Origin: Candidatus Saccharimonadota bacterium
GTDB lineage: Bacteria > Patescibacteriota > Saccharimonadia > Saccharimonadales > SZUA-47
Assembly (NCBI GenBank): GCA_016700315.1
Contig: CP065013.1
Location: 129,449-193,448, forward strand
Direction: 5' to 3'
Length of the DNA stretch: 64,000 nt
In this document: in pieces, positions 1 to 64,000 of the stretch
Layout of the letters: each line of letters opens with the position of its first letter
How positions within the stretch are numbered: position 1 is the stretch's first letter
Notes under the pieces: generated by a model
What the model saw: the letters and a program-made list of their open reading frames with translations, nothing else
Databases searched by the model: none
What the model was told of the DNA's origin: nothing
Position numbers and translations under genes: made by a program

Positions 1-760
1 TGGCTTCTACGCTTACCTTGTAGCCTAGTTTTTTACTCAATTCATTGTCAATGCGGTTCTTTGAAATACGCGAAGGTTTAGTTTTGTGTTCAGCCGCAAA
101 CTTTTCTGCCTGCCTGACTGTCCAGCCGCCTTTAAGTATTAGACTTAGCAGCTCTTCCTGTGATTTGACGTTGCTGTCTAGCGACAATATGGCGCGGGCG
201 TGCCCTTCGCTAATTTTGCCATCTTGCAGAGCTTTGATAGCAGCCTTGGGTAAGTTTAGCAGCCTAACCAAGTTATAGACCGTAGTCTCTGCCTTACCCA
301 GCCTTTTGGCTATTTCTTTATGATCGACGTTAAACTCGCTTTTTAGACGATTGATCGACAAAGCCTGCTCGAACGGCGACAAATCAACTCGCTGGACATT
401 CTCGATCAGGGCTATCTCTAGCCTCTCTAGCTCTTTGAGAGTACGCACAATTGCTGGTAGCTCGCTAAGCCCCAGTTTTTGTGCAGCTCTCCAACGTCGC
501 TCACCTGCAACAATTTGGTATTTGCCATTGTCGCTGCTGACTACTATAAGTGGCTGTAAAATGCCGTGCCGCTCAATTGAAGCCGCGAGACCAGCCAGCT
601 CTACTTCATCGATTTGCCGGCGCGGCTGTCTGGGGTCGGGCGTAACATCTTGAATTAGAATTTGCCTGACTCTAGACTTGTCTTCGTCGCTTAGCACGCT
701 CGCCAGGTCACCGCCAAAAAGCGCATCTATGCCACGGCCTAGACCTCTGTTTTCACTCAT
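1..760 (-). CDS. parB: Chromosome partitioning protein ParB (3' end runs off the left edge)
   Basis: Absent from the ORF track because no stop lies in the window. The ATG at 758-760 (minus) overlaps the parA stop as ATGA. My translation reads MSENRGLGRGIDALFGG...PRQPRRQIDEVELAGLAASIERHGILQPLIV...IVAGERRWRAAQKLGLSELPAIV...ALIENVQRVDLSPFE, which are classic ParB motifs. Confidence 0.9.
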   Translation of the reverse strand, partial: MSENRGLGRGIDALFGGDLASVLSDEDKSRVRQILIQDVTPDPRQPRRQIDEVELAGLAASIERHGILQPLIVVSSDNGKYQIVAGERRWRAAQKLGLSELPAIVRTLKELERLEIALIENVQRVDLSPFEQALSINRLKSEFNVDHKEIAKRLGKAETTVYNLVRLLNLPKAAIKALQDGKISEGHARAILSLDSNVKSQEELLSLILKGGWTVRQAEKFAAEHKTKPSRISKNRIDNELSKKLGYKVSVEA

Positions 761-1512
761 TTTAACCTCTCCAAAATTTCTTTACTTAAAGATTTGTAGG
801 CGCGTGCGCCCTTGCTCCATTTGTCGTGTTCTAAGATAGAACGACCAAAACTTGGCGCTTCGGCGAGTCTTACATTGCGCGGAATTCTGGTTTTGAAAAC
901 TTTGCCGCCAAAATGCTTTTCGACTTCGGCCACAACCTGTTCAGCTAAACTGGTACGGTTGTCATACATTGTTAGTACGACTCCTAGTAGTTTCAAATCT
1001 GCGTTTGAGCTGGCCTTTACTCTTTGGATAACGCTGACAAGCTGGCTTAAGCCCTCAAGAGCGTAGAACTCTGTCTGAACTGGTACCAACACTTCACTAG
1101 CAGCGGTCAGGGCATTGATCGTCAGTATCCCTAGTGAAGGCGGACAATCGATTAGCACAACGTCGAAAGCTGAGCTTGCAAGCAGCTTTTTGAGCTGCCC
1201 TACTCTGTTACTTGAGCCTGCTAGCTCTAGCTCTAAGGCAGCGAGATCAGAACTCGAAGGCAGTAAGTAAACTCCGTCTTGACTAGTCTCATAAATAGAG
1301 CTCGAAAGCTCGCTTTTGCCGCTTAGGCAGGTATATAGATTGGCCTCGACTTTGGAGCGATCAACACCCAAACCACTCGTTGCGTTGCCCTGCGGATCAA
1401 GATCAACAACCAAGACTCTCCGACCAGATTTGGCGGCGTAAGCTGCAACATTAATAGTAGTAGTAGTTTTGCCTACCCCGCCCTTCTGATTTAGTACTGC
1501 AACAATAGCCAC
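757..1512 (-). CDS. parA: ParA/Soj chromosome partitioning ATPase
   Basis: Deviant Walker A NQKGGVGKTTT, then VLVVDLDPQGNAT and DCPPSLG. GTG start preceded by AAGAGGG. Lies directly upstream of parB. Confidence 0.9.
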   Translation of the reverse strand: MAIVAVLNQKGGVGKTTTTINVAAYAAKSGRRVLVVDLDPQGNATSGLGVDRSKVEANLYTCLSGKSELSSSIYETSQDGVYLLPSSSDLAALELELAGSSNRVGQLKKLLASSAFDVVLIDCPPSLGILTINALTAASEVLVPVQTEFYALEGLSQLVSVIQRVKASSNADLKLLGVVLTMYDNRTSLAEQVVAEVEKHFGGKVFKTRIPRNVRLAEAPSFGRSILEHDKWSKGARAYKSLSKEILERLK

Positions 1513-1584
1513 TTTTGTTTTCCCTCTTATCTAATATAAGCTTAGCATAAGTGGTTAATAAAAATACAGAAGTAGACCACCGAT

Positions 1585-4500
1585 CTAAGGTTTACGCCAC
1601 GACAAGTTGCTGCCAGCGTAGATAGTCACACTTTGACCGGCTGTGGCGGTATTCTGGGCGAACTGGAACTGAAGATTGCCGGCCGTGGCAGCCGTTGTAA
1701 CGACGCCCTTAACATTAATAATTCCTCGGTAGTTTGCGTTATTGAGGATAGAGCACGTTTGCCCCGAAACTGTTATGTTACAAATTGTGTTGGTTGTTGC
1801 GGAGGTAGCCGCATCGGTGTAAATACTAACTGTGGCGCCCGTCGGAACAGTAAAGGTATACTTGAAATCTGCTGTGTTGCTTGTAGTCATATATGAGATA
1901 GTTGCATCTATGCTGTAAGAAGTGTTGGCCGCTAAAGCTTGAACAAGTACGGTGTCATTTTGGAAGGCAGCGTTGTTTGTGACTGTTTGGTTAGCCGCCT
2001 TATTGAGTGAGGTTTCGCTGAGACAGTCCTTCCATTGACCACCTTCATAGCATCTGAACTTACCGCTAGCGGAGTTATAATATTGGCCACCATTAACACC
2101 GGTTGGATCTCCAGCATTAGTTTTGGTATCAAGAACAAGCAGTATTCCTGTAGTATCGCCAGCTGTCGGTCCAACTCGAACTAACGCACCCGCAGTATCT
2201 ACCGTTAGGTAGCTTACTCCTCCACTCGCTACTGACAACGGCGTTGTGCCACCAGTGATCGAAAGCCCTGCACTATAAGTCTTAAGAGCTGAGTACGTTT
2301 GAGTCGCATTAAGCAGAGAAACGTTTGCCGAAAGTCGCAAGTCAGAGATAGTTCCGCTTGTAATGTTGGTTCCGCTAAGTGCCGTCAAAGATGAACCATC
2401 GCCACTAAAGCTGCTGGCCGAAACACTACCGCTAAAGCTCGGGCTGTTAGAGATTGCGAGGCCGCCACAAGTGCCGCCAGCGCCAAGTGTGATTGAAGTT
2501 CCGCCACCACTTAAGTTGCCTGTTCCTGATGGACAAACTAGTGTGATGTTGCCTTGTACAGCCGTGTTTGCTGCGGAGCCGTAAGCAACTGAAAGCGTTG
2601 CACTTCCGCCAGCGCCTAATGTGATAGAACCACCGCCAGAAAGCCCAGCACCAGCGGTAATTGTGAGCGAGGTGTTTCCCTGCACAGCAGTGCCAGCGGC
2701 TGAGCCGTAAGCAACGCTTAGTGCACCGGCAGCATTCGTTAAGCCTGTCCCCGTCAGATCAGTTAATCCATCACCATTTACAGTCAGTGTTTGTCCAGTA
2801 GTTATAGTTAAGCCTGCACCGAAAGTTTTGGCGCCAGAGAACGACTGGCTGTCAGTAAGAAGCGCTACATTAGTCGACAGTCGTCCGTCGGCCAGTGTGC
2901 CACTACTGATCGAGCTGGCATTCAAACTAGTTAGACTGGCGCCACTACCACTGAAATCGGTAGCCGTAACTGTGCCAGCGAAACTTGGGCTGCCTGAGAT
3001 AGAGATTGCCGAACAAGTACCACCGCTTCCGAGTGTAATTGTGTCACCGCCGCCGCTCAGATTGCCGCTGCCCGAAGCACATGTAAGTGTAGTGTTACCC
3101 TGTACGGCGGTGTTGGCAACTGAGCCATAAGAGACACTCAGAGCGCCGGCCGTATTAATTAAACCGTTGCCAGTTAGATCGCTCAAGTTATCGCCGTTTA
3201 TTGTCAGGTTTTGTCCTGTAGTAATCGTTAAGCCAGCATCGAAAGTTTTTACACCTGTGAACGTCGAGGTTCCACTGAGCAGTGTAACATTGCTACTTAG
3301 CAGTCCGTCAGACAGAGTGCCAGAACTGATGTTGCTAGCGTTTAGACCGGTAAGCGTTGAGCCATCAATAGCCGCAGTGTTGATGTTTGTCAGTCCCGAC
3401 GCATCACCAGTTAGCGCTGTCGCATTAAGAGTGCCGGTGACATTCACAATACCACCAGTTCCAGGGGTGAGTACCAGATCGCCTTCCGTACGACTTATGC
3501 TACCGTCCGAGATGTGTGTAGAGCCTGCGCCAACAACAATTCCGCCCAAGAAGTACCCTTGGAAGAAGCGATTGGCTTGACTAGTGTAGTCGGTGCTGGT
3601 TGCTCCGATATTCTGAACGTTGTACTTGGTAACCGTACGACCATTAGTGAAACTTACGGCCGGGCTAACGGTGTATGTACCAGTCCCTGGATCAGCCGTA
3701 ATACGTGTGTAATAGTCTTGCGTAGCGTTGTCTATGAACACAACATCATTGACGTTGAAGCTGTCGGCCGCAAGGGTCAGAGTAGTTGAGTTAGTACCGC
3801 TACCGCTAGTCGTACCTGCTGTACCGGTTGCTGAACCAGCGGCTACCAAGTTACCGTTAAAAGTCGTTAGTCCAGCAATCGACAAATTGCCGGCCGAGTT
3901 TACTCTAAGACGCTCAACACCGTTTGTTACGATACTCAAATCGTTGGCGTCGTTCGTGCCAATTACGGCTAGCGCACCGAAGCTATTGCCACCCTGTATA
4001 AAGGCTTGCGCTATACCGCTTCCACCTACCGAACGCTGTGCCTCAATAAAGCTACCAGCGAGCACCGTAGTATTGGCTGCATTAGCAGTATTCTGTGCCC
4101 AGTTCAAAGTTACGATACCTGCAGTAGCACCATTGGTTACCGTTCCCGCTACTTCAAAAACATCTGTTGCAGTACTCATTGGCACAGCACCAGACGAAAC
4201 ACCACACCCAAGATTTCCAACTGCCAAGGCATTTTCTGCTTCACTAACTGAGTTTACACACGTCGCACCGACTGGAGCGGTTACACTGAACTTTATGTCT
4301 GGGGTTGCGTTACCTGTTATCTGAAGATAGAATCGATAGTTCCAGGTTTCGTTAGCGCCAACAGAGAAGAAGAGCTGATCGTCGGGCTGTAATGCAGCAG
4401 TTGGGTTAACTGTGTTGTTCTGCACTTCGCTAATTGTCTTGGTTTTATTGATTATTGGGTTTGTTATGCCGCTGCCAGCAGTTAGCGACTTCCAGCTTGT

Positions 4501-5337
4501 ACCGTCATAGCCTTCAAAATCTGTGCCTGTCCAGCGTAAAGTTCCTGCTGTAGTACTCGTGCTAGTACCTAGCGTTAGACCCTGACTCAAAGATGCATTT
4601 CCAGTTTTATCCAAACTGAAAGCTGAAGTACCGTTTCCTCTCAAATCAAGCAATAAACCGCTTCCTGTCTGGTCAATCGCCAGAGCTGCTAGTGCACTAT
4701 TGACATTCTGGATTGTGCTAGGGGCTAACTGAGCAAAGCCAGACGAATCGATCCCGTCTAGTTTGTCGGCCTCGAATGCGTATGGCACAGCTGTCAGCTT
4801 GATGCGCGGAGACATCTCGCCGTCCCAGACTGGTGAGACAGGCGTACCACCAATGTTCATACTTAGCCAAAGATCGCTGCTCCAAGGAACGTTAGCAGAG
4901 AACGCCGTCACAGATCCGAGATTAACGCTGAAGTAGCCGTTCTTGACTCGAACTTTATTCGCTCCGCTACGAGTCTCAAGCCACCAACAATCATCGCTGC
5001 TGGAATTAAGCGAGCAAGCACCTTGTGCGCTCGCCCCCGCTGCTGCCGAATCGTAAAGTTTAAATTCGACGTTATAATCGCCATCAGCCACCAGGCCACC
5101 ACTAGCGTTTAAGAGGCGTGCTTGGAAGTTAAGAGTGGTCGGGGCAGCACTTGCTTGTGTCGCAAAATATCTAGCCTGTACGGCTACTAAGACCGAAACC
5201 AAAAACAGACCAGTCAAAATGGTCTTAATATACAGAGCACCCCTTCCCCTCAGTGGGAAGCGCTTACGGGCGCATAACCGGTAGCCTAGAGGGCTGAACA
5301 TATTTTGTTTTTGTTTTCTGGACGACTTCCGCACCAA
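1585..5337 (-). CDS. Giant surface protein A (class 1, fibre-like, solo copy)
   Basis: Uninterrupted 3.7-kb ORF with a basic N-terminus and one hydrophobic helix (ILTGLFLVSVLVAV). The N-domain LNFQARLLNASGGLV...KLTAVPYAF is paralogous to gene C. It has about three 130-aa internal repeats (GLTITTGQxLTxNGDxLxDLTGxGL...SGTLxDxRLSxNVxLL). The C-terminal motif is LVLDTKTNAGDPTGVNGGQYYNSASGKFRCYEGGQWKDC. The track start at 5337 is TTG. I prefer the ATG at 5301, which is preceded by AAAACAAAAACAAAAT. Confidence 0.8.
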   Translation of the reverse strand: MVRKSSRKQKQNMFSPLGYRLCARKRFPLRGRGALYIKTILTGLFLVSVLVAVQARYFATQASAAPTTLNFQARLLNASGGLVADGDYNVEFKLYDSAAAGASAQGACSLNSSSDDCWWLETRSGANKVRVKNGYFSVNLGSVTAFSANVPWSSDLWLSMNIGGTPVSPVWDGEMSPRIKLTAVPYAFEADKLDGIDSSGFAQLAPSTIQNVNSALAALAIDQTGSGLLLDLRGNGTSAFSLDKTGNASLSQGLTLGTSTSTTAGTLRWTGTDFEGYDGTSWKSLTAGSGITNPIINKTKTISEVQNNTVNPTAALQPDDQLFFSVGANETWNYRFYLQITGNATPDIKFSVTAPVGATCVNSVSEAENALAVGNLGCGVSSGAVPMSTATDVFEVAGTVTNGATAGIVTLNWAQNTANAANTTVLAGSFIEAQRSVGGSGIAQAFIQGGNSFGALAVIGTNDANDLSIVTNGVERLRVNSAGNLSIAGLTTFNGNLVAAGSATGTAGTTSGSGTNSTTLTLAADSFNVNDVVFIDNATQDYYTRITADPGTGTYTVSPAVSFTNGRTVTKYNVQNIGATSTDYTSQANRFFQGYFLGGIVVGAGSTHISDGSISRTEGDLVLTPGTGGIVNVTGTLNATALTGDASGLTNINTAAIDGSTLTGLNASNISSGTLSDGLLSSNVTLLSGTSTFTGVKTFDAGLTITTGQNLTINGDNLSDLTGNGLINTAGALSVSYGSVANTAVQGNTTLTCASGSGNLSGGGDTITLGSGGTCSAISISGSPSFAGTVTATDFSGSGASLTSLNASSISSGTLADGRLSTNVALLTDSQSFSGAKTFGAGLTITTGQTLTVNGDGLTDLTGTGLTNAAGALSVAYGSAAGTAVQGNTSLTITAGAGLSGGGSITLGAGGSATLSVAYGSAANTAVQGNITLVCPSGTGNLSGGGTSITLGAGGTCGGLAISNSPSFSGSVSASSFSGDGSSLTALSGTNITSGTISDLRLSANVSLLNATQTYSALKTYSAGLSITGGTTPLSVASGGVSYLTVDTAGALVRVGPTAGDTTGILLVLDTKTNAGDPTGVNGGQYYNSASGKFRCYEGGQWKDCLSETSLNKAANQTVTNNAAFQNDTVLVQALAANTSYSIDATISYMTTSNTADFKYTFTVPTGATVSIYTDAATSATTNTICNITVSGQTCSILNNANYRGIINVKGVVTTAATAGNLQFQFAQNTATAGQSVTIYAGSNLSWRKP

Positions 5338-5676
5338 CCAGCCTGCTTACTTGCAGCGCAAGTAACTCTGCTGCTGGTGCGAAACCCGTTCCCCTTCTAA
5401 AAGCTTTAGGTACTCTTCACGAAAAGAGTAAAACTATAAGCTTTTCCCGTGCCGTAAATCACACGAATGATTTTGGCTTTGATCTGTTTTTTGTTTTTGT
5501 TTTTGTTGTCAGTCAGATCACCCCTTATTGTACAGAGGCGAAAATGCTAATGCAAGAGAAAGACCGAAGTTATACACAGGAATCTAAATCTGTCTTTCTG
5601 TACCACAAAATACTAAAAACATCGGGACCAAGCAGCTTAAATTTAGGTATTATCGTGCTAGCCGTATGATACTAGC

Positions 5677-6405
5677 TTACTTGTACAGCTTAATGTACTC
5701 AGCCCATGTTGCGGCATCAAATTTGCTCGGTGCTGAGATGAATATCAGTCTTTCATTTGTCGCAAAGACGACTCTTTGCCCCACGGCGTTTGGAGCATCG
5801 GCTGTCGCAAAATATGCTTTTCCGTAAACAGAATCAAAAGCTTCTTTTGCGCCTATGCTTACTGCTATTTCTTGAATTTTGCTCGGATTATCTTTTAGGT
5901 CTTGGGGAAGAACTTGTTGAGTAATAGTTAGGTCCACATTCTTAAAGCTATCAATAAAGGACAGCGTACCGGTGGTCTCGTTCTTACGAATATCCGTTGG
6001 TTTGACATTATTACTACTGGGCAAGAGTGGTGTCACCTGCTCTACCTGACTTACGCCCAGTGTACCCGTCGTTGGGTTGGCCTTTTTTGTTCTAAAGATG
6101 AAAGGTAAGGCAATTAAGACAAGTAGCACCGGGATGGCAATTTTTATTTCACGCCGATTTAAGTGTTTTGCGCTCTTTTGTATAGGCTTTATTTTAGATA
6201 TAAGCGTAAGCTTTAGGGATTTTAGTTTCCCGATTTTTGGCTTGTGGAGATCTGATTTTATGCGCACTGCATCCTTACGACGCTGTTCACGAAGCCTAGC
6301 CATGTCTCTACGAAATGTAGACTGAGTATCTCGTCTGACATTGTCTAATTCATTTGTTGCCCGACGCGGGCGCAGCCTATAGTTACCTCTTTCGTGTTCC
6401 ATCAT
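5677..6405 (-). CDS. Hypothetical single-pass membrane protein (basic N-terminus, one TM helix, ~130-aa extracytoplasmic domain)
   Basis: ORF of 242 aa. Arg/Lys-rich first 95 aa, hydrophobic helix IAIPVLLVLIALPFIF, then a globular C-terminus. Sits 44 nt downstream of giant gene B on the same strand. Confidence 0.6.
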   Translation of the reverse strand: MMEHERGNYRLRPRRATNELDNVRRDTQSTFRRDMARLREQRRKDAVRIKSDLHKPKIGKLKSLKLTLISKIKPIQKSAKHLNRREIKIAIPVLLVLIALPFIFRTKKANPTTGTLGVSQVEQVTPLLPSSNNVKPTDIRKNETTGTLSFIDSFKNVDLTITQQVLPQDLKDNPSKIQEIAVSIGAKEAFDSVYGKAYFATADAPNAVGQRVVFATNERLIFISAPSKFDAATWAEYIKLYK

Positions 6406-6449
6406 CTATTATTCTACCAAAGCCCCAGACTAACTCCTAAAGTAGGTAC

Positions 6450-9400
6450 TTACGGTAACGGACAATTTGCGTCGACCGACTGTCGACAAGGCGCATCGAG
6501 CGGTTGCTGCTCGCCACCAGTAAAGGTTTTGCCATGGCGCAAGCGTTTTGAGGGATCAGATGTAAAGAACAGCGACAAGTCAGAGATGGTCGGACCCCTA
6601 TTAACATCTTCTGGATACCCAAATGTCTGAGAAGCATCGATCGAAACATAGAAGTAATAGTACCGGGCGCAGTTGATATTTCCTCCGGTACTGTCTTTGG
6701 GGGTGTAAGAAGCGACGTCGCCAAGGGTTACATTGCCGTAGTTAGTTTCTTGACCCCAAGTTGTCATCGTTGCCATGGTGGCCGACGTACCACAGTCTTC
6801 GGCGGGATTGACGGCTCCGTCATTTGGGTCGTGCATTGATCGATACGTTGCCTGCCAACGCGCACCGATAGAGTTGTCTATACCGTTCATCAGCCATGAA
6901 TTAGGAAATACATCTGTATCCGTGTCGATCATGCGTGAATATATTGCAACCTGTGGCTGAGAATAAACGGCGGTCTGAAGAGTCCTGTTAGAGCCAGTAA
7001 ATGAAAAACTTGCTGGCCTAATAGCAATAGTGAAAGCCGAGCTATCGTTAGCTGCATTCATAGTAAACGACCCTGGGTCCACACTAGCCGAAGCCGATTC
7101 TTGCCAGGCAGAGCTGACCGTGGCGCCCCCCGTACCGGTATTGGACTGACTGTGCACGCCTCCATTAAAACCAGATGGGTAGGTTGTGACGGAGTTGAAA
7201 CTTGACCCACCCGCGTAGGCTATCCATAGAGTATTTTCTGTGCCCCAGGCTCCTGGGTCAAGCGATGCGGGATTTGGGGTACTAGTGTTAGCGTTACTGG
7301 CTACCGACGCTTCTACACCGGCTAGGGTGCCCGACCACTCGCCACTCTTTATCCTGTAGACGTGTACAGCGGCTTCTTCTGCAACAGATGTAGGCACATC
7401 TACCGATGCGCCGTCTTCAGTTCCATCGGCAACTTTGGCATAGATATTAACCCGCACCTGGTTATTGCTTACACCAGCGGTTCCATGGACATTAGACCAA
7501 CCAGTAGGAGTGGTTGTGGTTGTACCGGCTGCAGCAATATCGTTTGTAAATAACATTAAAAGAAGATCGCCGGAGTCAACCGCCGATGGCATGGTCACTC
7601 CGTGAGCCGTTGCGGCTGTAGAAAAAGTTTGAGTTAAAAGGTTGCTAATAGTTGGGAATCCGTCACATACACCGCCAGTTAGGTAATATTTACCTTGGTA
7701 GTATGAAACGCTATTACCGTATCTCTTGCCACTATAACGAGAGTTTGTCTCAAACCAATCTCCTACTCCTGTTGGGTTGTTTCCCGAAGCGATTGTTGTA
7801 TTTGCGCTAATCGGTGCCACAAAGGTATTGCTAGCACAGTTAGTATTTGAGCTTCTGCCTCCTATAAGATAGATATAGCCATTGGCCGCAAAGCCATCCG
7901 CTTGCCTAATAGAATTTGGTAGTGCAGTGCTAAAAGTCCATGCATCAACTGAGCCGTCAGTATTAATCTGCGTAAACTGTACATCATTTAAATAATTAGT
8001 GCCGTCATATCCACCCATAAGATATAAGTTGTTTGCGTAAGCAACCAATGTCGATCCGCTACGCGCTACGTCAAAAGAGGTTGTAGTTGTCCAAGATGAT
8101 GCTATGTTACCCCCCGCACTTAAATCAGGACTGACATAGACCACATTTGATACGGCCCCTCCGGTTTCTGCTATACCGCCAGCTACGTAGATACGATTGT
8201 TCCATACTGTAGCGGAATGCTGAGTACGACCGTCTGGGAGATCATTCGACGATCCTACTGTGCTCCACGTAACCGCACCGCCCGAAGGCGTTGCGTAGTA
8301 AATCTCTGGTCTTTCATCGCTAGCTGTGCTACTTTGTCCACCAACATAGTAAAGCGTTCCGCCTGCTACTTCTAGCTGACCCCACGCCCTAACGGCCGGC
8401 AGGTTGCCTCCAGCTGTCCAGCTCCCAACATTACCGTAAATATCTATGGGCGCGTACTGTACGCTGTCGGTAGCCGTAGTACAGTCGGCAGTAGATGTAC
8501 AGCCCCCTGCTACATACAGATAGCCGCCAACGACCGCACTGCTAGAACCAAATCGGTCGGTAGCAAATTGATTAGCACTAGCCGAGTACAGCACAGGCGC
8601 ACCACTATCGTTATTATAGATCTGGAACGTCTGTATATCGTTTGTCCGACTAGAACAACTACTAGGCGCGGCACCGGCTGTACAGCCGCCAATGACATAG
8701 GCAAAAGAGTTTGAAACCGGAACGGTTAGGCCCCATCGCCTGTTAATAGTCACCGATGAAGCCTCCCAAACACCTATATCACCAGTGCTTACATCGATCT
8801 GCGCAAACTCAATGTCCGCAAGAGCATCTGTTCCGTCATAACCACCTGTCACATATAGGTAGCCATTATAGCCAAAGCCCGATCCTCGTCGTCTACCAAC
8901 AAGTATTTCATTGGCCGATACCGTCCAGGAGGCAGTACCAGCACCGTCTGACTCAACGACATTATTGTTGTCATCAAATTTGGCATACCTAACTTCAGTG
9001 AGATCAGTTACTCCATCGCCAAGACCACCCATAAGATATATATAATTTGCATATACGGCTCCGGCATGGGCCCCCAACCCAGGGCTACCCGCTCCAGATG
9101 GTGTACCGATCTGAGTTTGGCCGGTTTCCGTACAGCCTGAGGGGGCTCCTGAGGTTGATATATTGCACTTCACGACACTATCAGTGTAGCCACCACAGCC
9201 TGGCCCAGACGTAGTTGAGGAACATCCTCCAAAAATAAACAAATGTCCAGGGGTCGATCCAGCCGAAGACGGATTAGCTCGAGCATAAGCAAAGGCATAG
9301 GAGATATCTGAAGCACCGATTGTTGTTAGATCTGCACTTTGCCAGTCGCCGAGGCTACCATCGTAGTTAACGGTCACATAACGAATATTTGTTGCTATAG

Positions 9401-12400
9401 AAGTTCCGGTAAAACCACCGACGATATAGATTCGACCACCAAATGTCGTAACCCCTGGAGCGCCTATAGACTGAGGCAAACTTACCGAACTAACGCAGTA
9501 GGAGTGATAATAGGTACCGGCACAAGTCGTTGGCTTTCTTAGTAATCCGTCACTTCCGATCGCCTGATACGTTATACCAGTTGACTGAGTATCGCAGGAA
9601 TTATTAGTACAGCCGCCCATAATATATAAGTGACCATTCATTACAACTGAAGCATTGAGCATATTACCGACCACCACCGTACCGCTGGGTATACTACAGC
9701 TATAGGGATCGGTGCCCGAGCAAGGTGATGTTGGGCTAGCCGTGTTATTGGCAACTGAAGTTGCAACCGTACTAGCTTCGCCATCTGGATTAATTTGCCC
9801 ATAGTCTACGTCTAGTGCCGTATCCGTGCACGCTCCGCCCGCAAACGATCGGCACCCACCCAGCCGATATAAACCCTCTTGCCAGGAAATAAACGTGTAG
9901 CCGATTCTGTCATTACTAAGGCCAATAATTGTATTAAATGGCGCCAGGCTACCGTCGGCGTTGATCGAGGCAAGCTGAACATCAGATAGAATAGAAGTAC
10001 ACTCGCCTGAGCTGTTGACTGTCGCACACCCTCCTCCTACATAAACGTAGCCCCCAATGATTGTGCTAAACGATCCCCCTACCGTCTGTCTCCCAGATGT
10101 GATAAGGCTACTTGTCGACTGCCAAGCGTTCATTGTGCCGTCACTATTCAGTTTAGAATACTGTACTGTCGAGATACCGCTCGACGAACCGCTTCCGTTA
10201 AAGGTACTATCACCGCCTATGATATATAGGGTGCTGTTATAGACTTGCACAGTGTTACCAAATCTGGCCGGCGATAAGGCCTGCATACCCGTAGAAGTCC
10301 AAGAGGTCAATGTGCCAGTAGGCTTGATGTCTGCGTATTGAACAGTATTAGAGCTGAGTATCGACGTACTGGTTGTGAGCCCGCCCATAATATATAGACG
10401 ATTATTAAATGCAACGGCCCCAAAGAAACTTCGAGCGTTAGATAGAGCTGTGTCAGTGTACCAGTATATCGGCGTCCCCCCGGACGGATGCCAGAGTTGA
10501 GGCTCGCCGTTGGCTCCTAGTTTTGCTATATATACTGTAGTTTGCGGAGCATTACTACTGTTAGAACCGCCGATTGCGTACAAATAGCCATTGTAGGCGA
10601 CAAGCGACAGGCCCTTAAGAGCGGCAGGTAAATTATAGACACTTTCGTTACACCACCCGCTACACTGTGTGCCATCTCCCTCGGGATCGGGCGACTCAAT
10701 ATCGCGATTCACGGTATCAAATTTTGCCCAGTTAACTGTGTCTGTAATTGTTCCTGGCGTTGTGTACGAGATAAGCACTATTCCGTTATCGCCCGCTGTA
10801 CCGCCAGATGTAGAAGTTCCGCCGGTTCCGCCGTCACCAAGCCCACCCCTATCACTATCTGAACTATTGCCCGGGGTTTGGCCAGAGCCGGCTGTCTCGA
10901 CAGTGCTAGAACCAGTCACCAGCGAACTACCACCACCGCCACCACCGCCACCGCGGTTATTGGTGGTGGTACTACCGCCACCGCCACCGCCGTAACGACC
11001 ACCGCCACCGCCACCGCCATTTGAACAGCTAGAAGTATCATTACCATCGGCTCCACCCGCTCCAAAACCACCATTTCCACCAGTATCCCCAGCCTCCATT
11101 GCATCGTTACAGGTAGCGGCATCCGAACCAGCGCCGTTACCGCCGGCATTTGCAACACCCGCAGCGCCGGCCGTACCACTTGTGCCAGCAGCGCCGGCCG
11201 TACCGCCAGCAGAGCTTGTGCCAGCGCCACCAGCGCCACCTGCCGAGGAGCCTTCACCAACGCTTCCAGGTAATCCGGAGCTTCCGCCGCCCGCACCACC
11301 AGCACCACCGTCTCCAGTGCTGTTGCCACGTGATCCACCGCCACCGCCACCGCCACCCGCCTGGACTAGATATGTGCCACTCCTTTGTACCGCCGAAAAA
11401 CCACCACCGTTACCGCCACCACTGGAGACGGTACCACTATCAGCACCTCCTGAACCGACCGTGACTGTTAGTCCCTCACCTGGTGTTGTAGCAATTACAG
11501 CTTTTGCGTATCCGCCACCGCCGCCATTACCGCCGATACCACTACTTCCACTACCATTTCCCCCAGCGCCGCCACCGCCCCAAGCCTTAACAGTAACGAA
11601 GCTCACACCAGCCGGCACAGTGTATGTACTAGAACCAGCCGTGTTATACGTAGTAGTGTTTGTCGTTCCAGAGCCTATGCCTCCGGCCGAGTATATGTAA
11701 CCATTGGCAACTGCAGTCCCCTGCTGCCAAACAGCATTGGTTAAGTTTGTAGTGCTTGACCACTCATCTATACGCGCACCAGTTGTCTGGGCCTTTTGAA
11801 TTAGCTCGTTCGCAACATCAAAATCCGTATTCGTCTCGTTATTGCCCCGCATTAGCTTAGCGGCTGTTTCTATATAGATTGTTGGGTCGATAGACAAAGG
11901 GTACCGCGCGCTACTCAGTCCGCTTGCCCGTACTCTCAGCAAATTACCGTCTAGCTCATACCAAGTTTTTACTTGAGACTTCTTTACTCCTGATTCTTTT
12001 ACGATAGGTGCAGGTATAGCGAACAAAAGTTTAGTTTTTTTACTATTTTGTCGTGCTTTTTGCAACAGTTCTGCATCCGCATCACTAGCCGTAGACACAT
12101 TTCCAAGTAGTCCATTATCCACTCCAAAAATACCTATTGAGTTATCGTCGAGCAGTCGTGCTTCCATTGACTCAGATAAATTGATGTTGTAGTCAAATGT
12201 CATTTCGTCGCTTTGTTTCTCAAACAAGATGATATCTTCTTTGACAGAAGCGGCTCTTACTGAATACACAACGCTCGCAGATCGACCTCGAATCGGATAT
12301 ACAAGTCTGTTTTTGTCCTGTTTTGGCATTTTTATCTTATATTTAGGAGTAAGTGTAATCGACACTTGGTTATCGACGTCTTTGGTTGTTACTGCCCCAC

Positions 12401-12878
12401 TTTGATCGGTTTTGAACTCGGCCGTAAACCTAGGCCCTGCCACTTGACCCGCTACCTCACCCAACGCGGTAGTAAACCCTTCATTGTATATATATGCCAT
12501 CTGCTCCGGTTTGTATGTAAGCTTCTCGGCATATAGATCATTTGGCCGTTCCAATAAACTTGCAACATTACCTCCTACGTTATAAGCATCCAGCGTCTTC
12601 TTCTGGTCATACAGCTCAAATACTATGCTAAATACTAAGATTGCTACCAGTAAGATGGCAATTAACCTGCTTGCGACCCTATGTCTTTGCCAGTAAGCCT
12701 TGACGGCATAGCCTGCAAAGCGCGAGGAATAACCCAACATCTGACGACTGCTCATTTGTCTTAGATGCTCTTCGAGCTGGCTATTTGTGCGGGCTGGAAC
12801 TTTATCTTTTTTTGACCAAAACTTTAGATTCTTCACCGAGCCACGTAATCTGGTCAACTTTATATTTTTGCCCCTCAT
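6450..12878 (-). CDS. Giant surface protein B (class 2): polyglycine-rich domain plus ~17 Kelch-like blades
   Basis: ORF of 2,142 aa with TM helix LIAILLVAILVFSIVF. Carries YTVPAGVSFVTVKAWGGGGAGG followed by about 290 aa of Gly runs. Blade motifs recur (YNGYLYAIGG, NNRLYIMGG, NGHLYIMGG, GGRIYIVGG, YNGYLYVTGGYDG and others). The C-terminal tail is KRLRHGKTFTGGEQQPL. Confidence 0.8.
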   Translation of the reverse strand: MRGKNIKLTRLRGSVKNLKFWSKKDKVPARTNSQLEEHLRQMSSRQMLGYSSRFAGYAVKAYWQRHRVASRLIAILLVAILVFSIVFELYDQKKTLDAYNVGGNVASLLERPNDLYAEKLTYKPEQMAYIYNEGFTTALGEVAGQVAGPRFTAEFKTDQSGAVTTKDVDNQVSITLTPKYKIKMPKQDKNRLVYPIRGRSASVVYSVRAASVKEDIILFEKQSDEMTFDYNINLSESMEARLLDDNSIGIFGVDNGLLGNVSTASDADAELLQKARQNSKKTKLLFAIPAPIVKESGVKKSQVKTWYELDGNLLRVRASGLSSARYPLSIDPTIYIETAAKLMRGNNETNTDFDVANELIQKAQTTGARIDEWSSTTNLTNAVWQQGTAVANGYIYSAGGIGSGTTNTTTYNTAGSSTYTVPAGVSFVTVKAWGGGGAGGNGSGSSGIGGNGGGGGYAKAVIATTPGEGLTVTVGSGGADSGTVSSGGGNGGGFSAVQRSGTYLVQAGGGGGGGGSRGNSTGDGGAGGAGGGSSGLPGSVGEGSSAGGAGGAGTSSAGGTAGAAGTSGTAGAAGVANAGGNGAGSDAATCNDAMEAGDTGGNGGFGAGGADGNDTSSCSNGGGGGGGRYGGGGGGSTTTNNRGGGGGGGGSSLVTGSSTVETAGSGQTPGNSSDSDRGGLGDGGTGGTSTSGGTAGDNGIVLISYTTPGTITDTVNWAKFDTVNRDIESPDPEGDGTQCSGWCNESVYNLPAALKGLSLVAYNGYLYAIGGSNSSNAPQTTVYIAKLGANGEPQLWHPSGGTPIYWYTDTALSNARSFFGAVAFNNRLYIMGGLTTSTSILSSNTVQYADIKPTGTLTSWTSTGMQALSPARFGNTVQVYNSTLYIIGGDSTFNGSGSSSGISTVQYSKLNSDGTMNAWQSTSSLITSGRQTVGGSFSTIIGGYVYVGGGCATVNSSGECTSILSDVQLASINADGSLAPFNTIIGLSNDRIGYTFISWQEGLYRLGGCRSFAGGACTDTALDVDYGQINPDGEASTVATSVANNTASPTSPCSGTDPYSCSIPSGTVVVGNMLNASVVMNGHLYIMGGCTNNSCDTQSTGITYQAIGSDGLLRKPTTCAGTYYHSYCVSSVSLPQSIGAPGVTTFGGRIYIVGGFTGTSIATNIRYVTVNYDGSLGDWQSADLTTIGASDISYAFAYARANPSSAGSTPGHLFIFGGCSSTTSGPGCGGYTDSVVKCNISTSGAPSGCTETGQTQIGTPSGAGSPGLGAHAGAVYANYIYLMGGLGDGVTDLTEVRYAKFDDNNNVVESDGAGTASWTVSANEILVGRRRGSGFGYNGYLYVTGGYDGTDALADIEFAQIDVSTGDIGVWEASSVTINRRWGLTVPVSNSFAYVIGGCTAGAAPSSCSSRTNDIQTFQIYNNDSGAPVLYSASANQFATDRFGSSSAVVGGYLYVAGGCTSTADCTTATDSVQYAPIDIYGNVGSWTAGGNLPAVRAWGQLEVAGGTLYYVGGQSSTASDERPEIYYATPSGGAVTWSTVGSSNDLPDGRTQHSATVWNNRIYVAGGIAETGGAVSNVVYVSPDLSAGGNIASSWTTTTSFDVARSGSTLVAYANNLYLMGGYDGTNYLNDVQFTQINTDGSVDAWTFSTALPNSIRQADGFAANGYIYLIGGRSSNTNCASNTFVAPISANTTIASGNNPTGVGDWFETNSRYSGKRYGNSVSYYQGKYYLTGGVCDGFPTISNLLTQTFSTAATAHGVTMPSAVDSGDLLLMLFTNDIAAAGTTTTTPTGWSNVHGTAGVSNNQVRVNIYAKVADGTEDGASVDVPTSVAEEAAVHVYRIKSGEWSGTLAGVEASVASNANTSTPNPASLDPGAWGTENTLWIAYAGGSSFNSVTTYPSGFNGGVHSQSNTGTGGATVSSAWQESASASVDPGSFTMNAANDSSAFTIAIRPASFSFTGSNRTLQTAVYSQPQVAIYSRMIDTDTDVFPNSWLMNGIDNSIGARWQATYRSMHDPNDGAVNPAEDCGTSATMATMTTWGQETNYGNVTLGDVASYTPKDSTGGNINCARYYYFYVSIDASQTFGYPEDVNRGPTISDLSLFFTSDPSKRLRHGKTFTGGEQQPLDAPCRQSVDANCPLP

Positions 12879-12934
12879 AACTTAAGCATTATTGTAGCAA
12901 GAAAATTGCTTCAAATATAGAGATTAGCTAGAGG

Positions 12935-15900
12935 TTAGCGGCCGGTGGTTACAAAGTTGAGTGTCGATACGTAAGCATTAGCGTTGCTATTGGCCTTGAC
13001 GTTGATCTTGAAGATCACGAAACCACTGGCCGCCGATGAGCTAAAGCTACAACCCGTTGACTCATTACCGTTAACACCGACCGTGTACCATGTATTTGCT
13101 GATCCGGCGCCGGCGCCGGCAACTGTTGTTTCGGTACCGCAGGCTGTAATAGTGCCGCCGACGCTCTTGTACATTTCATACGAGACGGTGGCATTTGTGA
13201 TGTTGTCGACTCGGCCTGTCAACTTGACCGTATCGTCGTTGCTAAAGCCGTTGAACGTTGCTGGTAGCTGGTAGGTCACGTAGATTGAATACGTCTGGCT
13301 GGTAGCCTGCGGACTGGTCCATCGGTAGTAGTTTGCGGCTTTGACGGCCGGCGATCCCGTCCCGTCACAGAGTGAAGCGTTGACCTGCAGGACACCCGAT
13401 TGGTCGGCACAGAAGTCGGCGGTCATCGTACCAACACCCGAGCCATTGAGCACCGCACCAGCGTATTCAGGGTTTAGGTTGACGATATTGTCTGGAGCCG
13501 CACCACAAGCACCCCAACCGTCAGCTTCGTAACACTGAATACGTCCAGTTGATGTGTCGTAGTACATGGAGCCGAGGTAGGCATCGATGTTATCGGCAAT
13601 CGGTGCACCGTACGAGCGGTCAAGAGTAAGGAGGGTCGTTGGGCCACCTTTTTGGCCTCCACCAATTTGGACATTACTTGAGTTGTTGGTGTTGAGAGTC
13701 ACGGTAAGGGAGTCGACGTAGAATGTACGAGCCGCTGCTGAACCCTGGTAAATTACGACATCTGGATCAGAGATACCAGAACTTGGCGTGGTAAAGATAC
13801 AGGTCACCTTGGTCCAGGCAGTTGTCGAAACAGTTTGGGTGTTGTAGTCGGCACACTGTTGTGCGGTCACCGGCAACCCGCTGCCACCAGCCGGTAAGAA
13901 GCCAACTTTGATATCGCTAAATGCTGTCGAGCTCTTGGCGTAGAACGTGACCAAGTACTGCGTGCTGACTGACGGAGTCGTCTGCATATTGTTTCGTACG
14001 CCTTCACCCTGGGCGGAGCCAGCGGTTGTTGTCACAGCTACGGCGCCGGAGGTGTCGTAGATATTTGTCGTATCTCGGGTGACTGCCGAGGTACCCGCAC
14101 CACCATCGGCGTCGTATGCCTGCCAGTTAGTGCCAAGGGCAGCATCGACCTGACCATCAACAGCGTGGTTGCTGCTTGCATCGACAGTAACGCTAAAGTT
14201 ATCGATGTAGAAATCGTGTTCAACGGCGTCGGTATGCCGGAAGAAGATAGCGTTGGAAGCACCGACAGATGTAGGTGTGAACGTACAGTCAACACGAGTC
14301 CACTTGTTGTAGTAGATTGTCGCATCGCTACCACACTCGACAGCTGCCGCCGTCCCATCATTTGAGAAGTATGTTTCGAGCGTTGTGAATGTACCAGTCG
14401 AAGAGGTGTGGCGAGCAGTATAGCTAACTTTATATCGTAAGTTGGCGGTTAGGGCCGTGCTGAGGGTATTTTTTGCGCCAGTATTTGCAGTCGAGGTGGT
14501 ATCGACAAATACCGAGCCAACACCAGTAGCAATATTGTTACCCGCCGTGGTGTACCTGGTTACGCTAGGGCCAGTACCATGGGCAGCCCAGGCAGTGAAG
14601 GTTGAGCTTTCGGCACCACCGTTGCTAGCATATTCTGCTGCGTTGTTATTTACAGTAAATAAGTTAGATCCGATGGAAGTTTGCACTTCGAGCAGGCCAC
14701 CGGTGATGGCAGTTGTGGCATCGTTTCGAATTGTTAGACCACCAGTTCCGGTCGAGCTAAGAACAATTTCAGCATTACCTGCACTGGCGGCCGTGTTGTT
14801 GTAGGCGGCCTGAAGATCTGTTGAGCTTGATGCACCAGCCGCTGTCCAATCAGTTCCGTTCCAGAACATCGTAGCGGTTGAAGCGGGCTTCAGTGTGATT
14901 GACAGAGCTACGCCCACCGTATTAGCAGAGAGTGTTATGTCTACCGACCCACTGTTGGTTACATATATCACACGGCCCGCGGCAGATGCACCCAGTGTTG
15001 GGTCAGAGAGCGTAGCGATACGACCGGCAACATCACCACTGATCAGCACAGAGCCGAAGCTATCGATATTTGATTGAGTAATATTGGCGTTACCCGTGAA
15101 ATTCTGTACTGTCGCGGCTGAGTAGGTTGCGGTATCAATCACCACTAAGCCCTTCACGCCGGTACCACCACCAGAAGCACCACCTGCAATAACCACATTT
15201 CCACCATTGATGTTAGTCGTACTACCCGAACCACCCTGCAAAGTGAGCACGCCGCCCACGCCACCAGTTCCATTGCCAGTACCTGCTTGCACGGTTAAAT
15301 TATTACCAGCCGTGTTAAGTGTCGCTTGGTTCTCAACTCGTATTGTCCTTGAGGCACCGGAGCCAAAGCTTAAATCATAGCTTGGCGTAGCCGTCACAAT
15401 ACCGACTCTATTATTCGTAGCGTCAACAAAAAGGGTATTAGTATCCACTGCCAAGTCACCATCGGCTTGTATTTCTGCTCTTGTCGTTAGAGCATTAAGG
15501 CTGCTACCACTTGCTCCTGGTGCAGCAGTCCGGAACAGTATAGCTCCACCTACCCCAGTACCAGTTCCCTGACCTGCTGCAAGAGTAAAGTCAGCTCCAC
15601 CGATATTGGTGCCGGAGCCACCCGTGGCATGCAGGACAAAGTCGCGAGAGGCAGCGTTAGCGCTAGTCACACCTGAGCCGAAGTAGGCATCAGATATGAA
15701 CTCTGCACCTGTTCCACCAAGTACCAGCTGGTTGGCGGCCGTAGTTGTGGCTCTGGTTCCAAGTGCGATACTCGAGTAATTATTAGCAGACGAGTTACTA
15801 CCTAAAGCGAGTGCAGCTGATGCACCGAGAGAATTGTATCCGAGTGCTAAGGCATCCTGACCAGAGATAGCCCCGAAGCCTACTGCCACGGCGGCATCAG

Positions 15901-18900
15901 TGTTGCCGGTTGCGTTAACACCAAGTGCGACTGAATTAGTGCCAGGGGCATTTGCGCCATAGCCTAGTACGGTAGAGCCGTAGGTGTTTGCAACAGCTAG
16001 GTAGCCGATTGCAGTTGAGATATTACCGCCAGCTGAAGCACCGTTACCTAGCGCCACCGACTGACTACCGCCGGCTGTTGCCCCAGCACCAAAGCGTTCA
16101 CTACTCGAGCCAGCACCAGGGCAGCTTAGTGAGCCATTAGTGCCAGAGATAGTACAGGCTGTTTGTAGGGCGTTGAGTGATGAACCACTAGCACCGGCTG
16201 GGGCGTATTGGAAGGTAATGTTGCCACTAGTGCCAGTACCGGTTCCTTGGCCACTAGCGATTGTTAGACCAGCACCGGTGATGTTGGTGCCAGAACCGGA
16301 AGTACCTTGAAGGGTGAAGCCTTGTGGAGTTGCGTTAGTAGCTCCGTTACCAAAGTAGGCTTTGTAGGAAGTGTCTAGTGTAATACGGGTGATGTTATTG
16401 GTTTCAAAAGCTAGGGTGTAGGCATCGTTAGTACCAAGAGTAGCTGCAGCGGTGAAGCTATTGCCGTTCTGGACGAAAGCATTAGCGTTGACACAGTTGT
16501 TGAGGGTGAACAGACAGAAGGTGTCGTTGGCGGTGATGGCCGGAACGGTAACATCGTAGTTAGTAGCAGCAACTTGAGTAGCAGACTTAATAGTAATGGT
16601 GCTCGATGAACCGTCCGAAACAACCAGGCTGCCCGCCTGGGCGGCTGTTCCAAGAGTTGCCGTACCACCTGACACGGTTAAGTTTGTCCCCACTGTTGCC
16701 GAACCATCAACTGTCAGATTGAGCACCCCCGCTCCCGAATTCTGTAGAGCAAGAGTGGTGTTAGCGCCATCAACTAGATCAAAGCTAGTTGTACCAGCAG
16801 AGGTTCTCTGTAGTGTGGCTGAGTTAAGCAGTATTGACGATCCAGAAAGAGTAGTTATAGCTCCGGAATTACCGATGCTGGTTGCTGCTGTACCGGTAGT
16901 ATTTATAGTCGTTGCACCTAGTATATTGGTAGTCGATGCTGAGTTCCCGATGGCAATGGTCCCTGAGTTTGAAGTTGCTCCTATACTCGTGTTTGACGAG
17001 CCCGTGGCGTTAATACTGGTAGTGCCTAGAATTGTTAGCCCGCCAGTACCCTGGATCAAGCCAGTACCAGAGTTGACCCCAACCGCCGTCACAGCACCAG
17101 TGCTAGATACTTGGAAAGCATCACCCGTGCCCGCAAATAAGGTACCAGAAACATCCAGGTTGCCCGTAATTAAGGTGTCATTGCCGGCCGGTGCAATAGT
17201 CAAATCGCCCGCAGCAGTAGTTATATCACCACCATTTACTGCTAAGTCCCCACTAAGAGTTGAGTTGCCTGTGACGGCAAGCGTACCCCCTATTGTTTGA
17301 GATCCCGCTACGGCAAGCGTGCCGCTACCCAGGAAGTTATAGCTTGGGTTGGTTGACGCGTTACCAAACGATACATTCTCTGATCCGTTAGTAGTATTTA
17401 TGTTTATATAATTGTTTGTCGACTCTTGTAGGTCAAGGGCATCGGTGATGTTGTCGGTGAGGGAACTCGTTAGTGGTGTTGAACTACAGCTAGCTAGTTG
17501 GTTTGAGGTGTTTCGACAGAGGAATGTTGATGTGTCCGCTGTACCAAGTGTGGTCACAGCCAAAGTCCCATTAAACTGAGCGGCTAGGGTTGAGGTATCG
17601 CCTTGGAGTACACCACCGATTCTAAGCTCATTAGATACACCGGCAGCAGAGGCGTTGAGACCTGCGCCAATGATAATGTTATTGCTACCTGTCGTGGCAT
17701 TGGAGCCTGCACCCTGGCCCAAGAATAGGTTACTCGAACCAGTGCTTAGGTTGCCGGCATTGTAGCCTAGTGCCGTATTGTTAGTTCCCACAGATACAGA
17801 CGCGAGCGCCCCCGAACCCAGCGTTGTGTTCCCTGTCCCCGTCGAGACAGAGCCGAGTGCGCTCGCGCCTATACCTGTGTTATTTGCTCCGCTAGCCGTC
17901 GACCCACCGGCTGCGTTTCCGAAATACAAGCTACTTGCAGACACGTTAATACGCGCCAATTCTGTTCCCGAAGAGTTCTGGAACAAGACTAGCGGTACTG
18001 TTTGTGTAGCATTAGCTTCTACTATTAATTGATTCTGATCACTGCTACCGTCAACTTTTAGTTGTGAGGTGAAAGTTTTAGCACCAGCGAAAGTTTGAGA
18101 CGTTGTGCTCACAAGCCCTGGATAGGTTGCATCAGCATACTGCAGATACAGCGTCGTTCCTGAGATTCGGGCGCCGTTTGCAGATGTCGGTGTTGTGTCG
18201 ACAGCCCCGATCGTATCTACACCGGTGCTCGTAAATGATATTGTCTGAACCCAGGCAGTGCCGTTCCAAATAAACGACGCACTCTTACCAGAGGCGATTG
18301 GATTACCTTCGACTGTCAAGCTGTTAGCGCCAGTATTATTTATATATAGTATACGGCCGGCAGTTGCAGATGTTGGCGAGGCAAGTGTAAGGTCTACTCC
18401 GGTTGTTGAAGCTGATAGGTTTATTGTCGTCGCCACGTCAACTGTGCTCGCAGCCGAACCGACCGACCCGTCAGCACCAAAAGGCCCAGCTGTTATTGCG
18501 GTGAAAACCGTACTTCCGGCATTCGTGAAGGTATTGCCAGATGAGACGCTAAGATTACCAGTAAAGTTGGCGGCAGCATTCACCGTTAAGCTATCGGCTG
18601 CTGCATTGTTGCCAAGAGTCGTATTGCCGTCAACCTGCACATTGTTGGTCACGGTTAGGGCTGTACCAGCACCCGTAAGGCTAACACTACCCTGGAGTGT
18701 GGTTGTTATCCCGCTGTGCCCAAGTGTTATAGCGCTTGCATTAGTAGTTCCAAACAAAAGTTGTCCAGTCGTACCTGTTGCCGTTCCGGAATCGATAGAA
18801 ATGTTACCAGAGTTGCTCGTAGCGCCGGTTGCGTTTCCTGATTGAACAGTTATGTTGCTCGAATTAGTAGATGCAGTCGAAGTAGCAGCACTCTTAACGT

Positions 18901-19468
18901 TCGCCGATTCGGCCGACTTAAACGCATAAGGTACAGCAGTTAGTTTGAATCGAGGAGACATTTCTGTGTCTGTAGGAGTACAAGCCCCAAAACTGCATGA
19001 TCCAGTACCGCGAATTGTCATTCCAAGCCAGATTTCTTGGTCCCAATCAATAGTGCTCGGAAATGAGGTCAGAGAACCAAGGTAAGTATTGAAGTAACCG
19101 TTTTTTATCCTTACACCTTGAGTGCTAGAAACAAGATACGTTTCATTCCATAAGCTAGTTCCTCCACTTGCTTGGTAGTAAAGATTGAACTGGATGTTAT
19201 AAAAGCCGTCGTCTACTAAACCTCCCGATGCGTTTAGCAACCGCCCCTGGAAGTTTAGGTTAGAGGTAGTCGCGGCATTGGCTGTAGAGGTAGACTTCGG
19301 TAAAACGCCAAAAAGCCCTGCGCCAATAATGCTTGCAAGGATAAAGAAGACAGCCAGGAGTTTAGACACACATGTATATACACGCGCGCGGCAGCTGCGT
19401 AAGTTGCGCAATAGTTGTACCGAACGCAAATAATAACGTCGGCCAACGCTGGGGATTTCTATTGGCAT
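12935..19468 (-). CDS. Giant surface protein C (class 1): fibre/adhesin-like with YadA-head-like repeats and two CBM4/9-like modules
   Basis: ORF of 2,177 aa starting at an ATG preceded by AAAAAACAAA. TM helix LLAVFFILASIIGAGLFGV. N-domain LNFQGRLLNASGGLV...KLTAVPYAF. Contains xxSxALGxxAxA-type repeats, two jelly-roll-like modules ending FYIDNFSVTV and FYVDSLTVTL, and a C-terminal module shared with E. Confidence 0.8.
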   Translation of the reverse strand: MPIEIPSVGRRYYLRSVQLLRNLRSCRARVYTCVSKLLAVFFILASIIGAGLFGVLPKSTSTANAATTSNLNFQGRLLNASGGLVDDGFYNIQFNLYYQASGGTSLWNETYLVSSTQGVRIKNGYFNTYLGSLTSFPSTIDWDQEIWLGMTIRGTGSCSFGACTPTDTEMSPRFKLTAVPYAFKSAESANVKSAATSTASTNSSNITVQSGNATGATSNSGNISIDSGTATGTTGQLLFGTTNASAITLGHSGITTTLQGSVSLTGAGTALTVTNNVQVDGNTTLGNNAAADSLTVNAAANFTGNLSVSSGNTFTNAGSTVFTAITAGPFGADGSVGSAASTVDVATTINLSASTTGVDLTLASPTSATAGRILYINNTGANSLTVEGNPIASGKSASFIWNGTAWVQTISFTSTGVDTIGAVDTTPTSANGARISGTTLYLQYADATYPGLVSTTSQTFAGAKTFTSQLKVDGSSDQNQLIVEANATQTVPLVLFQNSSGTELARINVSASSLYFGNAAGGSTASGANNTGIGASALGSVSTGTGNTTLGSGALASVSVGTNNTALGYNAGNLSTGSSNLFLGQGAGSNATTGSNNIIIGAGLNASAAGVSNELRIGGVLQGDTSTLAAQFNGTLAVTTLGTADTSTFLCRNTSNQLASCSSTPLTSSLTDNITDALDLQESTNNYININTTNGSENVSFGNASTNPSYNFLGSGTLAVAGSQTIGGTLAVTGNSTLSGDLAVNGGDITTAAGDLTIAPAGNDTLITGNLDVSGTLFAGTGDAFQVSSTGAVTAVGVNSGTGLIQGTGGLTILGTTSINATGSSNTSIGATSNSGTIAIGNSASTTNILGATTINTTGTAATSIGNSGAITTLSGSSILLNSATLQRTSAGTTSFDLVDGANTTLALQNSGAGVLNLTVDGSATVGTNLTVSGGTATLGTAAQAGSLVVSDGSSSTITIKSATQVAATNYDVTVPAITANDTFCLFTLNNCVNANAFVQNGNSFTAAATLGTNDAYTLAFETNNITRITLDTSYKAYFGNGATNATPQGFTLQGTSGSGTNITGAGLTIASGQGTGTGTSGNITFQYAPAGASGSSLNALQTACTISGTNGSLSCPGAGSSSERFGAGATAGGSQSVALGNGASAGGNISTAIGYLAVANTYGSTVLGYGANAPGTNSVALGVNATGNTDAAVAVGFGAISGQDALALGYNSLGASAALALGSNSSANNYSSIALGTRATTTAANQLVLGGTGAEFISDAYFGSGVTSANAASRDFVLHATGGSGTNIGGADFTLAAGQGTGTGVGGAILFRTAAPGASGSSLNALTTRAEIQADGDLAVDTNTLFVDATNNRVGIVTATPSYDLSFGSGASRTIRVENQATLNTAGNNLTVQAGTGNGTGGVGGVLTLQGGSGSTTNINGGNVVIAGGASGGGTGVKGLVVIDTATYSAATVQNFTGNANITQSNIDSFGSVLISGDVAGRIATLSDPTLGASAAGRVIYVTNSGSVDITLSANTVGVALSITLKPASTATMFWNGTDWTAAGASSSTDLQAAYNNTAASAGNAEIVLSSTGTGGLTIRNDATTAITGGLLEVQTSIGSNLFTVNNNAAEYASNGGAESSTFTAWAAHGTGPSVTRYTTAGNNIATGVGSVFVDTTSTANTGAKNTLSTALTANLRYKVSYTARHTSSTGTFTTLETYFSNDGTAAAVECGSDATIYYNKWTRVDCTFTPTSVGASNAIFFRHTDAVEHDFYIDNFSVTVDASSNHAVDGQVDAALGTNWQAYDADGGAGTSAVTRDTTNIYDTSGAVAVTTTAGSAQGEGVRNNMQTTPSVSTQYLVTFYAKSSTAFSDIKVGFLPAGGSGLPVTAQQCADYNTQTVSTTAWTKVTCIFTTPSSGISDPDVVIYQGSAAARTFYVDSLTVTLNTNNSSNVQIGGGQKGGPTTLLTLDRSYGAPIADNIDAYLGSMYYDTSTGRIQCYEADGWGACGAAPDNIVNLNPEYAGAVLNGSGVGTMTADFCADQSGVLQVNASLCDGTGSPAVKAANYYRWTSPQATSQTYSIYVTYQLPATFNGFSNDDTVKLTGRVDNITNATVSYEMYKSVGGTITACGTETTVAGAGAGSANTWYTVGVNGNESTGCSFSSSAASGFVIFKINVKANSNANAYVSTLNFVTTGR

Positions 19469-20388
19469 TTTGTTTTTTGATTTGATTGATTTTTGTATTG
19501 GTTTTTATCGCTCTTCCTCACCCTATTATTACTTGAAGGGTATTTGCGAGAGGAAGTGAGCTTTTATTCCCAATTTTTGTTTTACTTGTAGTCTTTGCTG
19601 CTGGACGCCGACTGCAGTAAACGTACTAAGTATGAACGCAGATCATTGTTTAAGCAATACTTATTTTATACAAAATGTATTCAGCCAAAGCTACCTTGAT
19701 TCTATACTTTCGTAGTCGAAATTTGTTGTAAGAATTGCATTTTTATACATTAAAACTTCCTTTCATTATTTTGAATTTTGCCTTTTAATTGTTGTGATTG
19801 CTACTACGTGTAGTCTAAAATGAAATATTTGTCAGGATTTATCCACAGCCCTTCGTACCCATACGAGGATTTTTCTAGGTACAACCATCATGCATTAGGC
19901 AAGAGAATAGCACTATGCAAAAAAGAAACTGCCAATCCTGCGCTAGGATTACGGTGCGCTCATATTGTTTTCCTTCGCAGCACGACCTGCTTATGGTTTT
20001 TATTTTAGATCTTTTTGTTTTTGTAGACCTATATTGATTTTACTACCACCATCAGAAAAATCAATGCTCTATTAGTGCTTCCAAACCCTGTATGCACTGT
20101 AAATAGCGCGATCCTTAAGACGCCATGCACATTATTAATAGTAATTGCGGCTTTTTGGAAACTATATTATTTCAATTTTATACAATTATGTAGCGGCAAC
20201 ATATCGAGCCTCTACCTACGTAGCTAGCAGATCACTACGTTTATGCTGTTTACTGTTGTTTAAGACTATACGTAAAACACTGCAACAGCTCCAGTAGAGT
20301 CCATTCCATTCCAGTCTATTTACTCAGTCTCGTCAATTTACCCCCCCCCACTCAAATCTTCACTCATGCAACTCCACACGCTTCTTTA

Positions 20389-20498
20389 CAGCACCACTCC
20401 AAGGACTACAGCACCACTCCAAGGACTATCCTTGGAATTGATTTAACAGATTAGTTTGCGCAGACAGCCACCCTTCCAAGGATAGTCCTTGGAGTGGT
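20389..20498. repeat. REP doublet, 3' flank of RAYT-1
   Basis: The 20-bp direct repeat cagcaccactccaaggacta occurs twice (20389-20428). Hairpin tCCAAGGActaTCCTTGGa lies at 20418-20436. An inverted copy tCCAAGGAtagTCCTTGGa at 20475-20493 abuts the RAYT stop. Confidence 0.8.
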
Positions 20499-21136
20499 TA
20501 TTTTGAGTTTGCTATAAGTTTATATAGAGCGTCCAGAACTTCTTTTTCCGGCTTGTAGTCTTCGACAAACTTTTCGTAGTCCCCACCTTCAAATAGCTCG
20601 AAAACTTTATGCTGCTTAACCCAATCTACCATCCATCCCCGAGTATAGTATGGCCAAGATGAATATGGCCAACTTTTATATTCTTTAGGGTTAAGATGGA
20701 TATATCGAGAAATGTGCAACAAATAAGGTTCATTCGTTATCTTGGAGGCCTTATACGGACCTTGAAACAAGTGCCCAATCCTCCTATGTCTTTTATTGAA
20801 ATACTTTGTATAGCTGGTGACAAGGCTTCGCATAAAGCTTTCCATCGCTTTTATACTATCGTTTTGAGCTATCATTAAATGAAAATGGTTAGGCATTAAA
20901 CAAAAAGCAATTAAATCAACCTCTCCGTTATAGTTTGGGTACCTTCTTTTTCGATCATCTACGTTGGTATTCTTTCCCAAATACCTCTGAAGTAGCATTA
21001 GGAAGTATTTATAGTCATGTTCGTCAATAAATATTCGCCGTCTATTAACCCCACGATTATAGATATGGTAATAAGAGTCTGTGTCGTAAAACTTAATCAC
21101 ATTCCTACTTGGCATTGCTTTACTATACCACAACAA
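20498..21136 (-). CDS. REP-associated tyrosine transposase (RAYT, IS200/Y1 HUH family), copy 1
   Basis: MPSRNVIKFYDTDSYYHIYNRG..., HUH motif PNHFHLMI, and a C-terminal Tyr region ISRYIHLNP. REP palindromes lie on both flanks. The likely true start is the ATG at 21115 (MPSRN...), matching the N-terminus of copy 2. Confidence 0.8.
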   Translation of the reverse strand: MLWYSKAMPSRNVIKFYDTDSYYHIYNRGVNRRRIFIDEHDYKYFLMLLQRYLGKNTNVDDRKRRYPNYNGEVDLIAFCLMPNHFHLMIAQNDSIKAMESFMRSLVTSYTKYFNKRHRRIGHLFQGPYKASKITNEPYLLHISRYIHLNPKEYKSWPYSSWPYYTRGWMVDWVKQHKVFELFEGGDYEKFVEDYKPEKEVLDALYKLIANSK

Positions 21137-21149
21137 CCCCTACTCTCGC

Positions 21150-21245
21150 TCTCCAAGTTACACTCCAAGGACTATCCTTGGAGTAATCAATATTTGTGTG
21201 AATTTATCTGTTAAATCTTTTCCAAGGATAGTCCTTGGAGCGGCA
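21150..21245. repeat. REP doublet, 5' flank of RAYT-1
   Basis: cactCCAAGGActaTCCTTGGagt at about 21160-21185 and the inverted copy tCCAAGGAtagTCCTTGGagcg at about 21220-21243. The adjoining atctgttaaatc mirrors gatttaacagat at 20441-20452. Confidence 0.8.
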
Positions 21246-21273
21246 ACTTGGAACGGTAGTTGCTGGTAATTTA

Positions 21274-24200
21274 TTAGCGCTGTTCGGTGGCAAATGGCTG
21301 GGAAAGTGAGCGGTTGAAAGTGCGACCATGGCGTAGCTGTTGGACTACCTGCGTAGCTTTATGTACGTCAGTTTTGAAAGTTATACTCCCTGATGTATTC
21401 TCTATCTGGATCACTCTGAAATATACGTTGTAGTTCGATCCTTCCGTCTCAAAATATTCAGATATTGTGCCTCCGGGCATACCGTTGAGTTTGCAACTTG
21501 AACTGGAACAAGAAGACGAAGAGTTGTCGGTCGCCACATCCTCCCAGGCGTTAGTAGTGCCAAAGCGATAAATCTGTAACTTTAGATCCCCCGCTGTGCC
21601 AGCAGTATTAGGTGGATAGTCAGTTAGCCCAGTCCAGGCAAGAGTTGGAGCTGTTGAGTTGTTACTAAATCTAGCTTTTTGCATCACCATTGGTCTTTCA
21701 TACACACCTGCGACCATTGTTTCATAGCCGCCATCTTCCTTAAGAGCACCACACAATCCGAGCATATCAAGCACTCCACTACAAGGATGGCTAGCTGGAG
21801 TAGCAGATGGTTGACCATTGCTCAAAACATAGCGACCTGAAGAGCGAATTGCATTCCTAGGAGCCGCAATGTTAACTGTAGAAAATGTTGGAGCAACGTT
21901 CTGGGTTTTATAAGTTGCTATACGCAAATCATTATTTGTAGAGTCGCCATAAACAACACTAGGGTTACCATTTGGATCAAAGGCGATCGCCGTACCAGCT
22001 CCTACGTTATTGGCAGTATCTACTGCCGTACAATTCCAAGCAGCCGAAGCACAGCCCGTTCCGCCACTGCCGACATACTTAGCCACTTTTAGATTGCCGT
22101 TAGTTAGATCGTAATAACTGACCCACGCATTACCCGTACTATCAAAACCAATAGAAGTGTCTTCGCCAACGTCACCTCCAGTATCTACCGCCGTACAACT
22201 CCAACTAGTATTAGAACAGCTCCCGCCAGTTCCTACATATTTTGTAACGCGAAGATTAAGCCCGGCTGCGTCGTAGTCATAGTGGCTAATCCACATAGCC
22301 CCAGTTGGATCGTAAGCAGCCGAGCTTGCATGCCCAACTGTGTTAGTAGGGTTGTCAACTGACCCACAGTCCCAAGCTGGTGAAGCATCACAACTACCAC
22401 CGTTGCCGACATATCTTGCAATTTTTAGATCGGTGCCAGTGGCATCCCGATAGCTAATTACTATATTATTGTCTTGGTCAAAAACCAAGGAGCTGTTATA
22501 GCCAACGTTGCCGGTGCTAGCAATGGTGTTACAATTCCAAGTAGAATCAACGCATCCTGTACCACCGCTGCCCACGTATTTGGCAACAAGGAGATCCGTG
22601 GCCGTAGAGTCACGAAAGCTGACCCAAGCCACTCCAGACTTATCAAAAGCTATAGATGTCCCGTTACTACCAGAATCTCCTGTATTATAAACCGCTGTGC
22701 AAGTCCAGGCGGTCGAAGCGCAACCCGTACCCCCACTACCGACGTATCTGGCCACCCTTAAACCAGTATTCGTTATGTCTCGGTAGGATACCCAGGGGTT
22801 ACCATTAGAGTCTATACCGATTGATGTAAATTGACCAACATCATTTGTAGTGTCAACCGAAGTACATGTCCATGATGATATGGCGCAGCCCGTCCCTCCA
22901 GTTCCTACGTAGTTCGCAACCCTTAAGTCACCATTGCCTTGATCATAGTAGCTAATCCATCCCACGCCGTTTCTGTCTACTGCATAAGAATTGTTCTCGG
23001 CAGCGCCTCCAACATTAGTGGCTGTATCGATAGCCGTACACCCCCAGTTTGTATCGGCACAATCTGGCATATTACTGATCGTACCTTTGGTCAGAATCTG
23101 GGTGGTATTATATTTTGTATCGTCTTCTATTGTAAGAGTTGGGAAAGCATCTATAGCGATTGGCCCGCGCCATCTACCTCTCTCTACACGCTCGCCATCA
23201 TCGGTAGTGATAAAGAAGCGATAGGTGCTATTGATAGTTGCCTGAGAGGTGTCAATCGTCCACGCTACTTCAGTACACTGCGCTGTCGAACTACCATCTG
23301 CCACGCTAACCCCTGTGCCTTCATCACTAGCAAAACTTTTACCATTATTCCAGGTACCGCCTCCGATGCAGTCTGCATCGTCCCGATTAGAAGTATCAGA
23401 GCTAGTGGTCATATCTGCGTGAGACTCCGCAAAAGCAGAAACTCCAGCTTGACTAGACGACAACGTAATAGCACCTAAGCTTTGCCTGAGGTAAGCCATC
23501 CTGACAGAATCGGTAGTCAGATCCTCGTGTGCTACCCATGGTACCCCATCTTGATCAAAGGCTAATGATGTAAAATATCCAACACTGTTGGTAGTCTCAA
23601 CAGTGGTACAAGACCACGCGCTTGATGCACAACCAGAACCGCCAGAACCAACAAAGCGAGCTAGTTTAAGCGCAGTATTGGTGATATCTTGATAGCTGAC
23701 CCATGGATTACCGATGGGATCAAAAGCCAGAGATGTGTAGCCTCCGACACTTCCAGACGTATCAACAGAAGTACATGTCCAAGCCGATGAGGCGCAACCA
23801 GAACCGCCAGAACCGACGTACTGCGCAACCTTCAGATCTAGATTGGTTGTGTCATAGTAACTAACCCATGGATTACCAGAAGGATCCATGGCAATTGATG
23901 TAAAACCACCAACGTTTCCGCCCGTATCAACAGAAGTGCAAGTCCAGTAGTTTGAGGCACAGCCAGTACCCGCACCGGCCCCGACGTATTGAGCGACCTT
24001 TAGATCGTTGTTGGTATTATCGTAGTATGCGATCCAAGGATTACCGTTATTGTCCAGTGCGAGCTTGCTGTATGAGCCAACATCTCCTGTTGAATCAATA
24101 GTTGTGCACTCCCATGACGCAAGCGTGCAGGCAGTACCGCTCGGATTATTACTGCCCGCAACCCGTAGATTGGTGTTGGTAACATCATAGTAACTAACCC

Positions 24201-25683
24201 AGGCATCACTACTAGAGCGGCTGATTGCTATGGAAGTGTCCTGGCCGGTATTTGCCGCTACTGAATCTACTGTGACACATTGCCAGTCGGTAGAGTCACA
24301 GCTGCCACCTGAACCGACATAGTAGGCAAGCCTGAGGGAACCAGCAGTGTTATCTTTATAAGCTATCCAGGGCTTGCCATTGCTATTCATCGCGATTGAG
24401 GCATAGCTACCGACATCGTTTGTTGTCACAACACCGCTTGTCGATGTACCTCCACCCTTGGTGTAGTAATCTACTCTCAAGTTACCAGCTGTAGTATTCC
24501 GTGTTGCCACCCAAGCCCCTCCAGAAGAATCTAGGGCTAGACCAATCTGGCTGTTTTGGGCTGAAGTATCGACGTTAAAGCACTGATAGTTAGTATCCAA
24601 ACAATTACCGGTCGGCGATTCTGGTTTTTGAAAGCCCTTAACCCGCCTCCAGACACCATCACCAGTGTCGTAAAAAAGAGCGAGGTTCTCTGTGTCCACT
24701 GGCCCACTAGTGTTTTTGAGCTGAGTTCTTAGTGTCAGTCTTTCGCCTTTACGAGCAGAGACAGCTGTGCTACCAGGTGCGAGCTGGCCAGCACCATCTC
24801 CTGAAGCATCATCCATTTCCCAGATGTAACCTTTGAGCGCTAACTGTGGCTTGTTCTTGTAATAGGTATAGGTGGCGCTAACATTGGCTTGATACAACCT
24901 AACGTCATCATCTATAACACTAGCGGCACCAACGCCAACAGCATTACGCGTGAATCTTATCCTAAGATCGTTTATCGCCGACCAGCCAGTAGTAAAGGTT
25001 GTTGTGTAGTTGGTAATTGTTGTAGTCAGAGTAGTTGTCTGAGCTGTCTGCAAAGCACCATTGATATAGATGTTGACACTCACTGAGTCACAATTTGGTG
25101 CCGTGCCTTGACAAGCTGTGTCTATTTTGGCGCGCCAGTTTACTACAACCTGAGTAGTCTGTACGAATGTTCCGTTGATGGTTGGATTTTGAATAGTGTA
25201 GTCGTCTATTTCTCCAGTAGTGTTGCCCGCCAAACCCGTATTAACATAGTCGGCATCGTTAGCTGAAGTCTCATCGACAAGTGTGTAGTGGTTGGTGCCA
25301 GAACAGGCTGCATTCGTACATAGTTCCCAGCCGGCTGTGTTGTCACCATCAGGATATAGATTGTTTGTAGCGGTGTAAAGAGCTTGCGCAGGAGTGCTAC
25401 TCCTGAAAAAGTTAAGCAGTGGAACCCCAACCAGCAAAAGAACTGCAACAAATGACGAAACTCTTCGGAAGAACAGTGGGCTCAGCTTATAACGCCGCCC
25501 AATGTTTGCGAATAAGTTTTTTACTCTCCTTGGCTTTTTAACTTGTATACTTTTGATCGGGAGATTAGTCAGTATTGAGCTGCCCATCGTAGACGTTCGA
25601 GAGAAATAACTAGTGTCTTTAGAGGATATGTCGGCCTCTCTTGGCTTTACCCCATCAAGATAGTTTGTTCTTTTATAACGCAT
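21274..25683 (-). CDS. Giant surface protein D (class 2): two blocks of ~46-aa propeller-like repeats
   Basis: ORF of 1,469 aa. The ATG lies 1 nt after the stop of gene E (TAAAATG). TM helix FVAVLLLVGVPLL. About 15 repeats follow the pattern GNPW[VI]SYYDxTNxDLKVAxYVGSGGxGCASxAWxCTxVDTxGxVGxxTSIAFD. The C-terminal tail is QQLRHGRTFNRSLSQPF. Confidence 0.8.
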   Translation of the reverse strand: MRYKRTNYLDGVKPREADISSKDTSYFSRTSTMGSSILTNLPIKSIQVKKPRRVKNLFANIGRRYKLSPLFFRRVSSFVAVLLLVGVPLLNFFRSSTPAQALYTATNNLYPDGDNTAGWELCTNAACSGTNHYTLVDETSANDADYVNTGLAGNTTGEIDDYTIQNPTINGTFVQTTQVVVNWRAKIDTACQGTAPNCDSVSVNIYINGALQTAQTTTLTTTITNYTTTFTTGWSAINDLRIRFTRNAVGVGAASVIDDDVRLYQANVSATYTYYKNKPQLALKGYIWEMDDASGDGAGQLAPGSTAVSARKGERLTLRTQLKNTSGPVDTENLALFYDTGDGVWRRVKGFQKPESPTGNCLDTNYQCFNVDTSAQNSQIGLALDSSGGAWVATRNTTAGNLRVDYYTKGGGTSTSGVVTTNDVGSYASIAMNSNGKPWIAYKDNTAGSLRLAYYVGSGGSCDSTDWQCVTVDSVAANTGQDTSIAISRSSSDAWVSYYDVTNTNLRVAGSNNPSGTACTLASWECTTIDSTGDVGSYSKLALDNNGNPWIAYYDNTNNDLKVAQYVGAGAGTGCASNYWTCTSVDTGGNVGGFTSIAMDPSGNPWVSYYDTTNLDLKVAQYVGSGGSGCASSAWTCTSVDTSGSVGGYTSLAFDPIGNPWVSYQDITNTALKLARFVGSGGSGCASSAWSCTTVETTNSVGYFTSLAFDQDGVPWVAHEDLTTDSVRMAYLRQSLGAITLSSSQAGVSAFAESHADMTTSSDTSNRDDADCIGGGTWNNGKSFASDEGTGVSVADGSSTAQCTEVAWTIDTSQATINSTYRFFITTDDGERVERGRWRGPIAIDAFPTLTIEDDTKYNTTQILTKGTISNMPDCADTNWGCTAIDTATNVGGAAENNSYAVDRNGVGWISYYDQGNGDLRVANYVGTGGTGCAISSWTCTSVDTTNDVGQFTSIGIDSNGNPWVSYRDITNTGLRVARYVGSGGTGCASTAWTCTAVYNTGDSGSNGTSIAFDKSGVAWVSFRDSTATDLLVAKYVGSGGTGCVDSTWNCNTIASTGNVGYNSSLVFDQDNNIVISYRDATGTDLKIARYVGNGGSCDASPAWDCGSVDNPTNTVGHASSAAYDPTGAMWISHYDYDAAGLNLRVTKYVGTGGSCSNTSWSCTAVDTGGDVGEDTSIGFDSTGNAWVSYYDLTNGNLKVAKYVGSGGTGCASAAWNCTAVDTANNVGAGTAIAFDPNGNPSVVYGDSTNNDLRIATYKTQNVAPTFSTVNIAAPRNAIRSSGRYVLSNGQPSATPASHPCSGVLDMLGLCGALKEDGGYETMVAGVYERPMVMQKARFSNNSTAPTLAWTGLTDYPPNTAGTAGDLKLQIYRFGTTNAWEDVATDNSSSSCSSSSCKLNGMPGGTISEYFETEGSNYNVYFRVIQIENTSGSITFKTDVHKATQVVQQLRHGRTFNRSLSQPFATEQR

Positions 25684-25684
25684 T

Positions 25685-28600
25685 TTAGTTTGTGTAGAGG
25701 TAGCTTACTTCGCCTACCCTGACCCCGTTATTACTTAGTGATAGAGTCTTAAAGCTTACGGTAATTATATCATTCGCCGCAAAACTACAGCCAGTTAGAG
25801 TGACTGACTGTTCAGTCCAGGTATTAGCCGTGCCAGGGAGAACAGAGACACTGGTAGCACATGCTGTTCCAGCATTATCACGAACCGTAACTTGTATGTC
25901 ATTATTAGCCGTGCTGGTCGAAGCACCGTAAACCCAGACTTTGAATGTACCAAAGCCTGAGCGATAGTCGCTAGGGATCTGATTTCGCACCACTATATCG
26001 TAGTCCTGGAGTGATGCCTGAGAACTGCTCCAGCTGTAGTAGTTGTGGCGATTTGTACCATCGTAGTCTGAGGACATGACACCGCTATTGTTGGTCCCGT
26101 CCGCAGTAAGTGTCCCGCCAGCAAACTCAGGGATCATGTAAATCTTTCTGCTGTTGAAATTGTTACTGCAATCACCCCAGTTACCGTTCTGGTAACAGCG
26201 CATCTTACCAGTGCTACTGTTGTAGTACATCGCACCGTTTACTCCGGTAGGGTCGGTTGCATCAGTCTTTGTGTCGAGAACTAATAGTGTCCCTGCTGTG
26301 TCGGAAACGCCAATCTGTACTTGCCCATCGAACTGAGATATTCCACTATCAACCCACAGTGCGTATGTGCTAGCCCCTTCAACATATACACCATAGTTAT
26401 TTGTACCCGAAGTCTGGTTCCTAACCAATACGCCATAGCTGTTGGTTATGGTGGAGGATGCACCCTTAATTGGGTTTTCTGCCATTAGGCCTACGGTTGA
26501 ACTAAGAGTAAATGCTACGTTAGATGTATCGACTCGCCCATATATGCCAACACCAGAATTAGGGCTAGTTGGGTTATCTATGTATGGTATGCCCGTAACA
26601 CCGTAACAGCCGAAGTTACAAGCAACCGTTGATCCAAAAGTGCTCTTTACTCGTAAGCCTTCGTTAGACACTTGTGCGGAGCCAATTCCAACATTACCTT
26701 CTCCGCCAACTATCAACCCAGTATAAGCTCCATTATTTACTGTGGCTCTAAGAGCATATTGGCTAGAGCTAGAGGACTGAATGTCAATAGAAACACCATT
26801 AGCTGTAGAGTTTGCTGCATCGAGCGTTGCAAGGTTTCCAGTGCCTGAGCCGGTAACGTTTAGAACAGCACCGGTTGATCCTGTAAACTGTTGGTTAAGC
26901 TCTAAGATATTTGAGGTGTCAGTACAAGTACCGACGGTTTGTGTACAGTTTGACTGAAGATTGGCCAGATCACCAGTTATGTTTAGCGTCGCACTGGTGG
27001 CGTTAACGGTATTGGATCTAGAGACGTTCAGCCAACGGCCTGAGTCTGTTTGTGTTGCAGAAGCCGTGGCTAGCGTTCGCGCAGGTGAAACGTTGAGCCA
27101 ATTGCCAGTAAACCCAGCTGTAATACTGCTGGCTGTACTTCCGATGTTAACTGCAGAAGTATTCGTTGCGGCGTTATTTGTTGCAAGATAGAGCAAACCA
27201 CTAGATGCTCCCGTACCTGCATTTGTAATAGTAAGAACGTTTGCTGCACCAGTGGAGTTTTGAGTAAGACTCAGCAAGGCCGCAGTAGAGCCCAGATCGT
27301 TATTAGTTATGTTAGCTAGAGCGGTACTGCTGTCATTGGTTGCATCGTTAGCTTGAGTGATATTCAGAAGATTTGTCGAACGCGCTCCACCACTAAGATC
27401 GCTGTTCAGTACTAGACTTCCGGCATTCGCTCCGTTGAATGTAGCTGCTCGTGCTGCAGTTACACTAAGTATCGAACTACCGCTATTCTGCAGATCTAAC
27501 AAGGTTCCTCCTGTAGCCGTTGTTAGTAAGGCCGTACCCGTATTATTACCATTATCTATCTTGAGCACACCACTAGCTACCGCACTACTAGAGTTCGTAA
27601 AACCATAGAGGTAGTTTGAAGCCGTAACAGACAGGGTTGAAGTATCGGCGGCGTTTTTTGCAAGGTAGTTACCGCCGCTTGATGGTGCAAACGCAGTACA
27701 AGTTAGAGTGTCGCCTATAGTAGTAACAGCCGTACCAGCTGCACAGGCTGTTGGGTAGTTAGATAAAGCTGTCCAGTCTACTGTACCAGCAGAGCTAATG
27801 GTAATAGCGTCATTGATGTAGGCATCAGCTATGACACTACCCTGCCAAGTACCGGCTGTAACGACGCCAGAGCTGTTAATTTGGAACAAGTCACCGTTAC
27901 CAACAGTGAATAGCGATGCAGGTGTCATGTCACCTATGCCAAAGTTACCAGCATTAATATAGCTGACCGAGGAATCCGCCCTGAGCCTGACTGTGTTAGT
28001 GCCAGCGCTATATAAGTCCAAAATACCAACGTTACCCACACCCGAACCGTCATAAAGACTGGCGGTTAGGGTACCTGTGTCACGCACCTCAAAAGAGCCT
28101 TGACCTGCAGTTGATGATGAGCGAACTGCACCAACTACCTCAAGTGGTGTGGCAGGGTTAGTCAAGCCAACACCAACCCTGTTGTTGGTAGCGTCTACAT
28201 ATAAGGTGTTGGTGTCGACCGCTAGGTTATTTGTAACCACAGCGTTCCCCAAGTTGTCTACCGTGAATAGGTCAGTTCCACCGTTATTCTCTACTACAAA
28301 GATATTGGATGTTTGAGTACCGTTAGCTTGGACCAGAAGTTGTATCTCGTCACTATCTCCATCTACAGCTAACTTAGCTAGGGCTACGGCTGAGCCGATG
28401 GTTACATCGTCAGTGCTGGTTTGTAGAGTGACAAGTGTACCAGTGTCGGTGAAACCAGAGGTGTTGGTGCCAACATTGTCTGTGGCACAGGCCCAGGCTG
28501 AACCGTTCCACTTCATGATGTCGTTAGTGCTACAGCCGTTCTGGGCGATGTTGCTAAAGAGGATAGTAGCACTAGCTAGATCAGTACCAGTAACTGTACC

Positions 28601-31600
28601 GTCGGTTATCTCACTACTGTCTATGCTTGAACCAAAGTCATTAAGTAGAGTCAGAGTAACTGTACCACCAAGGCTAACCGTGCCACCACCAGTTAGGCCA
28701 GTACCGGCTGTAACAGTGATGCCGCTGTTGACTAGTTTAGCGTTAGTAATAGTACCGTCAGCAATATCTGCAGCTACAATGGTGCCATCGACTATCTCGC
28801 TACTGTCTATGCTAGTTCCTAGTGTAGCGGCAATGGTTAGAGTATCTGTAGTACCGTTACCAGTAATAGTAATACCAGCTCCATCACTTAGAGTTAGAGT
28901 ATCTGTACTGCTATCTGCTACTGGGTTGGTGCCGTTAGATACAGCTATTGTTTCGAAGGAGTTACCTGCTCCGCCGCCCGTTGCATCAGTTGCACAGGCC
29001 CAGGCTGAACCGTTCCACTTCATGATGTCGTTAGTGCTACAGCCGTTCTGGGCGATGTTACTAAAGAGGATGGTTGAGCTGGCGATGTCAGTACCTATGA
29101 CAGTACCGTCAGTTATCTCGCTAGATTCTATGGTTTGACCTAGTTTAGTCACGTTAGCACTTAGTGCACCGTCAGCTACACTACCTGATGAGCTAATAGT
29201 TAGAGCATCACTAATGTTAGTGTCGGTTAATTGTCCAGTGTAGCTTAGACTACCTAGAGCTAGAGTACCGCTGCTGAGAGTGCCGGTGTTATCTGCATCG
29301 AAGATGTAGGCTTCAACTTGAGCTTCGGTTAGAACAGTATCCGAATCTGCATCTGTACCACAGTACCAAGCAGTACCATTGAACTTAATTACTTCTCCAT
29401 TATTACAAGAGTTACTAGCAATGTCGGCGAAGGTAATAGTACCGTTAGCAATATCTGCACTGCTGACTTCACCGTCAGTTATCTCACTAGATTCGATGCT
29501 AGTACCTAGGGTTGAGCTAATGACATTACCGCCGCTGATGTTAATGCCAGTACCAGCTGTGTAGGTAGTGTCGGTGTCAGTGTCGGTATCACAATTCCAG
29601 CCAGCAGCTAGTGGGCCAGCACCATCTGGATCGGTTGTGTAGTACTTGAGGACTTGAGCATCAGTGCTACAGGCAGCTAGTTTAGCAGTAGTGACTGCAC
29701 CGGCGTTAATAAGGGCGGTGGTTATGGCATTGTTAGCAATGTCGGCAGTAGCAATAGTACCGTCGACTATCTCGCTGCTGTCGATGCTGGTGCCAAGTGA
29801 AGACTGTAAGGTAACTGTACCACCAAGGCTAACCGTGCCACCACCAGTTAGGCCAGTACCGGCTGTGACGGTGACGCTACTGTTAACTAGTTTAGCGTTA
29901 GTAATAGTACCATCAGCAATATCTGCAGCTACAATGGTGCCGTCGACTATCTCGCTACTGTCTATGCTAGTTCCAAGTACAGCAGCAACTGTTAGAGTGT
30001 CGGTTGTAGCATCACCAGTTATGGTAATACCTGAACCTTCAGCGATGGTTATAGTGTCTGTAGTGCTATCTGCAACTGGGTCGGTGCCATTAGGTGCATC
30101 AAAGGTAGCGAAGGTATTAGTACCACTACCAGTGTTGTCTGTGGCACAGGCCCAGGCTGAACCGTTCCACTTCATGATGTCGTTAGTGCTACAGCCGTTC
30201 TGGGCGATGTTGCTAAAGAGGATAGTAGCACTAGCTAGATCAGTACCAGTAACTGTACCGTCTGTTATCTCGCTGCTGTCGATGCTGGTGCCAAGTGAAG
30301 ACTGTAAGGTAACTGTGCCACCAAGGCTGACACTACCACCACCAGTTAGTCCAGTACCAGCCGTAACTGTTATAGCGCTGTTAGCTAATTGAGAGTTAGT
30401 GATACCAGCAGAAGCTGAGATATCTGTAGTGGTAATAGTACCGTTAGCAATATCTGCACTGCTGACTTCACCGTCAGTTATCTCACTAGATTCGATGCTA
30501 GTACCTAGGGTTGAGCTAATGACATTACCGCCGCTGATGTTAATGCCAGTACCAGCTGTGTAGGTAGTGTCGGTGTCAGTGTCGGTATCACAATTCCAGC
30601 CAGCAGCTAGTGGGCCAGCACCATCTGGATCGGTTGTGTAGTACTTGAGGATTTGGCTGTCACTGCTACAGGCAGCTAGTTTAGCAGTAGTGACTGCACC
30701 GGCGTTAATAAGGGCGGTGGTTATGGCATTGTTAGCAATGTCGGCAGTAGCAATAGTACCGTCGACTATCTCGCTGCTGTCGATGCTGGTGCCAAGCGTT
30801 GTTTGTAGGGAGTTGCCAGAAATAGTCAGACCAGTACCAGTAAGGTCGGTGAAGGCATCCCCATTTACAGTAAAGGTGTCCCCAGTCTCTAGAGTAAGCC
30901 CACCATTCAATGTCGTAAGCCCAGTTACGGTTAGGCTTCCCGAGAAAGTAGCAGCCCCAGCACTGGATATTGTTAAGCGATCTACATTATTAGTCTCGAG
31001 TGCAAAGGCTGAAGAGTCATTAGTGCCAACAGTCAGCGGACCCGTCTGCCCGCCGTTATACACATCGCCTGCCCCGTTACCAGAACCAGCACAATTACCA
31101 CTGGTAGTACACACTACTGATGTATCAATTGCTAGGGCTCCTGAAGAAACTAACAAACCAGTACCAGTAAGATCAGTAAAAGCGTCCCCATTGACGGTCA
31201 GTGTGTCTCCTGTTTCAAGAGTGAGACCACCATTAGCTGTTAGTAGTCCTGTAATGGTCGGGCTAGATACTAATGCGACAGTTACCGTATCAGTTGCGCC
31301 AGCAGTAGTGCTAATGTTGCTTCCTGCTGCAATTGTAATGGTGTCTGTGTCACTTATTGTTTGGCTAGTACCAGAGCTACCTGCCAATGTCAGACTAGTA
31401 AAGCCGCCGCCGCCAGCCGTACAGCTGCCCCAAACGGCCGTTGTTCCGTCGCTTAGAAGACACTGGTTATTTGAGCCAATACCCAGCTTTGTCCAGGTAT
31501 TTGACGTTGCGCCGCCTAGCAGTAAGTCACCTTGTGCGACCGTACTTTGACCAGTGCCTCCATTGCCTGCGCCTAGTACGCCATTGACCTCAGCTGTGTT

Positions 31601-34600
31601 TAGGTCAATCGTTGAACCAAAAAAGTTATTCAATGTTACTGACCCACCTAGCGAAACTGAACCACCTCCTGTCAATCCTGTCCCAGCAGTTACTGTGACT
31701 GAGCTATTTGCAAGATCGACATTTGCTATCGTTCCATCTGCTATATCGGCTGACAATATTGTGCCGTCGACGATCTCACTTGTTGTAATATCTGCACCGA
31801 GAGTAGCAGCGATAGTCAGTGTATCAGTGGTGCCATCGCCCGTGATAGTAACACCTGATCCTTGAGCAAAAGTTATAGTATCCGTTGTTGAATCAGCAAC
31901 AGGGTTAGTGCCATTTGGTGTGGCAAAGGTAGCAAATGTGTCAGTTCCCGAGCCCGTTGCATCAGTTGCACAGGCCCAGGCTGAACCGTTCCACTTCATG
32001 ATGTCGTTAGTGCTACAGCCGTTCTGGGCGATGTTACTAAAGAGGATGGTTGAGCTGGCGATGTCAGTACCTATGACAGTACCGTCAGTTATCTCGCTAG
32101 ATTCTATGGTTTGACCTAGTTTAGTCACGTTAGCACTTAGTGCACCGTCAGCTACACTACCTGATGAGCTAATAGTTAGAGCATCACTAATGTTAGTGTC
32201 GGTTAATTGTCCAGTGTAGCTTAGACTACCTAGAGCTAGAGTACCGCTGCTGAGAGTGCCGGTGTTATCTGCATCGAAGATGTAGGCTTCAACTTGAGCT
32301 TCGGTTAGAACAGTATCCGAATCTGCATCTGTACCACAGTACCAAGCAGTACCATTGAACTTAATTACTTCTCCATTATTACAAGAGTTACTAGCAATGT
32401 CGGCGAAGGTAATAGTACCGTTAGCAATATCTGCACTGCTGACTTCACCGTCAGTTATCTCACTAGATTCAATGCTAGTACCTAGTGTTGAGCTAATGAC
32501 ATTACCGCCGCTGATGTTAATGCCAGTACCAGCTGTGTAGGTAGTGTCGGTGTCAGTGTCGGTATCACAATTCCAGCCAGCAGCTAGTGGGCCAGCACCG
32601 TCTGGATCAGTTGTGTAGTACTTGAGGATTTGGCTGTCACTGCTACAGTTAGCTAGTTTAGCTAGAGTGACTGCACCGTCAGTGATGTCTACAGTAGCAA
32701 TAGTACCGTTGGCAATATCTGCGCTAGTGATGGTGCCGTCTAGTATCTCGTCACTAGTAACAGCATCAGTATTAATATCTGCTGCGGTTATAGTGTTGTC
32801 TGCTATTAGGGTGGAGGTAATAGCACTAGTAGCTATGTTAGAAGTAGTAATAGTTGAGCTAGCAATGTCAGTACCAGTAACTGTACCGTCGGTTATCTCA
32901 CTACTGTCTATGCTTGAACCAAAGTCATTAAGTAGAGTCAGAGTAACTGTACCACCAAGGCTAACCGTGCCACCACCAGTTAGGCCAGTACCGGCTGTAA
33001 CAGTGATGCCGCTGTTGACTAGTTTAGCGTTAGTAATAGTAGCGTCAGCAATATCTGCAGCTACAATGGTGCCATCGACTATCTCGCTACTGTCTATGCT
33101 AGTTCCTAGTGTAGCGGCAATGGTTAGAGTATCTGTAGTACCGTTACCAGTAATAGTAATACCAGCTCCATCACTTAGGGTTAGAGTATCTGTACTGCTA
33201 TCTGCTACTGGGTTAGTACCGTTAGATACAGCGATTGTTTCGAAGGAGTTACCTGCTCCGCCGCCCGTTGCATCAGTTGCACAGGCCCAGGCTGAACCGT
33301 TCCACTTCATGATGTCGTTAGTGCTACAGCCGTTCTGGGCGATGTTACTAAAGAGGATGGTTGAGCTGGCGATGTCAGTACCTATGACAGTACCGTCAGT
33401 TATCTCGCTAGATTCTATGGTTTGACCTAGTTTAGTCACGTTAGCACTTAGTGCACCGTCAGCTACACTACCTGATGAGCTAATAGTTAGAGCATCACTA
33501 ATGTTAGTGTCGGTTAATTGTCCAGTGTAGCTTAGACTACCTAGAGCTAGAGTACCGCTGCTGAGAGTGCCGGTGTTATCTGCATCGAAGATGTAGGCTT
33601 CAACTTGAGCTTCGGTTAGAACAGTATCCGAATCTGCATCTGTACCACAGTACCAAGCAGTACCATTGAACTTAATTACTTCTCCATTATTACAAGAGTT
33701 ACTAGCAATGTCGGCGAAGGTAATAGTACCGTTAGCAATATCTGCACTGCTGACTTCACCGTCAGTTATCTCACTAGATTCGATGCTAGTACCTAGGGTT
33801 GAGCTAATGACATTACCGCCGCTGATGTTAATGCCAGTACCAGCTGTGTAGGTAGTGTCGGTGTCAGTGTCGGTATCACAATTCCAGCCAGCAGCTAGTG
33901 GGCCAGCACCGTCTGGATCAGTTGTGTAGTACTTGAGGATTTGGCTGTCACTGCTACAGTTAGCTAGCTTAGCTAGAGTGACTGCACCGTCAGTGATGTC
34001 TACAGTAGCAATAGTACCGTTGGCAATATCTGCGCTAGTGATGGTGCCGTCTAGTATCTCGTCACTAGTAACAGCATCAGTATTAATATCTGCTGCGGTT
34101 ATAGTGTTGTCTGCTATTAGGGTGGAGGTAATAGCACTAGTAGCTATGTTAGAAGTAGTAATAGTTGAGCTAGCAATGTCAGTACCAGTAATTGTACCAT
34201 CAGTTATCTCACTACTGTCTATGCTTGAACCAAAGTCATTAAGTAGAGTCAGAGTAACTGTACCACCAAGGCTAACCGTGCCACCACCAGTTAGGCCAGT
34301 ACCGGCTGTAACAGTGATGCCGCTGTTGACTAGTTTAGCGTTAGTAATAGTAGCGTCAGCAATATCTGCAGCTACAATGGTGCCATCGACTATCTCGCTA
34401 CTGTCTATGCTAGTTCCTAGTGTAGCGGCAATGGTTAGAGTATCTGTCGTACCGTTACCAGTAATAGTAATACCAGCTCCATCACTTAGGGTTAGAGTAT
34501 CTGTACTACTATCTGCTACTGGGTTAGTACCGTTAGATACAGCGATTGTTTCGAAGGAGTTACCTGCTCCGCCGCCCGTTGCATCAGTTGCACAGGCCCA

Positions 34601-34750
34601 GGCTGAACCGTTCCACTTCATGATGTCATTAGTGCTACAGCCGTTCTGGGCGATGTTACTAAAGAGGATGGTTGAGCTGGCGATGTCAGTACCTATGACA
34701 GTACCGTCAGTTATCTCGCTAGATTCTATGGTTTGACCTAGTTTAGTCAC
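25685..34750 (-). CDS. Giant surface protein E, 3' segment (frame is open up to ~35815; the track start is only the first in-frame GTG)
   Basis: Same frame (end coordinate mod 3 = 1) as the 5' segment 38111-40711. I checked 34751-35797 codon by codon against the neighbouring repeat copy and found no stop. Ends with the class-1 C-terminal module. Confidence 0.8.
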   Translation of the reverse strand: MTKLGQTIESSEITDGTVIGTDIASSTILFSNIAQNGCSTNDIMKWNGSAWACATDATGGGAGNSFETIAVSNGTNPVADSSTDTLTLSDGAGITITGNGTTDTLTIAATLGTSIDSSEIVDGTIVAADIADATITNAKLVNSGITVTAGTGLTGGGTVSLGGTVTLTLLNDFGSSIDSSEITDGTITGTDIASSTITTSNIATSAITSTLIADNTITAADINTDAVTSDEILDGTITSADIANGTIATVDITDGAVTLAKLANCSSDSQILKYYTTDPDGAGPLAAGWNCDTDTDTDTTYTAGTGINISGGNVISSTLGTSIESSEITDGEVSSADIANGTITFADIASNSCNNGEVIKFNGTAWYCGTDADSDTVLTEAQVEAYIFDADNTGTLSSGTLALGSLSYTGQLTDTNISDALTISSSGSVADGALSANVTKLGQTIESSEITDGTVIGTDIASSTILFSNIAQNGCSTNDIMKWNGSAWACATDATGGGAGNSFETIAVSNGTNPVADSSTDTLTLSDGAGITITGNGTTDTLTIAATLGTSIDSSEIVDGTIVAADIADATITNAKLVNSGITVTAGTGLTGGGTVSLGGTVTLTLLNDFGSSIDSSEITDGTVTGTDIASSTITTSNIATSAITSTLIADNTITAADINTDAVTSDEILDGTITSADIANGTIATVDITDGAVTLAKLANCSSDSQILKYYTTDPDGAGPLAAGWNCDTDTDTDTTYTAGTGINISGGNVISSTLGTSIESSEITDGEVSSADIANGTITFADIASNSCNNGEVIKFNGTAWYCGTDADSDTVLTEAQVEAYIFDADNTGTLSSGTLALGSLSYTGQLTDTNISDALTISSSGSVADGALSANVTKLGQTIESSEITDGTVIGTDIASSTILFSNIAQNGCSTNDIMKWNGSAWACATDATGSGTDTFATFATPNGTNPVADSTTDTITFAQGSGVTITGDGTTDTLTIAATLGADITTSEIVDGTILSADIADGTIANVDLANSSVTVTAGTGLTGGGSVSLGGSVTLNNFFGSTIDLNTAEVNGVLGAGNGGTGQSTVAQGDLLLGGATSNTWTKLGIGSNNQCLLSDGTTAVWGSCTAGGGGFTSLTLAGSSGTSQTISDTDTITIAAGSNISTTAGATDTVTVALVSSPTITGLLTANGGLTLETGDTLTVNGDAFTDLTGTGLLVSSGALAIDTSVVCTTSGNCAGSGNGAGDVYNGGQTGPLTVGTNDSSAFALETNNVDRLTISSAGAATFSGSLTVTGLTTLNGGLTLETGDTFTVNGDAFTDLTGTGLTISGNSLQTTLGTSIDSSEIVDGTIATADIANNAITTALINAGAVTTAKLAACSSDSQILKYYTTDPDGAGPLAAGWNCDTDTDTDTTYTAGTGINISGGNVISSTLGTSIESSEITDGEVSSADIANGTITTTDISASAGITNSQLANSAITVTAGTGLTGGGSVSLGGTVTLQSSLGTSIDSSEITDGTVTGTDLASATILFSNIAQNGCSTNDIMKWNGSAWACATDNTGSGTNTFATFDAPNGTDPVADSTTDTITIAEGSGITITGDATTDTLTVAAVLGTSIDSSEIVDGTIVAADIADGTITNAKLVNSSVTVTAGTGLTGGGTVSLGGTVTLQSSLGTSIDSSEIVDGTIATADIANNAITTALINAGAVTTAKLAACSTDAQVLKYYTTDPDGAGPLAAGWNCDTDTDTDTTYTAGTGINISGGNVISSTLGTSIESSEITDGEVSSADIANGTITFADIASNSCNNGEVIKFNGTAWYCGTDADSDTVLTEAQVEAYIFDADNTGTLSSGTLALGSLSYTGQLTDTNISDALTISSSGSVADGALSANVTKLGQTIESSEITDGTVIGTDIASSTILFSNIAQNGCSTNDIMKWNGSAWACATDATGGGAGNSFETIAVSNGTNPVADSSTDTLTLSDGAGITITGNGTTDTLTIAATLGTSIDSSEIVDGTIVAADIADGTITNAKLVNSGITVTAGTGLTGGGTVSLGGTVTLTLLNDFGSSIDSSEITDGTVTGTDLASATILFSNIAQNGCSTNDIMKWNGSAWACATDNVGTNTSGFTDTGTLVTLQTSTDDVTIGSAVALAKLAVDGDSDEIQLLVQANGTQTSNIFVVENNGGTDLFTVDNLGNAVVTNNLAVDTNTLYVDATNNRVGVGLTNPATPLEVVGAVRSSSTAGQGSFEVRDTGTLTASLYDGSGVGNVGILDLYSAGTNTVRLRADSSVSYINAGNFGIGDMTPASLFTVGNGDLFQINSSGVVTAGTWQGSVIADAYINDAITISSAGTVDWTALSNYPTACAAGTAVTTIGDTLTCTAFAPSSGGNYLAKNAADTSTLSVTASNYLYGFTNSSSAVASGVLKIDNGNNTGTALLTTATGGTLLDLQNSGSSILSVTAARAATFNGANAGSLVLNSDLSGGARSTNLLNITQANDATNDSSTALANITNNDLGSTAALLSLTQNSTGAANVLTITNAGTGASSGLLYLATNNAATNTSAVNIGSTASSITAGFTGNWLNVSPARTLATASATQTDSGRWLNVSRSNTVNATSATLNITGDLANLQSNCTQTVGTCTDTSNILELNQQFTGSTGAVLNVTGSGTGNLATLDAANSTANGVSIDIQSSSSSQYALRATVNNGAYTGLIVGGEGNVGIGSAQVSNEGLRVKSTFGSTVACNFGCYGVTGIPYIDNPTSPNSGVGIYGRVDTSNVAFTLSSTVGLMAENPIKGASSTITNSYGVLVRNQTSGTNNYGVYVEGASTYALWVDSGISQFDGQVQIGVSDTAGTLLVLDTKTDATDPTGVNGAMYYNSSTGKMRCYQNGNWGDCSNNFNSRKIYMIPEFAGGTLTADGTNNSGVMSSDYDGTNRHNYYSWSSSQASLQDYDIVVRNQIPSDYRSGFGTFKVWVYGASTSTANNDIQVTVRDNAGTACATSVSVLPGTANTWTEQSVTLTGCSFAANDIITVSFKTLSLSNNGVRVGEVSYLYTN
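28480..30800 (-). repeat. Second block of the same repeat family within gene E (one near-identical unit plus diverged or partial units)
   Basis: 28980-29560 is essentially identical to 31950-32540. The landmark at 29379 lies 2,976 nt from the next copy, so this block is not in register with the main array. The ~1.15-kb unique segment 30800-31950 separates it from the main array. Confidence 0.8.
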
Positions 34751-37700
34751 GTTAGCACTTAGTGCACCGTCAGCTACACTACCTGATGAGCTAATAGTTA
34801 GAGCATCACTAATGTTAGTGTCGGTTAATTGTCCAGTGTAGCTTAGACTACCTAGAGCCAGAGTACCGCTGCTGAGAGTGCCGGTGTTATCTGCATCGAA
34901 GATGTAGGCTTCAACTTGAGCTTCGGTTAGAACAGTATCCGAATCTGCATCTGTACCACAGTACCAAGCAGTACCATTGAACTTAATTACTTCTCCATTA
35001 TTACAAGAGTTACTAGCAATGTCGGCGAAGGTAATAGTACCGTTAGCAATATCTGCACTGCTGACTTCACCGTCAGTTATCTCACTAGATTCAATGCTAG
35101 TACCTAGTGTTGAGCTAATGACATTACCGCCGCTGATGTTAATGCCAGTACCAGCTGTGTAGGTAGTGTCGGTGTCAGTGTCGGTATCACAATTCCAGCC
35201 AGCAGCTAGTGGGCCAGCACCGTCTGGATCGGTTGTGTAGTACTTGAGGATTTGGCTGTCACTGCTACAGTTAGCTAGTTTAGCTAGAGTGACTGCACCG
35301 TCAGTGATGTCTACAGTAGCAATAGTACCGTTGGCAATATCTGCGCTAGTGATGGTGCCGTCTAGTATCTCGTCACTAGTAACAGCATCAGTATTAATAT
35401 CTGCTGCGGTTATAGTGTTGTCTGCTATTAGGGTGGAGGTAATAGCACTAGTAGCTATGTTAGAAGTAGTAATAGTTGAGCTAGCAATGTCGGTACCAGT
35501 AACTGTACCATCGGTTATCTCACTACTGTCTATGCTTGAAGCAAAGTCAGTACGTAGAGTCAGAGTAACTGTGCCACCAAGGCTAGCCGTGCCACCACCA
35601 GTTAGGCCAGTACCGGCTGTAACAGTGATGCCGCTGTTGACTAGTTTAGCGTTAGTAATAGTAGCGTCAGCAATATCTGCAGCTACAATGGTGCCATCGA
35701 CTATCTCGCTACTGTCTATGCTAGTTCCTAGTGTAGCGGCAATGGTTAGAGTATCTGTAGTACCGTTACCAGTAATAGTAATACCAGCTCCATCACTTAG
35801 GTTAGAGTATCTGTACTACTATCTGCTACTGGGTTAGTACCGTTAGATACAGCGATTGTTTCGAAGGAGTTACCTGCTCCGCCGCCCGTTGCATCAGTTG
35901 CACAGGCCCAGGCTGAACCGTTCCACTTCATGATGTCGTTAGTGCTACAGCCGTTCTGGGCGATGTTGCTAAAGAGGATGGTTGAGCTGGCGATGTCAGT
36001 ACCTATGACAGTACCGTCAGTTATCTCGCTAGATTCTATGGTTTGACCTAGTTTAGTCACGTTAGCACTTAGTGCACCGTCAGCTACACTACCTGATGAG
36101 CTAATAGTTAGAGCATCACTAATGTTAGTGTCGGTTAATTGTCCAGTGTAGCTTAGACTACCTAGAGCTAGAGTACCGCTGCTGAGAGTGCCGGTGTTAT
36201 CTGCATCGAAGATGTAGGCTTCAACTTGAGCTTCGGTTAGAACAGTATCCGAATCTGCATCTGTACCACAGTACCAAGCAGTACCATTGAACTTAATTAC
36301 TTCTCCATTATTACAAGAGTTACTAGCAATGTCGGCGAAGGTAATAGTACCGTTAGCAATATCTGCACTGCTGACTTCACCGTCAGTTATCTCACTAGAT
36401 TCAATGCTAGTACCTAGTGTTGAGCTAATGACATTACCGCCGCTGATGTTAATGCCAGTACCAGCTGTGTAGGTAGTGTCGGTGTCAGTGTCGGTATCAC
36501 AATTCCAGCCAGCAGCTAGTGGGCCAGCACCGTCTGGATCGGTTGTGTAGTACTTGAGGATTTGGCTGTCACTGCTACAGTTAGCTAGCTTAGCTAGAGT
36601 GACTGCACCGTCAGTGATGTCTACAGTAGCAATAGTACCGTTGGCAATATCTGCGCTAGTGATGGTGCCGTCTAGTATCTCGTCACTAGTAACAGCATCA
36701 GTATTAATATCTGCTGCGGTTATAGTGTTGTCTGCTATTAGGGTGGAGGTAATAGCACTAGTAGCTATGTTAGAAGTAGTAATAGTTGAGCTAGCAATGT
36801 CGGTACCAGTAATAGTGCCATTAGTTATCTCACTACTGTCTATGCTTGAACCAAAGTCATTAAGTAGAGTCAGAGTAACTGTACCACCAAGGCTAACTGT
36901 GCCACCACCAGTTAGGCCAGTGCCGGCTGTAACAGTGATGCCGCTGTTGACTAGTTTAGCGTTAGTAATAGTAGCGTCAGCAATATCTGCAGCTACAATG
37001 GTGCCATCGACTATCTCGCTACTGTCTATGCTAGTTCCTAGTGTAGCGGCAATGGTTAGAGTATCTGTCGTACCGTTACCAGTAATAGTAATACCAGCTC
37101 CATCACTTAGGGTTAGAGTATCTGTACTACTATCTGCAACTGGGTTAGTACCGTTAGATACAGCGATTGTTTCGAAGGAGTTACCTGCTCCGCCGCCCGT
37201 TGCATCAGTTGCACAGGCCCAGGCTGAACCGTTCCACTTCATGATGTCACCACTGCCACAGCCGTTCTGGGCGATGTTGCTAAAGAGGATGGTTGAGCTG
37301 GCGATGTCAGTACCTATGACAGTACCGTCTGTTATCTCGCTAGATTCTATGGTTTGACCTAGTTTAGTCACGTTAGCACTTAGTGCACCGTCAGCTACAC
37401 TACCTGATGAGCTAATAGTTAGAGCATCACTAATGTTAGTGTCGGTTAATTGTCCGGTGTAGCTTAGACTACCTAGAGCTAGAGTACCGCTGCTGAGAGT
37501 GCCGGTGTTATCTGCATCGAAGATGTAGGCTTCAACTTGAGCTTCGGTTAGAACAGTATCCGAATCTGCGTCTGTACCACAGTACCAAGCAGTACCATTG
37601 AACTTAATTACTTCTCCATTATTACAAGAGTTACTAGCAATGTCGGCGAAGGTAATAGTACCGTTAGCAATATCTGCACTGCTGACTTCACCGTCAGTTA

Positions 37701-39105
37701 TCTCACTAGATTCAATGCTAGTACCTAGGGTTGAGCTAATGACATTACCGCCGCTGATGTTAATGCCAGTACCAGCTGTGTAGGTAGTGTCGGTGTCAGT
37801 GTCGGTATCACAATTCCAGCCAGCAGCTAGTGGGCCAGCACCGTCTGGATCAGTTGTGTAGTACTTGAGGATTTGGCTGTCACTGCTACAGTTAGCTAGC
37901 TTAGCTAGAGTGACTGCACCGTCAGTGATGTCTACAGTAGCAATAGTACCGTTGGCAATATCTGCGCTAGTGATGGTGCCGTCTAGTATCTCGTCACTAG
38001 TAACAGCATCAGTATTAATATCTGCTGCGGTTATAGTGTTGTCTGCTATTAGGGTGGAGGTAATAGCACTAGTAGCTATGTTAGAAGTAGTAATAGTTGA
38101 GCTAGCAATGTCAGTACCAGTAACTAGTGCCATTAGTTATCTCACTACTGTCTATGCTTGAACCAAAGTCATTAAGTAGAGTCAGAGTAACTGTACCACC
38201 AAGGCTAACTGTGCCACCACCAGTTAGGCCAGTGCCGGCTGTAACAGTGATGCCACTGTTGACTAGTTTAGCGTTAGTAATAGTAGCGTCAGCAATATCT
38301 GCAGCTACTATGGTGCCATCGACTATCTCGCTACTGTCTATGCTAGTTCCTAGTGTAGCGGCAATGGTTAGAGTATCTGTCGTACCGTTACCAGTAATAG
38401 TAATACCAGCTCCATCACTTAGGGTTAGAGTATCTGTACTGCTATCTGCTACTGGGTTAGTGCCGTTAGATACAGCTATTGTTTCGAAGGAGTTACCTGC
38501 TCCGCCGCCCGTTGCATCAGTTGCACAGGCCCAGGCTGAACCGTTCCACTTCATGATGTCGTTAGTGCTACAGCCGTTCTGGGCGATGTTGCTAAAGAGG
38601 ATGGTTGAGCTGGCGATGTCAGTACCTATGACAGTACCGTCTGTTATCTCGCTAGATTCTATGGTTTGACCTAGTTTAGTCACGTTAGCACTTAGTGCAC
38701 CGTCAGCTACACTACCTGATGAGCTAATAGTTAGAGCATCACTAATGTTAGTGTCGGTTAATTGTCCAGTGTAGCTTAGACTACCTAGAGCTAGAGTACC
38801 GCTGCTGAGAGTGCCGGTGTTATCTGCATCGAAGATGTAGGCTTCAACTTGAGCTTCGGTTAGAACAGTATCCGAATCTGCATCTGTACCACAGTACCAA
38901 GCAGTACCATTGAACTTAATTACTTCTCCATTATTACAAGAGTTACTAGCAATGTCGGCGAAGGTAATAGTACCGTTAGCAATATCTGCACTGCTGACTT
39001 CACCGTCAGTTATCTCACTAGATTCAATGCTAGTACCTAGTGTTGAGCTAATGACATTACCGCCGCTGATGTTAATGCCAGTACCAGCTGTGTAGGTAGT
39101 GTCGG
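31955..39105 (-). repeat. Tandem array of 1,311-bp (437-aa) units, ~5.45 copies, ~98-99% nucleotide identity
   Basis: Landmark strings recur at 32355, 33666, 34977, 36287, 37598 and 38910. The spacings are 1311, 1311, 1310, 1311 and 1312. I counted ~15 substitutions in ~1,050 aligned nt between two adjacent copies. Confidence 0.9.
35797..38133 (-). CDS. Giant surface protein E, middle segment (shifted frame, between the two frameshifts)
   Basis: 778 aa of the same 437-aa repeat units read in a different frame. It stops at TAA 35797-35799, which is created by loss of one G at 35800-35801. Confidence 0.7.
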   Translation of the reverse strand: MALVTGTDIASSTITTSNIATSAITSTLIADNTITAADINTDAVTSDEILDGTITSADIANGTIATVDITDGAVTLAKLANCSSDSQILKYYTTDPDGAGPLAAGWNCDTDTDTDTTYTAGTGINISGGNVISSTLGTSIESSEITDGEVSSADIANGTITFADIASNSCNNGEVIKFNGTAWYCGTDADSDTVLTEAQVEAYIFDADNTGTLSSGTLALGSLSYTGQLTDTNISDALTISSSGSVADGALSANVTKLGQTIESSEITDGTVIGTDIASSTILFSNIAQNGCGSGDIMKWNGSAWACATDATGGGAGNSFETIAVSNGTNPVADSSTDTLTLSDGAGITITGNGTTDTLTIAATLGTSIDSSEIVDGTIVAADIADATITNAKLVNSGITVTAGTGLTGGGTVSLGGTVTLTLLNDFGSSIDSSEITNGTITGTDIASSTITTSNIATSAITSTLIADNTITAADINTDAVTSDEILDGTITSADIANGTIATVDITDGAVTLAKLANCSSDSQILKYYTTDPDGAGPLAAGWNCDTDTDTDTTYTAGTGINISGGNVISSTLGTSIESSEITDGEVSSADIANGTITFADIASNSCNNGEVIKFNGTAWYCGTDADSDTVLTEAQVEAYIFDADNTGTLSSGTLALGSLSYTGQLTDTNISDALTISSSGSVADGALSANVTKLGQTIESSEITDGTVIGTDIASSTILFSNIAQNGCSTNDIMKWNGSAWACATDATGGGAGNSFETIAVSNGTNPVADSSTDTLT

Positions 39106-40711
39106 TGTCAGTAGAAGGGACCCAACCAGTACCATTCCACTTTAGAACTTCACCAGACGATGCGCCTTGTTGGGCCAGGTTGAAGGTCGTACCAACTAGG
39201 CTTAGACCCTGCCCAGCGCTATACGTAGTTCCCACAGGTACTGCACAAGCGAACGCGACCCCGTTCCATACGGGAGCTTCGCCATTTGAGCTACAACTGA
39301 GGCCGCTAACCGTATCGCCACTGCGTGAAAATAGGCCATTGCCCGTAAAGGTTAGGGGATTCTCTTTGGAGTTGAATGTTACCCAATCTGTACTAGTCAG
39401 AAGGCCAGTAGTTGTATTCGATGCCGAGTTGATTGTTATTACACCACTAGAAACTGTAGCATTAGATAACGTTAAGGCACCCGAAGCCCCATTGATAGAA
39501 GCTACTCCATTTGCTCCGGGACACGTAGTGAAGATCGGAGCGCCCGAAGTACTGACCAAGCACTGACCAGCACTTGCTGCGCTGGCAGTCTGTAGCGCAC
39601 CAGCCCCGCCGCCAATCACTACGCCGTTGTTGGTGATACTGGTTAGCCCCGTACCACCCGAACTAACGCTGAGAGCAGTAGATAAAATAAGTCCAGAAAA
39701 TGTTGGGCTGGCACTTGTATCGATGTTCTGTACTGTGTTGGCTACGCCAGCAGCAACAGTAAAGTTGATGCCGTTGAACTGAGCTATTCCCTTAGCTGAT
39801 GTGGAGGCATCATTGATTGTGATAGTACTACCAGAAGCTGAAGAGTCTGCTACTGCTAGGTTACCAGCGAGTCCGTTAAGACTAGTTACGCCTGCACCGA
39901 CTCCACCTGGACACACACCGAAGGCGGGCGCTCCAGCCGTGCTAAGCAAACACAACCCCGCTGTGGCTGTTGATGCAGTTGTTACAGGAGAACTTCCGTT
40001 ACCAAGTAAAACCCCGTTTGGAGTCAAACTTGTAGCACCCGTACCCCCAGAACCAACAGCAAGTGCGTTCGAAAGATTAACACCTGAAAAAGTTGGTACT
40101 GCAGTCGGATTCAAAGATTGAGGCAATGAGATCGAGGCAATACCGTTAGCTGTGCTAACATTTATGTCCCCGGCTGTACCGTTTACACCGAGCAAACCAC
40201 TCGAACTGATAGTAGTTCCGTTGATAGCAATGCCTGCTCCTGGAACTAGACTAACCGCACCAGTTTGACCTTGCAGACTCGTGACACCGGCGACTGTTGG
40301 TGCAGCAGTTTGCTGGTTGTTGGCTTCTGTAGTCGGCAGCTGCACAAATTTACTGCCGTCGTAATACTGTAAGGTTGAGGTAGCAGAGTCAAAAACCAAA
40401 GTTCCCGGCTTAGCGTTAGCCGGTAGGGACTGCGGCAAAATTGTTATCGGCCCGTTAAGCTGTAAATTGGGATTTATGGTCAAAGTCTGACCAGCAAAAC
40501 CTAGACTTTTACCATCATCTGATAGATAGCCGTTAACAGAGGCTTTTTGATAGCCTACATTCAGCGAAGAATTTTTCTTGGAAGCAAAATAGAATGCTAA
40601 AAGACTGAGTAAGAAAACAATTATCATAAGTAGCACAATAATCACTCCACGACGAAGAAAGGACCAGAAACCGTAGTCTTCTCTATTGTAATGAGGTTGT
40701 GTTGGCTGCAT
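38111..40711 (-). CDS. Giant surface protein E, 5' segment (N-terminal anchor plus unique stalk plus first repeat unit)
   Basis: ATG at 40711 preceded by AAAATAAAAACAAAATCAAA. TM helix VIIVLLMIIVFLLSLLAFYF. Terminates at 38111 immediately after an extra C at 38124. Confidence 0.75.
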   Translation of the reverse strand: MQPTQPHYNREDYGFWSFLRRGVIIVLLMIIVFLLSLLAFYFASKKNSSLNVGYQKASVNGYLSDDGKSLGFAGQTLTINPNLQLNGPITILPQSLPANAKPGTLVFDSATSTLQYYDGSKFVQLPTTEANNQQTAAPTVAGVTSLQGQTGAVSLVPGAGIAINGTTISSSGLLGVNGTAGDINVSTANGIASISLPQSLNPTAVPTFSGVNLSNALAVGSGGTGATSLTPNGVLLGNGSSPVTTASTATAGLCLLSTAGAPAFGVCPGGVGAGVTSLNGLAGNLAVADSSASGSTITINDASTSAKGIAQFNGINFTVAAGVANTVQNIDTSASPTFSGLILSTALSVSSGGTGLTSITNNGVVIGGGAGALQTASAASAGQCLVSTSGAPIFTTCPGANGVASINGASGALTLSNATVSSGVITINSASNTTTGLLTSTDWVTFNSKENPLTFTGNGLFSRSGDTVSGLSCSSNGEAPVWNGVAFACAVPVGTTYSAGQGLSLVGTTFNLAQQGASSGEVLKWNGTGWVPSTDTDTTYTAGTGINISGGNVISSTLGTSIESSEITDGEVSSADIANGTITFADIASNSCNNGEVIKFNGTAWYCGTDADSDTVLTEAQVEAYIFDADNTGTLSSGTLALGSLSYTGQLTDTNISDALTISSSGSVADGALSANVTKLGQTIESSEITDGTVIGTDIASSTILFSNIAQNGCSTNDIMKWNGSAWACATDATGGGAGNSFETIAVSNGTNPVADSSTDTLTLSDGAGITITGNGTTDTLTIAATLGTSIDSSEIVDGTIVAADIADATITNAKLVNSGITVTAGTGLTGGGTVSLGGTVTLTLLNDFGSSIDSSEITNGTSYWY

Positions 40712-40935
40712 TTTGATTTTGTTTTTATTTTAGCTTTAGTGCTTAATTCAAATTATCCTCCGTAAAACAGATTGGAACAATAAGAATTAATAATAAATTT
40801 GTTCAGGAATTTTGCTAATATTAATCAATAAATTTTATTGCTTTTGATGTTTTTTACACATCGTTAACGATAATTACGGGGTTGTTCTCGTTGAAAAGGA
40901 TTATAACAGATAGGACTTCAGCAAGAAAACGACAT

Positions 40936-40964
40936 AAAAAAAACAACGACGCCACAGTCGCTGT
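40936..40964 (-). terminator. Rho-independent terminator after rplU
   Basis: Minus-strand RNA is ACAGCGAC-UGUGGC-GUCGUUGU followed by U7. The stem is 8 bp with one G-U pair. Confidence 0.7.
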
Positions 40965-40983
40965 TTTAGTTATCCACAAGCGC

Positions 40984-41277
40984 TTATGCTATTTTTGTAA
41001 CTTTGAGCTCAACTTTGGCTTGTTTGTGGCCACGTACTTTCATCACACGTTTTTTGGCCTTGTAACGTACGGCGGTAACTTTATCGCCACGTACGGCATT
41101 ATCCTCGACGCTAAGTTCCACCTTACCGCCGCCAAACGTAGTCTTGTCGCCGTCAATCAGACAGACGCAATCTACGGATACTTTTTTTTCATCAGCAACA
41201 TCCATGACAGCCGTTACCGTATCACCTTCTGATACGATAAACTGTGATGCGCCAAGTTTAATAACTGCTTTCTTCAT
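40984..41277 (-). CDS. rplU: 50S ribosomal protein L21
   Basis: MKKAVIKLGASQFIVSEGDTV...KVTAVRYKAKKRVMKVRGHKQAKVELKVTKI matches the L21 pattern in size and motifs. Confidence 0.85.
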   Translation of the reverse strand: MKKAVIKLGASQFIVSEGDTVTAVMDVADEKKVSVDCVCLIDGDKTTFGGGKVELSVEDNAVRGDKVTAVRYKAKKRVMKVRGHKQAKVELKVTKIA

Positions 41278-41345
41278 TTTACCTACTTATAACTTACTAT
41301 TTAGCTCATATTACCAGATACGACAACTAAAGTAAACGGCTCAGA

Positions 41346-41735
41346 TTAAGTTCTTTTTTGATTCTTTTTCTCTAGCTGGTTAATTCTGGCGTGATTGAGG
41401 CCGTAATAATGCGCAATTTCATGCCAAAGCGTTCGTTTTACTTGTTCTCGAAAATTGACTAGATCAGCTGAGACTTCGAGCAAAGGATTCTTAAAAAGCG
41501 TAATTTTACTAGGAAGCCTGCTCACTCCATAACTTTCAGTTTTGGGTACGCCCTCAAACAAACCAAGTAAGAGACTGCTCCTTCTTAGCTTAAGTTCTTT
41601 CTCTTGAGCTTCAGTGGGATTATCCTGATAAGTTATAGCTACGTTTTGCATATGTTTTATGTAGTCTTGCGGAAGCTCATCCATCACACTGGCAATGATA
41701 TCGTTAAACTGTTTGTCGTCGATTTCTAGGGTCAT
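41346..41735 (-). CDS. Zincin-like metallopeptidase family protein (DUF1025/Zincin_1-like)
   Basis: 129 aa. LPQDYIKHMQNVAITYQDNP near the N-terminus and HEIAHYYG near the C-terminus. Confidence 0.65.
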   Translation of the reverse strand: MTLEIDDKQFNDIIASVMDELPQDYIKHMQNVAITYQDNPTEAQEKELKLRRSSLLLGLFEGVPKTESYGVSRLPSKITLFKNPLLEVSADLVNFREQVKRTLWHEIAHYYGLNHARINQLEKKNQKRT

Positions 41736-41740
41736 TGTGA

Positions 41741-44700
41741 CTAGGCCTTAACTAGCTGCATCTTAAGTTTTAACCCGTCAATATTCACATCTGTCAATTG
41801 CGATGCATCACTCGCGCTATATTCAACCGACTCTGCTAAAGTCTCATTTTTAATGGCAGCTTCGTGCTCTTTAATAGCCAGCAGAAGCTGCTCAGAGTCA
41901 GTAGCAAGGCTTAAACGTATACGATCATCAACATTTAGCCCAGCTTCTTTTCGAGCATTCTGAACAAAACGAATAACCTCACGCACTAAGCCTTCTCGTT
42001 TCAGCTCGGGCGTAAGGGATTTCTTAATCGTAAGACTGCTACCCTCAAAAGCCATACTCACCAGTCCTGGCTCGCCACCCTTTGCACCGTAACCCGCAGC
42101 CACCGGGGTATTAACTACTTCTTTCACATTGACTTCTTCAGCAATAACTTGCTCGTAAAAATCACCGAGTTTTTCGCTAGGATAAGCAACCAATTGTAGC
42201 GGTTGCCGAACTTTTATTGAACCAAAATCGTCTTGCTGCATTCGCAGCGACAATCCCTTTTCAATAATCGATCTAGTTCGCAGCATATCTGTAATTACTT
42301 CTTCGTCTATTTTGCCCAAAGCCGGCCAATCTTGTAGGTGGACTGATTCGCTTAAGCCAGTCATTTTACTATATAATTCCTCAGCCATGAATGGCACAAA
42401 AGGCGCTAAGATAACGCTAAGCCTAGTTAGTACATAGTGCAGAGTTTTATAGGCATCAGCCTTATCGCCGTCGTCTTCGCTTTTCCAAAATCGGCGGCGA
42501 CTGCGGCGAACATACCAATTGCTGGCGTCGTCGATGAATGGTAGGATTGGACTCATCGCATCTGGAAGATTGTAATTGTCCATATATTCTTTGACCTCTG
42601 CCTGCAATTGATGCAGCCTAGAAACTACCCAGATATCTAAAGGGTTATTAAGCGACTCTGATGGGTCGGATGTGTATCCGTCCCACTCCCATTCATCAAC
42701 TTCAGCGTACATGGTAAAGAAGTCGTACATATTCCAAATCATACTTAGCTTTCTAGCTACGTCTCCGACTTCTTTATCCTGCAGAGCGAAGTCCTCACCT
42801 GAAAGCAGGGGCGAACTAGCTAGCAGGAATCGTAGCGAGTCGGCTGAGAATTTATCCATCAGCTCGTTAGGATCTGTATAGTTGCCATAGCTTTTGCTCA
42901 TTTTGCGGCCATCGTTGCCAGCAACATTACCGGTGACAATAACATTCTTGAAAGCGTGCGTACCAAACAACCCAACATTGACCGCATGGACGTAATAAAA
43001 CCAAGCCCTTACCTGACCGACGTACTCGACTATAAAGTCTCCGGGAAAATTCGCCTCAAATTTTTCTTTGTTCTCAAACGGATAATGGAACTGAGCGAAT
43101 GGCATGCTACCTGATTCAAACCAACAATCAATTACTTTATCAATACGGCTATATTCAACACCGTCTATTGTAAACTTTACATCGTCAACCCAGGGCCTAT
43201 GATAGTCTTCTAGTTCTACACCAGATAACTCTTTGAGCTCAGCGTAGCTACCGATGACTTTGATGTAATCATTACCACTGCTGTCTTTGCCTTTCCAGAC
43301 CGGCATTGCTGTCGCCCAGAAACGATCACGACTGAGATTCCAGTCTGGTGCTTGTTCGATTGTTTTCTGAAAACGACCGGACTTGACGTGTTCTGGAAAC
43401 CAATAAATTGGCTTATTTTGTTCGATCATCAGCTCTCTTTGTCCGGCAATATCCATGAACCAACTAGGATGGGCTCTATACATCAGCTTGGTACCACAAC
43501 GATGGCAATGAGGGTAAGAGTGACGAATGTAGTCAATTTTCCAAACGATACCTCTAGAATGTAGGTCTTTGGCTATTTGTTTGTTAATCTCCCAAACGTT
43601 TTGGCCGGCCCATTCGCCTTCAGTAAATAGGCCATTTTCATCGATTGTATGAACGATAGGAATGCCATTTGCCTTGGCAAGCACGAAATCTTCCTCGCCG
43701 TAGGCTGGTGCCAAGTGGACGATGCCTGTGCCAGCCTCAGTTTCGACATAATCAGCATGCCAGACCTTATGCGCATTCTCTCCTCGATCAACTCCCAGAA
43801 GATTCTGGTAGCTTTTGCCTAGTAGCTCCTGGCCTTTAAATTCTCTGTTTATCTGAAAGTCGAGTCGCTGGTGCTTTTCGTCCGTCAAGACTTTGTCTAC
43901 TAATTCTTTGGCGACCACAAACTCCTCTTCGCCAACTCGCACTTCAACATAGTCAAAATTCTTATTTACAGCTAGCGCCGTGTTAGCTGGGAGTGTCCAA
44001 GGAGTCGTTGTCCAGGCTAGCAGCACTCGACCGTCCTCAAGTTTAAACTTCACATAAACACTCGGATCAGTGACGTCTTGGTAAGCGCCAGCATCCATAG
44101 TAACTTCGGCTTTTGAAAGTGGCGTAGCATCTAGTGTGCAGTACATGAGAACCTTTTCACCCTCGTAGATTTTGCCCTTTTCATAAAGCTCCTTGAACGC
44201 CCACCATACAGACTCCATGTAGTCTTTGTCCATGGTCTTATATGCTCCCTTGAAGTCGACCCAACGGCCGATGCGGTCTACCACATCTTCCCATTCGCCA
44301 CTAGTCTGAACCATATTGGATCGGCAAGCTAAAATATATTTCTCAATACCATAATCAATAACCTCTTCACGGGAATTGATGCCTAGTTTTTTCTCTGTGA
44401 AACGTTCGGCTGGCAATCCGTGACAATCCCAGCCCCAAACTCGCTCCACGCGTTTACCGTTCATTGTTTGATAACGAGGTACGATGTCCTTGATGATAGA
44501 GCTCAGTAGCGTACCGTGATGCGGATTACCAGATATGAACGGTGGTCCATCATAGAATACATAGGAGTTATCGTGGCTTCGGTTTTGGACTGACTTCTCG
44601 AAAGTTTTATCATCTTTCCACTTTTGTACCCAATACTTTTCATACTCAAGTGCTCGACGTCTTGTCCCTGATTTGTATTTCAACCTTGTTATCTCCTTTA

Positions 44701-44785
44701 AAATAATAAAACCACTCGCTTTCGCTAGATCCGCGCTTGCGGAGGTACCATCTAGCTTCCAGTTGTGGCTCTTGATTACAGTCAT
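41741..44785 (-). CDS. ileS: Isoleucyl-tRNA synthetase, type 2 (eukaryote/archaea-like)
   Basis: [53 protein letters not shown] (HIGH region) and KMSKS present. The likely true start is the TTG at 44683 ([18 protein letters not shown]), 9 nt after AAGGAG. The upstream 34 codons of the track ORF overlap the leader RNA element. Confidence 0.9.
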   Translation of the reverse strand: [1014 protein letters not shown]

Positions 44786-44902
44786 AACGCTGACTTCATA
44801 TAGCGTCGAGGTCTACTCTAGTTAAATCCTATTTCTTCTCGATGCGGTTTTCATAGCTGATAACTACTACTTCGCAACTCCCAAATTGTAAACTCATTAT
44901 AC
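44684..44902 (-). promoter_or_regulatory. ileS leader: candidate T-box riboswitch (Ile) with TATAAT -10 box at 44896-44901
   Basis: At 44724-44756 (minus) the sequence GCUAGA-UGGUACC-UCCGC-AAGC-GCGGA-UCUAGC forms helix A1, a 7-nt bulge identical to the T-box consensus UGGUACC, helix A2 and a loop. At 44841-44878 there is a short stem with an AGUA/GAA internal loop and a UUAUCAG loop (AUC then A). A U-rich tract and the SD follow downstream. Confidence 0.55.
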
Positions 44903-44930
44903 TCTAACTTATGGCTCGAGGCCAGTCACA

Positions 44931-45215
44931 CTACATCATAGCGTAGGAAATAACTTCGTCCACTAGCGGCAACGGTTCGCCCTGCCAAATCTGAGCAAGT
45001 TGACCGTCGTTTCTAGTCACCAAAATCGCCGGATAAGCCATTGCATCGTATAAGCTAGCAGTGGCTGCTCCGTCACGAGTATTTAGATCCAGCTCGTTAG
45101 TGTCGGCCATAGAGTAACGCTGTTTCAGTTCTCTGATGTAACCAGACACCCGAGTACTGTCCTGCCCATTGAACCTATACAGAAAATACACCTTCATGCT
45201 TATGATTATACACAA
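44931..45215 (-). CDS. Small hypothetical protein (~88 aa; thioredoxin-fold-like pattern without CxxC)
   Basis: The track start at 45215 is a GTG inside the -10 box. The ATG at 45197 (MKVYFLYRF...) lies 7 nt after TATAAT. Confidence 0.5.
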   Translation of the reverse strand: MCIIISMKVYFLYRFNGQDSTRVSGYIRELKQRYSMADTNELDLNTRDGAATASLYDAMAYPAILVTRNDGQLAQIWQGEPLPLVDEVISYAMM

Positions 45216-45233
45216 AGCTCTACCATGTGTTAA
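45205..45233 (-). promoter_or_regulatory. Sigma70-type promoter giving a leaderless mRNA
   Basis: -35 TTAACA (45228-45233), 17-nt spacer ending TGTG, -10 TATAAT (45205-45210), and the ATG 7 nt downstream. Confidence 0.55.
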
Positions 45234-45613
45234 TAAAACGCGGGCCTCAACTATATTTAGGGTAATTTACAAATGATAGGCGCCAGCTGATTAGGATATT
45301 TTTGGATGAAGGGCTTAGGAGCGTAAATGAAACGTATTTATTAGATACGTTAAGCGCACATTGTAGCGCAAAGGCCTAGGCTAAAATTTAGAGATAAGAT
45401 GCAAGGAAGGCGCGAAGCACGCAAAGAGGACGTATTAAACATACGTCCTCTGCGTACTGGAGCATCCGAAAGAGCAGGTTGCGATAGTCATAGAGCACCC
45501 TAGGAGTGCATGATTGCGAGCTATTGCTAGGAAGGAGTGAGAAACGGAGATAGGCGTACTTTTTGGTACACCTATCGAGTATCGCAGCTCATGACAACGC
45601 AGTGGCCGCAAGA

Positions 45614-45656
45614 GCATTAGCAGAGTTTTTGGCTCTGCCAAAAAGCAGGCTAATGC
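45614..45656 (-). terminator. Strong nested hairpin 3' of nrdJ (possible terminator, weak U tract)
   Basis: GCAUUAGC..UUUUUGGC-aga-GCCAAAAA..GCUAAUGC starts 12 nt after the nrdJ TAG stop. Confidence 0.35.
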
Positions 45657-45667
45657 GTCATGTGCTT

Positions 45668-48451
45668 CTAGGAGCAGCCGGTGGTCGAGCCACAGGAGGT
45701 ACAAACATAGCAACTCCCCGCCTTCTGCGTCTGATTACCACAGTTAAAGCACATTGGCGCATTGTCGCTTTTGCTAGCCTTCTTGATTGTTTCGTGACCC
45801 TGAAGGGTAACGTGGGCATCAACGACTTGCTCGACTACTGGGATTTCTGGAGCCGGCTTGGCTTGATCAGCAAGCTCTTCTACGGGCAGTGCTGTTTGTT
45901 CTGCTGGCATATCGTCAAATGAGGCAAGCCCTAGCTCGAGCTGATCATCGAAGCTCATGTAGTCTTTAGCGATACGTCGAAACATGTAATCGGTGATGGA
46001 GCTAGCAGTTCTGAGCTCTGGGTCATCGGTAATGCCACTTGGAGCAAAGCTAGTACCTCTAAAACTCTTAACATAGCGTTTGAGTGGTACACCGTACTGT
46101 AAGCCCTGACTTACACTGACGGCAAATGAGTCCATCAAGCCAGACAGGGTTGAGCCTTGCTTGCTGACGTTGACAAAAAGTTCGCCAGGAGTACCATCCT
46201 CATACTCACCAACGGTGAAGTAGCCCTCGAGATCGGCAATCTCAAAGCGGTAAGTTCGGCTCTTGCGCACTTTTGGCAGTAAGCGACGAGGTTTGACGGT
46301 CGTAGCTGGCTCTTGCGTAGCAGCGGCAACAGGAGAATTATTTTCTTTATCGCCGTCTTTTTTCATCATCGATAGCGGCTGACCAACCTTACAGTTGTCT
46401 CGATAGATGGCAACTGCTTTAAGACCCAGTTTCCAGGAATCCATGTGAAGCTGTTCGATATCTTCGACCGTGGCACTTTCTGGCATGTTGACGGTTTTGC
46501 TGATAGCGCCTGATATAAACGGCTGGACAGCACTCATCATCTTGACGTGGCCAAGGTAGTGAATTGGGTTGTCGCCCATCGAACATGAGAATACATTAGT
46601 GTGCTCAGGCTTCAGATGCGGAGCCCCTGAAATGGTTTTCTCGCTATCGATGTGAGCAACTATATCGTCGATTTGCTGTTTGGTGTAGCCCATGGTTTTC
46701 AGCGCGCGAGGCACTGTTTGGTTGACAATAGTCATGCTACCGCCGCCAACTAGCTTCTTGTATTTGACCAGGCCGAGATCAGGCTCGATGCCGGTTGTGT
46801 CACAGTCCATCATCAGTCCAATGGTGCCAGTTGGAGCTAGAACGCTAGCTTGTGAGTTACGAACACCATACTTTTCGCTCAATTCTACGGCGTCATCCCA
46901 GGCAGTTTGAGCGGCGTTTAGAAGTTCCTCAGAAACTAGACTAGCATCGATATCGTTAACCGCCGCGCGGTGCATGCCAATAACCTTGAGCATGCCGTCT
47001 CGATCTTTGTGGAAGCCTGCAAAGGGACCAACTTTGTGCGCCAATCTTGCACTCGTTGCATAAGACTCGCCCGTAAGTAGAGCCGTGATAGCAGCAGCCT
47101 GAGCACGGCCTTCGTCACTGTCATAGGGCAAACCTTGGGCCATAAGAGTCGCACCAAGATTGGCGTAGCCGATACCTAGCTCTCGGTATGCCCGCGCATT
47201 TTTGGCAATACTATCTGTTGGATACTCAGAGTAGCCAACCAAAATTTCTTGAGCGGTAAAAATGATATCAACAGTGTGACGAAAAGCGTCAACATCGAAA
47301 CTACCATCGTTATTTAGATATTTCAGCAGGTTGATACTGGCTAGGTTACAAGCCGAATTGTCTAAATGCATGTACTCACTACACGGGTTGCTACCGTTGA
47401 TACGGCCGGCGTTTGGACAAGTATGCCACTTGTTAATTGTGGTATCAAACTGCAATCCAGGATCTGCACACTCCCAAGCTGCTTCGGCAATCTGGCGCCA
47501 CAGGTCGCGAGCTTTAACCGTCTTGATAGTCTTGCCGGTTTTTACTCCGACAAGATTCCAGTCTTGATCGGCTTCGACAGCCTTCATGAAATCGTCTGAT
47601 ACACGAACTGAGTTGTTAGCGTTCTGGTACTGCACAGAGAAAGAATCTTTGCCGTCCAGGTTCATATCGAAGCCGTTTTGTTGCAAGACGCGTGCCTTAC
47701 GCTCCTCGATTGCCTTACACCAGATAAACTCTTCAACATCCGGATGATCAACGTTTAAGATGACCATTTTAGCGGCGCGGCGGGTCTTGCCACCACTCTT
47801 AATCGCACCAGCAGAGGCGTCTGCCCCACGCATGAAACTTAGTGGACCACTGGCCGTACCGGCACTTTTACCTAGCGGCTCTTTGGATGAACGAATACCG
47901 CTGAGGTTAATCCCAGAACCAGAACCACCCTTGAAAATCATACCCTCTTCGCGGTACCAGTTAAGAATACTACCCATGGTATCCTCGATTCCAAGGATAA
48001 AACAAGCGCTGGCCTGTTGAGAACGCTCTGGGGCGCCAATATTGAACCAGACCGGAGAGTTGAAGGCGGCGCGCTGAGTAGCCAAGATGTACTTAAGCTC
48101 TTCCTTGAATGTCTCAGCCTCGGACTCGGTGTCAAAATAGCCTTCCTGCAAACCTTGGCGAGTAATTGTATCAGCTACACGATCAATCAGATGCTTAAGC
48201 GAGCTTTCGCGCTCAGCCGTTCCGGGTGTACCAGTAAAATACTTCTGCGCAACAATGTTGATAGCATTGAGCGACCAATCTTCTGGAAAATCTACACCAA
48301 GCTGCTCGAAAACTGGCTTGCCTGTCATAGGATTTTTAATAACTGAGTCACGCTTGACCCAAGTCAACTGGTCGTACGCTCTTGTCTTTGGCTTTGTAAA
48401 CCGCCGACCGATACCTAAAGTTGTTAATTCGCTCATCTTTTTACCCTCCAC
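45668..48451 (-). CDS. nrdJ: Ribonucleotide reductase, class II (adenosylcobalamin-dependent)
   Basis: 927 aa. GSNPCSEYMHLDNSACNLASINL, a C-terminal Cys cluster CFNCGNQTQKAGSCYVCTSCGS, and a GGAGGG SD. Lies downstream of nrdR. Confidence 0.9.
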   Translation of the reverse strand: MEGKKMSELTTLGIGRRFTKPKTRAYDQLTWVKRDSVIKNPMTGKPVFEQLGVDFPEDWSLNAINIVAQKYFTGTPGTAERESSLKHLIDRVADTITRQGLQEGYFDTESEAETFKEELKYILATQRAAFNSPVWFNIGAPERSQQASACFILGIEDTMGSILNWYREEGMIFKGGSGSGINLSGIRSSKEPLGKSAGTASGPLSFMRGADASAGAIKSGGKTRRAAKMVILNVDHPDVEEFIWCKAIEERKARVLQQNGFDMNLDGKDSFSVQYQNANNSVRVSDDFMKAVEADQDWNLVGVKTGKTIKTVKARDLWRQIAEAAWECADPGLQFDTTINKWHTCPNAGRINGSNPCSEYMHLDNSACNLASINLLKYLNNDGSFDVDAFRHTVDIIFTAQEILVGYSEYPTDSIAKNARAYRELGIGYANLGATLMAQGLPYDSDEGRAQAAAITALLTGESYATSARLAHKVGPFAGFHKDRDGMLKVIGMHRAAVNDIDASLVSEELLNAAQTAWDDAVELSEKYGVRNSQASVLAPTGTIGLMMDCDTTGIEPDLGLVKYKKLVGGGSMTIVNQTVPRALKTMGYTKQQIDDIVAHIDSEKTISGAPHLKPEHTNVFSCSMGDNPIHYLGHVKMMSAVQPFISGAISKTVNMPESATVEDIEQLHMDSWKLGLKAVAIYRDNCKVGQPLSMMKKDGDKENNSPVAAATQEPATTVKPRRLLPKVRKSRTYRFEIADLEGYFTVGEYEDGTPGELFVNVSKQGSTLSGLMDSFAVSVSQGLQYGVPLKRYVKSFRGTSFAPSGITDDPELRTASSITDYMFRRIAKDYMSFDDQLELGLASFDDMPAEQTALPVEELADQAKPAPEIPVVEQVVDAHVTLQGHETIKKASKSDNAPMCFNCGNQTQKAGSCYVCTSCGSTTGCS

Positions 48452-48621
48452 ACCTTAGCCTTGCAGGAATCTTCCGACAAAAGTTACAGCGTATTTTTAG
48501 TTTTTAATTTTGGATTACGGTTTTGCCTTGCAGTATAAGGGGTCTCTCCATTCCCTTACACTGTCAGCCAACCCGCTCCCGGAAGCCTTAGTTTTTTAAG
48601 ACTAAGACTTCAGGCAACAGA

Positions 48622-49101
48622 TTAGTCAGGAGATATTAACTTTTGTTTTTTGCGTTGGCGCATCTCCGACAACTCGCGTTCGAAGCTAGCAATGTCTTTG
48701 AAGCGTTTGTAAACGCTTGCGAAGCGTACATAGGCAACTTCGTTGAGGTTAGAAAGTTCGTCCATTACTTCGTCGCCGATTTTGCTAGAGCCAACCTCAC
48801 CATCGCCGCAAGCCAATAAGTTAGTTTCTACCCGATCAACTAGCTTCTCCAGCTCTAGGCTAGTAACAGGGGTCTTTTCGGTCGCGCGGTACAGCCCAGC
48901 TAACAGTTTTTGTCGATTAAAAAGCTCACGTGTACCGTCCTTTTTGACGACTATAAGCTGCGGTTTCTCGATTCGCTCGTAACTGGTAAAACGATGCGAG
49001 CACTTTGCGCATTCACGACGGCGTCGAATCGACGCGCCTTCGGCAACGTCTCGCGACTCGATTACTTTTGTTTCTTCGTGTTGGCACTGAGTGCACTTCA
49101 T
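48622..49101 (-). CDS. nrdR: Transcriptional repressor NrdR (zinc ribbon plus ATP-cone)
   Basis: MKCTQCQHEETKVIESRDVAEGASIRRRRECAKCSHRFTSYERIE followed by an ATP-cone-like region. Confidence 0.9.
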   Translation of the reverse strand: MKCTQCQHEETKVIESRDVAEGASIRRRRECAKCSHRFTSYERIEKPQLIVVKKDGTRELFNRQKLLAGLYRATEKTPVTSLELEKLVDRVETNLLACGDGEVGSSKIGDEVMDELSNLNEVAYVRFASVYKRFKDIASFERELSEMRQRKKQKLISPD

Positions 49102-49168
49102 TTTAACCCTTTGTTGATCGCCTTTTCAGGCTGGATCTAACTTATCTTTATTTTATCTGTAAGGTACC

Positions 49169-49184
49169 TCACCATATATAGTGT
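49169..49184 (-). promoter_or_regulatory. NrdR box upstream of nrdR-nrdJ
   Basis: The minus strand reads ACACTATATATGGTGA against the published consensus acaCwAtATaTwgtgt, with 2 mismatches. It lies just downstream of a candidate promoter (-35 TTGCTA 49220-49225, -10 TACTAT 49196-49201, 18-nt spacer). Confidence 0.55.
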
Positions 49185-49259
49185 TCGTGCTTATAATAGT
49201 ACCCCCACTAGTAGTGGCATAGCAAGTAAATTATGCTGTGTTTTTTATGACAATGATAG

Positions 49260-50636
49260 CTATTTTTTATCTGTTAGATCAGAATCTTTGCTGTCAGCAT
49301 CATCTTTGTTGTGTCGTAGTTTGGTTAGTCGCCTAAGGAATGAGGGCTTCTCCAGTTCTGCTTCTTCAGATTTCTCACTGTCAAAACTACCTGAACTAGG
49401 CTGGAGATCATGGTTATCAGAGTCCATAGTCCAAATATTGCCGCTTGGCTCCTCGGCAGTTGTCGAAGACAGGGATCCTAATTGAGAGGATTCGTCTGGT
49501 TTTTTGTCTAGCTCGAGGTCCAAAGAACGAATCTCGTGCATATCTATGTCGTCTTCGAGATCAGTCATTTGCGGCGTTCCGTCCACTTCAGAATTAGAAG
49601 CACTTACAGACGACACCGAAGTATCTTCAGACACCTGCATAGTCGCAGAAGCTCTGGCAACTGGTTGACGGTTAGCGAAGTAAGAGCTATCAAAACCAGT
49701 TGCTACAACAGTCACAATGACTTCACCCTCAAGCTCAGGGTTGATTGTCGCTCCAAAAATAATATTGGCATCTGGATCAGCTGCAGCAGTAATAGTCTCG
49801 GCAGCCATGTTGATCTCATGCATAGCCATATCATTACCACATATAACGTTGAACAATATACCTCGAGCTCCGTCGATAGATACTTCTAGTAGAGGCGACT
49901 CAATCGCTTGCTTTGCGGCCTCGATAGCTCGATTCTCGCCACTAGCGCGACCAATACCCATTAGTGCCGTACCCGCGTTGCTCATAACTGTCTTAACATC
50001 CGCGAAGTCTAGGTTGATCAGCCCATGCACAGTGATTAAATCAGAGATTCCTTGAATACCTTGCCTTAGCACGTCGTCTGCAACCTTAAATGCTTCAAGT
50101 AGTGGCGTAGTGCGATCAATTGTCTGTAGTAAGCGGTCGTTTGGTATTACGATAAGTGTATCAACGGCTGATCTTAGTTTTTCAATGGCTGTGTCGGCAT
50201 TACGACGACGCTTTTCGCCTTCAAAAGCAAATGGCTTAGTAGCAAAACCAACTACTAGCGCACCCGCATCACGAGCTGCTTGTGCAACAATATGTCCTGC
50301 CCCAGAACCGGTACCGCCGCCAGCACCAATAGTAATAAAAACCATATCCGTGCCTTCGACGACTTTGCGAATTTCGTCCATAGATTCAACGGCTGCCTTC
50401 TCACCCATAGTTGGATCGGCGCCCGCACCTAGACCTCGAGTAGTCTCTTTACCGATATGGATTTTTGTTTGCGCTTTAGAGTGATGTAGTGCCTGCGCAT
50501 CAGTATTGATAGCTACGAACTCAACATTTTCTACTCCAGCTTCAATCATACGATTAACCGCTGCACCACCAGCCCCACCTACACCGATGGCTTTAATCTT
50601 TGCTACTGTTTCAATCGCCGGACTTACTTGTGGCAT
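49260..50636 (-). CDS. ftsZ: Cell division protein FtsZ
   Basis: [24 protein letters not shown] and NLDFADV. GAGGG SD. Long acidic/Ser-rich linker, then KPSFLRRL. Confidence 0.95.
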
Positions 50637-51211
50637 ATGTTTTCCCTCTTAATCTATACCAACAGTATAGCGAACCTAAATGTTACTCGCAAGAAAACTT
50701 GACTTTTTTTGACCTGTGTAAAAACATGCCAATTTTGTGTTCACTATAAAATTTTGAGCGATTTTAGTGCATTATTTTTGTTCAATAGTTCGAGAAAAGA
50801 ATCAAACAGTCTACAGACCTTCTTAGATTCGTATTTAGGTGCCAGCCTACAGCTGGCTGCCCTAACTACTTTTCTATATCGATAGAAAAGTAGTCAAAAG
50901 AACGACCCCTGGCTTCAGTCTCGTTACTGTCTCGTAGTCAAAAAAGACAATGCTCTGACAACTTGCCAATGATTACATTGGCTTCAAACACGTCACTCGC
51001 TCTAATTGTCGTTTTGACACTCACCAGTCAGGAGCCTAAAGAAGGGGGGTCTAGCTACAAGCTTCGATAATAAAGTAGGACAAATAACCAGCAAGTAATA
51101 ATTAGTGACCTATTCGGTACTAAGCAATACCGCTAAGGGTAGTCATAATACAGTCAATATAAGTTTTGCATTAGCTTATTTGTCAATAGTTATTCCGGAC
51201 TTTTGGTTATT

Positions 51212-52465
51212 TTAACTTTTTTTGGCAAATCGTTTGAGGACAGACTTAAGGCTTCCAATGTTGCTTTGGTTAGACTGTTCATTGGCATGGTCTTCTGATC
51301 CAGCGAGAAGCATGTCTAATAGTACTAGGCCAATTGCCGTGGTGTATGAGTTATCACCAGAAACATCAGCTAAACCGCCAACGCCTCTAACCACGCCAAC
51401 CCTTGAGGAAAGTTGAAGTTTCTCTCGCGCTAGCTCCTCTATACCTGGGATTTTTGACGTCCCGCCAGTAATAACTATGCCCCCTGGAAGTTTGCGTGAT
51501 TTATGTATAGTCTTAAGCTCTCTGTCTACTAATTCAAAAAGTTCTTCAACACGGGCTTCGACGATCATTTTTACTTCATCGCCCTTGAAGGTATGCTGCT
51601 TACCGCCTGATTGGATAGCCGCTATAGCTTTAACGGGATGTGACCCAAGAGAAACGAACTCAAGCTTAACCCTTTCGGCAATGTCTAAATCAGTCTTGAG
51701 ACCAATTGCTAGGTCGTTGGTAATATTGTTCCCCCCGATTGGTAGCACAGCTACGTGTTGGACTTCACCTTCTTCAATCACAACAATATTTGAAGTCCCA
51801 GCGCCAATATCCAGTAACAGTGTCCCGGCCTCTTTCTGCTGACGAGTCATTGTGGCCTCAGCACTAGCGAGCGATGAAACCGTCTTGTGCGCAGGCTCGA
51901 CGCCGGCAGAATGTAGTGCGGTCTCGGCACTCCTGACGCTTGGTGTACTGGCAGTAACAATATGAGCGTCAACTTCTAGGCGCACACCGCGCATTCCGAC
52001 AGGATTTTTAATATTCTCTTGGCCATCAAGTCTGTAGCTTTTTGGGAAAACCTGGATTATTTCGCGGTTGGCCGGCATCTGCATGATTGTCGCCGCGTCT
52101 TCAACGCGTGCTTGGTCTTCGGCTGTTATTTCACGGTTGGCAGCGCTGATGGCTATAACTCCTTTTGAGTCGCTGCCGGTAACATGTGAGCCATTAATGT
52201 TGACGGTTGCATGACGAATAGTACGCCCAGAATGCCGAGCTGCTTCCTCAACAGCTACAGAAATTGCGTGCGACACTTCATCCGGGAGCACAACAACGCC
52301 CTTACGCATTCCGCCGTTGGGTGCGCTTCCGAAACCGATAATCTCTGGTTCGCCTGCCTGATTTATGGCACCGACGACACAGCGAACAGTGCTAGTTCCA
52401 ATATCTATGCCGCAAAAATGTGGCAAATCATTTGATTGCATGACAATAGTATAACGCTTACGCAA
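51212..52465 (-). CDS. ftsA: Cell division protein FtsA
   Basis: Actin-fold motifs GIDIGTS, DIGAGTS and ITGGTSKIPG. The track start is TTG. The ATG at 52441 (MQSNDLPHFCGIDIGTS) lies 6 nt after TATACT and is more plausible. Confidence 0.9.
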   Translation of the reverse strand: MRKRYTIVMQSNDLPHFCGIDIGTSTVRCVVGAINQAGEPEIIGFGSAPNGGMRKGVVVLPDEVSHAISVAVEEAARHSGRTIRHATVNINGSHVTGSDSKGVIAISAANREITAEDQARVEDAATIMQMPANREIIQVFPKSYRLDGQENIKNPVGMRGVRLEVDAHIVTASTPSVRSAETALHSAGVEPAHKTVSSLASAEATMTRQQKEAGTLLLDIGAGTSNIVVIEEGEVQHVAVLPIGGNNITNDLAIGLKTDLDIAERVKLEFVSLGSHPVKAIAAIQSGGKQHTFKGDEVKMIVEARVEELFELVDRELKTIHKSRKLPGGIVITGGTSKIPGIEELAREKLQLSSRVGVVRGVGGLADVSGDNSYTTAIGLVLLDMLLAGSEDHANEQSNQSNIGSLKSVLKRFAKKS

Positions 52466-52498
52466 ATTTTGTGCCAGAAATGCTTTGAACGCTTTGCT

Positions 52499-53551
52499 CT
52501 AAACTAGCTCATAACGCTTTATAGGCCTGGGTCTATTGCCGGTAGCGAAAGTTAGTCTACTGGATAGGCGTCGGACACCAAGCGCAACTATTTTTTCAGT
52601 CATATTGTCGTGGCTAAGAGACCTGTTTAGCAGACAAGCCTTGGGAAAAGTTCCATACCCCTCAATCAGACTAGGTATAAGATTTGCTTCTAAAAAATTA
52701 GCGTTTCCAGCAGCATCCATACGGATATCCACCCTACCGTAATCTCTGCCACCCAAAGCTTGAAAGCAACTGAGTGCAAACTCACTAATGTATTTATGCT
52801 CTTCTACGTCAGTAACTACTAGAACTTTTTCCTGATCGCCAGTTTTAACATTTTGACCAAGTATCCGATGGCCTTTGGCTGTACGCGGAGCCACTAGTTC
52901 AACCGGCAAAGCCTCGTACTTTCCCAGAATAGAATTCATGAGGATTGCAACACTGAACTCTCTGCCGGTTAAGTATTCTTCAATCAAATAGCCTGATGGG
53001 AAGTCAGCCAAGATGCAGGCGCCACGAGCTTTGAGCTCTGACATATTGTTGACGACAGATTTTTCATCGATACCAGAACCCCCACCCGAGCAGGCTGGTT
53101 TGATAAAAAGCGGAAATCTCAAAGACTTAATTCGGCTATGGTCGAAGCTCGCTTTATCAACAAAGACCGATTTAGGCGTATCAATGTTGAAGGCAGAAAC
53201 CGCGCGTTTGGCCAAGTGCTTATGATGATCCAGCTTATGAGCTATTGCTTTTGAGCCGCAGTATTCAAGACCCTGTTTATCAAGATACTCCGACAGCCAG
53301 ATTCGCTCCGCATGCTCACCATATTCATAAATATATTTTAGCCCTAAAACTATAAGATCAGGTGCTCTCTGCGTCAACTTACTGAGGTCCTTGGCATTTG
53401 AAACTACAGTAAGCGATACCGTCCTGCAACATTTCTGCAAGGAAAGCAGTAGCGCATCCCGGGATCTTTTGCTCATAGAACTAAGCCCCACCACATCGGT
53501 ACAAACTAGCTCGACTTTGATATTGTGTTTTTTCATCTTTTTTTTCTCCAA
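52499..53551 (-). CDS. ATP-grasp ligase of the D-alanine--D-alanine ligase family (divergent)
   Basis: PLFIKPACSGGGSGI, EEYLTGREFSV and GRDYGRVDIRMDAAGNANFLEANLIPSL. Sits where ddl does in dcw clusters, next to ftsA-ftsZ. The N-domain lacks the usual GEDG motif. Confidence 0.6.
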   Translation of the reverse strand: MEKKKMKKHNIKVELVCTDVVGLSSMSKRSRDALLLSLQKCCRTVSLTVVSNAKDLSKLTQRAPDLIVLGLKYIYEYGEHAERIWLSEYLDKQGLEYCGSKAIAHKLDHHKHLAKRAVSAFNIDTPKSVFVDKASFDHSRIKSLRFPLFIKPACSGGGSGIDEKSVVNNMSELKARGACILADFPSGYLIEEYLTGREFSVAILMNSILGKYEALPVELVAPRTAKGHRILGQNVKTGDQEKVLVVTDVEEHKYISEFALSCFQALGGRDYGRVDIRMDAAGNANFLEANLIPSLIEGYGTFPKACLLNRSLSHDNMTEKIVALGVRRLSSRLTFATGNRPRPIKRYELV

Positions 53552-53671
53552 AAGTTTTTATTAATATTAAATAGCCGTGGCTCATTGGTGAGCTCTACTA
53601 CATACAATGATTTGAGATTTTTTCGTCGATGTTTAAATTACCGAAACCGTTGGATTAAGAGTCTAGAGTAG

Positions 53672-53737
53672 AAAATTATCTTTCGGATAAGGACTAAGCA
53701 CTCGCTTAGTCCAATTGTAGCATAAAAAACTACAATT
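53672..53737 (-). terminator. Three consecutive perfect hairpins 3' of map, the last followed by UUUU
   Basis: The minus strand reads AAUUGUAG-9nt-CUACAAUU, then GGACUAAGC-gagu-GCUUAGUCC, then UUAUC-cgaaa-GAUAA-UUUUC. Confidence 0.4.
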
Positions 53738-53901
53738 AGATATGCGTACTAGCGCAAAAGTGCATAGCTCGATGAACAAAAGAATAATAACTCTAAATTA
53801 TGGCCCGTACGGATAAGATGCCTTAGTGGACTTTAGGCTATCCCAAAACTCAGGCCTCGTGACTCATACCAAGCTAGGAGTTAAGGACTCACGACTGGTG
53901 G

Positions 53902-54657
53902 CTAGATTAAGCGAGTTAGGATCTCGTAGCCATCTTTGGTAATCAGAACTGTGTCCTCAAAATGAGCAGCCAAACTTCCATCGTAGGTTCTAATTGTCCA
54001 GTTGTCTCTATCCTGATAAACACGATGCGTTCCAAGCGTTGCCATAGGCTCAATCGCGATAGTCATACCGGCCTTTAGAATAGGGCCACGACCAGCTTGA
54101 CCGAAGTTTGGTATATTTGGGTCTTCATGAAGTTGGTGCCCGACGCCATGACCTACAAGATCACGAACTATACCTAAGTTTTGCGCCTCCAGAACTGATT
54201 GTACAGCAGCGGCGATATCACCAGTTTGGCAGCCAGCTATGACTCTGGCAATACCAGCGTCAAGTGCTTTTTGGGTAGTCTCAACCAAGGTTTTTACATC
54301 TTCATTTGAACTGCTTCCTACAATAACTGTTCTAGCGGCGTCAGTAATCATACCGTTGTAGTTGACACCGAAGTCTAGCCCAACTACATCACCATCTTGC
54401 AAAACATAATCTCCAGGGATACCGTGCACTACAGCGTCATTAACAGAGATACATAGGCCTGCCGGGAAGCCCTGATAGCCCTTAAAGGCCGGTTTGCCGC
54501 CAAGTTTTTTAAGATGGGCTTCAGCAAGCTCGTTGACCTCTAAGGTGGTCATACCGGCATGTGTTTGTCCTACCAAAAGATTCAATACCTCAGCTAACAT
54601 ACGCCCGCCGGTACGCATGTTTTCGATTTCATTTTTGGTTTTAACTTTGGTAAACAT
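53902..54657 (-). CDS. map: Methionine aminopeptidase, type I
   Basis: 251 aa. VVHGIPG, DxGxxxxGxxxDxxRT, GHGVGHQLHE, EPM and FEDT (the metal ligand set). Confidence 0.9.
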   Translation of the reverse strand: MFTKVKTKNEIENMRTGGRMLAEVLNLLVGQTHAGMTTLEVNELAEAHLKKLGGKPAFKGYQGFPAGLCISVNDAVVHGIPGDYVLQDGDVVGLDFGVNYNGMITDAARTVIVGSSSNEDVKTLVETTQKALDAGIARVIAGCQTGDIAAAVQSVLEAQNLGIVRDLVGHGVGHQLHEDPNIPNFGQAGRGPILKAGMTIAIEPMATLGTHRVYQDRDNWTIRTYDGSLAAHFEDTVLITKDGYEILTRLI

Positions 54658-54659
54658 TG

Positions 54660-55193
54660 TTATGAATACAACGCTTTAATAACTTCGGCATGTACTTCTT
54701 CGGGACTATTCTCAGCATTGATATGGTGGACTTTAATCCCCTTTTTCTCAAGACTATCTATAATCGGTAAGGTTACGGCGTTATACTCAGCAAAACGCTT
54801 GACGATTGACTCTTTAGTATCGTCTTGTCGTCCTCGGCTTAAAAGGCGCCGACTTACAACTTCTTCTGAAGCCTGCATGTGCAGGACGCAGGTTATCTCC
54901 ATTAGGCCAGCCTTGTGTTGGGCATATAGCCAATCAGCTTGATCGATTGTTCGAGGAAACCCATCCAGCAAGAACTCCTCTTTGACATCAATAATATGAA
55001 AAATTTTGTTTGCAAGCTCAATAATCTCTTTATCACTTAGTAATTTACCAGCTAGCATTTGTTTGCGGCGCTCGCCGACAACCAACATACGCAAAAACTC
55101 GCCTGTCGACAGCCAAGGTAGACCCTTCTCGTCTGCAAGGCGACGACCTTGAACGCTTTTACCAGCACCAGCAACACCCATAAGTAATATCAT
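54660..55193 (-). CDS. adk: Adenylate kinase (short form, no zinc lid)
   Basis: GVAGAGKSVQ P-loop, LSTGEFLR and LLDGFPRTIDQA. Shows the adk-map adjacency typical of bacteria. Confidence 0.8.
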   Translation of the reverse strand: MILLMGVAGAGKSVQGRRLADEKGLPWLSTGEFLRMLVVGERRKQMLAGKLLSDKEIIELANKIFHIIDVKEEFLLDGFPRTIDQADWLYAQHKAGLMEITCVLHMQASEEVVSRRLLSRGRQDDTKESIVKRFAEYNAVTLPIIDSLEKKGIKVHHINAENSPEEVHAEVIKALYS

Positions 55194-55648
55194 TATCGTA
55201 ATAACCTTTCTTTGACTAACTTTGCTATGGCACCACCATCAGCCGCAGGACCAACCTTGGCTTTGACAGCACTAATCACCTGCCCCATTGCCTGCATACT
55301 CGATAGCCCAGTTTCTTTTAAAACTTGATCTGTAATGCTACTTAACTCTTCGAGGCTAATTGCAACCGGCAAATACTCTTCTATTATTGTCCGCTCCGTC
55401 AGCTCTTTGTCGGCTCGCTCTTGACTGCCGCCTTGAATGTATAGCTGTGCGCTCTCACTACGTTTCTTGGCTTCTTTTTGGAAAAGTTTGATTATCTCAT
55501 CATCACTTAAGCCTTCATCCCTCTTACCGGTGGCTACTTCTGCATAAAGTATGGCGCTTTTTAGACCTTTAATCACATCGCTGCGCGCTGAATCGCGCGC
55601 CAACATCGCCTGCTTTAAATCTTGCTGCAGTTTATCCTTCAAACTCAT
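55193..55648 (-). CDS. GatB/YqeY domain protein
   Basis: MSLKDKLQQDLKQAMLARDSARSDVIKGLKSAI...EEYLP... matches the YqeY pattern. 151 aa. Confidence 0.8.
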   Translation of the reverse strand: MSLKDKLQQDLKQAMLARDSARSDVIKGLKSAILYAEVATGKRDEGLSDDEIIKLFQKEAKKRSESAQLYIQGGSQERADKELTERTIIEEYLPVAISLEELSSITDQVLKETGLSSMQAMGQVISAVKAKVGPAADGGAIAKLVKERLLR

Positions 55649-55713
55649 AACAAAACTAGCTTAACAGATTTAAGAGAGAAAAGACATAGTTAAAAACAGT
55701 CTTTATCAAAACC

Positions 55714-55750
55714 ACAAAAAATAGGTTCACGCAACTTAAGTACGTGAACC
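55714..55750 (-). terminator. Rho-independent terminator after rpsU
   Basis: GGUUCACG-11nt-CGUGAACC followed by UAUUUUUUG. Confidence 0.7.
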
Positions 55751-55772
55751 CAGAGCCAATAGATCTAAAAGA

Positions 55773-55991
55773 CTACTGCTTTTTACCCATTTTAAGGGCG
55801 GTCATTTTGTCAGCTTTGCGAGCTCGGCGAACGATTGCCTTGCGGCGTCGCTCACGCTTACTCAAAGGCTTCTCAAAATACTGGATCATCTTGACTTCTG
55901 CCAAGACACCAGATTGCTGCACTTTACGCGTAAAACGACGAAGTACACTTTCAGACGGCTCTTTAGGGTCTTTTCTACTTACTTGAATCAT
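55773..55991 (-). CDS. rpsU: 30S ribosomal protein S21
   Basis: SESVLRRFTRKVQQSGVLAEVK...KPLSKRERRRKA matches the S21 pattern. 72 aa. Confidence 0.85.
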   Translation of the reverse strand: MIQVSRKDPKEPSESVLRRFTRKVQQSGVLAEVKMIQYFEKPLSKRERRRKAIVRRARKADKMTALKMGKKQ

Positions 55992-55998
55992 AGGTGTT

Positions 55999-56027
55999 AT
56001 TTTAACTTAAGACTGATAATTTTACAA
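55999..56027 (-). promoter_or_regulatory. Sigma70-type promoter of rpsU, leaderless geometry
   Basis: -35 TTGTAA (56022-56027), 17-nt spacer, -10 TAAAAT (55999-56004), and the ATG 7 nt downstream. No SD. Confidence 0.5.
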
Positions 56028-56180
56028 TACTTGGACCCGAGTTTTTGTGATAGCAGTATCTAGTAAGGCTTGGACCCCATAAAATTCCTTTGTCCCACGA
56101 CGCAAGACGCCCGTAGCTTCTTGGTTAATACTGTAGGTAGTGACTTGCCTTGAATCATTAGCGCTGCCTAGTGGCAATCT

Positions 56181-56618
56181 CTATTCTAGGACAGTATCTA
56201 ACACTCCGAGTAAGCCGAGCACAGACAAGCTGGCATCTATTTCCTCAACTTTTAAGCCTAAGAATGACTTCACATCAACCGAAGCAGCTCCATGACCAAA
56301 TTCCTTGCCACCAATTTGCTCGACAACCCATGAAACACAAGCAACTACACCAAAACATAACGCCTTGTACTTATATGATGATAGCCGGGGCAGTCTATGA
56401 TCATAAAGTGATCGATATATTCTGTAGTTTTCTGTTAGGAAATTACGCCTTTCTTTTGTGATATCGATAAAATTGTCTGAGACCTTCTCTGCTTCATTGC
56501 CCGACCATGATGGGACCAAGTTTGCGCTACTATCCCTCCTTACAGTCGGTATTTCGACAGCCGAGCTTTGTAGAAGTTTTTCAAAGGACAAATTTAACAG
56601 TTCAGTTCTGGTAGACAT
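56181..56618 (-). CDS. Hypothetical protein (145 aa; contains RSLYDH, an Rx4H pattern)
   Basis: ORF 18 nt downstream of the wHTH gene on the same strand. I recognise no family. Confidence 0.45.
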   Translation of the reverse strand: MSTRTELLNLSFEKLLQSSAVEIPTVRRDSSANLVPSWSGNEAEKVSDNFIDITKERRNFLTENYRIYRSLYDHRLPRLSSYKYKALCFGVVACVSWVVEQIGGKEFGHGAASVDVKSFLGLKVEEIDASLSVLGLLGVLDTVLE

Positions 56619-56636
56619 ATTAGCTTTCTAATTAGC

Positions 56637-56921
56637 CTACTGGGACTTACGTTGATTAGTGCGCTGGCTTTTTAGGACAATACTTTGTAGTTCTTTGAAA
56701 ATAAGGAAGTGCTTATTGGTGTGGTAGACCTTGGTATTACCCTGCTTTTCACTAAGCAAGAAACCGACTTTTTCTAGTCTTTTGAGCTCGCGCTGGATGT
56801 TGCCAGCATCTTCTTTGATAAGCTTAGCTAAACCACGAACATGGGTTTTGAAGTCAGGATATTTAGCATAAACCACAACGATTTTGCGTCTAACTCTTGA
56901 GGTGATAAATGTATCAAGCAT
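56637..56921 (-). CDS. Winged-helix (ArsR/MarR-like) DNA-binding protein
   Basis: VRGLAKLIKEDAGNIQRELKRLEKVGFLLSEKQGNTKVY shows the helix-turn-helix plus wing pattern. 94 aa. Confidence 0.6.
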   Translation of the reverse strand: MLDTFITSRVRRKIVVVYAKYPDFKTHVRGLAKLIKEDAGNIQRELKRLEKVGFLLSEKQGNTKVYHTNKHFLIFKELQSIVLKSQRTNQRKSQ

Positions 56922-56982
56922 AAGTCTTTTGTTGTTACTCCAACAACTAGTATAACTACTGGCTATTAAATTTGCAAAGATT

Positions 56983-58053
56983 TGTGGAGGTTCACTACAT
57001 CGAGGACAACTCTATCTCTAGTTTGGACCTATACTCGTTTGGTGTCAAATAGCCTAGGGATTGGTGAGGTCTGTAATCATGATACTTGTCCAGCCAGGTG
57101 TTTATGATGTCCTGCTGATCTTTGATGTCTATGGCTAGGCCACCCCACTGGATGCACTCCCTTTCAAGAGTTCCAATAAACCTCTCAACGTGTGGTTTGT
57201 CTTTAGGTGTTCTGGGTCTAGCCCAATAGTGTTCGGTGGTCTGAGTGCTTAGGAGAGCAGTAAACGCACCCATGTTCTCGCTCCCGTTGTCGGTTAGCAC
57301 CGCATCAGGCAACCCTAGCTTATGGACTGCCTTACGCCAAGCAAGCGCTCCCTGAGCGCTTGAGATTGTTGAACTGACATGGACAGCCACCTGCTTGGAG
57401 ACTACATCAATAGCTACGAAGCCATAGCGTTTTGCGCCTATGCTAGGTAGATGTTTTACATCTACCTCGATTAGTTGTCCTGGCTTTACTGCCTTGAACC
57501 CAGTGGGCTTACGCCGCTTCTTGAGGCTAGCTAGCCTCCGAGGATGGTTCTTGGGCTTAACTGGAGGAGCAAAGAAAAGCTTGTAGTGAGTTGTGATACG
57601 GCCAATGGTGGAGGCGCTCAGAGAATAGCCGTAGTCTCGTTTTAGGATTGTCTGTAGTTTGTACTTTGAATACTCTGGGTTGGCTTTTCTGAGTGCTTTT
57701 ACAAGCGACACAACTTCACTAGGCACAAGACTGCAGCGCGTATTCTTTGGTTTGGTACTAACGGTCTCCAGTCCACTTAAGCCCAAAGAATTAAATCTGT
57801 TTAACCATTTGTAGAAACAACTCCTAACTATACCAAAGTGTCGACACGTCAAAGAAGCATTCTTTTCGTGTCCAAGATAGTAGTCGACCCACTTTAACCT
57901 GACCTTAGCTTCCTTGGACAAACTCACTGTTTCCTGGACTCTACTAAGTCCTGGAAACATAGCACCTATCCGAGTATGAACCCCGGTACTTCTACTCATA
58001 AAGACTCCTCTAGATTTATTCTAGAGTGTTCTCGATGTGTTTGAACCTAGACA
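56983..58053 (-). mobile_element. Complete IS481-family insertion sequence (1,071 bp) with 5-bp target site duplication
   Basis: Imperfect ~30-bp terminal inverted repeats: TGTGGAGGTTCACTACATCGAGGACAACTC and the reverse complement TGTCTAGGTTCAAACACATCGAGAACACTC. Both ends are flanked by AGATT (56978-56982 and 58054-58058). Confidence 0.8.
56995..57999 (-). CDS. IS481-family DDE transposase (HTH plus rve integrase core)
   Basis: IEVDVKHL..., VLTDNGSENMG and HVERFIGTLERE (the D, D and E residues), plus YHDYRPHQSLGYLTPNEY. Confidence 0.85.
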   Translation of the reverse strand: MSRSTGVHTRIGAMFPGLSRVQETVSLSKEAKVRLKWVDYYLGHEKNASLTCRHFGIVRSCFYKWLNRFNSLGLSGLETVSTKPKNTRCSLVPSEVVSLVKALRKANPEYSKYKLQTILKRDYGYSLSASTIGRITTHYKLFFAPPVKPKNHPRRLASLKKRRKPTGFKAVKPGQLIEVDVKHLPSIGAKRYGFVAIDVVSKQVAVHVSSTISSAQGALAWRKAVHKLGLPDAVLTDNGSENMGAFTALLSTQTTEHYWARPRTPKDKPHVERFIGTLERECIQWGGLAIDIKDQQDIINTWLDKYHDYRPHQSLGYLTPNEYRSKLEIELSSM

Positions 58054-58098
58054 AGATTTTTTTGTTTACTTCTTCAGCATTGTAACGCTTGCGAAGTT

Positions 58099-58127
58099 TT
58101 GAGTATTAATTAGATTACCGATATAAT
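58099..58127 (+). promoter_or_regulatory. Sigma70-type promoter of the 58137 gene
   Basis: -35 TTGAGT (58099-58104), 17-nt spacer, -10 TATAAT (58122-58127), and the ATG 9 nt downstream, giving a near-leaderless transcript. The IS end lies 45 bp upstream. Confidence 0.5.
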
Positions 58128-58136
58128 GCTTAAGCT

Positions 58137-58580
58137 ATGACTGCTTCGGTTCACGGATTAACAGGTATGGTTATTGGCGCTCTGTTGCCGCCATACTTTG
58201 CGGTGCCTCTGGCGTTCATATCGCACTTCGTTTACGACTCACTGCCACACTACGGCATCTCAGAGAAATCCAGAGACAAATCAAGAAAGTATAAAACAAT
58301 CGTTACATTCGATACGCTTTTCGCGCTTAGCTTCGCTGCGATATCAGCCTACCTTAATAAATGGTCTATGTTTTGGGTTGGCTGGGTCGCCTACTCACCA
58401 GACTTTATGTGGGTATACGAATACTTCACAAACAACAAAAAGTTATATATGAAGCCAAGAAGTGCTTTCGCCAAATTTCATAAAAGAATTCAGAAACACG
58501 AACGACCTAGCGGGATATACATCGAGATTGCCATACTACTAATGCTACTGCCTCTAGTAATTCATCTTCTGTCAAAATAG
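58137..58580 (+). CDS. Hypothetical integral membrane protein (3-4 TM helices)
   Basis: 147 aa with hydrophobic segments GLTGMVIGALLPPYFAVPLAFI, FDTLFALSFAAISAYL and IYIEIAILLMLLPLVIHLL. Confidence 0.55.
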   Translation: MTASVHGLTGMVIGALLPPYFAVPLAFISHFVYDSLPHYGISEKSRDKSRKYKTIVTFDTLFALSFAAISAYLNKWSMFWVGWVAYSPDFMWVYEYFTNNKKLYMKPRSAFAKFHKRIQKHERPSGIYIEIAILLMLLPLVIHLLSK

Positions 58581-58639
58581 AAACTATTTAATTGGTACGT
58601 TCTTAGCGACTTACAACCTCTCCCTGCTAATATTGAACT

Positions 58640-60577
58640 ATGTACTACGATGTGGAGACACTGATTCAGTTTGCTGGAAAATCTAGTATATTTACCTATT
58701 CATCAGGTAATGAAATCGCTGTTAACACCCTTGTGGCCTTGCCTTTTGGTAAAAAACTAATTCCTGGGGTGGTGCTCCGACAGAACCCTAAGGCTCCAAG
58801 CTTTGAGGCAAAAGAAATAACTAATCTCGAAAAAACCATTGTACTTGGCGAGAGATTCTTGGACTTTGCTCGCTGGTTCAAGTCCTATTACGCATTTAAA
58901 AGCGATGAATTGTCTCCACTTTTTTTACCAAACTACCTGCTTACTAGAGCAAAAAAAGAGATTTTAGGTAAAACTGCCCCAACATCTAAAATCCAAGATC
59001 AGCCACCACTAACTAAAGCTCAGCTATCAGCTCTAAAATCAATAGAAAAATCGAAAGCGCCAATAATATTGGAGGGTGTAGTAGGTAGCGGCAAAACAAG
59101 AATCTATTTTGAAGCGGCTCAGAAAACACTTGATGCAGGCAAAAGTGTGCTAATTTTATCGCCCGAAATACCTCTCAGTGAGCACCTTTACAAGAGAGCG
59201 CTGAACTTTTTTGGTTCTAATAGAGTTGTGAATTACCACTCGGAGATGAGTGCTGCTGTTAGACGTTCCATTTGGCAAAAAATAGCAAGCAACCAAGAAC
59301 CACTGGTGCTGATTGGCCCACGTTCTGCCCTGTTTTTGCCTGTCAAAGATTATGGTCTGATTTGCGTAGACGAGTTCCACGAAAACGCATACAAACAGCT
59401 CGATGGGATACACTATCATGCAAATGACGTAAGTGCCGCGCTTGCCAAAATTCACGGTGCAAAAATTATCTATGGCAGCGCGACTCCACCGATTCGTGAA
59501 TACTACTTTAGTGTTGTTAAAAAGTATACAAATATAAAACTCAATCTGCTGGCAACCGGCAATAATACGAAAAGACAGATAGAAATTATCGATCAAAAAG
59601 ATCGAAAAGACTTTACTAAAAACCCATACCTGAGCAACAAAGTAGTTCAGTCGATTGCAAATGCGTTGTCACATAAACATCAAGTTATGGTTTTACATAA
59701 CCGGCGTGGGAGTGCTAGGCTGGTACTATGTGAGAGTTGTGCTTGGAAATTCGAGTGCCCGAAATGCGATAATAATCTGGTTTATCACCAGGACAAAAAT
59801 AAGGCGATCTGCCATACCTGTGGCTATAGTTCAAGACTGCCAGTTGTCTGTCCTGACTGTGGTAGTAGTGAGATACTACTTAAAAGCTTAGGCACTAAGT
59901 CTCTAGCTGCTGAGGTTAGCCGGATTTTTCCTGACTACAAGGTAGCAAGATTTGACTCTGATAACAGTAAACAAGACAGCCTTAGTAGTAGACTAAATGA
60001 GCTAGAAGACGGGCAGATAGATATTTTAGTTGGGACACAACTACTAGCTAAAGGCTTGGACCTACCTAAACTAGGCTTGGTTGTAATTACTTCTGCCGAT
60101 AGCCTACTTCAGCTACCTGATTTCGCCAGTAGTGAAAGACTATACCAATTAATCGCCCAGGCTAGCGGACGGGTAGGACGAGGCCACACCGATGGTCTCT
60201 GCATAATTCAGACTTACCAACCAGATCATGTGGCCTTTACTATGCTCCGTGGTGCTGATTGGAGAGGTTTTTATGAGGCCGAGCTAGTCGAGAGACGGCT
60301 GCATGACTACCCACCATATACTTTTATGCTAAAACTATCGGCCAGAAGAAAAACTGAATCAGGTGCAGACAAGGCTGCTTCGACACTCGCGGATTCACTC
60401 AAAAAGACTAAGGGTGTAGTCGTACTGGGCCCAGCTCCAGGCCTAAAAGCTAAAGAGAACAATCAATACATTCGTCAGATAATCGTCAAATCTAGGGATA
60501 GAAAAAAACTACTAGCGATTGCTTGGGCTTTACCGGCTGGATGGACGGCTGATCTGGACCCGACTAGCTTGTTGTGA
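58640..60577 (+). CDS. priA: Primosomal protein N' (replication restart helicase PriA)
   Basis: GVVGSGKTRIY (Walker A), DEFHE, and the Cys-rich insert CESCAWKFECPKCDNNLVYHQDKNKAICHTCGYSSRLPVVCPDCGS. Confidence 0.9.
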   Translation: MYYDVETLIQFAGKSSIFTYSSGNEIAVNTLVALPFGKKLIPGVVLRQNPKAPSFEAKEITNLEKTIVLGERFLDFARWFKSYYAFKSDELSPLFLPNYLLTRAKKEILGKTAPTSKIQDQPPLTKAQLSALKSIEKSKAPIILEGVVGSGKTRIYFEAAQKTLDAGKSVLILSPEIPLSEHLYKRALNFFGSNRVVNYHSEMSAAVRRSIWQKIASNQEPLVLIGPRSALFLPVKDYGLICVDEFHENAYKQLDGIHYHANDVSAALAKIHGAKIIYGSATPPIREYYFSVVKKYTNIKLNLLATGNNTKRQIEIIDQKDRKDFTKNPYLSNKVVQSIANALSHKHQVMVLHNRRGSARLVLCESCAWKFECPKCDNNLVYHQDKNKAICHTCGYSSRLPVVCPDCGSSEILLKSLGTKSLAAEVSRIFPDYKVARFDSDNSKQDSLSSRLNELEDGQIDILVGTQLLAKGLDLPKLGLVVITSADSLLQLPDFASSERLYQLIAQASGRVGRGHTDGLCIIQTYQPDHVAFTMLRGADWRGFYEAELVERRLHDYPPYTFMLKLSARRKTESGADKAASTLADSLKKTKGVVVLGPAPGLKAKENNQYIRQIIVKSRDRKKLLAIAWALPAGWTADLDPTSLL

Positions 60578-60605
60578 ATTGTTTCACGACTAGTTTTAGT
60601 TGCTT

Positions 60606-60634
60606 TTGCTAGGGGTAGAAGCTTGAGTTATACT
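60606..60634 (+). promoter_or_regulatory. Sigma70-type promoter of def-fmt, leaderless geometry
   Basis: -35 TTGCTA (60606-60611), 17-nt spacer, -10 TATACT (60629-60634), and the ATG 7 nt downstream (60642). Confidence 0.5.
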
Positions 60635-60641
60635 AAAACGA

Positions 60642-61211
60642 ATGGCCGATATCATTACTTTGCCCAACAAACACTTAAGACAGCGCTCTAAAAAAGTTGC
60701 AGTCATTAGTGATGACATAACAAAGTTGATTGCCGATATGGAAGCCGCTACCTTGGCCTGGGAAGACAGCCGAGAACATGAAGTTGGCGTGGCGCTCGCG
60801 GCTGTTCAGATCGACAGTCTTACTAGAGTGGTGATTATCCGCGAGGACTTTAATGACAAAGAGAATCGAAACTTTGAAGTTTTCATCAATCCAGAGATCG
60901 TAAAATACGAGGGAGTTCTGAAAGAAGATTTTGAGGGCTGTCTGAGTATTCGCGACGTTTACGGCAAAGTTACTCGACATAGCAAAGTACGGATCAAAGC
61001 ACTTGATCGTAATGGCAAACCGATCCGCTTAAAAGCCGAGGGGTTCCTAGCTCGGGTATTCCAGCACGAGATAGACCATACCAACGGTGTAGTATTCATT
61101 GATCATATAAAAGATAACGCAGAGGCTTTTTACAAACTTGACCGTAAGGGCCACCTTGAACCGCTGAATTATGATGCCAGCATAAAAGGCAACAAAGAGC
61201 TTTGGGGTTAA
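60642..61211 (+). CDS. def: Peptide deformylase
   Basis: GVALAAVQID, EGCLSI and QHEIDHTNG, the three PDF motifs. Confidence 0.9.
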   Translation: MADIITLPNKHLRQRSKKVAVISDDITKLIADMEAATLAWEDSREHEVGVALAAVQIDSLTRVVIIREDFNDKENRNFEVFINPEIVKYEGVLKEDFEGCLSIRDVYGKVTRHSKVRIKALDRNGKPIRLKAEGFLARVFQHEIDHTNGVVFIDHIKDNAEAFYKLDRKGHLEPLNYDASIKGNKELWG

Positions 61212-61214
61212 ATC

Positions 61215-62123
61215 TTGGGAAAAATAAGAATAGTCTTTTTCGGCAGCGGTCCAGTAGCCGCTGAAAGCTTGAGGCTTTTGTGTAGTAATTTTGACATCGA
61301 GGCCGTTATTACCAAACCCAGCACTGCCAAAGAGATGCTAAATGCCTGTGCTAACAGTAAACAGTTCTCAGTAAACAGTAAAAAAGACCTGGATAATTTA
61401 TTTGAAACTGAGAAGTTTGAGTCAAAAGTAGCTGTACTAATTGATTTTGGCATAATTGTCAGCTGCAAAGTTATAGATTATTTTCCTTTTGGAATAGTAA
61501 ATAGTCATTTTTCACTCCTACCAGAGTGGCGCGGTGCTGACCCGATCACCTATTCGATACTCTCTGGGCAAAAGCAAACGGGTGTTAGCCTAATGCTTTT
61601 AACAGAGAAGATGGACGAAGGCCAGCTTCTAGCTCAGAGCGACCAACAAATAATTGTTGGTGAGACAACGTCGAGCCTCACAAAAAAGCTTATCGGGAGG
61701 AGCTACGCGATGCTGGTGGCGATTTTACCGGATTATTTAGATGGCAAATATGGACCTGCCGAACAAATGGAAGCCAGTATGGTGACGGCAGATTTCCCCT
61801 CTTACTCAAGAAAGTTGGAAAAGTCAGACGGGCTAATTGATTGGGCTAAGCCGGCCAGTGTAATTGAGCGTGAGATTCGCGCCTTTCAGCCTTGGCCAAA
61901 GAGCCGCACCAGACTTGGTGATTTAGAAGTGATTATTACAAGGTCAAAAGTAAAGAGTCAGGAATCAAGAGTCAATATTGGCCAAGTGATAATTGAAGAT
62001 AAGAGTTTGTTGATTCAATGCGGAAGTGGATTATTAGAAATCTTAGAGCTACAACCTGCCGGTAAAAAACCTATGACAGTCGAGGCCTTTTTGGCGGGCT
62101 ATAAAAATCGCATCCAAAATTAA
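61215..62123 (+). CDS. fmt: Methionyl-tRNA formyltransferase
   Basis: IVFFGSG..., NSHFSLLPEWRGADPI and the C-terminal OB-like domain. TTG start 3 nt after the def stop. Confidence 0.85.
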   Translation: MGKIRIVFFGSGPVAAESLRLLCSNFDIEAVITKPSTAKEMLNACANSKQFSVNSKKDLDNLFETEKFESKVAVLIDFGIIVSCKVIDYFPFGIVNSHFSLLPEWRGADPITYSILSGQKQTGVSLMLLTEKMDEGQLLAQSDQQIIVGETTSSLTKKLIGRSYAMLVAILPDYLDGKYGPAEQMEASMVTADFPSYSRKLEKSDGLIDWAKPASVIEREIRAFQPWPKSRTRLGDLEVIITRSKVKSQESRVNIGQVIIEDKSLLIQCGSGLLEILELQPAGKKPMTVEAFLAGYKNRIQN

Positions 62124-62159
62124 TATTCATAGCTTTTTTAACAGATCAAATTCAATAAT

Positions 62160-62214
62160 TCACATTTTCCTTATCTGTATAAGGACGGACCTTATACAGA
62201 TAAGGAAAATGTGA
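62160..62214. repeat. 55-nt perfect hairpin (25-bp stem, 5-nt loop), cognate REP of RAYT-2
   Basis: tCACATTTTCCTTATCTGTATAAGG-acgga-CCTTATACAGATAAGGAAAATGTGa. It lies 12 nt upstream of the RAYT-2 ATG and is followed by TATTTT, so it may also terminate fmt. Confidence 0.85.
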
Positions 62215-62226
62215 TATTTTAATAGT

Positions 62227-62835
62227 ATGCCTTCAAGGAATGTAATTAAGTTTGATACACCTGAAACTTTTTATCACGTCTACGCCCGCGGCGCGAGCAA
62301 AGAGACTATCTTTAGAAACACCGAGGACTATAAGTTTTTTATAAAGTTATTCTCTAGATATTTGTCTAAAGAGCCTCAAGAAAGTCGTCTTGGTCCCTAC
62401 CCGCACTTACGTGGCAAAGTTGAGCTGCTGAGCTTTTGTCTGATGAATAACCATTTTCACATGTTAATCTATCAAAACGATAAATCCTATATGGCAGCTC
62501 TGATGAAATGTGTAATGACGAGCTACAGTCGATATTTTAACACTAAGTATGGTAGAACTGGGCCTGTTTTCGAGACTAGATACAAAGCAGCCAAGATTGA
62601 CGATCCTAGCTACTTTACACATATTAGCCGCTACATACACTTGAATCCGCGGTATTACAAGAACTATGCGTACTCTAGTTACCGATCTATTGTTGATAAT
62701 GATCATGAAGATTGGCTGCAGCCAGAAAGAATTATGGAAGAATTCAATTCAGTTTCTGAGTTTAAAGAATTCACACAAGACTACGAAAATAGGCGAAACG
62801 ATTTAACAGATATAAAAAGCTATATCGCTGGGTAA
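62227..62835 (+). CDS. REP-associated tyrosine transposase (RAYT, IS200/Y1 HUH family), copy 2
   Basis: MPSRNVIKFDTPETFYHVYARG..., NNHFHMLI (HUH) and ISRYIHLNP. A paralogue of copy 1 with an identical N-terminal nonapeptide. Confidence 0.8.
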   Translation: MPSRNVIKFDTPETFYHVYARGASKETIFRNTEDYKFFIKLFSRYLSKEPQESRLGPYPHLRGKVELLSFCLMNNHFHMLIYQNDKSYMAALMKCVMTSYSRYFNTKYGRTGPVFETRYKAAKIDDPSYFTHISRYIHLNPRYYKNYAYSSYRSIVDNDHEDWLQPERIMEEFNSVSEFKEFTQDYENRRNDLTDIKSYIAG

Positions 62836-62837
62836 TT

Positions 62838-62880
62838 CACATTTTTCGCCCCTGTATAAGGACGGACCTTATACGAAGAG
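62838..62880. repeat. Second copy of the RAYT-2 REP core, 3' flank
   Basis: TTCACATTTTT-cgccc-CTGTATAAGGacggaCCTTATAC-g has the same core and same 5' tag as 62158-62200. It overlaps the stop of the convergent ORF at 62869. Confidence 0.7.
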
Positions 62881-63570
62881 TTGGTGGGTGAGTTTGGCGG
62901 GGTCGGAGGTGAGTTGTCGAGTTTTGAGATTGTACACGGCATCGACAAATGAGTAGCCATAATTTGCCATTACACCAAGAATTTTTTCTCTAGAATCATC
63001 AATTAAATATTCGAGTTCTACTGGTGCACCATTTCTGAAGGATGGGGTCTGTCTATAGAACATTACATTGGCTGTGTCTCTGTACGGCACTAAAATGGCT
63101 GAGACGGAGTTTGGACTATGACCAGAGAGCAGTTCTGTACCATCAAGATCAAAAGCGGATGGTCTTAGATGATAAAGTGGATCTTTACCTTGATCTGTTG
63201 GATGAGAGTGTAGCTCCAATGCAATATCTCTCCTGTAAACCCTTGTGTTGGGCTTGAATAATACGGCTCCTGAATATGTTAACTGTTTTTCAGAAGAAGT
63301 TTGATAGTTCCATATGTCGAGTATCCCCAGCTCTACGTCTTCCCTCATTTTTTCGACATCTGGCGTATCAACCTTTGATATTGAAAGTTTGGCCGTTTTC
63401 AGATTCTTGTATACGGCGAGGCCGCCTTCGGTGGAGTGCTTCAAAGTAAAGGCCGCCAGATCGCAGACCCTTTCGGTGAATTTGGCACTTTTAAGTACCC
63501 GCTCAAATTCATGAGCTTCTAAACCTCTAATCATAATATAAATTATACTATAATTACTGGCATAATACAA
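62869..63570 (-). CDS. Hypothetical protein with a possible JAB/MPN (JAMM) metalloprotease signature
   Basis: ELHSHPTDQGKDPLYHLRPSAFDL gives HxH...SxxD with a long spacer. The start is probably the internal MIRGLEAHEF. Weak call. Confidence 0.35.
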   Translation of the reverse strand: MYYASNYSIIYIMIRGLEAHEFERVLKSAKFTERVCDLAAFTLKHSTEGGLAVYKNLKTAKLSISKVDTPDVEKMREDVELGILDIWNYQTSSEKQLTYSGAVLFKPNTRVYRRDIALELHSHPTDQGKDPLYHLRPSAFDLDGTELLSGHSPNSVSAILVPYRDTANVMFYRQTPSFRNGAPVELEYLIDDSREKILGVMANYGYSFVDAVYNLKTRQLTSDPAKLTHQLFV

Positions 63571-63573
63571 ATA

Positions 63574-63963
63574 TTAGTTGGTGGGAGTAGTTGGCTGCGG
63601 GCTTTCTGAGTTAGCAGCTGGGGATTGAGTTGGTGGCGGGCTGTTTGGGTCTACGCCAGAGCTGGCAAGTATTTGGGGTGCTACGGAACTAATCTCGGAC
63701 TTGAGTTTCTCTAATTCATCGGCCACAACCTGCTTGTAATTAGGGAAGTTGGTCTCTAGCCACTTTAGCGCACCAGATTCGTCATTGCTATCTATAAATT
63801 TTTCAAAGTCACTGAGCTGCTGCTCGCTCATTTGCTCTGCCAGCTTCATACCAACCCGCATTTCTAGCGTGTCATAGATATGTGCCAACATCTTGTTTTT
63901 CTCTTCTGGCGGTAATGCACCGAGGCCTAATGAAACCAAAAAGTCATTATCGAGCTTGAACAT
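63574..63963 (-). CDS. Hypothetical protein (helical N-domain, Pro/Ser-rich tail)
   Basis: ORF of 129 aa, MFKLDNDFLVSLGLGALPPEEKNKMLAHIYDTLEMRVG.... It is 3 nt from the downstream ORF, so they are likely co-transcribed. Confidence 0.5.
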   Translation of the reverse strand: MFKLDNDFLVSLGLGALPPEEKNKMLAHIYDTLEMRVGMKLAEQMSEQQLSDFEKFIDSNDESGALKWLETNFPNYKQVVADELEKLKSEISSVAPQILASSGVDPNSPPPTQSPAANSESPQPTTPTN

Positions 63964-64000
63964 TTGTATAACCCTTCCCTGTTACTGATTTACTACTATT

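Follow-up and report, generated by a model that had tools for sequence, protein, structure and literature searches.

TIRtrons consist of TIRYT genes with flanking terminal inverted repeats (Di Nocera et al. 2013, PMC3733652). Their enzymes are equivalent to TnpAY1 subclass 2.1 (Quentin et al. 2018, PMC6006769), which is Bertels Group 1. This subclass carries the signature NH[YF]H / FQ / Y[IV]HLNP / SS (Table 1, PMC6006769), Y---NP being the signature of TnpAY1 class 2 (PMC6006769), and no REP-like sequences or structures were found for it (Quentin et al., PMC6006769). In REPtrons, exemplified by E. coli yafM and by Pseudomonas, a RAYT/TnpAREP gene of subclass 2.2 or 2.5 (Bertels Groups 2 and 3) is accompanied by REPs or REPINs, and in TnpAY1 subclass 2.4 of Cyanobacteria and Bacteroidetes the REPs lie in frame inside tnpAREP. 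The IS200/IS605 TnpA enzymes (subclass 1.1; IS608, ISDra2) have the HUH/Y1 fold as well. 

We analysed a Y1 gene, P1, within a 64-kb stretch of DNA (the window). Its arrangement is a known one, met here in a new bacterial group (Saccharibacteria-like/CPR). Among the papers that we searched, none joined RAYT or IS200 with CPR, in line with an earlier note on this DNA whose author knew of no characterization of the RAYT architecture in such genomes.

A Y1 gene between two hairpin doublets

P1 is a 205-aa HUH/Y1 gene on the minus strand, flanked by four copies of the hairpin CTCCAAGGA-cta-TCCTTGGAG that form two 83-nt inverted doublets. The features of the locus are as follows (upstream and downstream refer to the orientation of P1):

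20387–20426, no strand: TACAGCACCACTCCAAGGAC (20 nt) twice in tandem, which partially duplicates a hairpin arm, in the window strain only
20413–20498, no strand: downstream doublet, 25-nt arms that are 100% complementary, 36-nt spacer (folding −27.5/−28.4 kcal/mol, z −9.5/−10.3)
20417–20437, plus strand: outer downstream hairpin (21-mer search, one mismatch)
20440–20451, plus strand: GATTTAACAGAT, 2 nt past the outer hairpin and 22 nt ahead of the inner hairpin
20474–20494, minus strand: inner downstream hairpin (21-mer search, one mismatch)
20498–21115, minus strand: P1, HUH/Y1 gene, TIRYT-like, TnpAY1 class 2 (Pfam, homologue alignment, AlphaFold2, PDB fold match)
21122–21130, minus strand: extended −10-like box TGgTATAGT, its end 6 nt ahead of the P1 ATG (inspection and family alignment)
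21151–21162, no strand: CTCCAAGTTACA, a 12-nt partial tandem duplication of a hairpin arm (strain comparison)
21161–21243, no strand: upstream doublet, two inverted hairpins, 38-nt spacer (folding −22.4/−23.5 kcal/mol, z −7.5/−8.8)
21163–21183, plus strand: inner upstream hairpin, the sole exact 21-mer, 10-bp stem plus flanking bases (21-mer search, folding)
21206–21217, minus strand: ATCTGTTAAATC, complementary to GATTTAACAGAT; the gap is 2 nt to the outer hairpin and exactly 22 nt to the inner one
21220–21240, minus strand: outer upstream hairpin, TTCCAAGGA-tag-TCCTTGGAG on the plus strand (21-mer search, one mismatch)

The 21-mer CTCCAAGGACTATCCTTGGAG has four sites, exact at 21163–21183 and with one mismatch at each of the other three, against 0.00 copies expected from dinucleotide shuffles; elsewhere in the 64 kb there was none with up to three mismatches. 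This confirmed the earlier description of a 205-aa HUH/Y1 gene with two opposed hairpins on each flank. The bracket is real, with two corrections to that description: the foot of the stem is mismatched in three of the four hairpins, and the strain-specific 20-nt tandem duplication comes on top of them. The left doublet (20414–20496) is 80% reverse-complementary to the right one (21161–21243), which has 20-nt arms, and each is predicted to fold as one long ssDNA hairpin. The inner arm of the downstream doublet abuts the stop codon of P1, and GATTTAACAGAT and its complement adjoin the two outer hairpins. Rfam returned only sub-threshold look-alikes of miRNA precursors at the locus, which is explained by the long hairpins.

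Strain comparison showed that the hairpin stems of P1 are invariant and the spacers variable. The two hairpin-arm duplications vary between strains, with that of CTCCAAGTTACA being present in the window and in strains L005, L006 and L008 and absent from seven other strains. The 5′ flanks of the four hairpins read ACCA, ACA, ACCA and CCG, so that GTAG or GT[AG]G is absent from the 5′ foot of all four, and we could identify neither a cleavage site nor a guide sequence at them.

Catalytic motifs and predicted fold of P1

The open reading frame of P1 (20498–21136, minus strand) has a TTG start and encodes 212 aa. The ATG at 21115 yields the N-terminus MPSRN, which agrees with the conserved N-terminus of homologues. 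Pfam assigned Y1_Tnp (E 3.4e-10) and no other domain. The HUH motif is N76-H77-F78-H79 and the catalytic Tyr138 lies within RYIHLNP; further motifs are LFQG and an S152-S153 tail. In an alignment of 28 homologues, H77, H79 and Y138 were invariant and F78 nearly so. Since a PDB search with the single sequence returned nothing and a profile search reached E 0.06–0.5 at best, structure prediction and Foldseek were needed. The AlphaFold2 model (pLDDT 90) ends in a single long C-terminal helix (residues 180–204), and its best fold match in the PDB was TnpArep in complex with a REP hairpin (4er8, E 5e-7); the TnpA structures of IS608 and ISDra2 came next. The catalytic motifs of P1 are intact, and its predicted fold is that of TnpArep.

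P1 compared with TIRYTs, RAYTs and IS200/IS605 TnpA

By phmmer, P1 scored 34–78 bits against 13 TIRYT references and 18–26 bits against classical RAYTs, and did not match the Acidobacteria TIRYTs or E. coli RayT, against which its profile score was 13.5 bits. The NCBIfam model REP_Tyr_transpos (NF047646) gave 42.1 bits, with a cut-off of 80. A neighbour-joining tree, rough because it holds few references and no subclass 1.1 outgroup, placed a CPR clade including P1 and a second paralogue, P2, as sister to the main TIRYT groups. Furthermore, the motifs NHFH, FQ, YIHLNP and SS of P1 match the subclass 2.1 signature, and all four are conserved. By sequence comparison, P1 is TIRYT-like, placed beside TIRYT / TnpAY1 subclass 2.1 / Bertels Group 1, and not a classical RAYT. 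The phylogenetic placement called for in the earlier note thus ended next to the TIRYTs; of the RAYT architecture that it had proposed, the REPtron-like layout stood, whereas the protein as a RAYT of the classical type did not. Because REP-like sequences were not found for subclass 2.1 by Quentin et al., the assignment of P1 or its generality needs a proper phylogeny.

P1 resembles TIRYTs in its motifs, its best sequence matches and its long flanking inverted repeats (83 nt, 80%), which are self-complementary and occur in dimers, with a low copy number of both gene and repeat, as in TIRtrons. However, P1 is shorter (∼205 aa versus ∼220–240 aa), has a 15-aa insertion after helix A and lacks the C-terminal HTH-like domain of TIRYTs (Bac_DnaA_C / HTH_23 / HTH_28-like); alignments between P1 and TIRYTs end between about residues 144 and 174. 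Its repeats are devoid of the GGGGWSAS motif of TIRtrons, most of its relatives have short hairpins that are direct rather than inverted, and the hosts of its clade, unlike those of the TIRYTs compared, are CPR bacteria.

The likeness to REPtrons lies in a single-copy Y1 gene bracketed by doublets that fold as long, REPIN-like hairpins, in each paralogue having a palindrome of its own and in the closest solved fold being TnpArep. Features of classical RAYTs found in P1 are the HUH motif, the Tyr in Y---NP and flanking hairpins of cognate type. In contrast to REPtrons, the hairpins of P1 have no GT[AG]G foot, FQ (in LFQG) replaces the WQ/WE guide-recognition motif, the NCBIfam score stays below the cut-off, and the ∼82 kb surveyed showed no high-copy dispersed family. 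With IS200/IS605, P1 shares the HUH/Y1 fold and the hairpins near both ends of a small tnpA gene, which in its relatives are mostly on the same strand. The IS200/IS605 enzymes differ from P1 in having Y---Q, DH[VI]H and a ∼150-aa core rather than YIHLNP, NHFH and 205 aa, and their genes recur in near-identical form within a genome, in many cases beside tnpB.

The hairpin bracket is a family trait

The window holds the second paralogue, P2, with a bracket of its own:

62160–62214, no strand: P2 upstream element, a perfect palindrome with a 25-bp stem and GTATAAGG-acgga-CCTTATAC at its centre, its end 12 nt short of the ATG
62227–62835, plus strand: P2, 202 aa, located after def-fmt, 42% identical to P1
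62854–62874, plus strand: hairpin GTATAAGG-acgga-CCTTATAC downstream of P2, a direct repeat of the upstream copy

NHFH and RYIHLNP are intact in P2, and its hairpin is private to it and differs from that of P1. An identical P2 is found in MAG GCA_041909835.1. The upstream region of P2 contains TTAACAGAT (62138–62146), and an exact GATTTAACAGAT lies in frame within the gene (62800–62811).

Among 81 related loci, mostly from CPR genomes, 66 have an identical stretch of ≥11 nt in both flanks (null: 1%), and in 36 of these 66 the shared repeat has a stem of at least 5 bp (3% of shuffles). The flank repeat is locus-specific and usually a hairpin with an AAGG..CCTT apex; GTAG-CAAGG... is present in some relatives with 61–64% identity. 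Most relatives have single hairpins in direct orientation, the flanking hairpins being direct in 41 of the 81 loci. The hairpins vary from locus to locus, and paralogues from the same genome (45–67% identical, four MAGs) do not have a hairpin in common. A bracket of this kind is a trait of the family. Each gene has hairpins of its own, placed at a constant distance from its start and its stop codon, and their structure is conserved while the sequence shifts between species and paralogues. At E ≤1e-30, the family comprises 1184 clusters with conserved length; the clade, of at least ∼1,200 sequence clusters, comes mostly from ultra-small CPR genomes.

In 21 of the 66 loci the locus-specific hairpin is also found inside the gene (in frame in the examples that we read), clustered at two positions, one following helix A and one immediately behind the HLNP motif; P1 itself has no internal copy. 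Such in-gene hairpins recall subclass 2.4, from which the CPR loci differ in that their hot spots are not between HuH and Y and in their protein signatures.

Few hairpin copies found, and a probably resident gene

We found no additional copy of the P1 hairpin in the window and in 18 kb adjoining it, together ∼82 kb of this genome. The 19-mer core of the hairpin had no match in the GTDB representative genomes, a set that does not include the source genome, and six loci in JGI metagenomes, five of which were single, chance-like matches. One further site of the P1 type, upstream of purB, occurred in two independent related assemblies, both short contigs of uncertain organism. The interior of one of these, L014, matches at 100% the doublet that precedes the RAYT gene of strain L005, while L111, an independent assembly of the same purB flank, has a different interior; L014 may therefore be a chimeric join and is weakened as evidence for REPIN dispersal. 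The ending of contigs at hairpins (L014, L097–L102) was likewise rejected as evidence for repeats, since contigs also break at the unique 55-nt palindrome before P2. Relatives have a few extra hairpin copies within 10 kb, some inside other open reading frames. A dispersed REP family of >10 copies, for which the earlier note had proposed a count, was thus not seen in the sequence covered. Overall, we infer that the hairpin is low in copy number in this genome, unlike proteobacterial REPs.

The gene itself behaves as a resident. An orthologue with 75% identity to P1 sits after the orthologue of the giant gene D (79% identical), and orthologues with 61–67% identity are in the same giant-gene/parAB region: from species to species, the gene is found at the same place, in the giant-gene cluster ahead of parAB. 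No pair among 80 loci was >80% identical, and neither identical nor near-identical copies of P1 occurred in the window and the surveyed 82 kb, co-resident paralogues being 42–67% identical. The small open reading frames flanking P1 contained no tnpB remnant or tnpB-like frame.

These data bear on whether hairpin(s), gene and hairpin(s) together form an IS200-like insertion sequence, mobile on its own by peel-and-paste and single-copy here by chance. A tnpA-only gene with sub-terminal hairpins on either side does resemble IS200, the direct orientation of the hairpins in 41 of 81 loci is that of LE and RE, and the single direct hairpins of most relatives fit a mobile unit equally well. In addition, the genes on either side of the RAYT gene vary between species, and TTAACAGAT stands at a fixed 22 nt 5′ of the hairpin, a position that we take to recall the IS608 cleavage site. 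We nevertheless consider this explanation unlikely, given the class 2 motif Y---NP instead of Y---Q, the lack of near-identical copies and of tnpB in the sequence surveyed, and a position that is common to orthologues at 61–75% identity. The downstream doublet is also inverted in the window and direct in the 75% orthologue, which is unexpected for fixed IS ends. That P1 is not an ordinary IS200/IS605 element is upheld by its Y---NP motif, by the absence of a tnpB remnant from its flanks and by the absence of identical copies from the sequence surveyed.

At least 23 contigs that we read (28 blocks indexed) encode an identical P1 protein, and the strains have 10 variable sites, all of them third codon positions and all synonymous, a result biased by a look-up that returns identical proteins only. 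From this biased sample, the available data suggest purifying selection on the gene. A decaying relic of a once-active element, functionless now, is highly improbable in our view: although dispersed copies are absent nearby, the foot is mismatched in three of four hairpins and partial duplications scar the arms, the reading frame is intact with all catalytic residues, the protein stays identical despite the 10 synonymous sites, the stems are invariant while the spacers vary, and the length is conserved across the 1184 clusters.

The location of P1 had made it tempting to see the element as the driver or relic of a duplication of the giant-gene modules of D and C. This has to be corrected, as D matched none of the other large window proteins compared, and the recent duplication that the window does contain (25685–34750 versus 35797–40711) does not abut P1.

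Promoter and transcription signals

There is no Shine–Dalgarno sequence upstream of P1, so its mRNA is probably leaderless, with the extended −10-like box close to the ATG; in L097 this position reads TGgTATAAT. In the family as a whole, the 3′ hairpin arm CCTTG falls at −37 to −33, followed by A-rich bases and TAtaaT at −12 to −7, a pattern that amounts to a −35-like element at 17-nt spacing with a leaderless start. The hairpin of P1 is out of this −35 register, its promoter being of the extended −10 type. TTAACA was rejected as a −35 box upon inspection, having no matching −10 box at the right spacing.

Such signals raise the question of whether the palindromes serve chiefly in expression, as promoter/operator, as insulator that blocks read-through from D or as stabilizer of the mRNA 3′ end, with the protein perhaps working in unrelated cellular ssDNA processing. 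The promoter-like register of the family would fit, as would downstream hairpins that often start at +1 past the stop codon, a doublet 31 nt past the stop of D and the very low hairpin copy number. Yet on the transcribed (minus) strand none of the P1 hairpins has a T-run after it, and the idea that they act as an intrinsic terminator for D is for this reason unsupported. P1 also departs from the family register, and the same hairpin is found at both ends, changes along with the protein and occurs within the gene, in other open reading frames and at the distant purB site. We therefore consider it rather unlikely that expression signalling is the main role of the palindromes.

A model for P1 and its hairpins

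We favour the explanation that P1 is a resident, vertically inherited class 2 HUH/Y1 ssDNA endonuclease-ligase, belonging to a CPR-wide clade nearest to TIRYT / subclass 2.1, and that the flanking palindromes are its cognate sites; judged from sequence, this is probable though far from certain. With the palindromes as cognate DNA sites, the whole would be a unit of the REPtron/TIRtron type. The enzyme would bind the AAGG..CCTT apex of the hairpin on ssDNA, for example on the lagging-strand template, cut nearby via Tyr138 with a metal held by His77 and His79, and then rejoin the DNA. Hairpin units might occasionally be copied, flipped or moved in this way, the gene of P1 itself staying in place. 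Movement of hairpins is indicated by the extra copies near and inside the genes of relatives, the purB site, the downstream doublet that is inverted here and direct in the 75% orthologue, and the arm duplications that vary between strains. As the upstream hairpin lies beside or on the promoter of P1, autoregulation would be allowed.

More broadly, and only tentatively, Patescibacteria, for all the streamlining of their genomes, could have widely retained a distinct, short TIRYT-like Y1 enzyme as a self-contained system with an AAGG-apex hairpin in its own promoter region and at its 3′ end, and in a third of lineages also in its own reading frame, by vertical descent and with a handful of copies. 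If true, this would contradict the published view of subclass 2.1 as having no hairpin partner and would offer a minimal model for the role of domesticated Y1 transposases. A 205-aa enzyme with a 21-nt hairpin is also a compact system for tests of binding, cleavage and autoregulation. That the clade keeps the gene with very few hairpin copies, with two paralogues here and with the suggested purifying selection, argues for a pair of enzyme and hairpin that is kept for a purpose other than the mass proliferation of repeats.

An intact Y1 gene within a double hairpin bracket

The 205-aa HUH/Y1 gene of the window, P1, had been described in an earlier note as lying within a double hairpin bracket. 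This description was correct: the open reading frame was recovered by reading the sequence, the window holds four copies of the palindrome CTCCAAGGA-cta-TCCTTGGAG, always around P1 and in inverted pairs, and GATTTAACAGAT adjoins both outer hairpins. The features are:

20417-20437, P1 hairpin copy 1
20474-20494, P1 hairpin copy 2
20498-21136, minus strand, P1 open reading frame (ATG at 21115, giving 205 aa)
21163-21183, P1 hairpin copy 3
21220-21240, P1 hairpin copy 4
21274-25683, giant gene D, the upstream neighbour of P1

On either flank, the two hairpins are mutually inverted, with 100% complementary arms of 25 and 20 nt and spacers of 36 and 38 nt, respectively, and the left and right doublets (the hairpin pairs of each flank) are 80% reverse-complementary across 83 nt. 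Folded as single-stranded DNA, each doublet formed one long hairpin (−22 to −28 kcal/mol, z −7.5 to −10.3). No further copy was found in the 64 kb at ≤3 mismatches, with 0.00 copies expected from shuffles.

The N-terminus MPSRN, read from the ATG at 21115, was conserved in all homologues of the alignment. Among 28 homologues, H77 and H79 (NHFH) and Y138 (RYIHLNP) were invariant, and the LFQG and Ser-Ser tail motifs were conserved. P1 matched the Pfam Y1_Tnp model (E 3.4e-10), and the top PDB match of its AlphaFold2 model (pLDDT 90) was 4er8, TnpArep with bound REP hairpin (E 5e-7), followed by IS608 and ISDra2 TnpA structures. The feature around P1 is real and intact.

P1 is TIRYT-like

The earlier classification of P1 as a RAYT held only in part. 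The gene is an intact Y1 gene with the layout of a REPtron/TIRtron (a Y1 gene with its cognate repeats), but the NCBIfam RAYT model gave 42 bits, under its cutoff of 80, and both motifs and scores were TIRYT-like. The same four motifs as in P1 are listed by Quentin et al. 2018 (PMC6006769, Table 1) as the signature of TnpAY1 subclass 2.1 (Bertels Group 1), which these authors tentatively equated with the TIRYTs described by Di Nocera et al. 2013. Using RAYT and TIRYT reference sequences reconstructed from the supplementary alignment of the latter study, P1 scored 34–78 bits against 13 TIRYTs, compared with 18–26 bits against Pseudomonas and Stenotrophomonas RAYTs; the E. coli RayT, scored with the same reference set, did not match. 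In a rough NJ tree, the CPR sequences, including P1 and the second paralogue in the window, P2, grouped into a single clade adjacent to the main TIRYT groups. The shorter CPR proteins have no counterpart to the TIRYT C-terminal domain, with alignments stopping between about residue 144 and 174.

The hairpin bracket is a trait of the family

A word-index search returned >8000 homologues of P1, and a profile search over 50%-identity representatives yielded 16,520 clusters at E ≤ 1e-10, of which 1184 reached E ≤ 1e-30. For comparison, we used the best 80 loci among GTDB species genomes (81 in the flank counts), mostly from Patescibacteria MAGs (Saccharibacteria, Woese-, Levy-, Davies-, Shapirobacteria and others), with a good number of MAGs labelled otherwise, chiefly "uncultured Gammaproteobacteria". 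The 200 nt upstream and 150 nt downstream shared an exact repeat of ≥11 nt at 66 of the 81 loci (control segments, 1%), in direct orientation at 41, inverted at 18 and ambiguous at seven; a stem of ≥5 bp lay within the repeat in 36 of the 66 (shuffles, 3%). The hairpin bracket is therefore a trait of the family, beyond P1. For subclass 2.1, Quentin et al. (PMC6006769) described no REP-like sequences, which sets the CPR clade apart from the subclass as described.

The hairpin sequence changes between loci, and an A(A/G)GG..CC(T/C)T apex is kept in many. Hairpins typically lie 30–70 nt before the start and 1–30 nt after the stop codon. Position-wise counts across the family gave CCTTG at −37 to −33, an A-rich stretch at −31 to −29, TAtaaT at −12 to −7 and T at −1, a pattern that puts the upstream hairpin's 3′ arm where the −35 element of a promoter driving a leaderless mRNA would lie. 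An extended −10 box is present instead in P1 (TGgTATAGT) and in its 75% orthologue (TGgTATAAT), with its end 6 nt ahead of the ATG.

P2, 42% identical to P1 and with intact motifs, has a hairpin of its own, GTATAAGG-acgga-CCTTATAC, with one copy per side in direct orientation (region 62138-62874) and no other copy in the window:

62160-62214, perfect 25-bp-stem palindrome containing the P2 upstream hairpin, 12 nt before the ATG
62227-62835, plus strand, P2, Y1_Tnp protein of 202 aa, after def-fmt
62854-62874, P2 downstream hairpin, 19 nt after the stop codon

P1 and P2 thus each have their own hairpin, the same "one paralogue, one palindrome" pattern that is known from RAYTs (PMC6006769). Co-resident paralogues in four MAGs were 45–67% identical, again with different hairpins.

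Both brackets are also accompanied by the motif TTAACAGAT, which occurs five times in the window (about 0.7 expected); four copies, at 20443, 21206, 62138 and 62803, are associated with the two Y1 genes, and one copy reads in frame at the P2 3′ end. The fifth, at 55661, lies away from both brackets. The distance from TTAACAGAT to the next hairpin is exactly 22 nt, not conserved in sequence, in three P1-type doublets. In IS608, the cleavage site is located at a fixed distance from the hairpin, and by analogy TTAACAGAT may serve as a site of cleavage or as a target. The exact 12-mer GATTTAACAGAT is also present in frame within the 3′ end of P2. Alternatively, TTAACAGAT could be the remnant of a gene 3′ end, and the doublets would then be deletion derivatives of a hairpin-gene-hairpin unit.

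Signs that hairpins change and occasionally move

No P1- or P2-type hairpin was detected outside its own bracket in the window and an adjoining 8.8 kb and 9.2 kb from other assemblies; assuming a genome size of ~1 Mb and a random distribution, copies would number at most roughly 30. Two independent assemblies (L014 and L111) carry, upstream of purB, a P1-type hairpin with a TAACAGAT motif; the interiors of the two disagree, and L014 may be chimeric. Relatives had a few extra copies within 10 kb, some in other ORFs. At 21 of 66 loci (L029, L031, L037, L044, L055 and 16 others; for example L037:10470-10490 and L031:10478-10494), the locus-specific hairpin was also found inside the Y1 gene, in frame in the examples inspected, with hot spots around codons 50–60 and directly after HLNP. 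This recalls subclass 2.4, known for intragenic REPs (PMC6006769); the P1 gene itself has no internal copy. The downstream doublet of P1 is inverted in the window and direct in the 75% orthologue, and two partial tandem duplications of P1 hairpin arms (21151-21162 and 20387-20426) differ between strains 96–99% identical. Taken together, the purB site, the extra and in-gene copies, the flipped doublet and the arm duplications indicate that the hairpins change and occasionally move, at low copy number.

"Half-site plus hairpin" layouts like those of the arm duplications recur in L014, L120 and L122. Separately, a homopolymer C-run at 20341-20349 (G-run on the gene strand), within the 0.9 kb of non-coding DNA upstream of giant gene C, has 6, 7 or 9 bases in near-identical strains and could be a phase-variation-like tract.

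P1 behaves as a resident gene

The exact P1 protein was present in at least 23 contigs read (28 blocks indexed), with identical context in all ten places shown. The 75% orthologue follows the D orthologue (itself 79% identical), and orthologues at 61–67% identity likewise lie inside a giant-gene cluster. The related locus L103 has the order giant genes, RAYT, parA-parB, and in the window the genes past parA (757-1512) follow the same order. All 10 variable sites in the P1 gene among strains were third codon positions, in a sample biased by the exact-protein look-up. A tnpB remnant, named earlier as a sign against the RAYT reading, was looked for among the flanking ORFs, and no tnpB-like ORF was found near P1. 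No pair among the 80 loci exceeded 80% identity. Shared position, third-codon-only variation, lack of tnpB and lack of near-identical pairs together show that P1 behaves as a resident gene, not an insertion sequence.

P1 had also been proposed as driver or relic of a duplication of D and C, the latter beyond the downstream doublet. This was not borne out: D had no detectable similarity to C or the other large window proteins compared, and the clear recent duplication of the window (25685-34750 versus 35797-40711, 98% amino-acid identity) lies elsewhere, not abutting P1:

25685-34750, 3021-aa protein, sharing with C only the C-terminal ~270 aa of C
35797-38133, 778-aa ORF, 98% identical to part of the 3021-aa protein
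38111-40711, 866-aa ORF, 98% identical to part of the 3021-aa protein

The giant genes on either side differ between species, so the P1 site is in a rearrangement-prone cluster, although as a correlation only. Nor do the hairpins appear to terminate D, as suggested previously, since no T-run follows any P1 hairpin on the minus strand and terminator-like matches occur on the opposite strand only.

Elsewhere in the window, the 2142-aa giant protein (6450-12878, minus strand) has Kelch/beta-propeller Pfam matches in co-linear loci L123-L125. A 334-aa ORF (56995-57999, minus strand), unrelated to the Y1 genes, matches in position and length an HTH_28/rve (DDE integrase-type transposase) gene in co-linear L112; its counterpart in L118 is shorter (238 aa).

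Literature searches returned no description of such a unit from this phylum. The P1 unit is best described as REPtron/TIRtron-type, built on a short CPR-specific TIRYT-like Y1 enzyme, with several variant features: the C-terminal domain is absent, the hairpin has an AAGG apex and lacks GTAG, a hairpin adjoins the gene's own promoter, and the copy number is very low.

Follow-up and report, generated by a model that had tools for sequence, protein, structure and literature searches.

A 5,008-residue repeat protein gene of a Saccharibacteria genome, divided into three reading frames by two single-base indels of probable assembly origin

The closed, single-contig Candidatus Saccharibacteria MAG studied here (988 kb) contains three consecutive minus-strand open reading frames, which have been deposited as separate proteins (QQS65075/78/79; locus tags IPO96_00745/00760/00765) on a contig of 988,272 bp. 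Two questions are raised by this locus, namely whether these frames are the parts of one gene, and, if so, whether the interruptions between them exist in the organism or only in its assembled sequence. Both were addressed within a window of 64,000 nucleotides, which is the whole stretch of DNA that was analysed; all coordinates refer to this window.

A single gene in three reading frames

The first part, piece A (IPO96_00765, QQS65079.1; 38111..40711, minus strand), has 866 residues, contains the true N-terminus of the gene and ends in NGTSYWY before its stop codon. Piece B (IPO96_00760; 35797..38136, minus strand, frame 1) comprises 1.8 repeat units and is devoid of an anchor or signal, and piece C (IPO96_00745; 25685..35815, minus strand, frame 0) contains the remaining repeats and a unique C-terminal region. 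A preliminary description of this DNA had placed the two outer ORFs in one frame, with a stop-free middle part (35797-38133) in another. This is what was found when the minus strand was scanned from stop to stop: frame 0 is open across 38111-40729 (872 codons), frame 1 across 35797-38136 (779 codons), and frame 0 again across 25685-35815 (3376 codons). Counted from their first start codons in the ORF listing, pieces A, B and C have 866, 778 and 3021 residues, respectively. Piece B then starts at an out-of-register ATG at 38133, piece C is annotated only from a GTG at 34750, and some 1 kb of the coding region (34751-35815) belongs to none of the three annotated proteins.

Chance is not a plausible explanation for the open frame of piece B, since frame 0, which it has left, is interrupted by 118 stops among the 771 codons of 35797-38110, while the open frame encodes the repeat family of the adjoining array with 98-99% identity. 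Removal of one base at 38124 and addition of one base at 35800 restores an ORF of 15,027 nt (25685..40711, minus strand; 5,008 residues) with zero internal stops. The three pieces are one real gene, as had been proposed.

A large part of this gene consists of a near-identical tandem array of about 5.4 units of 1311 nt (437 residues), delineated by landmark spacing and copy alignment at 31990..39100 on the minus strand. The units differ pairwise by 10-24 positions per 1311 nt, i.e. they share 98-99% DNA identity, and no tandem array of short period was found in the gene with TRF. A recurring 25-mer landmark is found at 38560, 37248, 35937, 34627, 33316 and 32005, giving spacings of 1312, 1311, 1310, 1311 and 1311 nt. 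The earlier observation of 1312 nt over the first interruption, 1310 nt over the second and 1311 nt elsewhere is hereby confirmed, and alignment of the five copies agrees with the proposed +1/-1 pair of indels, an extra C at 38124 and GG for GGG at 35800.

Both lesions are located within the array. Lesion A (38124..38126, minus strand) is one extra base in copy 1, a C at 38124 on the plus strand; the minus strand reads GGCACTAGTTACTGG, where the sister copies have GGCACTATTACTGG, GGTACAGTTACTGG or GGTACAATTACTGG. It leads to a TGA stop at 38111-38113, four codons further on. The sequence ACTAGTT at this site is an exact merge of the ACTATT and ACAGTT alleles found in sister copies, and the site is situated in the most variable patch of the repeat unit (columns 344-468, which hold 15 of the 37 variable columns in the five-copy alignment). 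Lesion B (35800..35801, minus strand), in copy 3, is one missing base in a 3-nt homopolymer, i.e. GG instead of GGG on the plus strand and CC instead of CCC on the minus strand, and leads to a TAA at 35797-35799; the minus strand reads AACCTAAG, and all four sister copies read AACCCTAAG. The preliminary description called the two indels compensating. This is correct in that the net frame is restored, but lesion B rescues nothing functionally, since a ribosome would already have stopped at the TGA at 38111-38113 after lesion A. Two independent single-nucleotide indels have opposite signs about half of the time.

The predicted product and its homologues

The 5,008-residue product is predicted to be a membrane-anchored, fibre-like surface protein, with the array as its stalk. 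The translation of piece A contains a predicted membrane anchor at residues 22-44 (GVIIVLLMIIVFLLSLLAFYFAS; 40580..40648, minus strand), preceded by a short basic tail, and this is the only such segment among the three pieces. A basic tail together with a hydrophobic segment is also present in each of the giant ORFs nearby, and pieces B and C lack an N-terminus of this kind. On the chromosome, the gene is clustered with others for giant membrane-anchored proteins, beside the ileS, ftsZ and nrd housekeeping genes, and no phage context was found around it. Its host is an uncultured member of the Saccharibacteria that is probably of the episymbiont type.

Family assignments were limited for most of the protein. 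None of the three pieces had an above-threshold match in Pfam or NCBIfam, and a PDB sequence search with the repeat unit and the C-terminal region found no relative. The repeat unit does match the tail-fibre and baseplate-connector profiles phrog_892, phrog_28766 and phrog_677, with E-values of 1.6e-5 to 7.8e-11. The repeat modules are of low complexity, rich in S, T, G, D and I, rich in beta structure, and poorly predicted as monomers; an AlphaFold2 monomer model of one unit had a mean pLDDT of 55.5 and a pTM of 0.25. Given the resemblance to phage tail fibres, a trimeric fibre and a monomeric rod appear equally likely as the form of the stalk.

The unique C-terminal region (25685..28480, minus strand; about 930 residues) has no family match and is conserved in relatives with about 95% identity. 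Over 599 C-terminal codons, comparison with one such relative (L149) gave 151 synonymous against 30 non-synonymous codon differences, a constraint similar to that of a neighbouring gene (119:35). These ratios indicate that this region, which lies downstream of both lesions, is under purifying selection in the ~95%-identical relatives. Among the five repeat units, 23 of the 32 variable codon columns vary only synonymously in the restored frame. A search for further decay found no other stop in the 15 kb beyond those caused by the two lesions. A fixed pseudogene finds little support here: the frame is broken, yet neither extra stops nor relaxed constraint were encountered.

Searches for homologues were made at both the DNA and the protein level. 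L001, an Illumina scaffold from this species with 99.44% identity, aligns over 13,859 nt of unique flank with zero gaps; this scaffold and a second contig of the species (L003) end at 39058, at the first repeat copy and before lesion A. Relatives at about 95% identity cover only the C-terminus, and in one of them (L002) the sequence immediately upstream of the last 530 codons differs. A DNA pattern over both sites, allowing either state, matched all five copies in the window and had no match in the metagenome collection, and a protein-guided scan of metagenomes gave no match above 67% identity. In a protein database search with the repeat unit, the only matches above about 70% identity were this genome's own ORFs. 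The C-terminal region retrieved short partial matches only, and exact-protein look-ups with piece A and with the downstream 1469-residue gene returned no record. A scan of the genome collection did not retrieve the present genome, but gave sister species, as well as a 1.8-kb contig of the same species that had been binned into a Conexibacter MAG.

More distant homologues are informative about the reading frame. Seven homologues assembled from short reads, six in sister Saccharibacteria MAGs (L004, L006-L010) and one on an unbinned metagenome contig (L082), each consist of one uninterrupted frame, with lengths of 1397 to 2317 codons, and homologues keep one frame through the positions of both lesions. 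One further candidate for a frame-split short-read homologue (L011) was rejected, as it is interrupted by nothing but a stretch of N. The homologue in CP064992 (L012), in contrast to the short-read homologues, is divided into seven overlapping open frames inside its own near-identical array of about 1413 nt. Single ORFs of 4-5.4 thousand residues with this repeat occur elsewhere.

Origin of the two indels

We consider it likely that both single-nucleotide indels are consensus or polishing artefacts of a Nanopore-based assembly. The sequencing source can be approached through CP064992, whose tags (QQS18764, IPL68_) belong to the same accession and locus-tag series as the QQS and IPO96_ tags of the present genome, and which appears in the supplement of Singleton et al. 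2021 (PMC8012365). Genomes in that study were assembled from R9.4.1 Nanopore reads by CANU, Flye or Unicycler, and polished with Racon, twice with medaka, and finally with Racon using Illumina reads (PMC8012365). Consensus indels that cause frameshifts are on record for R9.4.1 data (PMC9262707). From the shared series, and from the long reads that are needed to span the array, we infer that the present genome probably belongs to the same dataset.

A plausible course of events can be proposed. Because short reads cannot be assigned to a single copy in a 7-kb array of near-identical 1.3-kb units, homopolymer miscalls would stay uncorrected, and a change of CCC to CC as in lesion B could result. 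Where reads of different copies are piled together, the consensus may thread through both alleles, and ACTATT and ACAGTT would be merged into the ACTAGTT of lesion A. The indels may thus either have survived polishing or have arisen from it. In favour of such an artefact, both lesions have error-like signatures and lie in the array, the remainder of the gene shows no degradation, and the unique flank is free of gaps relative to the Illumina scaffold; moreover, the short-read homologues are intact, as opposed to the seven frames of the CP064992 homologue, and pieces B and C lack the anchored N-terminus of piece A. Counting against it, a homopolymer of 3 nt is shorter than usual for an R9.4.1 consensus error, and the shattered CP064992 homologue could also reflect genuine decay of genes of this type. 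As no independent assembly spans either site, the artefact is inferred and not observed; we would expect individual reads to disagree with the consensus at the lesions. Peptides spanning the restored junctions would not discriminate, since the intact sister copies encode identical peptides, and the peptides informative on translation beyond the lesions are those of the unique C-terminal part (about 930 residues).

The preliminary description had left three options, the lesions being either very recent or not real. Its option of a long-read or polishing error is the one favoured here, a freshly inactivated gene is less probable, and an on/off switch finds no sequence support, since neither a mutable tract nor a slippery site is present.

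Of the alternatives to an artefact, the best surviving is that at least one of the lesions is a genuine frameshift of very recent date, although we regard this as rather unlikely. The population would then make only an anchored stub of 866 residues, the remaining 12.4 kb being a nascent pseudogene, or the lesions would be a polymorphism of the population. The lesions are present in the deposited sequence, the homologue in CP064992 is likewise broken, and the divergent sequence of L002 upstream of the last 530 codons hints at structural variation in this region. Large repetitive surface-protein genes are also often inactivated. On the other hand, the 15 kb without stops, the mostly synonymous variation between copies and the strongly constrained C-terminus argue against real frameshifts, as do the error-like lesions at places where polishing cannot work and the intact frames of the short-read-assembled homologues. 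In 12 kb of neutrally drifting sequence, moreover, a second indel would be expected to come only after several, mostly non-synonymous, substitutions.

A reversible switch seems highly improbable, being a possibility and not an observation. The indels would abolish the full-length fibre, which would be regained when copies of the array undergo gene conversion or cross over unequally. The geometry does fit, since an intact B-site, lesion A, lesion B and an intact A-site follow one another along the gene. An in-register crossover between the interval from 38424 (the site-B equivalent of copy 1) to lesion A and the interval from lesion B to 35504, each of about 300 nt, would delete two units together with both lesions, leaving an ORF of about 4,134 residues. 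High DNA identity between copies is furthermore known to drive changes of repeat number in Periscope-type proteins (PMC9704523). However, 13 variable alignment columns within about 316 nt distinguish the two crossover intervals, and the mutable tracts of known contingency loci are missing, site B being a 3-nt run and site A not being a repeat. A slipped-strand phase-variable locus was rejected as a candidate, with no long homopolymer or short tandem repeat at either site.

Programmed ribosomal frameshifting (+1 at site A and -1 at site B, yielding the full-length protein), in favour of which only the restored net frame can be cited, is effectively refuted by the absence of the required signals. 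At the point of the frame change, site A (ACU AGU UAC UGG UAC UGA) lacks a shifty codon for a +1 slip with a stop or hungry codon after it, and a heptamer of the type X XXY YYZ is missing from site B (CUA ACC UAA). Four sister copies, which are translated without any change of frame, have identical flanks, and the homologues do not shift at either position.

Significance and comparison with known systems

In its present form, the annotation turns one protein of 5,008 residues into three hypothetical proteins. Catalogues of proteins and counts of genes are thereby distorted, and a gene that ranks among the largest in this 0.99-Mb genome is concealed. Long near-identical coding repeats are where hybrid-polished Nanopore MAGs stay unreliable, and the merged-allele insertion may serve as a recognisable mark of mixed-copy polishing. 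If the lesions are real, they would indicate that a giant surface fibre of a Saccharibacteria lineage was lost, or switched, very recently, with a bearing on how episymbionts vary their host-contact surface. With a true switch, an ultrasmall episymbiont would be able to turn a giant host-contact protein on and off, and to change its length, in a stochastic manner.

The lesions resemble the residual errors of hybrid-polished R9.4.1 assemblies in being single-base indels, one of them homopolymeric, in repeats that short reads cannot polish, in having unique flanks without indels relative to an Illumina contig, and in the presence of a shattered homologue in a sibling genome of the presumed dataset. 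They differ from these in that the homopolymer, at 3 nt, does not reach the length of the classic problem tracts, and that the merged-allele insertion fits mixed-copy pileups better than homopolymer miscalling.

Periscope proteins are displayed on the cell surface and contain long tandem repeats that are very highly identical at the DNA level and vary in number (PMC9704523). The protein described here shares with them a predicted surface anchor, a stalk of tandem repeats, whose units far exceed 50 residues and are 98-99% identical in their DNA, and a separate domain at the distal end. Unlike Periscope proteins, it has an N-terminal membrane segment instead of a cell-wall sorting motif, its unit is a 437-residue composite of sub-modules instead of a single domain of 50-165 residues, and its repeats resemble phage tail fibres. 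The profile matches of the repeat unit (phrog_892, phrog_28766, phrog_677) relate it to phage tail-fibre and baseplate-connector modules, but the gene is chromosomal, beside ileS, ftsZ and nrd, and not in a phage context. Finally, the gene can be compared to the giant genes of CPR, Omnitrophota and other uncultured bacteria, as it encodes a repetitive surface protein of several thousand residues in a small genome; among these, a length of 5,008 residues is large, but not extreme.

Open frames and single-base indels of the giant gene

A stop-to-stop scan identified three long minus-strand open frames that abut one another: piece A (38111–40729, frame 0; 866 aa from the first start codon), piece B (35797–38136, frame 1; 778 aa) and piece C (25685–35815, frame 0; 3021 aa). 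Their translations contain the same S/T/G/D/I-rich repeat. At NCBI all three are annotated as hypothetical proteins (IPO96_00765, QQS65079.1, 866 aa; IPO96_00760, QQS65078.1, 778 aa; and IPO96_00745, QQS65075.1, 3021 aa, respectively) on a 988,272-bp contig of a 'Candidatus Saccharibacteria bacterium' MAG. Only piece A carries the predicted N-terminal anchor; pieces B and C begin mid-repeat, and are therefore not stand-alone genes.

The spacings of a 25-mer landmark across the repeat array are 1312, 1311, 1310, 1311 and 1311 nt, and the lesions were located by aligning the five near-identical repeat units. Copy 1 has one additional base at 38124–38126 (lesion A), where the minus strand reads GGCACTAGTTACTGG as compared to GGCACTATTACTGG, GGTACAGTTACTGG or GGTACAATTACTGG in sister copies, while copy 3 lacks one base at 35800–35801 (lesion B), reading AACCTAAG as compared to AACCCTAAG in the other four of the five copies. 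Deleting the extra base and putting back the missing one gives a single ORF of 15,027 nt, encoding 5,008 aa with zero internal stops; the frame given up by piece B has 118 stops in 771 codons. The coordinates, spacings and length in the preliminary description, as well as its reading of the pieces as one gene, are thereby confirmed. Its term 'compensating' holds for the net frame, which is restored (frames 0, 1, 0), but lesion B rescues nothing functionally, because translation would end at the TGA at 38111–38113, four codons past lesion A. Two independent 1-nt indels are of opposite sign half the time.

Upstream of the GTG at which IPO96_00745 is annotated to start, ~1 kb of repeat-coding sequence in the same frame (34751–35815) is left out of every annotated piece of the gene; locus tags 00750 and 00755 fall within this gap. 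On the plus strand, identical antisense ORFs of 267 aa occur one per repeat unit (32622–33425, 33933–34736 and 36554–37357). These are by-products of repeat composition that could be mis-called as genes.

Origin of the split

The split of the giant gene is probably non-biological, i.e. an artefact of assembly or polishing. The lines of evidence on the lesions are indirect; all are compatible with an artefact and most favour it. In lesion B a homopolymer has lost one base. Lesion A (ACTAGTT) interleaves two alleles, ACTATT and ACAGTT, and falls in the middle of the stretch that varies most between units in the five-copy alignment; a graph or pileup consensus could yield such a merged allele during polishing when reads of different copies stack. 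Both lesions lie within the 7-kb array, inside which 150-bp reads are impossible to assign to one copy, and the adjoining 13.9 kb of unique sequence shows zero indels relative to the Illumina scaffold L001. The same-species short-read contigs L001 (99.44%) and L003 (99.55%) stop exactly at the first repeat copy (39058), and coverage of the giant gene by the ~95% relatives is limited to the C-terminus. A DNA pattern allowing either state at both sites had no match in the metagenome collection, and protein-guided searches (metagenome scan and protein database) found no independent sequence closer than 67%, the database matches above ~70% being this genome's own ORFs.

The supplement of Singleton et al. 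2021 lists the closed Saccharibacteria genome CP064992.1 (L012), which shares its protein-accession and locus-tag series (QQS, IPL68_) with the genome described here (QQS, IPO96_). In that study, R9.4.1 Nanopore reads were assembled with CANU, Flye or Unicycler, and polishing proceeded through Racon, medaka (two rounds) and a final Racon step using Illumina reads (PMC8012365). Frameshift-causing indels in R9.4.1 consensus sequences are well documented (PMC9262707). The lesion pair matches a known class, the residual indel errors of hybrid-polished Nanopore assemblies. The homologue in CP064992.1 (L012 7253–14101) consists of seven overlapping open frames in the order 2, 3, 2, 1, 3, 1, 2, with the breaks inside its own ~1413-nt near-identical array; later spacings (1256 and 1264) are not multiples of three, and the region is probably a long-read bridge that was left unpolished. 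Seven short-read-assembled homologues, from sister Saccharibacteria MAGs (L004, L006–L010) and an unbinned metagenome contig (L082), each form a single open frame (1397 to 2317 codons); in an eighth, L011, the only break is a run of N.

A real, very recent frameshift, either fixed or polymorphic, is considered unlikely. The 15 kb are intact except for the two indels, and in the restored frame the units vary only synonymously at 23 of 32 variable codon columns. Past both lesions, comparison of the C-terminal 599 codons with a ~95% relative shows 151 synonymous against 30 non-synonymous codon differences; this stretch is no less constrained than the neighbouring gene (119:35). When 120-aa peptides across the restored junctions were aligned to sister-species homologues, each matched in one frame. 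Far less probable still is a recombinational switch, in which one in-register crossover would remove both lesions together with two units, although copy 1 (38424 to lesion A) could geometrically pair with copy 3 (lesion B to 35504). Programmed frameshifting to make the full-length protein is not supported, as site B has no slippery heptamer and site A no shifty site, and the flanks are the same as in four sister copies, which read in one frame. Slipped-strand phase variation was rejected, with no mutable tract at either lesion. With an artefact as the preferred reading, the three database entries ought to be merged into one protein of 5,008 aa, and near-identical coding repeats should be viewed with suspicion in the Nanopore dataset presumed to be the source.

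The restored protein and its neighbourhood

The restored protein starts with a short basic tail and a hydrophobic segment (aa 22–44, predicted anchor), followed by ~520 aa of unique sequence, ~5.4 repeat units of 437 aa with only 10–24 nt differences per 1311, further copies of these modules that have diverged more, and a unique C-terminal region of ~930 aa. No Pfam or NCBIfam family scored above threshold, and a PDB sequence search found no relative. The repeat unit matches PHROGs of phage tail-fibre and baseplate-connector proteins (E = 1.6e-5 to 7.8e-11). Its AlphaFold2 monomer model is poor (pLDDT 55.5), as might be expected of a module that is fibrous and possibly trimeric. The family of the repeat is extensive: an exhaustive search returned 7,373 proteins at E <= 1e-3, including single ORFs of 4,259 to 5,399 aa.

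Contig L003 (CAZRLR010000685.1; 1,793 bp) encodes the first 551 aa of the giant gene (protein identity 100%, DNA 99.55%) and is binned in a MAG labelled 'uncultured Conexibacter sp.', likely by mis-binning. On an ENA scaffold of a ~95% relative (L002 1–662, compared with window position 27414), a sigma-70 region-2 gene takes the place of the remainder of the giant gene ahead of the last 530 codons; either the contig is chimeric or the variant is a rearranged or truncated one.

The giant gene is part of a minus-strand run of giant ORFs, the others being of 1250, 2142 (Kelch), 2177 (CBM_4_9) and 1469 aa; at its N-terminus, each of these bears a basic tail and a hydrophobic segment of its own. 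The run (1585–40711), including the 5,008-aa gene, covers ~39 kb, roughly 4% of the 0.99-Mb genome, and upstream of it lie rplU, ileS, a nrdJ-type RNR gene, nrdR, ftsZ and ftsA. A single base separates the stop codon of the giant gene (25685–25687) from the ATG of the 1469-aa gene (25681–25683), an arrangement that suggests co-transcription and translational coupling. Mobile elements are notably well represented for a genome of ~1 Mb, with two IS200-like Y1 transposase ORFs (20498–21136, minus; 62227–62835, plus) and an rve-type integrase with HTH domains (56995–57999, minus). Just downstream of the first of the Y1 transposase ORFs is a perfect tandem duplication of 20 nt (2.1 copies of TACAGCACCACTCCAAGGAC, 20387–20428).

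The giant gene resembles those of Periscope proteins (PMC9704523) in its predicted anchor, its stalk of high-identity tandem repeats and its distal domain. Its modules are tail-fibre-like. Since the protein departs from that class, or stays unmatched, in several of the defining features, namely domain size, rod-forming fold and strain-to-strain variation in repeat number, we do not count it among the Periscope proteins.

Follow-up and report, generated by a model that had tools for sequence, protein, structure and literature searches.

A tandem array of near-identical 437-residue units, a candidate adhesin stalk, in an interrupted giant gene of a Saccharibacteria genome

What kind of protein is built by a run of nearly identical 437-residue coding units in a Saccharibacteria (TM7) chromosome, and is the gene that carries them intact? 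The window, meaning the whole stretch of 64,000 nt analysed here, belongs to a closed metagenome-assembled genome, which, judging by its accession and locus-tag style, may come from a Danish activated-sludge Nanopore MAG project (PMC8012365). Its IleRS is 60-80% identical to that of Saccharimonadia MAGs. The deposited annotation shows three "hypothetical proteins" (866, 778 and 3,021 aa) at the locus because two 1-nt indels interrupt one reading frame. With moderate confidence, we favour the reading that the array is the central stalk of a single cell-surface protein of ~5,008 aa, that it was recently amplified, is homogenised by recombination and tunes the length of the stalk, and that the indels are artefacts.

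The array was found with a repeat finder and blastn, while Tandem Repeats Finder, run with a maximum period of 500, reported nothing. In-register direct repeats begin, in plus-strand coordinates, at 31952, 33263, 34574, 35884, 37195 and 38507, and self-blastn aligned 31952-37800 with 33263-39112 at 98.8% identity over 5,851 nt. The earlier note on this DNA had placed the array at 31955-39105 with 5.45 units, a few bases off the extent given by self-blastn (Table 1), and its estimate of ~1-1.5% divergence between adjacent units is close to the computed 0.6-1.4%; full units are 97.8-99.4% identical in pairwise comparison. Chance plays no part in repeats so long and so alike. Across 1.5 Mb of the equivalent region in 80 related genomes, a search for direct repeats of 200 nt or longer at 90% identity or above gave just one, and the unit itself was absent from all 80 of these GTDB relatives, in which orthologues were sought beside IleRS.

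Successive units are spaced by 1311, 1311, 1310, 1311 and 1312 nt, and the claim that the unit is an exact multiple of three therefore holds for the 1311 spacings but fails for two units. The coding strand is minus, a point missing from the earlier account. The 267-aa ORFs that recur on the plus strand, one per unit, were rejected as antisense by-products, as the signal of selection sits in the minus frame. Both Cys-pair motifs listed previously, GEVIKFNGTAWYCGTD and NDIMKWNGSAWACATD, do occur (7 and 8 times, respectively), but a third pair, C...SQILKYYTTDPDGAGPLAAGWNC, present in every unit, had escaped the list; the LGTSI[DE]SSEI-type sub-repeats also described there were recovered 18 times. 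Near-identical copies beyond the tandem array had been overlooked as well. They comprise a dispersed copy, separated from the array by ~2.2 kb of diverged repeat, and a short patch.

Table 1. Features of the giant gene and its surroundings (positions in the window)
Feature	Position	Strand	Description
Whole giant gene	25685..40711	minus	With two indels corrected, single 15,027-nt ORF, 5,008 aa, one terminal stop
Fragment 1 as assembled	38111..40711	minus	866 aa; QQS65079.1, IPO96_00765; anchor, unique N-terminal region and array start
Fragment 2 as assembled	35797..38133	minus	778 aa; QQS65078.1, IPO96_00760; shifted-frame array sequence between both indels
Fragment 3 as called	25685..34750	minus	3,021 aa; QQS65075.1, IPO96_00745
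Extra A, frameshift	38126	minus	Local AACTAGTGCC, a hybrid of unit variants AACTGTACC and AATAGTGCC
GG in place of GGG	35797..35799	minus	1-nt homopolymer deletion; GGG in all other units; in-frame TAA results
N-terminal membrane anchor	40583..40651	minus	aa about 21-43, RRGVIIVLLMIIVFLLSLLAFYF; sole hydrophobic segment in 5,008 aa
Unique N-terminal extracellular region	39101..40582	minus	aa ~44-537; GGTG...LLG and Cys-loop modules
Near-identical tandem array	31952..39112	minus	7,161 nt, 5.46 units of 1,311 nt (437 aa), aa 538-2920
Older diverged module copies	29703..31951	minus	60-82% nt identity to units; interleaved with other modules
Short patch	30431..30796	minus	98.6% over 367 nt to 29432-29797; 97.1-97.4% over 272 nt to array units
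Dispersed copy of most of one unit	28563..29702	minus	aa ~3715-4050; 96-98% identical to array units
Conserved C-terminal domain	25688..26449	minus	Last 254 aa
Next gene	21274..25683	minus	1,469 aa, N-terminal anchor; begins 2 nt beyond the giant gene's stop
Other giant anchored proteins of the cluster, after the next gene	12935-19468, 6450-12878, 1585-5337

Among the variable codons between units, 22 of 32 are synonymous, in line with the earlier note, which had called most of the differences it checked synonymous or conservative, and because the mean dN/dS among units is 0.11, the unit coding sequence is under purifying selection. The variants show a mosaic distribution; of 105 informative site pairs, 58 do not pass the four-gamete test. 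Mis-phased consensus calling within a repeat could likewise yield mosaic variants. The sole good relative in a metagenome scan (L084, 63%) shares the anchor and the beginning of the C-terminal domain with the giant protein, and its homologous units have diverged to 71-78% identity; it has 2-3 of them against 5.46 here, which is a between-species difference only. The synonymous bias, the mosaic variants and the divergence of the homologous units in this relative together support recent amplification or homogenisation of the array. Exchange between units or very recent amplification, which fits the gene conversion or unequal crossing-over suggested earlier, thus gains from the incompatible site pairs and from the relative, and also from the high identity of the dispersed copy.

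Two frame interruptions, at ~38126 and ~35799, had gone unnoticed. The first, a +1 indel, terminates fragment 1, and its extra A falls in the densest cluster of between-unit differences. Upstream of the called start of fragment 3, the reading frame is really open as far as 35815. Once the two indels are set aside, no further stop occurs across 15 kb. In an alignment with a contig of the same species (L001), 13.9 kb of unique flanking sequence contains no gap, and the only indels seen are therefore those within the repeat. The gene as assembled is either mis-polished or else not intact, and most likely both 1-nt indels are consensus or polishing errors of the long-read assembly within the repeat.

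A competing reading, which we regard as doubtful, takes the frameshifts to be real in the cells, so that the giant adhesin gene would be inactivated, perhaps reversibly, and the array would be a relic. If both indels are real, the product is an 866-aa anchored stump only. Both indels are indeed present in the deposited genome, one of them lies within a short homopolymer, and loss or switching is frequent among giant surface genes. In addition, a contig of a 95%-identical relative (L200) has only the gene's last ~570 aa, after an unrelated sigma-factor gene, and this arrangement may be a deletion variant. However, a 15-kb frame that is otherwise free of stops, the low dN/dS and unique flanks without indels relative to an independent assembly all argue against inactivation. 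Moreover, the extra base lies exactly where a consensus caller would merge two unit variants, and classical slipped-strand phase variation would need a longer homopolymer than GGG.

On the favoured reading of one continuous gene, its product has a single N-terminal hydrophobic helix preceded by RR, and the remainder is rich in T, G, S and N, with its Cys residues paired. From these features the giant protein is predicted to be anchored at the cell surface. Neither an LPXTG motif nor GGxGxD/RTX repeats were found in the 5,008 aa, and by its sequence the protein falls outside the LPXTG-anchored and RTX/T1SS classes of giant adhesins. The gene stands at the head of a cluster encoding giant anchored proteins, N-terminal anchors being present in all of the neighbouring giant proteins (4-5), and it is probably co-transcribed with the next gene. 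Housekeeping genes (IleRS, L21, RNR and FtsZ/FtsA) lie on both sides, and on this ground a phage origin, an idea that came from the many huge genes on the same strand, was rejected. In the whole window, Rfam gave no match and no tRNAs were found.

The protein resembles phage tail fibres in part, with matches to PHROG tail-fibre families restricted to segments of it (phrog_892 at 2.5e-12, phrog_677 at 1.3e-10, and also phrog_28766, 21412 and 7660). The segments within the unit resemble PHROG 892, 28766, 21412 and 7660, and a portion of every unit matches a PHROG family whose annotation reads 'baseplate wedge tail fiber protein connector'. Homologues bear Peptidase_S74, DUF5907 and Mtd_N, and relatives of aa 250-410 are present in 43 viral contigs. 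Unlike phage tail fibres and receptor-binding proteins, the giant protein has a membrane anchor, and its gene sits between housekeeping genes on a cellular chromosome, with no phage genes near it and outside any phage or prophage structural module. The S74 chaperone domain of some homologues was not found in it.

Autocorrelation of I, V and L at lags 5, 10, 15 and 20 reveals a strict five-residue hydrophobic period, a feature shared with pentapeptide-repeat β-solenoids (Rfr fold), and the best PDB sequence matches are designed solenoids of this type, aligned without gaps over 90 residues. In contrast to true members of that fold, these matches are not significant (E 0.09-0.5), there is no match to Pfam Pentapeptide, and AlphaFold produces no solenoid. 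Pfam searches with four protein pieces at E up to 0.1 gave no family, and a PDB sequence search with the whole unit as query gave no match. The AlphaFold monomer of one unit (pLDDT 62, pTM 0.24) is confident only in three Cys-bracketed hairpins and was too poor for a fold search. The native state of the unit may be trimeric.

At the opposite end from the anchor, the last ~135 aa are modelled by AlphaFold as a β-sandwich with pLDDT of about 90. Foldseek matches it to CBM61, CBM35, CBM6 and CBM4, and to the C-terminal domains of the Klebsiella phage K2-2 tailspike and of the Kp7 tail fibre gp52 (E about 1e-5, target-normalised TM 0.55-0.66); the resemblance to CBMs is confined to the fold, with a sequence identity of 13-18%. 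The neighbouring 2,177-aa protein has the same C-terminal domain, a shorter motif of it is found in the 1,250-aa protein, and further large CPR proteins likewise carry it C-terminally. On the strength of this model, we infer that the domain is a glycan-binding tip. The single N-terminal anchor, the tail-fibre-like modules and the distal CBM-like domain together make the "surface fibre" of the earlier note plausible.

These modules also leave room for a different function of the array, namely that the units themselves bind ligand and that their amplification raises avidity or widens specificity rather than adding length. Each unit contains tail-fibre-like modules, among them the match to the tail-fibre connector family, in addition to three hairpins enclosed by Cys pairs, and its sequence is under purifying selection. 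Some arrayed domains of Periscope Proteins do bind ligand (PMC8201768). However, the unit has no recognisable binding pocket or known binding domain, and a separate, well-folded CBM-like domain at the distal end corresponds to the usual stalk-plus-tip layout, so that we consider a multivalent array unlikely.

Other assemblies reach the array without crossing it, and no difference in unit number between strains was seen. The contig of the same species mentioned above is an independent short-read contig, which is 99.6% identical over the unique N-terminal region and terminates 55 nt inside the array, and the near-identical matches in general come from short-read assemblies whose contigs break off outside the repeats or at their edge. 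Strains 95-99% identical are present in samples ENA ERZ28613422 and ERZ28616116 and JGI 3300045345, 3300045394 and 3300045395. Assembly searches gave no other long-read assembly for this species, and the contig index records no exact copies of the three fragments and the neighbour protein. That the repeat exists but owes its unit count and its pattern of between-unit variants to long-read assembly or mixed strains is improbable: although the source is a metagenome-assembled genome, short-read assemblies do not cross the array and cross-mapped polishing would give both mosaic variants and a hybrid indel, the strong synonymous bias marks the variants as biological and not random error, typical long reads easily exceed a 7-kb array, and unique anchors exist in the diverged copies on the flank and in the dispersed copy.

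The favoured reading, an anchored adhesin with a length-tuning stalk, would work as follows. The giant protein would be held in the membrane by its single N-terminal helix, followed by ~4,000 residues of small modules resembling those of phage tail fibres, that is, stretches of xxDIAxxTI with a five-residue period, β-hairpins enclosed by paired Cys residues and β modules rich in G and T, which may form a rod-like stalk. At its distal end, the protein would finish in the C-terminal β-sandwich, which resembles carbohydrate-binding modules and the tips of receptor-binding proteins in phages. A composite block of 437 aa would lately have been amplified to 5.5 tandem copies and one dispersed copy, and intragenic recombination by unequal crossing-over and gene conversion would keep, or would just have made, these copies near-identical. 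The length of the array would then fix the reach of the putative glycan-binding tip from the epibiont toward its host bacterium, and gain or loss of units may be facilitated by the high DNA identity, by analogy with Periscope-type adhesins.

The closest known kind is that of the fibrillar adhesins called "Periscope Proteins", represented by SasG/Aap, Rib, Sgo_0707 and CdrA (Whelan et al. 2021, PMC8201768). Adjacent domains are usually less than 50% identical, a rule from which Periscope repeats depart (PMC8201768), as do the units here. Like these proteins, the giant protein is a predicted surface protein whose long tandem repeats are highly identical in DNA and have an anchor on one side and a putative binding domain at the distal end, and by this analogy the adhesin stalk is probably resized through its repeats. 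They differ in polarity, since here the membrane anchor is N-terminal and the tip C-terminal, whereas theirs are a C-terminal LPXTG and an N-terminal tip. Furthermore, the unit here is a 437-aa composite of ~6-8 small modules and not a single globular domain of 80-130 aa, and its host is a CPR epibiont. A literature search found no paper linking Periscope Proteins with CPR epibionts. The array is a good example of a familiar way of building bacterial adhesin stalks and involves no new principle.

As a cluster, the locus recalls the consecutive giant surface-protein genes Giant1-5 in the small genome of Apilactobacillus kunkeei (PMC12863079) and, among CPR bacteria, the large surface proteins described for example in Vampirococcus (PMC8080830), with several consecutive genes here, likewise in a small genome, for predicted surface proteins of 1,250 to 5,008 aa. 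The likeness is one of description, and two neighbours here share the C-terminal module only.

A bolder proposal, which we hold to be quite unlikely, is that Saccharibacteria recruited phage tail-fibre modules into an anchored, probably trimeric fibre for host recognition, in which gain and loss of units would quickly retune length and frameshifts within the array would switch the fibre off or on. If this were true, array length and the CBM-like tip would decide which host envelopes can be reached and would together work as a dial for host range, much as tail fibres evolve in phages.

Genes of this type are invisible in short-read assemblies, in which contigs break at the first repeat, and in long-read MAGs residual indels readily split them into "hypothetical proteins". 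For these reasons, how common they are in CPR genomes, and how much they vary in length, is probably underestimated. Epibiotic growth of Saccharibacteria requires surface adhesins and glycan-binding proteins (PMC10633639). Apart from type IV pili, the means by which ultrasmall epibionts recognise their hosts and stay attached to them are poorly understood, and the present locus offers a concrete candidate for host attachment: an anchored, fibre-like giant protein whose tip probably binds glycans and whose stalk is prone to recombination, encoded in a cluster of similar genes.

The tandem array lies within the minus-strand gene of a giant protein, and its extent follows from in-register copies placed by a repeat finder (starting on the plus strand at 31952, 33263, 34574, 35884, 37195 and 38507) together with self-blastn, in which 31952-37800 matched 33263-39112 at 98.8% over 5,851 nt. 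The resulting position and copy number (see table) are essentially those of the earlier note. The five full units (A-E) share 97.8-99.4% identity, and neighbours differ by 0.6-1.4%, close to the ~1-1.5% read from the sequence at the outset. A unit length that is an exact multiple of three holds for three of the spacings (1311, 1311, 1310, 1311 and 1312) but not for the other two. The peptide motifs described by the earlier note are present but occur in reverse-complement frames, so that the coding strand is minus, and each unit has three Cys pairs, one of which had been missed. About 2.2 kb of far more diverged copies separate the array from an outlying copy of most of a unit and a shorter patch. 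Identical 267-aa antisense ORFs, one per unit, are found on the plus strand (32622-33425, 33933-34736 and 36554-37357); they are open through repeat composition, and nothing suggests that they are genes.

As assembled, the reading frame shifts twice across the array, leaving three ORF fragments. Unit alignment reveals one surplus A at 38126 and, at 35797-35799, a GGG run short of one G, a deletion within a homopolymer by which a TAA arises; when the A is removed and the G restored, one ORF of 15,027 nt (5,008 aa) with zero internal stops is obtained. Site 38126 falls within the densest cluster of between-unit variable sites, where the affected unit has AACTAGTGCC and the other units have AACTGTACC or AATAGTGCC; AACTAGTGCC is a merge of these two variants. 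Over 13.9 kb of unique flank, no gap interrupts the alignment to L001, an independent short-read contig from the same species (99.44% identical), and thus indels are seen only within the repeat. The split was carried into the deposited annotation, in which the fragments, identical to NCBI QQS65079.1, QQS65078.1 and QQS65075.1 (IPO96_00765, _00760 and _00745), are hypothetical proteins of a Candidatus Saccharibacteria MAG with a contig of 988,272 bp, evidently a long-read, near-closed genome. Its accession style is presumably that of the Danish activated-sludge Nanopore MAG set. The pipeline of that set ends with Racon polishing with Illumina reads (PMC8012365), a step that cannot be relied on where short reads can be placed on more than one repeat unit. 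The two indels are probably a polishing error; that they are real frameshifts, the frame being broken as assembled and the gene a pseudogene or in an off state, is a considerably less probable reading.

Coordinates of the array, its outlying copies, the ORF fragments and other features (window positions unless a contig is named)
Feature	Position	Strand	Description	Basis
Array	31952-39112		5.46 units of 1,311 nt	repeat finder + self-blastn
Outlying copy of most of a unit	28563-29702		96-98% identical	blastn
Outlying patch	30431-30796		367 nt	
ORF fragment 1	40711..38111	minus	866 aa	
ORF fragment 2	38133..35797	minus	778 aa	
ORF fragment 3	34750..25685	minus	3,021 aa	
Four further giant genes	1585-25683	minus	downstream, same strand; 1,469, 2,177, 2,142, 1,250 aa	
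Transposase/integrase genes	20498-21136, 62227-62835, 56995-57999	-, +, -	two IS200-type Y1, one IS481-like DDE	
Direct repeat in L053, a relative's IleRS locus	L053 14243-17128		583 nt, 98.8% identical, 2.3 kb apart; sole other such in relatives' loci	

Among units A-E, 22 of the 32 variable codons are synonymous, and the mean dN, dS and dN/dS between units are 0.0045, 0.040 and 0.11 (NG86). These values mark the differences as biological and the sequence as one that has been translated and selected, and they bear out the impression of mostly synonymous change given by the differences inspected at first. Ongoing gene conversion or unequal crossing-over, also proposed then, gains support from the failure of the four-gamete test by 58 of 105 site pairs (15 informative sites, five units): the variants fit no single duplication tree, as expected under either process, although a mis-phased consensus would give similar site-pair incompatibility. 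The dispersed copy has variants in common with different array units, a pattern indicative of non-tandem conversion or of a duplication that happened very recently. L084, the best of the relatives found (63% amino acid identity), has the same plan of anchor, modules, units and C-terminal domain start, with two to three units, only 71-78% identical, at spacings of 1,233 and 1,071 nt. Thus, protein constraint does not dictate the near-identity of the units in the window array, and lineages differ in unit number. A short run of collagen-like Gly-X-Y (GEKGDKGDQGQAG...), absent from the window protein, closely follows the anchor in L084, at ~8800-8900 (aa 101-135 of the open frame).

L001 stops 55 nt into the first repeat, and contigs L153-L155, from strains 88-96% identical, start ~0.9-1.15 kb ahead of the stop codon. 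On another such contig (L200; ENA ERZ28616116 scaffold_8393, 1-662), an unrelated sigma-70 region-2 gene is joined directly to window 27414, from which downwards the last ~570 codons of the giant gene follow at 95.3% identity; this is either a chimeric join at a short word common to both sequences or the mark of a strain that has lost most of the giant gene by deletion. In all four of these independent strain contigs (L153-L155 and L200), homology is lost or the contig starts within 26558-27414, a stretch of the window with no repeated DNA, and hypervariability among strains may affect the sequence immediately upstream. By our own count over 80 relatives' contigs (L002-L081), ends lie ≤10 kb downstream of IleRS in 29 (≤1.5 kb in 16 of them) versus upstream in 18, and assembly downstream may in general be difficult in this group. 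Given these contig ends, and with only one direct repeat of ≥200 nt at ≥90% identity in 1.5 Mb of these loci, short-read data are silent on array frequency. A JGI contig (L082) is a near-perfect inverted duplication (1-8670), with the same 619-aa (P0001) and 639-aa PMT_2 genes on both arms, probably a fold-back assembly artefact.

The sole hydrophobic segment of the giant protein is aa 22-43, preceded by RR. Neither an LPXTG nor an RTX motif occurs in its 5,008 aa, which are chiefly T, G, S, A, N and D with paired Cys throughout, and a Pfam search matched no family. The unit matches PHROG tail-fibre families, namely phrog_892 (2.5e-12), phrog_677 (1.3e-10; "baseplate wedge tail fiber protein connector") and three more; relatives of aa 250-410 are present on viral contigs, and some database homologues contain Peptidase_S74, DUF5907 or Mtd_N. 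The module family of the unit is large (8,061 cluster representatives at E ≤1e-3, 126 at E ≤1e-30), with members often of 1.8-5.4 kaa and 9-32 matched stretches. The unit has a five-residue hydrophobic period (autocorrelation peaks at lags 5, 10, 15 and 20), and its top PDB sequence matches, not significant, are designed pentapeptide-repeat solenoids. The AlphaFold model of one unit is poor (pLDDT 62); its confident β-hairpins coincide exactly with the three Cys-bracketed motifs. The last 254 aa belong to a family with which other large CPR proteins also end, and AlphaFold predicts a β-sandwich (pLDDT ~90) for the last ~135 aa. Its Foldseek matches are CBM61, CBM35, CBM6 and CBM4 (E ~1e-5, target-normalised TM 0.55-0.66) and, in the same range, C-terminal domains of the Klebsiella phage K2-2 tailspike and the Kp7 tail fibre gp52.

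The flanks encode IleRS (60-80% identical to Saccharimonadia MAGs), ribosomal protein L21, NrdR, class II RNR, FtsZ, FtsA, Ddl, Map, Adk, PriA, Def, Fmt and ParA; these housekeeping genes place the locus on a cellular chromosome and rule out a phage origin. A hydrophobic anchor at the N-terminus is common to all four downstream giant proteins; the 2,177-aa protein carries CBM_4_9 and the 2,142-aa protein Kelch repeats, and the C-terminal module of the 5,008-aa protein recurs in the 2,177-aa and 1,250-aa neighbours. The five genes together take up ~39 kb of a ~0.99-Mb genome. No orthologue with the window unit lies beside IleRS in 80 related genomes, and the gene architecture is therefore lineage-specific. 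The transposase gene at 20498-21136 sits between two giant genes; L153, from a 95.6% identical strain, has this transposase gene as well.

A fibrillar adhesin of the type of the Periscope Proteins (PMC8201768) is the best-supported reading of the giant protein. Its plan would comprise an anchor, near-identical repeats that make up a stalk prone to recombination, and a putative binding domain at the distal end, as in those proteins; it differs from them in its tail-fibre-like modules and reversed topology. That the repeats form an avidity array instead of the stalk, of possibly variable length, that was central to the earlier note is unlikely, and a copy number mis-estimated in the assembly is more unlikely still. 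That giant surface adhesins contain tandem repeats of high identity is a principle already known, and the literature searched links no Periscope proteins to Patescibacteria. Because Saccharibacteria are epibionts needing surface adhesins and glycan-binding proteins (PMC10633639), host attachment would be the natural role of such an adhesin.
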